From: Flaccisagitta enflata
Taxonomy: Eukaryota
Reading direction: 5' to 3'
Assembly (NCBI GenBank): GCA_965153355.1
Contig: OZ231126.1
Coordinates: forward strand, 27,280,001-27,344,000
DNA length: 64,000 nucleotides
Below the pieces are notes generated by a model. That model ran no database searches, had not been told where the DNA came from, and was given only the letters and a program-made list of their open reading frames with translations. The translations under genes were made by a program, and so were the position numbers. Each line of letters begins with the position of its first letter. The first letter of the stretch is position 1. Positions 1-64,000 of the stretch are shown here, one piece after another.

Positions 1-1095
1 TCAACCATATCGGTTGAAAAATACCGAAGTTATCCACGTTTTTAACTTTTAGGCTGGTAGGGTAGTTAGGTGGTAGGCTGGTTTGGCCGGTTAGCATGCT
101 AAAACCTTTACAATTCAAATACATATGTTGAGTTCTTTCATTTAGTGACTACATACCGAGTTTCAACCAAATTGGTTGAAAAATGACTAAGTTGTGCACG
201 TTTTTCGCTTTTAGGCTGGTAGGCTGGTTGGGTGGTAGGCCGGTTTGGCCGGTTAACATGCTAAAATCTGTACAGATCAAATACATATGTTGAGTCCATC
301 CATTTAGAGACTACATACCAAGTTTCAACCAAATCGGTTGAAAAATGCCAGAGTTATGCATATTTTTCACTTTTAGGCTGGTAGGCTAGTTGGGTGGTAG
401 GCTGGTTTAACCGGTTAGCATGCTAAAATCTATACAATTCAAATACATATGTTGAGTCCTTCCATTTAGAGACTAGATACCAAGTTTCAACCAAATCGGT
501 TGAAAAATGCCGAAGTTATGCACATTTTTAACTTTTAGGCTGGTAGGCCAGTTGGGTGGTAGGCTGGTTTGGCCGGTTAGCATGCTAAAACCTTTACAAT
601 TCAAATACATATGTTGAGTTCTTTCATTTACAGACTACATACCGAGTTTCAACCAAATTGGTTGAAAAATGACGAAGTTGTGCACGTTTTTCGCTTTAAG
701 GCTGGTAGGCTGGTTGGGTGGTAGGCCGGTTTGGCCGGTTAACATGCTAAAATCTGTACAGATCAAATACATATGTTGAGTCCTTCCATCTAGAGACTAC
801 ATACCGAGTTTCAACCAAATCGGTTGAAAAATGCCGAAGTTATGCACGTTTTTCACTTTTAGGCTGGTAGGCTGGTTGGGCCGGTTGGGTGGGTCGGATC
901 ATGACATACGCATAGGATGTAAAGCGGCTTACCCTAGTACAACTTCCCTCCAAATATGAAGCAAATCGGTCAAGGCGTTCAAAAGTTAGCCCATTTTTAA
1001 AAGTGTGGACAACGACGACGACAACAACGACGACGACGACACCCACCCGCCTCGAATTATAGTCCGCGTCGGAATGGTATTCCGTCGCGGACAAT
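1..1095 (+). mobile_element. Helentron/DINE-like non-autonomous element with an internal 162-bp tandem array (5' part outside window)
   Basis: Motif tcaacc recurs at 1, 163, 325, 487, 649 and 811 (period 162). The array is followed by an (ACG)n tract and the hairpin gtccgcgtcggaat-ggt-attccgtcgcggac (1062-1092). The same family recurs at 60650-61370. The superfamily label is inference. Confidence 0.7.
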
Positions 1096-1531
1096 AAAAT
1101 TAAGTTACTTTAATAACTTCCTCCAGTTTAGACTCTTTTTCCACGAACCTCACTGAAAATAAACGTGATATGCCGATACCATCTCAGATACCCTGCGCTG
1201 TCACTGCCACACTCACTGTCGTGTAATTTACATCCATCAGGATGCTTGGAATTGGTGAAAACAACCCTATGCCATTGGCAATGGTGAAAATACCCCAATG
1301 TATTATTAATTTTACCATACCAGGCATCTTGATAGGCGTGGGGTGCATAGAACGGACCACAAATTTACAATTGCACATAGATTGTATTGTAGAACGATAT
1401 TCAAGTTCCTATATCATAAAATAAATATAATACTTTCTTCTCGATTTTACTCTCGTTTTTCTGCTGCTCGACTGTTGGCCATTGGTCTCATTGAAAAGGG
1501 ACCCCCAAACATAGTTTCCGTATCCCCCCAG

Positions 1532-4178
1532 GTGGCCGATGATCGCATGGCGCTCGTGACGTCTTCTTCCGCCGACGCGTTTGGAGACGTGGATTTTGGT
1601 AGCGGCAACTCTAAAAACTCTCGCCTTCCCCCCGAATGGTAAGACTAGACTAAACATACTACTAAGCTAGAGGTAGAGATACTGGTTCGAGAAATCACCG
1701 CCCACTTGTCTCGAAAACTGTCATTCATTACCATTCACACAGGGTCGACGGGGTGGAGGAAATCCAGTACGAGATCTCGCGCATAAAACAAAGAAGTAAG
1801 ACGCAATCTTTTCATTTCTATTGACGTCATTCGTCGTTCCATTGCAACCAAATGATTTCCCCTGTTTAGTAGCTTGCACGCATCTGTATAACCGGCTATG
1901 TCGGCCCGTCCGTCCGTGGGTCGGTTTTCCATTACTGCTCCTGCCCAAATGCCTTTTCATCACTACCCAAGCCTACCCGCTTTTGCTCCGCGCGTGACTG
2001 GATTTTCCTTTGCGCGCCACGATCATCCCATTTACAATCAAGGTCTCTTCTTTCTTTCTGTCATTAACAGCGAGGGAATTGTCCAGTCTTTACGATCGGC
2101 ACCTAAACCGACCCTCAATGGACGACGATGACGGGGAGGAGCGCAAAATTAAAGAATCTAGTCAACAACTAGCCCAGGTACGACCAGTGCAGCGGAATAC
2201 TCATAAATTTCAGCAGAGTCGGGTAAGATTATGGGCAATCCGCGCCTAATGCATTTTGCCAATCGACAGTCCAGGCTGATCATAGGTCCGGATAATTTAT
2301 TTTTGCCTAAGGCCATTTGGTGCGGTTTCTTGTATCGGATGTCTTCTCATGCATAATCAAGAAGCGCCAAACTCTCAAGAAACTGACAGATATCGCACTG
2401 ATTTTCTTTCCACGCGCAGATGTTTAATAACTGTCAAAGGCTGGTTCAACAAATCAATGCTAAATCGGCGCTTGGAACTGCCCAAGAGAGAAAGTTGACG
2501 CAAAACATTCTCTCTTCTTTGGCATCGCAACTTCAGGACCAGACTTCAGCATTCCGAGAGAAACAGGTGAAATCTCATGACGAGGCAGGATTCATAGTCA
2601 ATTACAGCCACGAACGGGGGTAGGGATGGTAACGCGCGAGCATCATGGACAAACAGATAGACGGACACAACCTCTTATAGCTGCGATATGAAGCGATTAA
2701 AAATAGCAATACAGCATGCAATGGAAATGACCAATGTGGCAAAGGAATTGTTATCACGACAACCTTGCAATCATCTTCCCGCATTCATCTTCCCGCATTT
2801 TCACATTTCCTGCCTCACCGCCCATTCCAGGTCGAGTACTCGAATCGTTGCGCGAGACGTGAAGCTAATTCCGGCCAACTCTTTGACATGACGATGATTC
2901 TGGAGCATGAGGCGGAGACGTCGTACGCCGATGGAATCTCTCCCGATCAGGTTTCAATTGTCCGATAGTCTCAAGATTCATCTCAGCCACTTCAAAGTGG
3001 TTCAAACACGCCACGTAAAAGCTGAAAACACATCATTCTAAAGAAAAACGTTACGTCAATGCTTACTGCTCGGGAAATGACTTGATCAAAAAACATAAAA
3101 CAATGGAATGCTGGTAAGAAAATGACTATCACTCAGCTAGCAACAAGACAAAAACTTGTCGTTCTCATCTTTTTAGGGTTTGACCACTTCCCAATTATTG
3201 ATGGTGGAGGAAAATAACGTCCAGGTCCGGCAAAGGGAGAAGGAAATTAACAAGCTGGTGCAAAGTATTACCGATCTCAATCTCATATTCAAAGATCTTG
3301 CCGGTATGGTCGCCGAACAAGGAACGGTCCTCGACAGGTGAGATGAAAATTTAAATTTAATCATAATCAGGGACGTAAATTAAAATAGTTTGAATGACAA
3401 ATAGGCAGGCACACGTGTATGATTTTCTTCAAGTCGACACTAACTAGTTCTTTCATTACTAAAAACACCTGTTTAGTGATTACTAATTATTGTCAAATTA
3501 TTGATCAAAGCATGATTTCAAAGCAGCGGCCCTGGCGATATAAAGCGCTGAAAAAACGAGAGGGGACAGACCGATATAAATTATGCATGGACATATACAA
3601 TACATATACATTCTTCCTGTGTTTTACCAGACTTCGTCCCCTTCTGGACAGCTGCACAAAAGCTAATCTTCTTGTAATGTTTACAATTATTAGACGACAG
3701 GTGTAAGAATAATGAACTCTTATTGATGATTGCCGATTGATAAAATAAACAAGGTCGGAACTAATTCGTGTGCCTGTTGGATTGCCCAATGAATTGATGA
3801 CGGACCCAATTGAACTCTTCAAAGAACCAGCCTAACAGTCATGACCTCAAATCTCTTGTATTGGCGCTGGAAAATCCGCAGTTACAAATCGGAGGTCTAT
3901 AATACATCCAAATCATTGTAGGGCTCTAAATATCTAACTGAAAGCCGTGTGGGCTTTCATTTGCTTCATTGACCTCACTAATGAGCCAGAACTTTTTCTC
4001 TTGCACACTCAGGATTGACTACAATATCGAAAAAAGTGCCACGAGCGTCGAAGTCGGTCTTCAAGAACTGCACAAAACGGAGAAGTATCAGAAGAAGAAC
4101 CGCAAAATGATGGTGATATTCGTTTTGACCGTTATCATTATTGTACTTTTGATATTACTGTTCATTTTGAAAACTTGA
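1532..4178 (+). CDS. STX16: Syntaxin-16 (Qa-SNARE); exons 1532-1638, 1743-1795, 2071-2177, 2420-2566, 2831-2950, 3177-3337, 4013-4178; N-terminal exon not in window
   Basis: GT-AG splicing gives VADDRMAL...[20 protein letters not shown]...HLNRPSMDD...[43 protein letters not shown]...[10 protein letters not shown] plus a C-terminal TM helix, matching syntaxin-16 motifs. Confidence 0.95.
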
Positions 4179-4605
4179 TAGGAAACAATTGCATTGTCAG
4201 CGAAAAAAAGCACTTGGCAATTTTTTTTGAACCAGTGAGAGCGAGAGAATTAGTTTACTATATTTTCCCTACAAACTCAGTTACCATTTATTATTAGTGA
4301 CTCGAGCGATAGCCACCCTGTTGGCACTCCAACAACGGAGTAGACGTTCAGGGCAACCTTAGAACAAATACGACATGAAAGTACCTAGTTTGATGTTTGA
4401 AAAAAAAAATAACACGAGACGACGAATAAAATTATCACCCTAAAAAAATTCATGGTGCGTATGTGAAATAAAGAGCATAAGGAACTACTAAAATTGGCCA
4501 CAGCATATTTGTTGCTCAGCAACAAAGCAAGGTAGTCTTCAAGACTTTTTTTCATTCATTCACTTGATTTGCGCTTTATTGGAGCTGGAGACTAGGGATA
4601 AGATC

Positions 4606-20103
<15,498 letters not shown>

Positions 20104-21546
20104 CGCGCCGGTTTATTCTATATCAAATTTGTTGAACACTATTTGTTTACACTAGGCGTAATTAAGGAATTTGCGCGCGTAGCCAACGTGAATGAATCAT
20201 TTGTCATTAATATCAATAACCTAATAGAGAAGCGTGATTCATGGAATAATTGCGTATCCTTCATTTAATGATGGAAATATATATAGAGACAGTCCTTACA
20301 CGTGAGAGATAATGTTAAACGTACGTTCGTTTCATTTTAATCCTTTTACGAGTCTACGGCTACCAGCAGTACCGGCTGCTAAAAACATGGATAGACAGAT
20401 ACTGAATCGTGTGGAAACGGTTAAATCCTTCATCTTTTTTGTCATTTGCTTTATTGCTTATTCCATATTGTAATTCCATGCTTTGGTACTTCGTCGTTAA
20501 TTATAAAATCGTTTTGAGGGTTTCCCATTATTGGATAAAATATGGACGACAAGAAAAAATAATATTAAAGTTATGACTAGACATTTTACGTGCTGAAGCA
20601 CTCCATTTTTTTACACAATGGGGAAAATAACTTTTGACACCACCTCATCCCCTTCATCCTGCCCTTTGCAACCCACTCCCCTCTCCTTAATTTCCTAGTC
20701 CCAACCTGTACTCGTGTATTATCGTAACAGGTATACCTAGAAGTAACGTTAGTCGATGTTCAACCCACCCCCACCCCTCCTTGGCTCCTGAAAATGCCCA
20801 AAATATGTGGCATGTATCAATTTTCATCATGAATCCTCGAAAAGAATTGGGACTAGAAAATGATAACTTTAATCGACAGAATTTGAGTCTTCCTTCACCT
20901 TAAATTTGTGGTTTAAAACAGGCCGCTCCGGGTTCAAGACAAAAACATTAATTGGGGGTGGTTTCCTTAACACCGAAGTGATACGAGTGTCAATTCTAGG
21001 ATAAAACACGTACACATTATTTACACATCTTTACAAATTTGTCAATCGAAGGATGAGAGAAATGAATAACCAATAAACCGAGGGGCACGAATTAGAGAGA
21101 GAGAGAAATCGTTCTTGTTCTGTACTGCAAGTAAGTCGCAAATTATGACAGATTAAATTACACTATGGCATACAAGGTGCATCGCTCGTGATTTCATGAA
21201 AAAAAGAGAAAATTCGAACAGTTTTTTTTGTTTTAAACGGAAACGATGTATAAGCTAGGACAGTTACAAGATTGCAGTAATCCCCAGAAATTCTCCCGCA
21301 ACTTTCATCGTATTAACTACAAATCTAACGGGGGAAAAGTTATGGCATTTTGTTTTATTCAAACCAAAACGAGACACATATAATTTCCAGTGATATATTT
21401 TTTTCACCCAAGAGCAACTGGAGATGACGAACAGCTTTGAAACCCTAAGTGAAAGCCAAAAAGAAGCCAAGAAGAAAGACGGTAAAAGGGGCGTTAGATT
21501 GGCGGCGCGGCGCTTGGATGTTGACGCCCAATTCGCGAGTGCCTCC

Positions 21547-22598
21547 TCAGCAACATCCTCCACCCTGTTTCCCGATGGGCGTGGATGTAGGGTCGATTTT
21601 GACACTTGGCTTGGGGTTGGAATCCGGGGCGGGTCCCATGCGGTTCTTGATTTCCGCCGCCATCGTCATAAATGCCTGTTAAAGTGACAAGGGGAAGATA
21701 GGAAAAAATGAGGAAGGTTCATTGATGTAACTTTACCTGAAACCACCCAAAGTTCCCTCACTAGCTCATAATGTAATTCGCCTTAAACCCCCCCCCATTT
21801 CAGCAAGTATTGGCCAAGGTAAATCAGCCAACCCCCCCCCTCACATCCCTTACTCGTCGGCGTAAATCAGCCTACCTGTTCCACGTTGGTTGCGTTCTTT
21901 GCAGAGGTTTCCAGGAAAGGAATGTTCAGTTGGTCCGCGAATTCTTTAGCCGTCGTGTAGTCAACAACCTATACGACAAAGCTACTAATCATCAACTCAT
22001 TTCTTAATAACTCTTTAGAAATCACTTTCAAGACCGCTTTTAATTTCGTAGGTGGGATAGAAACTAGTATTTTAACCACTTGTATTTGAACTATAAAACA
22101 GTACCGAAAGTGCTAGAAAAATCTTACCAGCCTACATCACTAATTCTAACAGTCGACAACACAGAGAACAGAAACGACGTCAACAACAAGCCGCAGAAAC
22201 AAGCGTCTGACCTTCTTCGTTGTTAAATCGCATTTGTTTCCAACCAAAAGCTTGTTGACGTTTTCGCTGGCGTATCGATCGATTTCCTGGAGCCATTGCT
22301 TGACGTTGTTGAAGGATTCCTGGTCGGTGACGTCGTAGACGACGATGATGCCGTGGGCGCCGCGATAGTACGAGGATGTGATGGTGCGGAAGCGCTCCTG
22401 GCCCGCCGTGTCCCAGATCTGCAACTTTATCGTTTTCCCGTCCAGTTCAATGGTGCGGATTTTGAAGTCGACGCCGATGGTGGAGATGTAAGACTCCGTG
22501 TAAGTGTCGTCGGCGAACCGGAGCAGCAAACAGGATTTGCCCACCCCTGAGTCTCCGATCAACAGCAATTTGAAAAGGTAATCGTATTCGGGATTCAT
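21547..22598 (-). CDS. RAB1: Ras-related protein Rab1, 202 aa; exons 22598-22212, 21968-21876, 21675-21547
   Basis: [60 protein letters not shown]. Confidence 0.98.
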
Positions 22599-23213
22599 GG
22601 TTACGAAGGAGGAGGAGGAGGAAGAGACAAAATTTGTTGTGTCTTGCGTTGAAATGTAAAGATTTTGGGTTCGTTGTTTGACACTTGGTGTGTTTTTTTA
22701 TTTCACTCTCGTTTGTCCGGATTGAGAAAGGGAAAGGAAAAGAATGACAGAGCTTTTTAAAAGTGCGCGAGTCTTTTCCGTTTTTCTTACTTTTAAGTAT
22801 AAATGGGGAAAGTGTAAAGAGTTTTTGTCTTTATATCAGGCTATCGGGACGATATAAATCATGGAGGCCACGCGCATGGAATAACTGAGTAAGAAGGAAA
22901 GGAAGTGGGTCAAAATAAAAACACATTCGTGGTATTTCATCATTACGCGTAATGAAGGGAATAATAGAAAACATTGAGCAAGCGGAACTCAACCTAGAAA
23001 GGAGCAGGTTGCTGTCCAGTTTCTAAAGCGCTCAGCGCCATGAAAGAAGACCTTAAAAGGGGTGGGTTGAAAACGCGTTCATAAACGCGCTTTTCCTGTC
23101 TTCCCTGGCATTAGGTCATGCCCAAATACAAAACTACGAGCACGGACCGCAACGAAACCAATGACACGAACATTCCACCCGGGCCAAATGATGTAATTAA
23201 TTGATATGAAACT

Positions 23214-26200
23214 ACGAAATAAATTGAGTGCTACGTTGGCTAGACTATATGAATCAGCTGCAGAAAAGGAGGAGTGAGTTAAGGCTTCGAATTCTCGATA
23301 ATGAGAGAGAAGGGAAGGGAAAAGAAGGAAGGGGAACAGAGGAGGAGCATTGACGATTGATCTTCGAGTAGAAGCGGGAGGACAGATATCTGATACTATT
23401 CTTTCGCACGACGACAACGCCACGACGGTGAAATCTTGCAATGAAATTTCGATTTCATATCCAGATTTAAGAACAAAATGACTGTAAAAGTTGTCAACGG
23501 AAGATTTTTATCTCTTGCGGTAGGAAATAAAACCGGGTCGAAAGCGGTTTAATTACGCTTAAGGAATTTCAATTTCATGACAAGTTACTTAAAACTAAAA
23601 CTAGTTCGGGTGTTGTGAGGATGATCGGAATAAGCAGACAGCTAGATCTAGACCATGTATGGCACTTCATAATATTCGCTAGGCAAGGCAAAGCTGGCCA
23701 AATTATCAATGACAGTAATTTACAAAGGTAAACAAACACCAGTTCGAGCCATTGATCAAATATCCAAGCTTGGAACTACGAAATTACCAAGCCATTTCAG
23801 ATTTCTCGTTTTTAACGGATACCAAGCTCGAGGCGGCGACGCGCTTGCGTGGCGGCGCGTTGTTATTCACTTCATACCCATCTTCCTCTTCTTTGATCTT
23901 GACTTTCATTGGTACGGGTCTCGGAAACGGATGAATGACGAGGAATTCTCCCGGTCTTAATCTTCCTCGTGGGCCGACGTCGAATTTGTGAGGCTCCCCC
24001 GGTGGACGAGGGCGGAACTGTTGGGGGTCTTTGGGCTTGTGCTTGAACGCCGGCCGTACCTCGACGACGACGCCTTCGATCGGATGGAATTGCTGCAAAA
24101 GTGACTTCTCAGCAGCGTCGTAGTTGGCGAACGTCAAGAAAGCGAAACCGCGAGCCTATTTCATGGTCAATTTCATGGTGGAGAGGGAGGGGAAGAAGAA
24201 GCGAAGAGCGTGTTTCATGACTACAGATATACAAAAAGATTTGTAGAAAGATAGATGGGAAAGATAGGAAAGCAGGCAGAATAGCAGACAGGAAGACAGG
24301 CAGAATAGCAGATAGGAAGACAGGCAGAATAGCAGATAGGAAGACAGGCAGAAAGGATGACAGGAAGACTGAAAGACAAGCTGATAGGCAGACAGGTAGA
24401 AAGGCAGATAGGCAGATAGGGAGACAGGCAAAAGCAGATAGGAAGACAGGCAAAGCAGATAGGAATATAGGCAGAAAGGCAGATAGAAAGAGAGGCAGAA
24501 AGGAAGATAGGACGACAGGCAGAATGGCAGATAGGAAGACAGGCAGATAGGAAGACAAGCAGAGAGGCATATAGGAAGACAGGCAGAATGGCAAAATGAA
24601 AGACAGGAAAACAAAAAGAAGAAAACCAGAAGAAAGGGATATACATGGATATAGGAAGACGCGTGAAATGCAGATGGGAAGACCGTCATTTTGGGATATG
24701 GGAAAACCGACAAAAAGGCTGAGAGGATGTCCAACAGAAAGACAAGTGATAGAAAAAGGAGACAAGAAGGGAGAAAAGAATTATGCGTATTACTAACTAC
24801 TCAATGCAATTTAAAACTACGCTTTCTCCAAAGACCTGATAAAGCTGGACCTTCTCCACTAATCCGTATGAGGAAAAGTAATCAACGATGGTTGCCTCGG
24901 AGAGATGAAAGATGCCACTTATCTGAACCCTTCCCATGTCGTATCGATCGTCGTCAAGCGAAACTGGCAATCGTCTGAGAAGTATATCCACGCCGTTGAT
25001 AGTCAAAACCCGGCCGACCATGCACCTATCCACGGCATCGACGTCCTCGAAAACCACGTTACCGCCACCACCTTCCGTGAATCTCAGCTTCTCCACGGGG
25101 CCGAAGTTACAAAAGGCCGTCCATATGTCGTCGTCCTCCACTATCTCTTTCCCAGAGGAGGAGGATGAGGAAGAGGAAGAGGCGAACTCGAAATGAACCG
25201 TACGATATTCCTCGATGACGATCTCCTGGACCCAAGGATTGACAGGGTCGTCGTCGCCTTCTTCCTCACAATTGGCGTCAGTTTTATCGATCTTGTAGTC
25301 GTTTACGTCGTCATCTTCGACGTCATCGCAAATCGTAATTTCCTCCGAAAGCAAACGGGCGTTTTCCACGGCTTTGACAAAGACCACATCTCCATCCTGT
25401 TGATCCTCGAATCCCGATGGTGGGGGTGGGGACGCGTTATCATCGAAATCCTCGACCGAAATGCCAAGACCGGCGATATCGTCTTCATGCTCAATAGAAA
25501 CCTTGGGGCCGACGTCGTCGTCAATCTTTAACGGCTTCTTTTTGTCTTTCCTCCTCATTTTCCTGCTGAAGGAGTCGTCGAGACACGCGGAACGACTTCG
25601 CTGACGTCTCGGTCGGGCATTGGGATTGGAAGGGGATCCGGACTTGGGAGGGACATCGGGAACTTTCGTTTCGCGTGATTTTCTGACGAGGGAACCGTCG
25701 GCACCAGCGCGCAATCGCCTTCTATCCGATCCTAGCACGGTACGCCAAAACGGATTACGAATTTGCTTGATTTGTGAATAAAAACTTTTACATAATAGTT
25801 TCCAAAGAATGTTTTAAACTATCAAAATTATAATAAAACTTTTGAATGATCAAATTCACTAAGCTTTACAGAGCAGAATAAGTCAATTTACCCCAGGCAA
25901 CCTATTTTACCCAATAACCCCCTACTCCAAATTGACCCTGAAAAATCCTTATCAAAAAAAAATTTGAAGCTATATGATTGAATTGATTTATAGATCCACT
26001 ACATAATCTTACACTAAATATATCTTTTGTAAATTTTATCTATTGTAAATCTTAAATCTATTGTAAATTTTGTACAGAGAGTGAGGAAAGTGGTGACTGA
26101 TCAAAATGAAAAATCAATCGTAAAAAAATAAAATTTGCTCTTTTTTGGGTAAAAACCCTCAAAGTCGAATTTTTTTCTCAATAGATTCTTTGGGCTAATA

Positions 26201-26283
26201 CAAGAAGATTGACACTAAGATTGTCCTTTTACTATAAAAAATGGCAAACATATAGCTATTTAAAGTTCTGGGGATACCCAGGG
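23214..26283 (+). repeat. ~3.07 kb segmental duplication, copy 1 (direct repeat of 56199-59284)
   Basis: Colinear, near-identical sequence from acgaaataaattgag to gggatacccaggg, with scattered substitutions and small indels. Confidence 0.97.
23784..25731 (-). pseudogene. 5'-truncated copy of the two-RRM RNA-binding gene (exons 25731-24836, 24155-23784; start exon absent)
   Basis: The frames remain open (..FCNFGPVEKLRF..; YFSSYGLVEKVQLYQ|ARGFAFLTF, RNP1), but the duplication ends before the ATG exon seen only at 59983. Confidence 0.7.
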
Positions 26284-29200
26284 CAAAGATCTGCTCGAAT
26301 CTCAGCGCATGGACAAGAAGCACTGCGTGTTGGAGCAAGAGATTCTCGGCCACAAGTCCCAAGTGGACTCGACTCTGGCCAACGGGGCCCAATTGGTGGC
26401 CGACAAACATTTCGCTTCCGACGACATCAACGCCAAATGCGATGACTTGAAGGCCGAATGGAAAGCGCTGGGAGATGCCACGAAGGACAGGAGGAAACTC
26501 ATCGATCTCAATCTTAACGTCCATCAGTTCTTCCACGACGCCGCGGAAGTTGAAGGTTTTGGATGGAGTGGAACGGACAGATGAATGAATATATTGGATG
26601 AATGAATGATTAAAATAGATAAATGAAGGTATGAATGAAATTGCATGAACGAAATGGATAGACGAATCAATTGACTGAATGAAATGGATAATGAGTGTAT
26701 GGATGAAATGGATCGGAATGGCATGGCATGAATGAAATTGGATATATGAATATATTTATGCTTATATTTGCGCCGAAGCATGAATGATTGCTCGATATGA
26801 CGGTAAGGCTTTGAGGAATGTCACGAGAAAAAGAAGTAATGAAAACCACGACAAATTTATACAACAACCATTTCTAACTCGCAATTGATCCACTCACGCA
26901 CAGGATGGATGTTGGAGAAAAAGACTTCTTTGCAAGGGCAGACTGATTGTGGGAAAGATCGAATGGCGACCCAACAGCTCCTCAACAGACATGAGGCCTT
27001 CGAGTTGGACCGCATCACTTACGAGAAGATGGCCGAAGGCGTCATAGACACCGGCAAAAACCTCATCGAAAGAAAACCCGCCGAAAGCCACCTCATCGCC
27101 AAAAAACAGGTAACCTGAAAATTTGGGAAGAAAGAGGAGTATCTTGAATCTTTTGTTTTACAAAGGTAGTTTACACAAACTGAAACGAACAGACCGATAG
27201 AACAAGGCCAAGTAGGCCAATAAGTTGCGACGTGCGGATCGTCGAACGACCGACCGACCGACCGACCGGCGGACACAGCCAGTTGTAGAGGTGCTTTGTC
27301 GCACCTAAAAAAAAATCCTGAAAAAGTCTGAATGCCGACCCCCCCCCCAAAAAAAACAAACAAACAAGGAGTATGATTTATCTCCAGTAGTTGATCTCAA
27401 CTTACTTGATCCTTCTAATAGGGCGAGTTGAAGAGCGCGTCGGAAAGCCTCGCTAAACTGTCATCCACGCGCGGCAAGATGCTGCGACAATACATGCAGT
27501 ATCACGAGTATATGGCTGAGACGACGGACTTTCTCGACTGGATCGCAGAGAAACATCAGTTGGCCTCGTCACAAGATATCGGACAGGTATAGGCAATTAT
27601 GGGAGGATGATCAACTCTGTTCATTGAATTTGCAAATTTCAATCGTTTATATTAGTAATTTGATTTATATGCCCGATATATTGAATATATCGTAAATAGG
27701 TCAGAAATTTACGATCTCATTTGTAGCTTCCATATGTTAAGTAAAACAAAATCCCTCACTATAATCAAACTGAAACAGATGGTAGAAGGCTTTATGAAAC
27801 CTCACTGACTCGTAAAGAGTCGTACCACTCCACTTGATTTGAAAAATATTCTTCCTGATTCTAACATACCAAGTTACACTTTTGATAAGTTGCATTTTGT
27901 TTGGCTTCAGGATTACGAACACTGCAAGTCTCTGTTCACGAAATTCGCCGATTTAAACAATTTAGTGGAAACCACTGGCCCAGCCAGATACGACAAGGCC
28001 GAGTCTCTGGCCAAGGAGATCGTCGAGGGCAATCCCAACATGAAACCGGAAGTGGACCAACGCCGAAGCGAGTTGACGGACAAATGGAACGGCCTCTTGG
28101 AGCAGTTGACAGACCGAGAAGCCGCTCTCAAAGCCGCTTTGGAAATCCACGCGTTCAACCGGGACGTGGACGACGCCGTCACGCGCATTCAAGAGAAGGA
28201 AACGGCCATGTCGACGGATCTGGGCAAAGACGTGTACACGGTGCAGATGCTACAACGAAAGCACGAAGGATACGAGAACGAGTTGGTGGCCTTGGAAGCG
28301 CAGTTGCAAATCGTCGTCGATGACGCGGAAAACCTCAAAGCGGCTTATCCGGGGGAGAATGCCAAACATATCGGGGAACAACAGGTGTGGGCGCGCGTGT
28401 TGGCGCGCATGTTTGCGCGTATGTGCGTGCATGACTGCGTGATTTTATGCTGGTTTGCACGCTTGAGTTTGTCTAATGTTGCGATCTTAGTCCTCATTAA
28501 TGAAGGCAATTTTTAGTTTCATTTTCCCCTTTTCTTCAGGCTTACGTCGTCCAACGATGGGAAATACTTCAAGAAAAAGTAACAACTCGAAGATCCGAGC
28601 TGATTATGGCCTACGACCTCCAACGATTACTCGCTGAGTGCAAAGTAAGTTTTTCAATTATAGATTCGCAAAACTAGCGTCACATGCATGTCCAATTTGA
28701 TTTTTTGAAAACTATGCCAGGGAGACCCAGTTTCAGCCCAGTTCACACGCGAAGGCTTATCTTAGTTCTTACCGAGACCTACAACAATCTCTTTAACCAA
28801 AAGTCTGGATACGCTGTTTTATGTTGTTACGGTTACGTAAGAATGCAGATGAATGACTGACTGCACCGGGACCACAAGCCACTGGCTTTCCTTTTCCGGT
28901 TGACTTGAACTTGAACTTAACAATTAATCTCTTGAACAATGAATCTTTTCCTGGAATCGGTTGTATTCTAAGACTATGCAAGGCTTGAGAGTTAGGGAGA
29001 CCCAGTTTCAACCCAGTTTACGCGTAAAGACTTATCTTGCCGAGAATAACAACAATGAATCTTTTCCTAAACTCGACTAATAGGACTTGACAAATTGGAT
29101 GTTCGAGACTGAGAAGCAGATGATGGTTGACATCGTGGCCAACGACGTTGACAGCGCCGTTCAAATCCACGAGACTCACACCAACGTCTGGCCAGAGATC

Positions 29201-32200
29201 GAATTCCGCGAAACTACCTTCAGCAACCTCGTCCAAGCCGGAAATGCCATGATCGAAGACGGACACTACGCCGCAACCGACATCCACGAGAGGCTGCAGG
29301 TGATAATCGCTCTGTCAGATCAGGGGGTCTTTTGGTAGGACATGTGCGTGTGCGAAATGATACGTCCGTCTGCTGTCTCTTTTAAGTAGCTAGATCTATC
29401 CGTCTGTCGAACGTTCACGTTAAAATCGACATAATGGGCGGTGGACGTCGTCAATCCGTACCTTTGCCACAGCAGGTAGTCATAAGATTTACTAGTATTT
29501 CCTTCTGTAAGACTGTTCATGCAAATATAAAATAACAATCATGATATTCCAGGCTTTATTGGAGATGCGTGAAAAGCTTCACAGTTCGTGGCAATCGCGC
29601 AACGAATATCTTCTGCAACTCGTCAAGCAGCAGATTTTCTACCGCGATCTCAGCCATTTGGAATCCGCCTCCACAGCGCAAGAAAATTACCTGCAAAACC
29701 AGGATTTGGGCAACTCTGTGCAGGTAATGAGACTGAATGATGGTCGAGAGTTGATGTGGTTGTGCTGGAAAGGCAAATAGTAGCCTCAGAGGTACCATTT
29801 TTAAAGTACCAATGTAAGTACCATTTTAAGTACCTAGGAAGTAACGAACGGGTATGATATAAGAATAATAAAATGTTGTTTTAAAAACAATTTTACATAA
29901 TGATACTACTTTTCCTCTTCCTTCACCTCCTCCCGATTCTTCCTCTTCTCCTTCCCCCCCCCCTCCCCTCAGGCCGTCCAAAACTTGCTGAAAAATCACG
30001 CCTCTTTTGAGAAACTTTTGAGTGTCCAAAACGAGAAATTAAAATCCATCACGATTTTTGGCAACAAATTAATCGAAGAAAAGAATTTCGACTCGGAAAA
30101 TATCTCGAAGAGAATCGACGAAATCACAGGTTAGTCCTGTAGTCTATTGTTCACTCATTCATTCACACATTGATTCATATTGGTAAATGGTGAAAATTCA
30201 TTCCACTCATTCATTCATATAATGTTCATTCATCCATTCTTTCATTCATGCATTCATTCATCCATCCATCCATTCATTCATTCATTTATTCATTCATTCA
30301 TTCATCCACCCATTCATTCATTCATTCATCCACCCATTCATTCATTCATTCATTTATTTACTCATTCATTCGTTCTCATTTGAATCCCCCATTTCAGCTC
30401 GTCGTGAGAATATCCAATCTTTGTCGAATCGTCGTCACGATCTTTTGGAAGCGTCTTTACAATACAACACTTTCATTCGCGACCACGAAGAGGCGGAAGC
30501 TTGGATCGAACAAAAACAAAAGACGCTCGACGACAATGTCTTGAATATCAAAGATTTTAAAGACAAAGTCAAGAAGTTGCAGGCGCATCAAGCATTCGAG
30601 TCGGAGGTAGGTCAACCCATTACAAGGACATATCTGGACGAGCAGGGGCGCTTTAAAACTGGGGATTTAGGATCCGAAGCATGGAAGGACCGACGGACCG
30701 ACCAGCCGATAGACGGAATGACCGACCGTCAGAGGTGCCGATTATGTGTAGCATGGTAGCAATGTTACGCGGCAGGTAAGCGCCAAAAAGCGAAAGATAG
30801 GGGTGGCCAAAGGGGTAACGGCGGAAGAAAGGGGGAATGGAGGAAGAGATGAAACAAGTCATCCAAGGATCGCATATGGTCACTCATTATGGTCAGCGGT
30901 ACCCGATGCCCTGCTTGGAGTGATTAACTGAAAAATTGGAGTGAGAGCAGGGCAGCGGCCCCAAAGGGCTGATGTCCTGTAGGACCCAGGGGTGAATTTC
31001 CAGATGTCCAAAGAGGGCATATTTGTGGCCTTGGGAGCAACTTTCCATATTATTCAATCAATCAATAGGCAACTTTCCATATTATTCAATCAATCAATAG
31101 GAACTTTGCATTTTTTCGATTTCTCGTCAATTTACCATGTTATTCAATGGGAATTTTACATTTTTTTTAATGTTCATTAATTTTCCATGTTAATTGTTAT
31201 TCAATGGGAATCATGCAATTTTTCACTTTTTTGTAAATTTTCTATGTTATTCCATGGGAAGTTTGTACTCTGTCAATTTCCCATATTATTCAATGGGAAT
31301 TTGAGAATTGAGAAGCTTCAGGGGGGGACGTACGATGTCTGGAAATTCGCCCCTGTGTCCTACAGAACATCGGCCTTTTGCTGCCAAAAAGGGAGGAAGC
31401 GAGGAAGAATGCAAGGCCTCGCGCAAGAAAGGAAGGACGGAAGTAGGAAAGAAAAGATAAAGAAGAGGGAAGAACGAAAAAAGTCCATGTAATGTGGCTT
31501 CTTATTTGAACACTGGATTTTCGATTTTGCTCTGTGTCGCTGTGTTATTTTAGCAAATTATGCGGTTGCGTTTGCCGGTTATTTCCTCTTCCTGTATTCA
31601 GATTTCGTCTCCGAAGCTCGGTTGATGAAATTCTTATTTGCATAATGCAGTTGAATGTTTCATATGCGTCAAACTATGTTCCTTAAACAAGAAAATCATT
31701 ATCATCCATTATTTTATTCTGCTTCTGACTAAAGATAGGCCAGACGAAAATGCAAACAGGCAAGTGTGGGTGATTACGTATATTATAGTCAGAATCCTTT
31801 TATTCTCGATACCGATTGTTTTGTTCCAAGGGGTTAAAATACAGAAAAAACTGCCCTGTTTAGCGGAATTAAAACATCTCTTCGCTTTCGAGAGGGCATG
31901 TTGAGAGCGGCAGCTACTGCAGTATCTTTGCTACGCGGTAATCAAATGAAATCGGCTCCTCTGCCGACCTTAAAGTCGCATATCATACACCCCCCCCCAA
32001 AAAAAGAAAGAAATCCGGAGTATATATTGCAATTTTTTCAGGACGTTCTTAACCCGTTCTATCTATTGTCTGTTGAGTTTTCAAATTCTCCTATATGTTC
32101 CTTTCCTCTCTCCCACCCCCCTCCCACATATCTTTACAGGTGAACAAGAACGCGTCTTCGATCGAGGAATGTCTGACTTTGGGTTCGTCGATCATCGTCA

Positions 32201-33259
32201 AAAAAGGCGCTCACGCCGCGGAAGTGACGCAAAAATGCGACAAACTCAAGGCCCAATGGGAGAAGCTGTTGAAGAACATCGCGGACCGAGGCAAAGAATT
32301 GGCGGAGGCCAAAGATATCGTCAAGTATTTCGACCTCGTGCAACAAGCCATGGCTTGGATCAAGGAAAAGGAGATACTCATTTCCAGTCAGGTGTGTGAG
32401 GTCCTTTGCCACGCCTAAGGAAAATGGAATGTGAGGCGTGAGGAAGTGTGCTGTGTGCAGAAATGTCAATGAAAAACCTCGTCTGCAATGAACTAGCCTA
32501 TCGATAATTTAGAAATGAAAAAAAGAGGTGAGGACAAGAGGTTAGGACAGAGGACTGAGAACTATGTACAAGATTCCGATTGCTTCATTGATTTTTCCGT
32601 TGTATCAGGAATTGGGTAACGATTACGAGCATTGTTTGGAGATTATCAAGAAGTTGGACGGATCCGCGGGCAAGAACCTGAAATTGGACGACTCCTCCAT
32701 CAAAGAAATCGACGAGCTGGCAGACAAGTTGTCAACTCTTGCCAGCGCGGGACCCGAAACGCAGCAAGAGATCAAAGACAAGAGACTCCTGCTTGACGCC
32801 AAATGGGCCGACTTGCAGGAGGGGCTTGTCAAGTACAGGTGAGGAAACGATGAGATCAGGACAAAAGACTGATTGCAAACACAAATGGACCTATCTCTAG
32901 GAAGGGTTTTTCAAAGAAAAGTATGAGCAATGAGCACGTTTTGTGGATAGTAGAAAAGTACATGAAAATGAAAATGAAAATATCATGAAAACGAAAGAGT
33001 TAAAAGATCTTCCTTCTTCCCCGTATCAACACGCTGGTGCATGGTGTCGTCTCCAGGAAAGCGTTGGACGCCGCTTTGGAGTGTCACGCATTCAATCGGG
33101 ATTTAGACGATTTGAACGAGCGCATCAACGAGAAGGCCAAGTTGATGGGAAGCGAAGACGTCGGCAAGAACCTCACCGGAGTCCAAACGCTCATCAGGAA
33201 ACACGATATCCTAGTCAAGGACATGTCGGCCATCGCGGACAGGAAGCAAGAGCTGGAAG
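26282..33259 (+). CDS. Internal fragment of beta-heavy spectrin (karst/SPTBN5-like); 12 exons 26282-26555, 26904-27109, 27422-27586, 27911-28384, 28540-28644, 29084-29299, 29553-29723, 29973-30129, 30398-30606, 32140-32391, 32609-32838, 33057-33259
   Basis: Consecutive spectrin repeats (QFFHDAAEVEGWMLEK, IGQDYEHC, EIHAFNRDVDDAVTRIQEK..DLGKD..VQMLQRKHEGYENEL, LGNDYEHC) with phase-consistent GT-AG introns and no stops. No start, CH, SH3 or PH exons were seen. Confidence 0.88.
30860..31390. mobile_element. Copy of a family with subterminal inverted repeats and internal short tandem repeats (DINE/pearl-like); relatives at 34455-34890, 44237-44360, 53565-53880
   Basis: Shared catccaaggatcgca.atggtca..gcggtaccc..tgccc and gggcagcggccccaaagggc.gatgtcc.gtag..c..ggggg.gaatttc with its inverted partner. 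Confidence 0.65.
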
Positions 33260-34291
33260 GTAAGATGAATTGATTGATAGATTCAAGTACATCTTCGTCG
33301 ATCGTCAAAGCGAAGACATGTTGGCGAGCGTAGATCGAAAACATGAGCTAGAGGATGGGGAGAATCATAGAGATGATACAGTACGATGGCAGCAATGAGG
33401 ACCTCAGATGGAGGGTCATTTCCTGCTGCACTATCTTAATGAAGTAGCTTGAACTATGTTTTTTTTCTTAAAGCTGATGGGCAAGAGCTTTGAGTGAATA
33501 TAGTTTCATACCTCTAGCTGTAACTCTTGACCAAAAAGAAAAATAGTGCAACACCTCTCTGGAATCGAACCTGTGACTCTTGAGGAAAAGAATTTGCTTC
33601 CTTTAAGTTCAGCACTCTACCAACAAAGCTGTTGCGTCGCATGTAATGAATAGCTATTAGTTCTCAGTTCTGTTTTGAAACACTTGATGTGGAATTTTAT
33701 GTTCAATCAATACCTTGGACCATCAGCTTTCAGAAAAACTAAAGCTTTAGATTCTTCCTTCAAACAATAAAAATATAGATGTCGTAAGTTGGCGCATGAC
33801 AGTGACGGTGACGGCTACGTGTTAATGTGGATCAGTAAATTTAAGACGGAGGCGCTACGCGGCGGTGGGGACATCCAAGGAGCTTCGGTATCCTCGCAGA
33901 AATTCGATTTCCGATCAAGGTAGGTCTCAGGTTTGATCATAGAAATCACGTTAATGAAAGATCAGTCTCCCGTTATTGTTAAAATGCTTGTTTTCTTCTT
34001 TTTTTTGCAGAACAAGACGTAAACGAAAGATCGACTGTCTAAAGGCCCATTTTCCCTCGGCAGGAACAGAGATTTGTGCCGAACCCTGCTTTGCGCGACA
34101 TGACGGTGTTGTTTAAAGACGAGTTAAGGCCCGACAAAAGATGCACCATGGTAAGAAGTGAGAACCCTTGACCTAGTCTTGCGATGGTGGAGCTTTTTAA
34201 AATGGCAGGGCCTGTCTAAGCCTTTCCGGTTTTCGTGTTTCCTGTTTGTGTCTTTTTCCCTCTTTTTCGCTCTGTGTCAAGTTGTCTTTCT

Positions 34292-34445
<154 letters not shown>

Positions 34446-34461
34446 GTGCGTGTCTTTTTTT

Positions 34462-34880
34462 GGGCAGCAGCCCCAAAGGGCCGATGTCTGTAGAACACAG
34501 GGGGAATTTCGAGACGTCCATCCGTCTGTACCCCCGTAGACCATCAACGCCTCCAAATTAATCTCCCAGGCCTCAATCTGTAGCCCTCTAGACCTCAAAT
34601 CAGCCCTCTTTTCTTGAAATTAGCCACCCCCATGCCTCAAATCTGCCTTTTCGTCCTCAAATCTGCCCTCCAGATCTTCAATCAGCCTCCCAAGCATCAA
34701 ATCAGCCCTAAAAACCTCAAATCTGCTCTCCAAGCCTTAATTCTGCCCTCTAGCCCCCATATATACCTTCAGTGGCCAACTAAAGCCTGAATTATGCCTT
34801 GTCAGTACGGACAGAAAGATGGACGTCTCGAAATTCCCCCTTGTGTTCTACAGGACATCGGCTCTTTGGGGCCGCTGCCC
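34462..34880. mobile_element. Element with ~70-bp inverted repeats enclosing ~21-bp cctcaaatc(t/a)gccct tandem units
   Basis: gggcagcagccccaaagggccgatgtc.tgtagaacacagggggaatttcgagacgtccatc ... gatggacgtctcgaaattcccccttgtgttctacaggacatcggctctttggggccgctgccc. Confidence 0.8.
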
Positions 34881-35125
34881 TGCTCTCACTGGATCACTCT
34901 ATTTTTTATGTATATACCAGAAATATCTCTAGATTTTATGATTTAACATTTGTTTTAGTAGTTTTCTATAAGAATGTATCAAGTATAATCAAGTCATAAA
35001 AAAATTAAATGTTTTTTTGTAGTTTTTATATTGTTAAATGGTGTTAGAAAATTAAGAACGCTCTAAAAACATTGAAGGCTTTATTTGGCTCTCAAAATAA
35101 GAACATGGAGCCTTCAAAAATAATT

Positions 35126-35443
35126 CAGGGGTGTATAAAGTTGAGTATTCCCCCCACCCCCCCGGTGGGGGGGGAATAAAATCAAAAGGTTTGGAGATGG
35201 GGAAGAAAATCAAAAGTTTGAAAAAAAGAAAAAAGAAAATTTTTGAAGATCTAACACTTTTGGTAGTACCAAAAGGTAAAATACAATTACTACAACTTAA
35301 TTCAACACTATTTAAACCTAAAATATACTGTTTTATAGCTTTTAGGAGAAGAAAAACAAAGATTTTGTAATGCGTCGCGGGGAAGAAAATCAAAGGCAGG
35401 GAGGGGAATAAAATCAAAAGCCGCTCAACTATATACACCCCTG
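35126..35443. mobile_element. hAT-type MITE (same family as 59513-59838)
   Basis: TIR caggggtgtata / tatacacccctg; interior matches 59513-59838 in reverse orientation; TSD imperfect here. Confidence 0.75.
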
Positions 35444-36861
35444 AAAATAAAGTGACCTTATCATAAGGCTTATGAAATCACTCACTAGTAAAAAAAAACA
35501 TTTTTTGATGGCCAGTTCTACACTAAATTAAATTGACTTAAACTGTTCAAGAAAATGATCGTATTTGACTCAAATGACTTGACTTTAGAAAACTTAATAA
35601 GAACATTACGAATATGAAAATAAAAATTGATCGACCGACTGACCAACCAACGGATTGACGGACAAAGCGGGATATAGAATCGCGTAGCACGCGACTAAAA
35701 AGATAGGTAGTCAGGAGCAAATATATATGGTATCAGTAAAGCCGTGGGAAAATAAGGTCGTAAATGCGCAGAGAAATGTGTCCCAACAATTTCATGTTAT
35801 CAGGTATAATAAAAAAGACCCAAAATCATCTGTTTTTTACCAAATACTCTAGTAGAGTGACATGAAAAATGAATAGATTGCGTTTGCATCAGTCGGGAAG
35901 CTTTCTAACAAAGCGCGATTTGTAAGTACAGTAGAACCCCGCCTCATCGGTCCCATTGGGACTGAAGATTTTTCACCTTTATCTCAGGTTTATCTTTAAA
36001 GAGAGGTGAAATCACATTAAAAACTATCATTTGGAATCTTACAATATTGACCTTTATTGATTTGGAGTATGTTAACATAAGTCATTCTAATTCTTCAAGA
36101 ATACAAATAAATGCCAAAAATCATTAACTAAATGTATATTTTACTAAAATTTTTGATAAAATGACAAAAGTTGATTGGGGTTGGGAAATATCTCCAATAT
36201 AATAAAATTGTTCCCACATCAAAATCAACAAAAAGCGGAGTATTGTCGGTCATTGAGGGTGAAGAGAATTCCTTTTTTTGCGCCTTTTATCCCGTCTATT
36301 CTTCCTCTAAATGTGTTGGAAGATGTTTGCCTACGATACATAATCTTCCCCAACCTGCGTCCAGTTTAAATCAGCGCAAAAAGCACCACTGTGCAAAGTA
36401 TCCATTTTCAGTGAAATTTCAATAAAAATTGATGATTATTTGCCAACGCGTTTCATGCTTGATGCTTCTCAGGGCGGTGGTGCGCATCCTAATTGTCCGA
36501 ACGCCGATTTTACATGCAAGTGTCACTAACTAGCTAACTTGTGTTCAAATTTGATGCAGCTAAGTGCATATCTTCTATGCTTTGAGGGCCCTCAAAGGTG
36601 TGACGTTAAATATTAGCCAGATGTTATGTCGGATTCGGCTAGGTATTCATTCTCCTATCAGTTAACTAGTTGTAAACATGGGAAAGTGAACCTTTTATTT
36701 CAACGTTAACGGCTAAAAAAACGTTAGAGCTGCTGATGCGATTGAAACATAATTCATGAATGATAGTATTTTGTAAGCACTTGGATACAGTTTAATAGGA
36801 TACCGGCAAAAAGCGCGAGAAGATATGCTCGAGAGATCATAATTGCACAACTATTCTACAG

Positions 36862-39800
36862 TTATTTGAATAAATCGTGTCTCACGCATGTAAGTTTTAA
36901 CGGCGTAGATCGTTTAAGGCACAAACGGCGGAATGCTGAATATATTCGCGGAGCCCCTGTTTCCACCCTCATTTTATTCTTTTTTTTTTTTCGTTTTGTC
37001 TCTTCCTCAGTCGATTGCGCAGTCGCAGGCGACGGACTTGAGACGACGCCATTTTGCCGCCACGTGGTAATTTTCCGCCTCGCAAACGCCACGACTTGGA
37101 ATCCGAAGACGCAGCTGATGGCGTAAAAGACGACGCCGCCTAGCTTTACCGTCGTCGAGGGTCGTGGATGAGTCAACACGCAGTAGAGGAAGTATGCGCC
37201 GACTCCGCATCGTGTGCTACGAAAAGTAAGGAATGCAAAGAAAATAAAAGCCACATGTAGTCATTTCCGTCAAGCGATTGATTGCTTGGTCTATTTGCTC
37301 CATGGCACTTTCTTCAGAAAGTTTTCAAAGCAGTTCTGCTGTGTGTAGAAAAAGTCGCTCGGTCTGCAAGCTATAGGGTGGGGTGGCCCCATTTGGGACA
37401 GAGGCAATTCGGGACAAAATTAAATAAATGACTACATATGAACTTAACTTTATGGAAGTGAACAATGGTTATGGGATCGACCTATGACCCTTGGTATGGG
37501 GCAATTGCGCTGAAGAATTCAGGTTGCTGCTGCTGCCGCAGCAGCAGCAGCACCACTTTGATTCTAGGACTCTCAGGTTTGAATTTTTAATTGGTGTACC
37601 AAGCTTTGCTGTAACTACTAGAAAAAAAATTTTCCTGCTATTTTTCGACTTTCATAGTTGAAAGTACTCATTTATCTGTACTTTGAGGAAAAAAAATATT
37701 TAAATTGCGTTACAATTTTTTTGTACTAAGCTTTTTAAAAAATCGGAAATTTGGGACATAGTTCATTCTTATTGTTCACTTGGTTTGGCCCTCTGGGCCA
37801 TTTTTTTAAAAAAACCCTTTAAGTCCCGAATTTCCCGCCGTGGGGTAATTCGGGACAAGCCCTTGGTATAAAAAAAAGGGGCCCCTAAGGGGCCCCTAGG
37901 ATGATTTTTGTTACTTGGCTTTTTAGAGGGAACAATTAACTATGTTTTAGCACCAGTCCCGATTTTTCAATTTAATCCTAAAATTTTTTAAATTGAAAAA
38001 TGTTGTTTTTTTGTCCCGAATAGCCCCACCCCCCCTATCCATTCAGATCATACCCAATCTTAACTTGCCGACACGCAACTCTAAAAAGGGCTTTGTCCGT
38101 CCATTGGTTTGTCCGTCCGTCAGTCGGTCAGGGGTCATTGAGTCGAAAGGTTGAAAAACTAGCGTTTTAGATACTTTTTGTGTATGTAAGTCAAGGTGCA
38201 CACGAAGGGCCACTTTCTATGGGTCAAATCATATTCTAAAAAAAAATATTAAAGTAATAAATTTACAATTTAAAAAAAAAAACTGTATTATTACTATATA
38301 CCAATAAAGGCGGTTAATCGCTGTAGGAAAAAAGTCATAAATGCTTAGAGAAAAAACAAGAGTTGTGGACAGGCGGACAAGAGCATTTAACCCCCATCTA
38401 CACCCCAACCTCAACCCCCACACACAAGCATCTAGACCCCTTATTTTTCCACTTTTTCACTCGGACGGACAAACGGACCAACAGACCAATGGATTGACTG
38501 GCGGACAAAGCCTCTCAGAGTCTGGAGTTGAAATGAGAGATAGACTGTGCTGCCAGGATGCACAATTATCACCTGGAACATTTCAAAGTTCAATTAGACT
38601 TCAACTAACTCGATTCTTCGTTTTTGGGAAAAATGCGAAAAATGCGGAAAAATAAAAAAAGATTCAAAAAATCATAGCTCCAAAACCATCAATCACACAG
38701 AATTCTGCTAGGTGTCATCTGAAAAAGGAGAATTAGCTCTTTTTAGCTATCAATTTCATACATGCATCATTCGGGCCCAAAACTGATCAACTTTCGCAAA
38801 CCACTCATGAGAAAAGGGGAAAATCGATTTCCGCCGTAGGTCTCATAAAGCCAAAGGTATTCTTAGACTTTTTTCCAAATTCTTGATTTATTTGCAGTGA
38901 GAATCATTTATATATACAAAATCAATTTAAAAAGTTGAGAAAAATTAAAGAAAATTAACCTCATTCCTTGACTTGTTTTATTTGAAATTCTAAATCTGTT
39001 TCTGAATAAAAAAAATTGTTTTTTTTTTTAAATATGGCCCTATTCTAAAAACATATAAGCAAAAGGTTGTGTTTTTAGAAATGCAAATTTTTGCATAGAC
39101 TAAGAATTTCACGCAAAATGACTACCCAAATTTGCTGCTCATGTGCACCACGACGTAAGTGTGTGGGTTGGGCTAGGGATGGGGGTTGGTCGCCCTTGCC
39201 CATCCGTCCGCAATGATATTGTGAGTTTTTTTGTGACCCCGCGTCACTTGTTAAGTGACGTCAGCATAATGCATAATATTAGTTAGGGTTGTTAGGGTGG
39301 TCTACAGGTCAGAGCGTAATTGAACGCGAGGCCCCCTAGAAAACTGTAGCAGACCCCCTACAGCCCAGTATGTTAGAGCTAGGGGTTTGATTGAGGTATC
39401 ATTTGAAAGCTTATGAGAATACAAATGGCGCCATCAGAGCGTTTTTAGTTTTGAGCCTGACTAAAATTACAGCACTTTAAAGGTGTAAAAATTGACTTTT
39501 TGGGGGTTGTTTAAAAAAAGCTAAATTTGATACTTTGGACAGCTATATCTTGAGCTAGGGAACAAAATTTAAAAATACCTCTGATGGCGCCATTTGTTCT
39601 CATGCTTTCAAGTGATGCCTCAATCATACCGAGCCTCAACCTACTAGGCTGTAGGGGGTCTGCTACAGTTATCTTTCCTGAAAGTGGGGGCCTCTCGTTC
39701 AAATACGCTCTGATCTGTAATTGGTGGTTTAATTGGTCTTAGCATCAAATAAACCGCCCGTCTGTTCGCTTGTTAATCTTCACGGCATTTCCGACCTAAT

Positions 39801-40298
39801 GAACGTAATGGCGAAAAGAATATCGTTGATTTTTCCCACAGTCGATTCGTAATTTCCGCTCTTTCGTAACATCCAGCGAAGTTGCAGCATAGGATTCGTT
39901 ATTTCCGATCCAAAAATGACACCCACGATTTCCGCTCCGCTCACTTTCGAGTAAAGGCCCCAGGTGAGGTAGACGAGGCAGAACCAATGATGGATGTGCA
40001 TGATAACTCTCTCCGTACCGTATCTGAGACACCAAAGATAGTCCAAGATAAAATACCCTAAACAAATAGATATGATGGCGAGATTGAAAGAGTTTGAATC
40101 TAGTCCCGGTTCGTTGAAGGGCCACGGACCGAGGAGAAAACAGGAGAAATATGCGAGGGACGTGACGACGGCGGCGTGGATCATCGTTACGAGACGTATG
40201 GTCCATTCTAAGCACTTGTCCGGTTGTAGCCGACGATGAGCGACGTATATGGACGCGAACGTGACGAACGACGCGGCGATAATGTAGTCTGGTCGCAT
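36862..40298 (-). CDS. TLCD5: TLC domain-containing protein 5 / TMEM136-like membrane protein; exons 40298-39796, 37216-36862
   Basis: EWTIRLVTMIHA..GPWPFNEPG..LGYFILDYLWCL..MHIHH..SGAEIVGVIFGSEITNPMLQLRWMLR..|..RCGVGAYFL..VKLGGVVFYAIS matches TMEM136 motifs. The phase-2 intron is GT-AG. C-terminal length depends on an A-homopolymer. Confidence 0.88.
37376..38035. mobile_element. TA-flanked MITE with repeated (a)ttcgggaca subterminal motifs
   Basis: TA-gggtggggtggccccatttgggaca ... tgtcccgaatagccccaccccccc-TA. Confidence 0.75.
38190..39154. mobile_element. Non-autonomous DNA element with a 4-bp TSD (GTAA), inserted into an older interspersed repeat
   Basis: gtaa|gtcaaggtgcacacga ... tcatgtgcaccacgac|gtaa. 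The flanks rejoin into one copy of the ccgt/gccc repeat family. Confidence 0.65.
39305..39717. mobile_element. Tc1/mariner-type MITE related to the 15000/16781 family
   Basis: TA-caggtcagagcgtaattgaacgcgaggccccc ... gggggcctctcgttcaaatacgctctgatctg-TA. Confidence 0.8.
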
Positions 40299-41148
40299 CT
40301 TTGGTCTAAATTTTTGATAGTTTTTGTAGTTTCTGTAGTTCACGAAATATGAAATGCACTGCTACAAGAGCAATCTGGCCGCTGCCACGAGAAAAACGGT
40401 GATAACTATCATATCCGTGTAGACGATAAGCACGGTGAAGAAGCGGAAACTAGCCAAGTCCTCGCTATTCCACAAAATGTCTCTGTGATGTTCTTCATCG
40501 AACAAATCTCCCATCCCAATCGCCCATTCTCACTGATCTTCGAAAGTGGTTCTTAATGTGGACTCGCTTATCAGTTAAAAACGCAAGGAACGATTCATGT
40601 TTGGCATGGCTTGACAATTTTTCCAAGGCGATTGCGTACTGTTCGAATTTAAAGCTGAGCTACTTGAAAGGCTTTGTGCAAACATAGCTTTGTGTGTGCG
40701 GTTGCGTTTGGGAGTTCGGTTTTTGGTTCATTCTGAGCTCCCTGCTTTTGGGCTCGGAGCGATGAGGGTTCAGGATTTTGTTTGAGTCAACAGCTCGCAG
40801 CTCCTCTACCTACCAGCTTTGTGGGAAAGATGAGCAGTCTAGGCTTTAAAGATGTAAAGACTGAAGATGCTCAGCAACGATGAAGAAAACACAAGTAAAT
40901 CGCTGTAAGACCGGTAAGCTAACTTTTCTCAAATCTGTCTACATCAAATGAACTTAGGGAGCTTAATCAATAAGTTATTGTAAGTAGCGAACTATCACGA
41001 AAAAAAAATATTTCACTACCTAGCATGTTTCAATGCAAAGATAACAAGGAGCCTTTCATAGTGGATAGTTATGTTTCATGTTTCGTGAAAATGAGGCAAA
41101 AAAAAAAAAAAAAAAAACGAAATGACGCAACATGGATTTAAAAGGCTT

Positions 41149-44100
41149 TTATCGTGGCTCAATCGTTATTTTCCGGTCCCAGCTGGCGGAAGCGAAGCTC
41201 TCTCTTGTTAAACAATTATTAATTTGGTGGCGGGTTATGCGGGGTGCATTACTATCATGCGTAAGCGGCGGTCTGATCGGCTTCGGTTTGGACCCGACAA
41301 AGTCCGAGGGTTTATAGATTCCCAGTTTGATCCCGAATTCCCGCTTCTCCTTTCGCATATGCTGGGGGAAAAATCGAACTTTCGGTTTGGTTGAGATTTC
41401 GACCTTTTGATCTTCTTTGTTCTCCGCGATTGGAGTATTGTCGGGTGGAACGCTTGCTGTAACCGCAGTGTTCTTCTCTCGCGTCGCTTCAGATCTTTTG
41501 ATGTCATCCGTGGTGAAGGATCCGATGCCGATGGGCTGACTAGGAGCGGTGAAAGGGTTTCTCGGCACGCTGAGAGATTGATGACTGACGTTAGAATCTG
41601 AACTTTCCTCGCCGTTGGACTGCTTGTCCTTCCACTCCAAATGTAGCTCTAAAAGGGTCTTTGAAATGTCGTTGTTGTTGCCATCACTGACCTCTTCAGT
41701 GGTTACGGTCGGTGTTTCTGCTTCATCTTCGTCGCTTTCGCTATCGCTCTCGCTGTCGGTGAAAGTTATTTTGGTAACGCTCGATTTGTTTTCATTGTAA
41801 TTGAGTGGAGACGAATTGTGATCGTCAGACGTAGAAGCGGAGATGAAGTAAGCGCCCGCATATCTTAAGGGTGAAGTGGCACTCTTGGAACTTTGCGGGT
41901 CATCGGCGAACAAGGTCGTTCCATAAGGCACGACGTGACGATTCTTTCGGCGCCTCTCATCATCCGGTCTCACATACAAATGGTTGACGGCGTTGGATGA
42001 AGGAATCTCGTAAGGATGTTGTTTCATGTTGGGTGCGGGTGGGATGACCAGGTTGGTAATTCTACTCCTCGCTTTCTGTTTTCCGAAGCTAGCGTCTATT
42101 TTTGCTTTGTTCGGCATGATTTTCGCTTGGCTCTGCCTTCTCTTGATCACCTCATATTTTTTCTCCAACTTGGTTATATCCGTGCTTGTCCTTTCTGCCA
42201 TAGCCATTCCTCCTTCCGACGACACGCCGGGTGGGCATTGTCCAGGGGAAGCGTCGCTGTGGGATCCAAAAACGGCTGGACCTATGCCTTCAATGTCCAA
42301 TGAATTTCGACTGGCTCTCCCAGGATCTATTGCTCGCGCGATACCGGCCATGTTGTCGTCAGTGGGTTCGTTGTCTGAGTGTTCTCTCGATGTTTTTCTG
42401 TTTTTAAAAGCCGCTTGCTCATTCAAAGCTATTGGCGAAATGTTGTAAGTATATTGTTCTCTCAGTTGGGTGAGCTGAGGGAAAGGGAAAGGAGCGAAGG
42501 AATAGACCATCCCCAGCAAACTATCAACGTCGATCATGTTGCTTTTCTGGTAGACGATGTCTTGCAACAGTTTGCCCATTTCCGTGTAGAAATCGTCGGC
42601 GGAATCGGTGTACCTGAGAAGCTTAGTTTGAAGCACATCCCATAGAGCCAGCGCCGTGCGTATGATAATTTCCGAACCTTCCATCATGATCGCGTCCCAT
42701 ATTCTCAAAACCGCGTGGAGCGGCAAACACGTGGCAAATAGCGTCAAGAACCATTGCATGGTAAAGACGTTGGTGAGCGGAGGTTCGTATCCACCAGATG
42801 TCTGATCTTGCTGCGCCTTTAATTGCAAATGCTTGAGATGCTTGGATAGCTTTGGGAGATGCTGGTTCATCAAGTCTCTGAAAACCGCCATGTCCACGGA
42901 CAAAGCGCGCAAATTGTTAGAAAAATACGATGGTGGCAGAACTTTATCGATGAGAAATATCATGATCTTCAATGCCTCTTCCTCTCTGCGTCCCACCACA
43001 TCGAGAATCAAGGCCGCGATGATGTTAAAACCCTGACAGTAGCCAATCTCTTTGTTCCATCTGGCGTAGCCGAGTAGGACACGTTTCAAAACGGCTCTTT
43101 CCTGATCATTATCGGTCCCCGAAAAAGTGCTACATCCTGTTCTGTGGAGGTCTTTGACTATCTGAATTCCAAGCTCATGATCATCTGGATTGCTGCGATC
43201 ATTGAACGCCGAGCGCTTGAGTTCCTTCCAATCCACTTTCATTTCACGGAAGTAGTTGTCCGCCAGGTTCAGCCAGATCTGAGGTGATTTTACGCGGTGA
43301 ATGGAAATTGTTGTGAAATATGGCTATCAGACAGTCAACACTATTTTTGGCCTGCTTATCTAACGACAGCATTATCTTGCTTTTTGAATTGAAAAATACG
43401 AGTGAATATTACCTTTCTGCGGATGAGGTTTGGGACTCCCCCAGACATTCGATTTGCCACCCGTATGGCGTCGCACCACTGTGAAAAGTTTTCCTCTCCA
43501 GGCGGTGGCTCTAGGTCGAATCTCATTTTAGCATCCACCTAGGACGAGAAATATGGCACTGAAGTAGATGATTTAATTTGAATCGGTAACGCGACGTAGA
43601 ACGTCAACGTATATTTTGAGATGAAGATGAAATATTTTACCTCTCTCTTGAGCGATTTGGCCTGCAAGCAAGCGGTGACAACGCTGCAGTTTGATTGAAT
43701 GATGGCTCTTTTCTTCGCTCTCGTCTTCAACTGCCGCAAAAGCCTCGAGTTGGTTTGCTGCACGCGGTGTTGCAGCTCTTTGATGATAGACTTGAGTTCC
43801 GTCTTGTCCTTGGCCAGAAGCTCCTTTTCCGAGTATTTCTTGACACTAATGGCGGCGAAAGCGGATGTTACACTTCCAGTTGTGCCGTCAAAGTCGCTCT
43901 CGATCGATGATTGCCATCTGCCGTCGTAGATGTCGCTCAAAAGTTCTTCCACTACCGAATCGGTTCTTGATGTCTTTTGGTTCACCACCGAGGAACAGAC
44001 GGACGACGACCGTTCTGGCGCCATGCCCCAGCTGCTATCGGATCTGTTAATCCTGGCGCCCCGTATCAGCTCTTCAAAACTGTTCACGGATCGCGGGGAA

Positions 44101-44183
44101 TCACTATTGGGACCGAGATCGATGCTCTCTCCGCTTTCAAAGCTGTCCTTCTTGGGCTGCCACCTCAGTTTGGGTTGAAGTTC
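41149..44183 (-). CDS. TBC1D30: TBC1 domain family member 30 (Rab-GAP); exons 44183-43641, 43538-43413, 43278-41149; upstream exon(s) not identified
   Basis: QIVKDLHRTGCS..LKRVLLGYARWNKEIGYCQGFN..YFSNNLRALSVDMAVFRDL..YEPPLTNVFTMQWFLTLFATCLP..LRIWD are TBC1D30-specific motifs. Confidence 0.92.
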
Positions 44184-45432
44184 CTGATGACGTATGAAGG
44201 TTTAAAAAATATTCAGAAGAATGGATTAAAACTAGTCATCCAAGGATCGCACATGGTCAGCGGTACCCAATGCCCCGCTGGGAGTGATTTAGTGAAAGTT
44301 GTGTGAACAGGGCTGTGTTCTTAAAGGGCCGATGTCCTTTAGAACGGGGGTGAATTTCTATGTTATTATTCATTGCAGATAGCCTCAGATCATTTAAATT
44401 GGGCTATATTGCCTTCAGACTAGGTAATGAAAATTTTTCAATTGAAATAGAAAACTGGGATTTAAAGGAAAACAAAAAGCTGAGGCTCTCTCGTTTTTAT
44501 CTGTGCTAATTGGCCTTTATTGTATCTATTGATATAAACTGAAGTAATTTGTATAGTTCAAAAAGGTAAGCTGTTATCATTTGATACAGGTTTGTTTTGA
44601 TTAAGATTTTAGCATTCTATAAAAATGATCATGAATTGTTGTGGATGCAATGGGGGTTATTTTTGTCCCCGACGAACAGTTTTCGTCGGTGACTATGAAG
44701 TAGCATTGATGTGTAGTCTGTCTGTCGTCTGTCGTCTGTTTAAAACCTTTACATATCTTTGGAACCAGACTTCAGAATTTTATGAAACTTTGCTGGTGTT
44801 GTTTACAGGTTCGGACGGATTTGTAAATGCTATATGTCACATTCCAACTTACCCCCCCCTACAGCCCAAACGAATCATCATAGAGACCTGAAATTTGGCA
44901 TGGACACTCATCTTAGGTCTAATCGTGGGGCCATCGAGGCGATTTTTGATAACTTGACCCAAAGCCGCGTTATGGGGCAGGGGTGGGGTACCCCAGGGGG
45001 GGCAAAAATGTCAAAAAATTTTTTTTCGATTTTTTTCATTTTTTCGACTGAATTACTTAATTTAGTGTCTTAGGCACCAGGAAAACTCATTATAACCTAA
45101 CTAACTCATTGTGATCATGATTTATTCACTCTAGAAGATGAAGTGTCAAAACCGAGACTTACGGAGAATTTTGCTTTTTCACCAATTTCGCTTTTTGCCA
45201 ATCTGACTATCTTGTATAGGCCATCCGCCGCCTAAAATTCCTACTTAGAAGTTCAAGCTTTTTCTTCAAACACAAACGTATTCATATCTATAGACAACAA
45301 GGGAAAAGATGTTACAATGATTTAAGGCCATTGGCGGAAACACACATAGTGATATGATTTAAAACCGCATGCCTGCATTGAGAATGGAATTGAAAGTAAG
45401 AGAATGATGCTTAGCGTCCTTCACATTGGCAG

Positions 45433-47960
45433 TTAATCGATTGCGTGAACTGCCCTGCATGGACTAGGGCAGACACATATTTCTCCCTCGACAACCGCAT
45501 CCGATCTCCAAAAAAAGCCATTGGCCGCTAGCCAAGATTTCGAGTTTGGGCGCCAACCACTAGACAGAAAGGCGCGAGTGGGGCAGTCATGCGCATGAAC
45601 TTTCGCCTTGGAGTAGTTCGGAGTGGCGTATTCGACTCCACATCCAGAGCCACATTTGAATCTGAAAGTAAAAATGTCAGGGTTACTCTGGAAAATGAAG
45701 AAAAGGGCTCCATGTCACAAGTATTTCAGGCATTTTGCAGGCATTTTGCTTACTTCTGATCCTTCTTGAGTTTTTTGGAAAAAGCTGGGGGATTGTGCCG
45801 AAATTCTGACGATTTCGAAGCTTCCGCGTCAGCGTAGAGAATCTCAAAGATTTTTGCGATGGATGTCTTTTTGGCAGGAGCCGCCGAAGCCATGAAGCGA
45901 TTGAGGTTAGCGGCGCTGACAACGGGAGTTTGGTTGTGCTTTTCGAGTAAGTCTCTCAGCGGTTTGGTCAGCTGGCTGTCTTCCGACCCATCCATGGCGA
46001 GTGACACACCTGTTGCGCGGAATGCCTTACGCTGCACAGCCGGAGTGACTGCGCCAGCAGCTTTGGCTACCAGTTGGCACACTTCTGTGAGCGAAGGGTT
46101 GGGGACGCTATCTTCTAGGTTTCCATCTCGATGACGCGCAATGATGTTGGCGATTAACCATTCTTCCGTTTCCTTCAATAAAGATAGATTCATTTCCTCA
46201 TTTTAGTCGCGTGCTAGCGACTCTGCAACTCACTATGTCTGTCGTTTGGTCAACATTTGCTTTAAGCGTTTTGGGGCGTCTTTTGCATCACTGCTCCTGC
46301 CCAAATGTTTGAGTTAGCATTTTTCATCACTGCCCCTGCCCACCCGCATGCGACGTTGGTAGCCGTGTATCCATGTATACATTGAGAAAAAATGTTTGAA
46401 GTCCTTATTCAATTATTCGCTCACCGTTGCATAAGCTTTCTGAAAGGCTGCGTTTATGAATGAATCACAAGGTTGCACGTAGCCGGATGTTCCAGGAGGC
46501 GTAAGAATGGGAAGGCGACCAGATTCGGCAATGATACGCCGAATCACCGGGTCTAAATGGCCTGGTGCTGCGTCAAACTGTGCATAGGATAAATTTGATG
46601 AAAAGTAATGAAATGATTGGAGGAGCACTTATGCTCTACTCGACAAAAATGAATAGTTTTAAAAATTTCATAGGCATAATTGTCCTAAGCGACTTGAGAA
46701 ATGATATCAATTACTTGGAGAATTGTTGGTTCTTCCACGCGAAACAAAGTGAGAAGAAGAAAAGCCATGGTGACCTTCCCTCCGCACCATGCCTTCATTC
46801 CAGGAGGCACCTTCACCACTGTCACTCCCTCTAAGACGGTGAACTGGACATCCAATTTCTTCACAACCACACATTGTTCCTTCGAATTCCAATCGCGATC
46901 TTCTACTTCAATGGTGTGGATGATGCTGCCAACCGGAAGTCCTTTCTTCGTCACGAGAAAAACCATGAGCTCCGACCCATCGGCATTACCAAACAAGATG
47001 CCAGTAAACGCCTCCTTTGGATTGGCGATCTTTTTGACGATTGGATCTTTGACGGATGCAAACTCGAGAGTGCGTTGATTCAAATCTTGATCACTCGAGT
47101 TCAAACGGATCTCATCAAAGTTGTACACGCGAGACAGAGGAATGTCATATTGAGCGCGCATCCAGCGGATTTGTTGAAGCATTTCCGCCGAGCTTTTGGC
47201 CAAAACCTTCAGGAAAGCAATCATCAATATTATGATATTTCTGAAAAGAAGTGAAACAAAAGGTTGATTTTACGTATTTGCTCAATTTTTTACCTTCAAG
47301 TTCTTGTGAATTTGGCGAGAAGCGCGTTTATCGACGATTTTGTATTTCTCCATGAAACGAGCGACTCTTTTACGAAGAACCTCACGAGTGTCTACCCACT
47401 GACGCTTTTGAGCTTCAAGAGCGATGTTGAACCCAATTTCCGCGCAAATCTGATAGACGAATTCTAAAAGATGGCGAATCTTGACGACGCATCCCATCGC
47501 TCGGCGCTCTTGAAACTTGACGAGGAGTTTTTCTTCGATGGGAAGCCAAAATTCATCGGTATCCCGGCCAGCACCCTCAGCGCGAAAAGGCAACGAACGT
47601 TTCGCTTTGCTGATGGTGTCTTTATTCCTAAACACTCTGGTTTGAGTATTTGGGGTCAAGTGGAAGCGTATTTCGACGTGCCTTTGTTTTTCGGGAGTTG
47701 AGAGGGTGGAACTGTTCCAAAACTCGATGGCGTCGCGTTTCTTTTTCATCGAGATACTCCTTCTTGGAATGAATGTTTTTCTTCCTCGAACGTGGACAAG
47801 TGCGTGATGACGAGCAACGTTGGATTTGTAGATGGTAGAAAAGCGGCAACCAATGCGCTTACACCGATAAACCTCTCGCTTGAGGTGATAAATTTGTCGG
47901 TGCAGCCACAAGCTATCGACGGATTTGTAGTGTCTGCCGCAAATGTTACACGATAATCCA

Positions 47961-48047
<87 letters not shown>

Positions 48048-48909
48048 CACAGACAGATTATTTTCAGTTGACTTGAACCACAGATAAACGAGTGCACCCG
48101 ATTCCGCCCGAATATTCTCTTTCAATCAATTTCCTTTGACTCGAAATATCAATTGTTGTAATGTTCTTTACCTTTACGCTTTTCTCTCTTTTTTCTTTTC
48201 CGCTGATCCGATGGTTGCGCTTGTGACGGTTGCGCCTGTGATGGTCCGTCGGGAAGTGAGTGTCTGTCAAAAGTCGACGCTTCACCGAGAGCCGACGCTT
48301 CACCGAGAGTCGACGCTTCACCGAGAGTCGACGCTTCACCGAGAGTCGACGCTTCACCGAGAGTCGACGCTTCACCGAGAGTCGACGCTTCACCGAGAGT
48401 CGACGCTTCACCGAGAGTCGACGCTTCACCAAGAGTCGACGCTTCACCAAGAGTCGACGTTTCACCGAGAGTCGACGTTTCACCGAGAGTCGACGTTTCA
48501 CCAAGAGTCGACGTTTCACCAAGAGTCGACGATTCAACGAGAGCCGGCAGTGCCTTGGGCTTTGGAACCGATTTTGCGCCTGAGATAAATATGCATGGCT
48601 TTTTACTGAAGAGAGTAGAATGAGACAACATCCCGGGCCCTGAAAAAGAAATGATTAGTAATCTACAAACTACAATTAGCAATGTGTGAAACTACAACTA
48701 CCATGTGTGTTTTTTTTATGATTTTTTAAATGCGTTCTATCGGTGCAGCGTTTCCCACAGATGTTGCAGCGCATATCCACTTTCCCCTTTGATGTTGCTT
48801 TCTTTGCGCGCGCTGCCAACAAGCCGGCATTTTTTGCTATGGGTTTCATAGGTTTGTCCGGTTCCCAATTGTCATCATCATCGTCGTCTCTCCTCTTGCG
48901 CTTGACCAT
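45433..48909 (-). CDS. Spliced pogo-like transposase, ~878 aa: C2H2 x3 - HTH - CENP-B-type HTH - DDE_1 (DD35D) - C2HC-like tail; exons 48909-48702, 48639-48172, 47961-47294, 47206-46715, 46577-46425, 46172-45754, 45661-45433
   Basis: All six introns are GT-AG and phase-consistent (2637 nt, no internal stop). Motifs: CNICGK..HLKNH..H; CNICGRHY..H...H; GAGR..IEEKLL..FQERRAMG..V..RFMEKY; VYNFDE; GNADG; KAWC; LQFDAAPGH-PPGTSGYVQPCD (35 residues between Asps); KAFRATGVS..DGSED. An unspliced stop also exists at 45750. Confidence 0.85.
48273..48545. repeat. 18-bp coding minisatellite (gtcgacgcttcaccgaga)n, ~15 units, encoding (STLGEA/T)n in the transposase
   Basis: Directly visible; the unit length preserves frame within exon 2. 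Confidence 0.95.
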
Positions 48910-49019
48910 GTCTACAAACTACTGTCTACAAACTATTGTCTACAAACTATTGTCTACAATCTACGAAAACTGGAAGCCTGGAAAGAAAAAAAAATTGAAC
49001 ACTTAGGCATTGGCGTAGT

Positions 49020-49544
49020 TCAGGATGAAGTTAAGGGGTGAACTTTAGGCATGTTTGCCCCCAAAACAAGAGAAGAAACACCATTTTCGTCCTTAAAAGG
49101 ACGAATAAATGGTTTCAAATTATCAGGACAATTCATAACGCCAACCCCAGGAAAAGAGTTCATTTTTTTTCGAGCGAAATGGGCAAGGAGGAACTTTGCA
49201 TCAGACCTATTCAAATCGCAGAAACAGATTCTCATGCCGATCTCCTGAGAATGTGTTACAATGGACAAGCATGACTGGTTTCTCCATTCTCCCACGCTTT
49301 CATAGACATTGGCTTGCAGTTTTGAATTTGATCGTAGGAAACGCCATACCACTCTTCTTGCACTCCTATCCACATGGCCAACTACATTTTCGTTGAAAAT
49401 TACGGCAATTGATTTTCCAATCGTGTAGGCTTCATCGATCTGAAGAGTTACTTCTTTGCCAAGGATAGTTGACGCTTCAACGTCATGTCGGAGAATGATC
49501 TTCGTGAACAAAACAGGCGACCAATCGTCGACCTCTTCCGCCAT
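49020..49544 (-). CDS. 174-aa HIRAN-like protein carried inside the transposon
   Basis: Intact ORF with the ATG two bases after a branch point/acceptor (ctaac..ttcaccttcag|tcATGG). LGKEVTLQIDEAYTIGKSIAVIFNENVVGHVDRSARRVVWRFL resembles the HIRAN pattern GxxxxLxxE...AIxV...xGyvp. Domain call is by eye. Confidence 0.6.
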   Translation of the reverse strand: MAEEVDDWSPVLFTKIILRHDVEASTILGKEVTLQIDEAYTIGKSIAVIFNENVVGHVDRSARRVVWRFLRSNSKLQANVYESVGEWRNQSCLSIVTHSQEIGMRICFCDLNRSDAKFLLAHFARKKMNSFPGVGVMNCPDNLKPFIRPFKDENGVSSLVLGANMPKVHPLTSS

Positions 49545-52500
49545 GACTGAAGGTGAATTAAGGTTAGGTGGTTTTCATGAATTATATGTTCACAGCTCCC
49601 CGATTCATTTTATAATTTTTTTCTGTTTGCATGCCAACGTTACCTGAAAGAGACTTTGCATTGGGTATTTACGTTGAGATAACAAATAATAGATCGCCTT
49701 TAACACGTGCCCTGAAATGAAGGATAGCTTTCATAGGATTAGTAAATGTCCATGAGGCCCTGAGGCCTGTCGGTCGTCATCGTAACTGCTCGGCAACTGC
49801 GAAGAGAATTACGTTGACGTAATTGAACTTTTCTTTCCCTGACCAGCCTGTTACCATGGATACGATGGAAAAACTTTTTCACCTAACCGGATTTAATTCG
49901 AGTGAAATCCCATGTTCCTAACTCGCTCTTGCGTTTGGGTGAGACATAAGATCCCTTTTTTTTTTCTATCTGGTTAATCATTTGGCGAGATGTTGGATAC
50001 TATATCTAATAAATAGAAACCTTAAACGGTATTCATTTAGGTAATAGGTTTAACATACTGTTTCTAGAAGCAGCTGATACGTTCTGGACTAGCTATCCTT
50101 TTCGTCTCCCAATTTTCAAGCTTCGAAGATCGCCGAAGACCTGAAAAAAATAGCAAGATGACACATCATGTTTGATTAGACATAATATTGCATTCAAACG
50201 AAGTAAATATTAAAATAATGCTTTATTCTGGTGCCTAAGACACTAAATTAAGTAATTCAGTCGAAAAAATGAAAAAAATCGAAAAAAAATTTTTTGACAT
50301 TTTTGCCCCCCAGGGGTACCCCCACCCCTGCCCCATAACGCGGCTTTGGGGCAACTTATCAAAAATCGCCTCGATAGCCCCACGATTTGGCACAAGATGG
50401 CTGTCCATGCCAAATTTCAGGTCTCTATGATGATTCGTTTGGGCTGTAGGGGGGGGTAAGTTGGAATGTGACATATAGCATTTACAAATCCGTCCGAACC
50501 TGTATAGGTCAATAGGAGCTTGTGTACCAATTTTCAAAAAAATTCATTAACTTTTACTACCCTTTGCCTATTATTTTTGTAGTAATATTTAACTGGGACT
50601 TATGTGGTTTACATAGGTAGAGGGTAGTAAAAGTTAATGAATTTTTTTAAAAGTTGGTATACAAGTAGAGGGTAGTAAATAAATAACCCCTGCAAAATTC
50701 GAATTAAATCTGAAGTCTGGTTTATGAGATATTAGCTTATTTATGTAGTTATATATTACTATGACTTAGACAGTTTACATAGGCAAAGGGTAGCAAAGTT
50801 ATGTGAATTCTTTTTTAATTTGGTTAAGATATTAGTTGAACTGCCCCTGCAAAATTCGAATCAAATCTGAAGTCTGGTTTTCCTTTTCTTTTCGTTTTCG
50901 TTTTCTCTCTCTCTGTTTTTATGTTTTTCTCTTCCCCGTTCTTTTTATTCTCTTCCCCGTTCTTTTCGTTCTCTTCCCCGTGTTTTTCCCCTTCCGCTCG
51001 TGTTCCCTCTCTCGTTCTCTGTCTTTTTGTTTTCCTGCTCGGTTGGGCGCTCGTGTTTTTTTCCCCTGTATCGTCTTTCCGGTTCTTTTCCTTTTTCTCT
51101 TGGCCCTGTTTTACGCCTTGCGTTTTTTAGGGGGTTTATCTCATGTTTGGATTATCATGGATTGATAATTATTATTGAATTTCGTTGTCGTTTTGCGTAT
51201 CGCGTTTTTATTGTGCCATTATCGTTATCGTTTTGCGTATTGCGTTCTTATCCCGTGTTAACGTGTCATCTTCACGTTTATATTGTTTCTAATTATTTAT
51301 TTTAGGAGTAATGTTCTTTCTGTCGTTGCTATTTTTTTTAATCTTTGATGTGTTTCTGGTCACGTTCCCATGTCTGGAAACACCACAAGGCCCCCAAAAC
51401 CCCCTTCCCCCCTTGTTCCTCTTTAACTAGGTAAATGCTCAACGCCGGCTCTCTCGTGTCTGCTGGCATTATGGTGGAATTGACTTTCGTGCGATGTTCA
51501 AGTCAATTGACAATTTGGCGGCGGCCCTTGTCCTCTCACTTATTCCCATACCTCAACATCAAGAAGCCTCATCCACTTGCGAGTGATTACGCTCCCGGAC
51601 AGCGACGTGGTTGGGGTAGTTACATATTTGTTGAGGGGGGCGGGAGATTTTCAAGGGAGAAAGAGAGAGAGGCGCGCGTTTAATTGCCCTTCATTGAGTT
51701 CCCTCCCCGCCTGTCTTGTTGGGTGGTTCCATTGGATGGGTACCCTTTCAACCCTGGTATGGATGGCACCTGGTGGGTATGTTTCGGGCCTCCTTGGTCA
51801 TTAGTCGTTGGTCATATCCATTGGGTTGGTCCACTAAGGGTGGGTTCCCTTCTTTTCCATTCTCTGCCCTAGTGGTGGCGCTTCAAAGCCCCAAGGCGCC
51901 ATTTAAGCTGCATATATCCATCGGCGGCAACGTTGGTAGGAAACCAAAGCTGGAACCGCTGCCTAGGGTTGTGGTGCCCCAATTGCGGGAATTGGATGCT
52001 TACCCTGTAGACGGTGGGTAGAGGGTCTTAATAAGGGCAGAAGGAGCGTATTTTTAACTTTAGTTGTTTGAATTTTGCCATTTTGTATTAGCTGTAGTTT
52101 TGTCGTCGATTTTGTCCTTTGGGTAGCATGGTCGGGTAAGGGGACGGGAAGGGGGTGTGTGTTTATTGAGCAAGCTGCAAAGCAGTAGCACCCTTCGTCC
52201 CCAGGGGGGGAATGTGCGGGTGGTGTATGCTGGCTCGTTTGTGTGTCCCCATCCTTATCCGATCCCCCCCCCTTTTTTTTTCACACATTGAAATTTTTGT
52301 TCTGGTATAGAAAGATGCACTAGATTTTGGCCTTAGGATCGATTATACCCCATAGGCTAGTGTGAAAAATGTGTCTTTTGTTGACTTTAGCAATGCCATT
52401 TTTTTGTCACATTGCCCTTTTGTGTCGCTTCCATAGCTGTACGGAGTTGCTTTAGATTTTATTCTCTGTCGCTCCATCCTGAAAATGTGCGTTTTTTTTT

Positions 52501-54775
52501 TTTTTATCTTTTCTGCCTGGCCTTTTTATCGTCATCGCGTCATTTTTATCGTTTTTATCGTTTTATCGTTTTATCGCTTTATCTCGATCTGTGCACTAAT
52601 TTTTTCTCTTTTTGTTCTATTTAGTGTCTTTTTTGAGAGGTGTGGTGGCAAATTTGTCCGCAATAGATTTTACTCACAAAAATAGACATATCGGCGCGGC
52701 TATGTAGAATTACGACGGGCTGCATATCATTTCATCCACACCCCAATATGCAAATTAGACAAAATAAGGACATGTTCACGCTCAGCTAAATAGACATGAG
52801 AATCGCTAAAAGCGTGAACCGACGGCAAGAAACTATGCCGTAAATTCACAGCTATCCTGAATGATCTTGGCCATCATAAGCTCTTTGTTGATCTCCCATG
52901 TCCAAACCAATCATGGTAGAGAGGAGGTTCTCTATGGATCGGTTAGAGAAGGACGTTCTGATGACCTCAGAGACAGTGGGACTATTTGTTTCTCAAATTT
53001 GTAATAAATGAAGTCACCCCTTAAGCAGTTTGCTTTTTGGGTAGATGAGAAGAGATGTTTTTCAGATTCTGTTTTATGGAAAACAAAGAGTGGTGCGCGT
53101 ATTAACTAGTCAGTGAGGGTTCACAAGGCCCTCTTCCATTTATTTCAGTTGGGTTCTAGTGAGGGATATTGTTCCACCTATCATACTCATTATATACGGA
53201 CGATTCTGAGTAAGTAAAAATTTGGAAATGAGGTGTCGCTGTTCAATTGATTAACCTAAAAGTCGGAGCGATACTTGTGGAGAAAAAAGGCCGGGTGGGC
53301 AGGGGCAGTTCGGGGTGCGCAGGAGCTATATTGTGGGTGGGCAGGGGCTGTGATGCTCAGAAATTACTATATCAGCCAATTTTGCTTCATCTAAATTTTC
53401 GCGTTGCCGATCTTCCATTTCTAGTTTGGACACACCCTCTTATAGAGTTGCTTAGCGAGCGACTAAAGGCTTTGGCGTCGATGAAAGCGATGAAGGAGAG
53501 GGCTTTCTCTTCAAGACTTTCTTAAGAGTCTGGTAAAACGGAAAATAGTCGCAAAAGCGTTGCATGGTCAGCGGTACCCGTGCCCTGCTTAAGTAGGTTA
53601 TGATCATAGTTGAGAGAGGGAGCAGGGCAATTTTCTTGTTCTCCTCCTCCCGCGTTGTTAACTCCGAGCTCATATCTCAGCCTTGAGGCCCATATCCAAG
53701 CCTCAAGGCCCAAATCCCAGTCATGTGGCCCAAGTCCCTCGAAACTCAGATTTGGGCCTCGAAGGTGGGATTTAGGCTGAGATATGAGCCTGGAGGTGGA
53801 GGGGCGCAGGAGAAGAAGGAGAAAATTCCCCATTTGTGTGAAAGCATAGGTCATCGACCCCTTTTGGGACCGTTGTCCAAAAAGCACCCCATTCAATGCA
53901 GTCAGAACTGCAATTTACTCATTGATTAAGATGAGAAATGGTTCGAACAAAGGATGTGTTGTATTTACAAGTAGTAAACAATGTATACTAAACAAGGTCA
54001 ACCCCAGAAAAGAGCGGGATAAGGTAAGGGCCAAAGAATGCAAGAGAAAATTCATCGTTGACATCACTTTCGTTTTTACCTTATCTCGGAATCAAGTGGT
54101 TTTTGACTAAGAGGGTTCCCTCGTTATTTTGTTATCTGCCAATCTGGGTACTGATAGCCTGAAATAATAACAAACAAACAATTGACTTGAGAGAGCTAGC
54201 TTTACTAACAATTGGAGCAAATCATCTACTGTCGTACCCAGCTAGAGCGCACCCACTTTTAAGGCATACCCGCCTGTAATGCATGGAATCCAAAGTCTCC
54301 ACAGGAATTTCATAGTTCATGATCTATTGACAATGAGGCTACTTCATTATATTTATTGCTTAAAAAGCATATTTTTGTCTAGTCCCTTGACATTCTCTCT
54401 AGCAAACTTAGCTGTAATATAATCAACAAGCCATGTAATACGATATGTCGAATCAAGGGATCTGCTTGTAGAATTTTGAACAATTCTTTGATCTCTATGT
54501 GACATAAAAAAATAGGTCCTAGTGACATGACAATTCTCTTTGAATTCAAACGGCTCCCGAAACATTCATTCCAATAATTCTTCCTTTTATGTAAATGTCC
54601 CGTTTTCGTTTTTGACAAGGAAGCCACGGAAGCTTGTTCTACTAAGAATAAATCGTTACACCCTAAATCGTTACACCCATTTTAAAAGAAAGGATTAAAG
54701 GAATATTCCCATCCAAATACGGACTGATGATATATTCGTCAATAAAAGGTTTTGATGTAGGCCTTGTGACGTATG

Positions 54776-56198
<1,423 letters not shown>

Positions 56199-56200
<2 letters not shown>

Positions 56201-59200
56201 GAAATAAATTGAGTGCTACGTTGGCTAGACTATATGAATCAGCTGCAGAAAAGGAGGAGTGAGTTAAGGCTTCGAATTTTCGATAATGAGAGAGAAGGGA
56301 AGGGAAAAGAAGGAAGGGGAACAGGGGAGGAGCATTGACGGGAGGAGCATTGACGATTGATCTTCGAGTAGAAGCGGGAGGACAGATATCTGATACTTTT
56401 CTTTCGCACGACGACAACGCCACGACGGTGAAATCTTGCAATGAAATTTCGATTTCATATCCAGATTTAAGAACAAAATGACTGTAAAAGTTGTCAACGG
56501 AAGATTTTTATCTCTTGCGGTAGGAAATAAAACCGGGTCGAAAGCGGTTTAATTACGCTTAGGGAATTTCAATTTCATGACAAGTTACTTAAAACTAAAA
56601 CTAGTTCGGGTGTTGTGAGGAGGATCGGAATAAGCAGACAGCTAGATCTAGACCATGTATGGCACTTCATAATATTCGCTAGGCATGGCAAAGCTGGCCA
56701 AATTATCAATGACAGTAATTTACAAAGGTAAACAAACACCAGTTCGAGCCATTGATCAAATATCCAAGCTTGGAACTACGAAGTTACCAAGCCATTTCAG
56801 ATTTCTCGTTTTTAACGGATACCAAGCTCGAGGCGGCGACGCGCTTGCGTGGCGGCGCGTTGTTATTCACTTCATACCCATCTTCCTCTTCTTTGATCTT
56901 GACTTTCATTGGTACGGGTCTCGGAAACGGATGAATGACAAGGAATTCTCCCGGTTTTAATCTTCCTCGTGGGCCGACGTCGAATTTGTGAGGCTCCCCC
57001 GGCGGACGAGGGCGGAACTGTTGGGGGTCTTTGGGCTTGTGCTTGAACGCCGGCCGTACCTCGACGACGACGCCTTCGATCGGATGGAATTGCTGCAAAA
57101 GTGACTTCTCAGCGGCGTCGTAGTTGGCGAACGTCAAGAAAGCGAAACCGCGAGCCTATTTCATGGTCAATTTCATGGTGGAGAGGGAGGGGAAGAAGAA
57201 GCGAAGAGCGTGTTTCATGACTACAGATATACAAAAAGATTTGTAGAAAGATAGATGGGAAAGATAGGAAAGCAGGCAGAATAGCAGATAGGAAGACAGG
57301 CAGAATAGCAGATAGGAAGACAGGCAGAAAGGAAGACAGGAAGACTGACAGAAAAGCTGATAGGCAGACAGGTAGAAAGGCAGATAGGCAGATAGGGAGA
57401 CAGGCAAAAGCAGATAGGAAGACAGGCAAAGCAGATAGGAATATAGGCAGAAAGGCAGATAGAAAGAGAGGCAGAAAGGAAGATAGGACGACAGGCAGAA
57501 TGGCAGATAGGAAGACAGGCAGATAGGAAGACAAGCAGATAGGCATATAGGAAGACAGGCAGAATGGCAAAATGAAAGACAGGAAAACAAAAAGAAGAAA
57601 ACCAGTAGAAAGGGGTATACATGGATATAGAGAGACACGTGAAATGCAGATAGGAAGACCGTCATGGAGGGAGATGGGAAAACCGACAAAAAGGCTGAGA
57701 GGATGTCCAACAGAAAGACAAGTGATAGAAAAAGGAGACTATAAGGGAGAAGCGCGTATAAGGGAGAAGTGCGTATTACTGATTATTCAATGCAATTCAA
57801 AACTACGCTTTCTCCAAAGACCTGATAAAGCTGGACCTTCTCCACTAATCCGTATGAGGAAAAGTAATCAACGATGGTTGCCTCGGAGAGATGAAAGATG
57901 CCACTTATTTGAACCCTTCCCGCGTCGTATCGTTCGTCGTCAAGCGAAACTGGCAATCGTCTGAGAAGTATATCCACGCCGTTGATGGTCAGAACCCGGC
58001 CAACCATGCATCGATCCACGGCATCGACTTCCTCGAAAACCACGTTGCCGCCACCACCTTCCGTGAATCTCAGCTTCTCCACGGGGCCGAAGTTACAAAA
58101 GGCCGTCCATATGTCGTCGTCCTCCACCATCTCTTGCCCACAGGAGGAGGATGAGGAAGAAGAAGAGGCGAACTCGAAATGAACCGTACGATATTCCTCG
58201 ATGACGATCTCCTGGACCCAAGGATTGACGGGGTCGTCGTCGCCTTCTTCCTCACAATTGGCGTCAGTTTTATCGATCTTGTTGTCGTTTAACTCGTCAT
58301 CTTCGACGTCATCGCAAATCATAATTTCCTCCGAAAGCAAACGGGCGTTTTCCACGGCTTTGACAAAGACCACATCTCCATCCTGTTGATCCTCGAATCC
58401 CGATGGTGGGGGTGGGAACGCGTCGTCGTCGAAATCCTCGACCGAAATGCCAAGACCGGCGATATCGTCTTCATGCTCAATAGAAACCTTGGGGCCGACG
58501 CCGTCGTCAATCTTTAACGGCTTCTTTTTGTCTTTCCTCCTCATTTTCCTGCTGAAGGAGTCGTCGAGACACGCGGAACGACTTCGCTGACGTCTCGGTC
58601 GGGCATTGGGATTGGAAGGGGATCCGGACTTGGGAGGGACATCGGGAACTTTCATTTCGCGTGATTTTCTGACGAGGGCACCGTCGGCACAGGCGCGCAA
58701 TCGCCTTCTATCCGATCCTAGCACGGTACGCCAAAACGGATTACGAATTTGGTTGATTTGTGAATAAAAACTTTTACATAATAGTTTCCAAAGAATGTTT
58801 TGAACTATCAAAATTATAATAAAACTTTTGAATGATCAAATTCACTAAGCTTTACAGAGCAGAATAAGTCAGTTTACCCTAGGCAACCTATTTTACCCAA
58901 TAACCCCCTACTCCAAATTGACCCTGAAAAATCCTTATCAAAAAAAAATTTGAGGCTATATGATTGAATTGATTTATAGATCCACTACATAATCTTACAC
59001 TAAATATATCTTTTGTAAATTTTATCTATTGTAAATCTTAAATCTATTGTAAATTTTGTACAGAGAGTGAGGAAAGTGGTGACTGATCAAAATGAAAAAT
59101 CAATCGTAAAAAAATAAAATTTGCTTTTTTTTGGGTAAAAACCCTCAAAGTCATTTTTATTTTGTTCGAATTTTTTTCTCAATAGATTCTTTGGGCTAAT

Positions 59201-59284
59201 ACAAGAAGATTGACACTAAGATTGTCCTTTTACTATAAAAAATGGCAAACATATAGCTATTTAAAGTTCTGGGGATACCCAGGG
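56199..59284 (+). repeat. ~3.07 kb segmental duplication, copy 2
   Basis: Direct repeat of 23214-26283. Confidence 0.97.
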
Positions 59285-59983
59285 GGGCCAAAATTTCAAG
59301 TCACCCTAAAACCCAAAATATGGGTCCGAGAGCAAAAATCTTTGGGATTCTTGAGTATCTCCCCATGGGGTACCTTTACACCAAAAAATAGCAAATTCTA
59401 TTTTTTTAGGGTTTTCAGTTTGGTTGATCTGTCATGAAACCACCCTATTGTGATGAGAGAAAGCCCTTAATTCTTCCAATTCATCCAACCTAAAATCTAT
59501 ACCTCTTTTTCCCAGGGGTGTATATAATTCCATAACCTTTGATTATTTTCCCCCCCCTGCCTTTGATTTCCTTCCCCGTGACGCATCATGTCGCGTTACC
59601 AAATCAATGTTTTTCTTCCCCATAAACCACTCAAACTGGGTGTTTAAGGTTTAAATAGTGTTAAATTGTGTTTAACTAATCTTGTTTTATGATTTTGTAC
59701 TGCCAAAAATTATATTTTCCCCAAAAATTTTTTTCTCTTTTTTTCTTCCTTCCTTTTCCTTCCCTTTCTCCAAACCCTTTGATTATTTCCCCCCCCCACG
59801 GGGGGGGGGGGGGGAATACCGAACAATATACAGGCCTGCTTTTTCCCTAACAATAGCATTCGACCCTATCTGGTGCACCGTGCCTTCGCTTGAGTAGCGC
59901 CTTCTGCGAGGTGGAGTCTCGGCTTCAAGGATTTCATCATCCGACGACCAAGAAGGAGCGTCGAGTATCAATTCGTCGGCCAT
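56784..59983 (-). CDS. RNA-binding protein with an acidic disordered N-terminus and two RRMs; exons 59983-59884 (inferred, GC donor), 58717-57822, 57155-56784
   Basis: RRM1 ..DIWTAFCNFGPVEKLRF..GNVVFEEVDAVDRC..INGVDILL; RRM2 VQISGI..LSEATIVDYFSSYGLVEKV..RGFAFLTFANYDAAEKSL..HPIEGVVVEVRPA. Exon 1 MADELILDAPSWSSDDE..RRRRYSSEG joins in phase 1. Confidence 0.75.
59513..59838. mobile_element. hAT-type MITE with a perfect 8-bp TSD
   Basis: ctttttcc|caggggtgtata ... tatacaggcctg|ctttttcc. Confidence 0.88.
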
Positions 59984-60302
59984 CGTCGAATGAATTTAGA
60001 TTGTTTATCTATCTCGTTGCTAGTTCAAACTAACTGGACGGGAGATTTTGCATCTTTGAGAGGACGGCGAGTCCAAGGGAAAACTTACTGAACCAAATAA
60101 GAAAACACAATATCGCAATATTGGCATGAAAAAATCCATCTGTCTGAGACTTAAAATTATCAATCTGTCTAGGATATGTAATTGTCATAACTCGCAGTTG
60201 ACAATCGATGTAACTGAAACCACTGTCAATAAACAAACTGATTGTCTGTACAGGTTCCGAATGCCAGAAAAATCTTAAAAAGATTATGGGTCCGCAACTG
60301 GG

Positions 60303-60472
60303 GTCAAACGGCGCTGTCAAACGGCGCTGTCAAACGGCGTTGTCAAACGGCGTTGTCAAACGGCGTTGTCAAACGGCGTTGTCAAACGGCGTTGTCAAAC
60401 GGCGTTGTCAAACGGCGTTGTCAAACGGCGTTGTCAAACGGCGTTGTCAAACGGCGTTGTCAAACGGCGTTG
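60303..60472. repeat. 13-bp tandem repeat (gtcaaacggcgtt)n, ~13 units, with degenerate units again at ~60593-60640
   Basis: Directly visible. Confidence 0.95.
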
Positions 60473-60649
60473 GAGGAAGGATCCTGCTTGGACACTACTT
60501 ATGATCCAGTCCTTCCTCGTTGTCTATCGATTGTGTTTACATGCATTCATTGCTGTTTCATTGATGACTCGTTGCGTTGCTTGAGAAGAGAAGCGTTGTC
60601 AAACGGCGTTGTCTAATGGCGTTGTCAAACAGTGTTGACAGTATATAAA

Positions 60650-61370
60650 GTTTCAACCAAATCAGTTGAATAATACCAAAGTTATACAAATTTTTCACTT
60701 ATAGGAGGTATGCTGGTTAGGTGGTAGGCCAGTTTGGCCGTTTAGCATGAAAAAATCACAATCATATGTTGAGTCCTTCCATTTAGAGATTCCATACTAA
60801 GTTTCAACCAAATTGGTAGAAAAATGCCTAAGTTATGCACATTTTTCACTTTTAAGCCGGTAGGCTGGGTGGTTGGTAGGCTGGTTTGGCTGGTTAGCAT
60901 GCTGAAATCTCTATAAATTGCAAACATATGTTGAGTCCTTCCATTTAGAGACTTTAAACCAAGTTTCAACCAAAGTTCCGAAGTTATGCACGTTTTTCAG
61001 TTTTAGGCTGGTAGGCTGGTTGGGTGGTAGGCCAATTTGGCTGGTTAGCATGCTAAATCTTTACCAATCAAATACATATGTTGAGTCCTTCCATATAGAG
61101 ACTACATACCAAGTTTCAATCAAATCGGTGGAAACATGCCAAAGTTATGCACGTTTTTCACTTTTACGCTGGTAGGCTGGTTAGGCCGGTTGGTTGGTTA
61201 TGCATAGGGTGCAGAGCGGCTTACCCCACTACAACTTCCCTCCAAATATGAAGCAAATCGGTCAAGGCGTACAAAAAGTAGCCCATTTTTAAAAGTGTGG
61301 ACGACAACGACGACACCCACCCGCCTCGAATTATAGTCCGCGTCGGAATGTCATTCCGTCGCGGACAAAA
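60650..61370 (+). mobile_element. Second copy of the 162-bp-array, hairpin-ended element (~3.5 units)
   Basis: Same repeat unit and the same unique tail (caacttccctccaaatatgaagcaaatcggtcaaggcg..(acg)n..hairpin 61336-61366) as 1-1095. Confidence 0.85.
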
Positions 61371-61562
61371 ATGCTCGATGCAAAAATGTTCAAAACGATT
61401 TTAAACGTTAGCGCATAAAGTTATTCTGCGTACTTCAAAAACAAATGACCAATTGAATGAGTGAGAGAAAAGAGATTAAATAACGCACAATTCTGAAGAT
61501 CACGCGCACGCTGTGAAGCGACACTGAAACGGGGAAGGGGCTATTTTATCCAGCAGAATCGA

Positions 61563-62765
61563 TCAAAATTTTTTCCTCGAGTTAGATCGATGATTATTCC
61601 AGTGAGTATCAGCGATGGAGCCGCCAGCATCAGCGCGAGAATCTTCCTGAGATTCTTCCGTAGTCACGACTTGCTCAGCGCCGACCTGAGGAGTGGTTTC
61701 TATCAAGCCGTCCTGGGTGGACAATTGCGGTTGCAATGGCTGGGAATGGGCTTGATGTTGATTCAATCGAGAGGAGGGAAGAGTAAGGATGGTCGCTAAC
61801 GATATATCACTACCGGCCTGTAGCTTATTTGATAAGCGTCCGTCATTGACGACATTCAACGTCTGTTGGTTATGGCTTCCACTTCCCTGTTGCAACAAAT
61901 GAGATTGAGACTGGGAAAGCGAAGCGGGTTGTTGCAATTGTTGGTATTGCGGTTGTTCCTGAGTCAAATGCAACGAAGTCATGGGTTGGTATTTGGCGTC
62001 GATTAAGGCCACCGAAGGATGGACTTCCACCACCTGTCCTTGTCCCGCCGTGGGACCGCTGGGATCGTCCACGTCGTCGTCGAGTCCGCCGCTGGCGTTG
62101 ACGGACATGCCCGCCGCCGCCGCGACGAGACTCGCGCTGAAGTGCAGCTCCTCGTCACTTGTTGTCAACAGAATTTGGTCCGAAGTCAACGACGTGGTCG
62201 CGTTGTCAACGACGTTGGTCAACCTCGCCGTCGTGGTCGTCGTGGTCATCTCCTCTTTCTTCAGTAGCTGCGGCTGCGGCTGTTCCGAACGCGGCTGCTG
62301 TTGCTGCTGCTGCGACTGACTTTCCTGAGCTCGAGGATGGGCTTTCTTCAAATGAGTGGTCAAATCGTTTTTCACTTTATAAGATTTGTCGCAAATCGTG
62401 CAAACGTGAGGCCGAGATTCGGAGTGGTACAACATGTGACGTGCGAGTGACGTGGCGTATTTAAATTCTTTGCCGCATGTCTCGCACTTGCAGTAAGTCT
62501 TGTCGCTGTGCGCACGCGCGTGGTACTCCAATTTGTCTTTGGTACGGAACGCTTTGTCGCAGACGGAGCAAGTAAATTCCCGTCGTTGCTGCGACGCGGC
62601 GGAAGCGGAAGTGGCGTCGGAATGACGCAGCGCCACGTGGGATTTGAGTTGAGGCTTGGATGAGAAGCCGGTGCCGCAGACGTCGCAGGTGTAGGGCTTC
62701 TCGCCAGTGTGTTCCCTCATGTGTCCTTGAAACCATCGCTCGTCCGTGAATCCCTTGCCGCAAAA
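61563..62765 (-). CDS. Terminal exon of a multi-C2H2 zinc-finger transcription factor with a Gln-rich tail (5' exons outside window)
   Basis: Acceptor ccctttag|ttttgc. FCGKGF..HMREHTGEKPYTCDVCG..H; CSVCDKAF..HARAH; CETCGKEF..HMLYH; CTICDKSY..HLKKAH. Stop at 61563. Confidence 0.9.
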   Translation of the reverse strand, partial: FCGKGFTDERWFQGHMREHTGEKPYTCDVCGTGFSSKPQLKSHVALRHSDATSASAASQQRREFTCSVCDKAFRTKDKLEYHARAHSDKTYCKCETCGKEFKYATSLARHMLYHSESRPHVCTICDKSYKVKNDLTTHLKKAHPRAQESQSQQQQQQPRSEQPQPQLLKKEEMTTTTTTARLTNVVDNATTSLTSDQILLTTSDEELHFSASLVAAAAGMSVNASGGLDDDVDDPSGPTAGQGQVVEVHPSVALIDAKYQPMTSLHLTQEQPQYQQLQQPASLSQSQSHLLQQGSGSHNQQTLNVVNDGRLSNKLQAGSDISLATILTLPSSRLNQHQAHSQPLQPQLSTQDGLIETTPQVGAEQVVTTEESQEDSRADAGGSIADTHWNNHRSNSRKKF

Positions 62766-63199
62766 CTAAAGGGAATGGAAAAAGATGGGGGTGGGGGTTG
62801 CGTTTGGTCAGAAGAGGCAGATGAATGACTCATCAGAAAGCAAAGTTATATTCTCTATTATTTATGTACCCCGAAATTAGTCTGACAGCCCAAAACAGAG
62901 AGATGGTCAGAGACCCCCATGCCTCAACTAGCGTATACTCTTGACTGTCCATTCAAAAGAAATAGCCTATTTCCGAAAAACAGGGAGACAGAAAAATTAA
63001 CAGAGACAACGATATCGAGACAGAAAGAGAGAAGGAAAGAGACAGGGAAAGGGAGAAAGATTGAAACAAAGAAACAGAGTGAAACAAAGAATGAAAGACA
63101 AAAACAAAAAATGAGTGAAATAAGAAAAACGAAAATGAAGAGAGACAGATTAACAAAGTGAGAAACAAGCAATGGGAGAAACGTAGTGAGTGACAAATA

Positions 63200-63785
63200 C
63201 AGTACGATGGGAGCAAAGACGACAGACGGGAGGATAGATTTTAGGTATCTTAATTCCATTTGATATATAAAAAAATTAAGATCTGTACTAATTAAAGGTT
63301 GTTTTATTGCTTGAATATATTGACTTCTCTCATTCTTCAACTTGTGACTTGACTTCATCAAGACTTCATTTTTCATTGTTCTAACCTAGCTCATCAAATT
63401 GAGCAAAAATTTTTATGAAATTCTAAAAAAAAAATCAGCTCAATGGAACTATTTTTACAGGTTTTATGCCTGTTTTAAGCTTTGCCCAGATATTAATTTA
63501 CATAATTATCAGTCTTGAAAAATGGCTATAAAACCTGTAAAAATAATCCGATTGAGCGGATTTTTTTTTAAAATTATATTAAATCTTGATGGGCTAGGTT
63601 ATAACATTGAAAAATGAAGTCCTGAAGAAGTCAAGTCACAAATTGAAAAATGAGAAAAACTAACATATTCAAGCAATAGAGCAACCTTTGATTACCACAG
63701 ATATCAATTTTTTTATACATCAAATAAAATTAAAATACTTAAAATCTATCCTACAGTCTAGGTCGTCTTTGCGCCCATCGTACAG
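63200..63785. mobile_element. Foldback MITE with long diverged arms, TA TSD
   Basis: TA-cagtacgatgggagcaaagacgac ... gtcgtctttgcgcccatcgtacag-TA; arms are reverse-complementary over more than 200 bp. Confidence 0.85.
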
Positions 63786-64000
63786 TAACAAAAGAGTCCG
63801 AGAAGGGAATGCAAAAATGAAGAAGAAAATGAAGACAAAGAGGAAGAAAGAGGAGGAAAGAGAGAGAAAGAAAAAGAGAAAGAAAGAAAGACAGAGAGAA
63901 CTTGGAGAGAAATAAAGCGACTAAAAATAAGGGGTGGATAAAGCCAGCCTATCAAGTATTAAAACGATTTCAAAATGTTAAGACCCAGACATAACTTCAC

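Follow-up and report, generated by a model that had tools for sequence, protein, structure and literature searches.

A pogo-like DNA transposon with a HIRAN-fold accessory gene and a strong acceptor motif ahead of its transposase

Two open frames follow one another closely on the minus strand of the 64-kb window (the whole stretch of DNA analysed here), and the locus raises the question of how both are expressed. A first-pass annotation had labelled them HIRAN-like and transposase, and had proposed that a single leader exon serves both, with the choice between two acceptors setting the ratio of the two products. We find that the region 49660–48909 falls in the 5′ portion of a DNA transposon of pogo-like type with two minus-strand genes, ORF1, whose predicted structure has the HIRAN fold, and a transposase of the pogo-like DDE/D type inside TA-flanked inverted ends. 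Both labels are thus borne out. The proposed splicing was weighed against four other explanations, each of which is set out below with the evidence that bears on it.

The element and its transposase gene

The element is a cut-and-paste transposon of 5,697 bp (44806–50502 in the window) with inverted ends of 288 bp and TA at both flanks. The terminal inverted repeats lie at 50215–50502, the 5′ end in the direction of the genes, and at 44806–45093, the 3′ end; they are 94% complementary, and in a repeat search of the window the latter was the sole other copy of the arm. Each end reads TA/CAGG. The TA dinucleotides stand directly outside CAGGTTCGGACGG at 44804–44805 on the left and 50503–50504 on the right, arm identity ends exactly at this boundary on both sides, and the TA pair is a candidate target-site duplication. 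L001, another and diverged element, likewise has ORF1 beside an inverted repeat of this type; its bases 1–275 resemble positions 50418–50146 of the window, on the side of the 5′ inverted repeat. The present element sits about 780 nt upstream of the ATG of the TBC1D30 gene of its host, a marine bilaterian, on the same strand. To named proteins of molluscs, annelids and vertebrates this host protein is 50–53% identical across most of the query, or 57–64% across about two thirds of it in a few rows, and to metagenome and Logan proteins it is 73–82% identical.

The transposase gene is an open frame of 803 aa in six exons, with no stop in the coding sequence obtained by computed in-frame joining and with five inferred GT-AG introns of 62–252 nt. 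Exon 1 (48702–48909) begins with the ATG at 48909 and contains the first C2H2 finger. Exon 2 (48172–48639) encodes a basic stretch, KRKKREKRK, and contains an 18-nt repeat that stays in frame (STLGEx); being of phase 1-1, the exon can also be skipped with the frame kept, giving 647 aa. Exon 3 (47294–47961), whose acceptor comes after a (CT)n tract, has two C2H2 fingers (zf-C2H2, E 0.0013) and a candidate CENP-B-like DNA-binding region, which shows a weak match to CENP-B (1hlv_A, E 0.0057, query residues 91–180) and no match to the Pfam HTH families. Exon 4 (46715–47206) contains the first aspartate (NFDE) and has 20 relatives, some at 95–98% identity; its Atlas features give DDE_1 in 21 of 30 matches, with a score of 0.95. 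It ends in a Q-V pair that is invariant in all 15 aligned rows, and similarity stops there, consistent with a conserved GT donor. A stronger, decoy acceptor lies at 47242, and its use would break the transposase frame. Exon 5 (46425–46577) supplies the second and third aspartates (FDAAPGH and QPCD), and exon 6 (45750–46172) includes the stop codon at 45752–45750. Past the stop, a candidate poly(A) signal at 45121–45126 is one of three AATAAA motifs on the minus strand of the element.

We read the aspartates of NFDE, FDAAPGH and QPCD as the catalytic triad. In the computed spliced frame, 134 residues separate the first from the second and 35 the second from the third (DD35D). Pfam DDE_1 (PF03184), HTH_Tnp_Tc5 and CENP-B_N gave no match on the separate exon translations, and DDE_1 gave none on any of the 15 rows of the exon 4 family alignment. 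By its sequence, the protein appears to be a pogo-like DDE/D transposase that combines three C2H2 fingers with a DD35D triad and shows a weak match to CENP-B.

The HIRAN-fold protein encoded by ORF1

ORF1 runs from an ATG at 49544 to a TGA stop at 49022–49020; the frame of 525 nt (49544–49020) contains many internal ATGs and encodes 174 aa. A homologue search returned 34 representatives at E ≤ 0.001, 31 of them small stand-alone proteins, and the family is conserved among many diverged copies. The AF2 model of the protein has a pLDDT of 87.6, and Foldseek gave 14 matches to it at E ≤ 0.001, those listed being HLTF HIRAN chains, with E values of 5e-5 to 3e-4, and 3k2y. In VIA the model superposes on the HLTF HIRAN domain with a Z of 11.3 and an rmsd of 3.2 Å over 110 of 117 residues, and the nearest unrelated fold reaches a Z of 6.1. 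The modelled ORF1 protein has the HIRAN fold. The fold is recognized at the level of structure: ORF1 matches no Pfam family at E ≤ 0.05, HIRAN (PF08797) included, two of 21 members of its protein family match HIRAN weakly (best E 0.013, far below threshold), and a profile search of PDB sequences gave no match.

The HIRAN domains of HLTF and Rad5 (PDB 6kcs, 4xzf, 4s0n, 5bnh and 6l8n) share their fold with ORF1 at 13–16% identity, and ORF1 has about 45 additional C-terminal residues. ORF1 is a stand-alone protein, whereas in HLTF and Rad5 the HIRAN domain stands at the N terminus of a SNF2/RING protein. DNA bearing a free 3′-OH end is what HIRAN domains of the HLTF type bind, so the likeliest role of the ORF1 protein would be to handle the ends made at excision, or the gapped donor site. 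In our literature search, no paper connected HIRAN with any DNA transposon of eukaryotes.

Splice and promoter motifs around ORF1

The three splice motifs were found where the first-pass annotation had placed them, the donor at 49643, acceptor 1 at 49547 and acceptor 2 at 48978. We scored them with a generic weight matrix whose frequencies are approximate and not trained on this species. On this scale the donor, CAG/GTAACG (last exon base 49644, GT at 49643–49642), scores 7.86; the two strands of the window (128 kb in all) hold 78 sites that reach this value, a density of 0.61 per kb per strand, and about 0.4 such sites are expected in the 670 nt from the inverted repeat to the ATG. It is the best of the donors scored between 50215 and 48980, the others reaching 6.2, 6.0, 5.9, 5.1 and 4.4. 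Of these, a single one lies within ORF1 (49349), and it is absent from L001, where we read CG/GTTTGG. Acceptor 1 consists of a CTAAC at 49567–49563 followed by ttcaccttcAG, with the AG at 49548–49547; its exon would start at 49546, two nucleotides before the ORF1 ATG. Its score of 0.52 is equalled or exceeded at 599 sites in the 128 kb (4.7 per kb), and about 0.14 are expected in 30 nt. The leader intron proposed from these motifs, 49547–49643, would be 97 nt long, which is within the size range of the transposase introns.

Acceptor 2 (48978–48994) is of a different quality. A tract of 15 pyrimidines (T9CTTTCCAG) leads to an AG at 48979–48978, with the exon starting at 48977, and the site lies in the 110-nt spacer between the genes, 41 nt beyond the ORF1 stop, with another 68 nt to go to the transposase ATG. 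With 11.01 it is the top acceptor on both strands of the window and the single site at that score. A count made independently of the matrix found 13 Y12-AG sites in the 128 kb (0.10 per kb per strand), acceptor 2 among them, and about 0.011 are expected in the spacer; the acceptor inferred for exon 3 of the transposase (47963) also belongs to this set. All three motifs are real, and only acceptor 2 exceeds chance. The two-acceptor switch therefore fares unevenly: acceptor 2 stands far above chance and 49643 is the best upstream donor, whereas the donor and acceptor 1 occur at chance level. That a choice between the junctions 49644>49546 and 49644>48977 on one pre-mRNA sets the ratio of accessory protein to transposase seems to us rather doubtful. 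On that reading a pogo-type element would have acquired a stand-alone binder of DNA 3′ ends and would encode it within the 5′-UTR intron of its zinc-finger transposase gene, and use of the decoy acceptor at 47242 might yield one product more, a truncated protein limited to DNA binding.

All three frames are closed from 48977 to the transposase ATG; acceptor 2 therefore cannot fuse ORF1 to the transposase, and the sequence that follows it would be 5′ UTR. A scan of the minus strand for AATAAA and ATTAAA found none from the ORF1 stop until 47626, and the next suitable signal past the transposase stop is that at 45126, so that ORF1 transcripts probably continue into the transposase gene. The two frames share a strand and lie 110 nt apart, no poly(A) signal intervening, and could also form an unspliced bicistronic mRNA; leaky scanning or reinitiation would then give both proteins, and none of the splice-like motifs would be in use. 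We regard this as highly improbable, since the many ATGs within ORF1 would make scanning to 48909 inefficient and this reading offers no account of acceptor 2.

We tentatively favour, at somewhat less than an even chance, the splicing of a leader to acceptor 2, which would make ORF1 intronic. Transcription would start between the 5′ inverted repeat and 49644, and a non-coding leader would be joined to the acceptor at 48978, most likely from the donor at 49643, to form the transposase mRNA. The whole HIRAN frame would thereby be removed as a 5′-UTR intron of 666 nt, leaving the transposase ATG as the first, in a good context (GACATGG); the ATGs of both genes have G at −3 and +4. The HIRAN protein would come from RNAs that keep the ORF1 stretch, made by use of the weak proximal acceptor at 49547, as in the first-pass annotation, by retention of the intron, or by transcription from a TATA/CCAAT promoter inside it. 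Splicing appears to be the rule in this element, given its five inferred GT-AG introns and a donor position conserved in 15 of 15 rows. An intronic ORF1 is favoured by the strong acceptor between the frames, the closed frames and the lack of an intervening poly(A) signal, and in L001 too a T10 run, an AG and a GTAGATAATAG-type motif come right past ORF1. No transposase start was found in L001, however, within 290 nt past ORF1, and the link from the tract to a transposase exon is therefore seen in one element only. A single RNA run was listed, with no read on this stretch. TATAAA and CCAAT motifs and upstream ATGs in the leader speak against an intronic ORF1. Fourteen ATGs lie between 50215 and 49644. 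The ATG at 49661 has C at both −3 and +4, and splicing to acceptor 1 would let it open a 38-codon frame that overlaps the start of ORF1.

The sole TATAAA on the minus strand of the element (49609–49614) falls within the 97-nt intron proposed above, 70 nt ahead of the ORF1 ATG, with a CCAAT (49660–49664) about 50 nt further upstream that overlaps the ATG at 49661–49659; ORF1 may therefore have a transcription start of its own. The spacing of the two motifs fits a classical promoter, whose transcripts would exclude the donor, and this counts against leader splicing. Two further features do so as well. The pyrimidine tract of acceptor 2 is also compatible with the TCT-type initiator consensus, and four tandem 14-nt units of the TAGTTTGTAGAC type (48909–48964), found by a repeat search and abutting the transposase ATG, could be promoter elements. 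A fifth copy of the unit lies at 48661–48672; the stretch 48661–48963 accounts for five of the nine matches to the motif in the window and for all three exact ones, and a related motif occurs 3′ of ORF1 in L001.

These features would be accounted for by two independent transcription units, ORF1 being transcribed from the CCAAT/TATAAA region (49664–49609) and the transposase from elements within the end of ORF1 and the spacer, with acceptor 2 unspliced, its tract serving as a TCT-like initiator and the four repeats as binding sites for factors or for the transposase. The concentration of the 14-nt motif, and its relative in L001, suggest a conserved cis-element, and the chance-level donor and acceptor 1 fit such an arrangement. 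The first-pass annotation saw hardly any room for a separate transposase promoter, an argument of little weight, since promoters can overlap upstream coding sequence. We nevertheless consider two units somewhat unlikely. Y15-AG tracts of such quality are otherwise found at likely acceptors, that of exon 3 being of the same class; the repeats abut the ATG, which would leave a 5′ UTR of at most 50 nt if they were upstream promoter elements; and ORF1 is not followed by a poly(A) signal.

Acceptor 2 might instead receive a spliced leader in trans, as perhaps might acceptor 1, which would resolve a polycistronic transcript. A strong acceptor set 41 nt beyond one stop and 68 nt ahead of the following ATG, together with another acceptor two nucleotides before the first ATG, are geometries typical of trans-spliced genes, and operons occur in animals that trans-splice. 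The modest identity (50–53%) of TBC1D30 to named bilaterian proteins would allow for a lineage with trans-splicing. This explanation is clearly unlikely, however: the window has no Rfam match, and so no SL RNA or other family there, a Rab1 gene in the window lacks an AG acceptor close before its ATG, and the frames have no poly(A) signal between them.

Finally, the motifs, acceptor 2 included, could be relics that are functionless now or used only in host read-through. The insertion is not very recent, judging by inverted repeats that are 94% alike, the stronger decoy acceptor would break the transposase frame, and the sequence just downstream contains a host exon that has an acceptor-like site. 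Both ORFs are nevertheless open, as is each of the six transposase exons, exon 4 has relatives at 95–98% identity, and the ORF1 family has been kept across many diverged copies, which makes a silent relic quite improbable.

Comparison with known transposons

Elements of the pogo and Tc1/mariner groups are the textbook case of transposons with a single gene, and gene-transfer tools in wide use derive from them. The present element resembles the pogo superfamily of IS630-Tc1-mariner (Passer/Fot-type DD35D) in its TA flanks, its inverted repeats starting with CAGG, the 35 residues between its second and third aspartates, its weak CENP-B-type match and its nearest Atlas clusters, which are DDE_1. 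According to PMC7386202, some pogo elements contain "one or two ORFs" and have inverted repeats of great length, the size range is 1.2–5.2 kb, and the last two aspartates of the D-D-D triad are 29–56 residues apart. At 5,697 bp the present element exceeds that range, and it differs further in its five introns and in the 134 residues between its first and second aspartates. It also adds a separate HIRAN-fold gene. The same paper describes POGZ as a DD35D protein with zinc fingers that are a later fusion (PMC7386202); POGZ is a domesticated gene, whereas the C2H2 fingers here belong to the transposase of a mobile copy.

The sequence establishes the anatomy of the element and one acceptor motif of unusual strength between its two genes; beyond this, several meanings are possible. 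A HIRAN-fold gene kept across diverged copies would imply that the element itself can supply end handling during or after excision. If ORF1 lies in the leader intron, splicing would tie its expression to that of the transposase, a built-in dosage control. Zinc fingers on a DD35D transposase in a mobile copy may bear on how POGZ acquired its own.

Control of two products by splice choice is known from Spm/En and from retroviruses; to our knowledge no case has been reported among Tc1/mariner-pogo elements. In Spm/En (CACTA), according to PMC1636069, tnpA and tnpD are made by alternative splicing of one transcription unit. The likeness, as proposed for the present element, would be that the ORFs of one product lie inside an intron of the mRNA of the other and, if the proposal holds, that one promoter yields two proteins, both needed for transposition. 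The differences are that the element ends in TA/CAGG rather than in CACTA ends and belongs to another superfamily, with no Transposase_21-type Pfam match on its exon translations; that its transposase would come from the skipping isoform; and that its accessory protein is unrelated to TNPA. PIF/Harbinger elements are two-gene DNA transposons that encode a transposase and a Myb-like protein. They too have a second protein of DNA-binding type beside the transposase, kept across diverged copies, and differ from the present element in transposase superfamily, accessory fold and gene arrangement.

Boundaries and gene content of the element

The two genes are bracketed by a 290-nt inverted repeat whose arms (44804-45093 and 50215-50504) are 94% complementary, and no further copy of this repeat occurs within the window. 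Similarity between the arms starts abruptly on both sides at TA/CAGGTTCGGACGG, and these boundaries define a TA-flanked element of 5,697 bp (44806-50502). Just beyond the element ends, a motif some 50 nt long recurs in inverted orientation (44753-44805 versus 50680-50732 and 50839-50879). The region near the right end (50519-50880) also contains a hairpin of 53 nt (50519-50571 / 50613-50665) and a roughly 160-nt direct repeat. The insertion target may have been another foldback or MITE-like repeat.

A metagenome scan for other loci returned a single one, the contig L001; two scans of viral contigs found none. From the repeat to ORF1, L001 has the same order as the element. A repeat-like stretch (L001 1-275) resembles window positions 50418-50146, corresponding to the repeat's inner 270 nt, at about 60% identity, and is followed by about 300 nt that cannot be aligned and then by an ORF1 homologue with 45% amino-acid identity. 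Because a diverged relative repeats this order, ORF1 is taken as part of the element, not as a host gene.

The neighboring host gene is TBC1D30, represented by a 724-codon exon on the minus strand (41149-44024). The probable ATG of this gene, 44024, lies on the same strand as the element's genes, some 780 nt beyond the element's downstream end. The host is a bilaterian; matches of TBC1D30 to named proteins reach only 50-53% identity over most of the query, while a few covering about two thirds of it are 57-64% identical. An acceptor-like site near 44186 makes it possible that the element lies inside a 5' intron of TBC1D30. Elsewhere, the window carries a 3.1-kb segmental duplication (23214-26283 and 56199-59284, 95.8% identity, same orientation) whose ORFs, 338 and 350 aa long, are almost identical. 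Rab1-like and spectrin-like exons (22146-22697, minus strand; 27809-28516, plus strand) were recognized by eye in translations, and a pyrimidine-rich stretch upstream of the Rab1 ATG has no AG nearby.

ORF1 and the transposase

ORF1 runs from 49544 to 49020 on the minus strand in the ORF listing and encodes 174 aa. Pfam gave no match on this protein, and the Pfam HIRAN family gave only two weak matches among 21 family members. The AlphaFold model of ORF1 is confident (pLDDT 87.6) and resembles the HLTF HIRAN domain both by Foldseek (E 5e-5 to 3e-4) and by VIA-align (Z 11.3, rmsd 3.2 Å, 110 of 117 residues aligned); the best unrelated fold after HIRAN has a VIA-align Z of 6.1. The first-pass annotation had labeled the protein HIRAN-like, a description that holds at the level of the predicted fold. 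A profile of the ORF1 family matched none of the PDB sequences.

A HMMER scan of 1.84 billion representatives with ORF1 yielded 34 proteins at E<=0.001. Three of these (P0008, 2287 aa; P0033, 954 aa; P0034, 371 aa) were dropped as sums of short repeats. The remaining 31 relatives are 47-221 aa long, most lie on contigs about 1 kb in length, and no long fused ORF1, including a fusion to transposase, is present among the relatives found at this threshold. The start Met and a C-terminal KDENG motif are common to an alignment of the window protein with 20 relatives, which argues that the family is a stand-alone small protein. The F/L/S-rich tails of ORF1 relatives were considered as a signal of a conserved pyrimidine tract and discarded, since a conserved VSSL(L/I)F peptide accounts for them equally well. 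One relative, P0007, is an internally deleted copy. Its tail is an in-frame reading (WAGAVM...) of a short dispersed repeat found in transposase intron 5 (46268-46367), with weaker window copies at 4978-5072 and 13205-13270; the repeat is therefore probably common in related genomes.

The transposase gene begins with a 77-aa ORF listed from 48909, and its predicted structure has six minus-strand exons (48909-48702, 48639-48172, 47961-47294, 47206-46715, 46577-46425 and 46172-45753) separated by GT-AG introns of 62, 210, 87, 137 and 252 nt. Joined, the six exons stay open for 803 codons; without exon 2 the frame is kept, at 647 codons. Exon 2 encodes a basic stretch and, being of phase 1-1, is a possible cassette exon. 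An 18-nt unit in about 15 copies (48272-48543) lies inside it and reads STLGE(A/T) in frame.

For exon 4, 20 relatives were found, 103-195 aa long and 52% to 98% identical, and no longer homologues of its frame were present among 754 candidates. All 15 rows of the exon-4 alignment (window plus 14 relatives) share Q-V at the exon end, where similarity ceases, as would be expected if translation ran in frame through a conserved GT donor. Two acceptors compete in the intron after exon 3 (47207-47293, minus strand). The stronger (AG 47242-41, score 6.35) puts translation out of frame, with a stop reached 31 codons on, whereas the weaker (AG 47208-07, score 3.46) preserves it. The alignment of exon-4 relatives supports a preference for 47208 over 47242. 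Use of 47242 would give a truncated protein with the zinc fingers and the DNA-binding region and without the catalytic domain, possibly an inhibitor isoform.

Weak Pfam matches place three C2H2 fingers in the transposase, and these are the only matches on exons taken separately; DDE_1 was detected neither on any single exon nor in any of the 15 aligned exon-4 sequences. The transposase also has a weak match (E 0.0057) to the CENP-B DNA-binding domain (1hlv_A) and carries the motifs NFDE, FDAAPGH and QPCD, the last two D residues being 35 residues apart. In a protein-language-model search, exon 4 falls among DDE_1 clusters (21 of 30 matches, score 0.95). The exon-4 profile had no match among PDB sequences, and the predicted exon-4 model, with a pLDDT of only 63.5, returned nothing at E<=0.001 in Foldseek, a negative that carries no information.

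Splice signals around ORF1

The first-pass annotation had proposed a switch in which one leader donor is spliced either to an acceptor before ORF1 or to an acceptor before the transposase. All three motifs lie on the minus strand exactly where it had placed them. The donor, CAG/GTAACG, has its final exon base at 49644. Acceptor 1 (AG 49548-49547) has a CTAAC 17 nt upstream and would place the exon start two bases ahead of the ORF1 ATG at 49544. Acceptor 2, T9CTTTCCAG (AG 48979-48978), lies 41 nt past the ORF1 stop (49022-49020) and 68 nt ahead of the transposase ATG at 48909.

Sites were scored against both strands of the window (128 kb) by means of a generic splice-site weight matrix with approximate frequencies. 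The donor scores 7.86, equalled or beaten at 78 sites; the 670 nt ahead of ORF1 would hold about 0.4 such sites by chance. For acceptor 1 the score is 0.52; 599 sites are at least equal, and a 30-nt stretch would contain about 0.14 of them. Acceptor 2, at 11.01, is the top single site on either strand. A matrix-free count found twelve pyrimidines followed directly by AG at only 13 sites in the 128 kb (about 0.011 expected in the 110-nt spacer), another of which is the putative acceptor of transposase exon 3. Of the three motifs only acceptor 2 exceeds chance, and here the two measures agree; the other two are commonplace.

We tentatively favor, at somewhat short of an even chance, a reading in which an upstream leader is cis-spliced to acceptor 2, leaving ORF1 in the resulting intron. 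The rarity of the motif counts for this reading, as do stops in all three frames between acceptor 2 and the transposase ATG. With these frames closed, acceptor 2 can introduce only a 5' UTR, and an ORF1-transposase fusion through it is excluded. The donor at 49643 is the best between the inverted repeat and acceptor 2. The sole donor-like site inside ORF1 (49349) is an unlikely partner because L001 does not keep it. Splicing to acceptor 2 is further favored by the downstream transposase gene, which as modeled clearly relies on splicing, and by L001, where ORF1 is directly followed by a run of ten T, an AG and a motif related to GTAGATAATAG. A polycistron resolved by spliced-leader trans-splicing is improbable; the window has no match to Rfam families. 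The lack of any AATAAA or ATTAAA after ORF1 before 47626 also counts for splicing, and one such signal lies past the transposase stop, at 45126. Bicistronic translation, in which acceptor 2 and its rare motif would have no part, is the least probable alternative.

Other features count against the full two-acceptor model, beginning with the ordinary character of its donor and acceptor 1. The proposed 97-nt intron contains the element's only minus-strand TATAAA, which stands 70 nt upstream of the ORF1 ATG, with a CCAAT about 50 nt further upstream. This is a promoter layout, so transcripts would begin downstream of the donor. Independent promoters, with acceptor 2 unspliced, would suit this layout; set against the rarity of acceptor 2 and the missing poly(A) signals, we regard them as rather unlikely. 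The leader segment (50215-49644) contains 14 ATGs, and once spliced to acceptor 1 the last of these (49661), which has a weak context, would begin a frame of 38 codons spanning the ORF1 start. L001 has no transposase within 290 nt after ORF1. Within the leader-splicing reading, the two-acceptor switch itself is unlikely, and the rest of that reading is shared by retention of the intron and an intron-internal promoter. None of 12,162,974 RNA reads, about 6% of one RNA run from the same study, fell on 48640-50510 at 90% likeness, a count that speaks neither for nor against splicing. A silent relic is very improbable.

Comparison with known transposons

Judged by its sequence, the element is a pogo-like transposon that combines a multi-exon, zinc-finger transposase with an accessory gene of HIRAN fold. 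An open-access text search of limited scope, judged in part by titles and abstracts, found no paper that connects eukaryotic DNA transposons with a HIRAN protein. The TA flanks, the inverted ends beginning CAGG and the DD35D spacing fit the pogo superfamily as described in PMC7386202. The element differs from the superfamily as presented there in exceeding the size range given, in being intron-rich, and in having zinc fingers and a second gene. Splicing control of the element is plausible, and by analogy its expression logic would be similar to that of Spm/En, which PMC1636069 describes as a single, alternatively spliced transcription unit with ORFs inside an intron of tnpA; unlike Spm/En, the present element is not CACTA.
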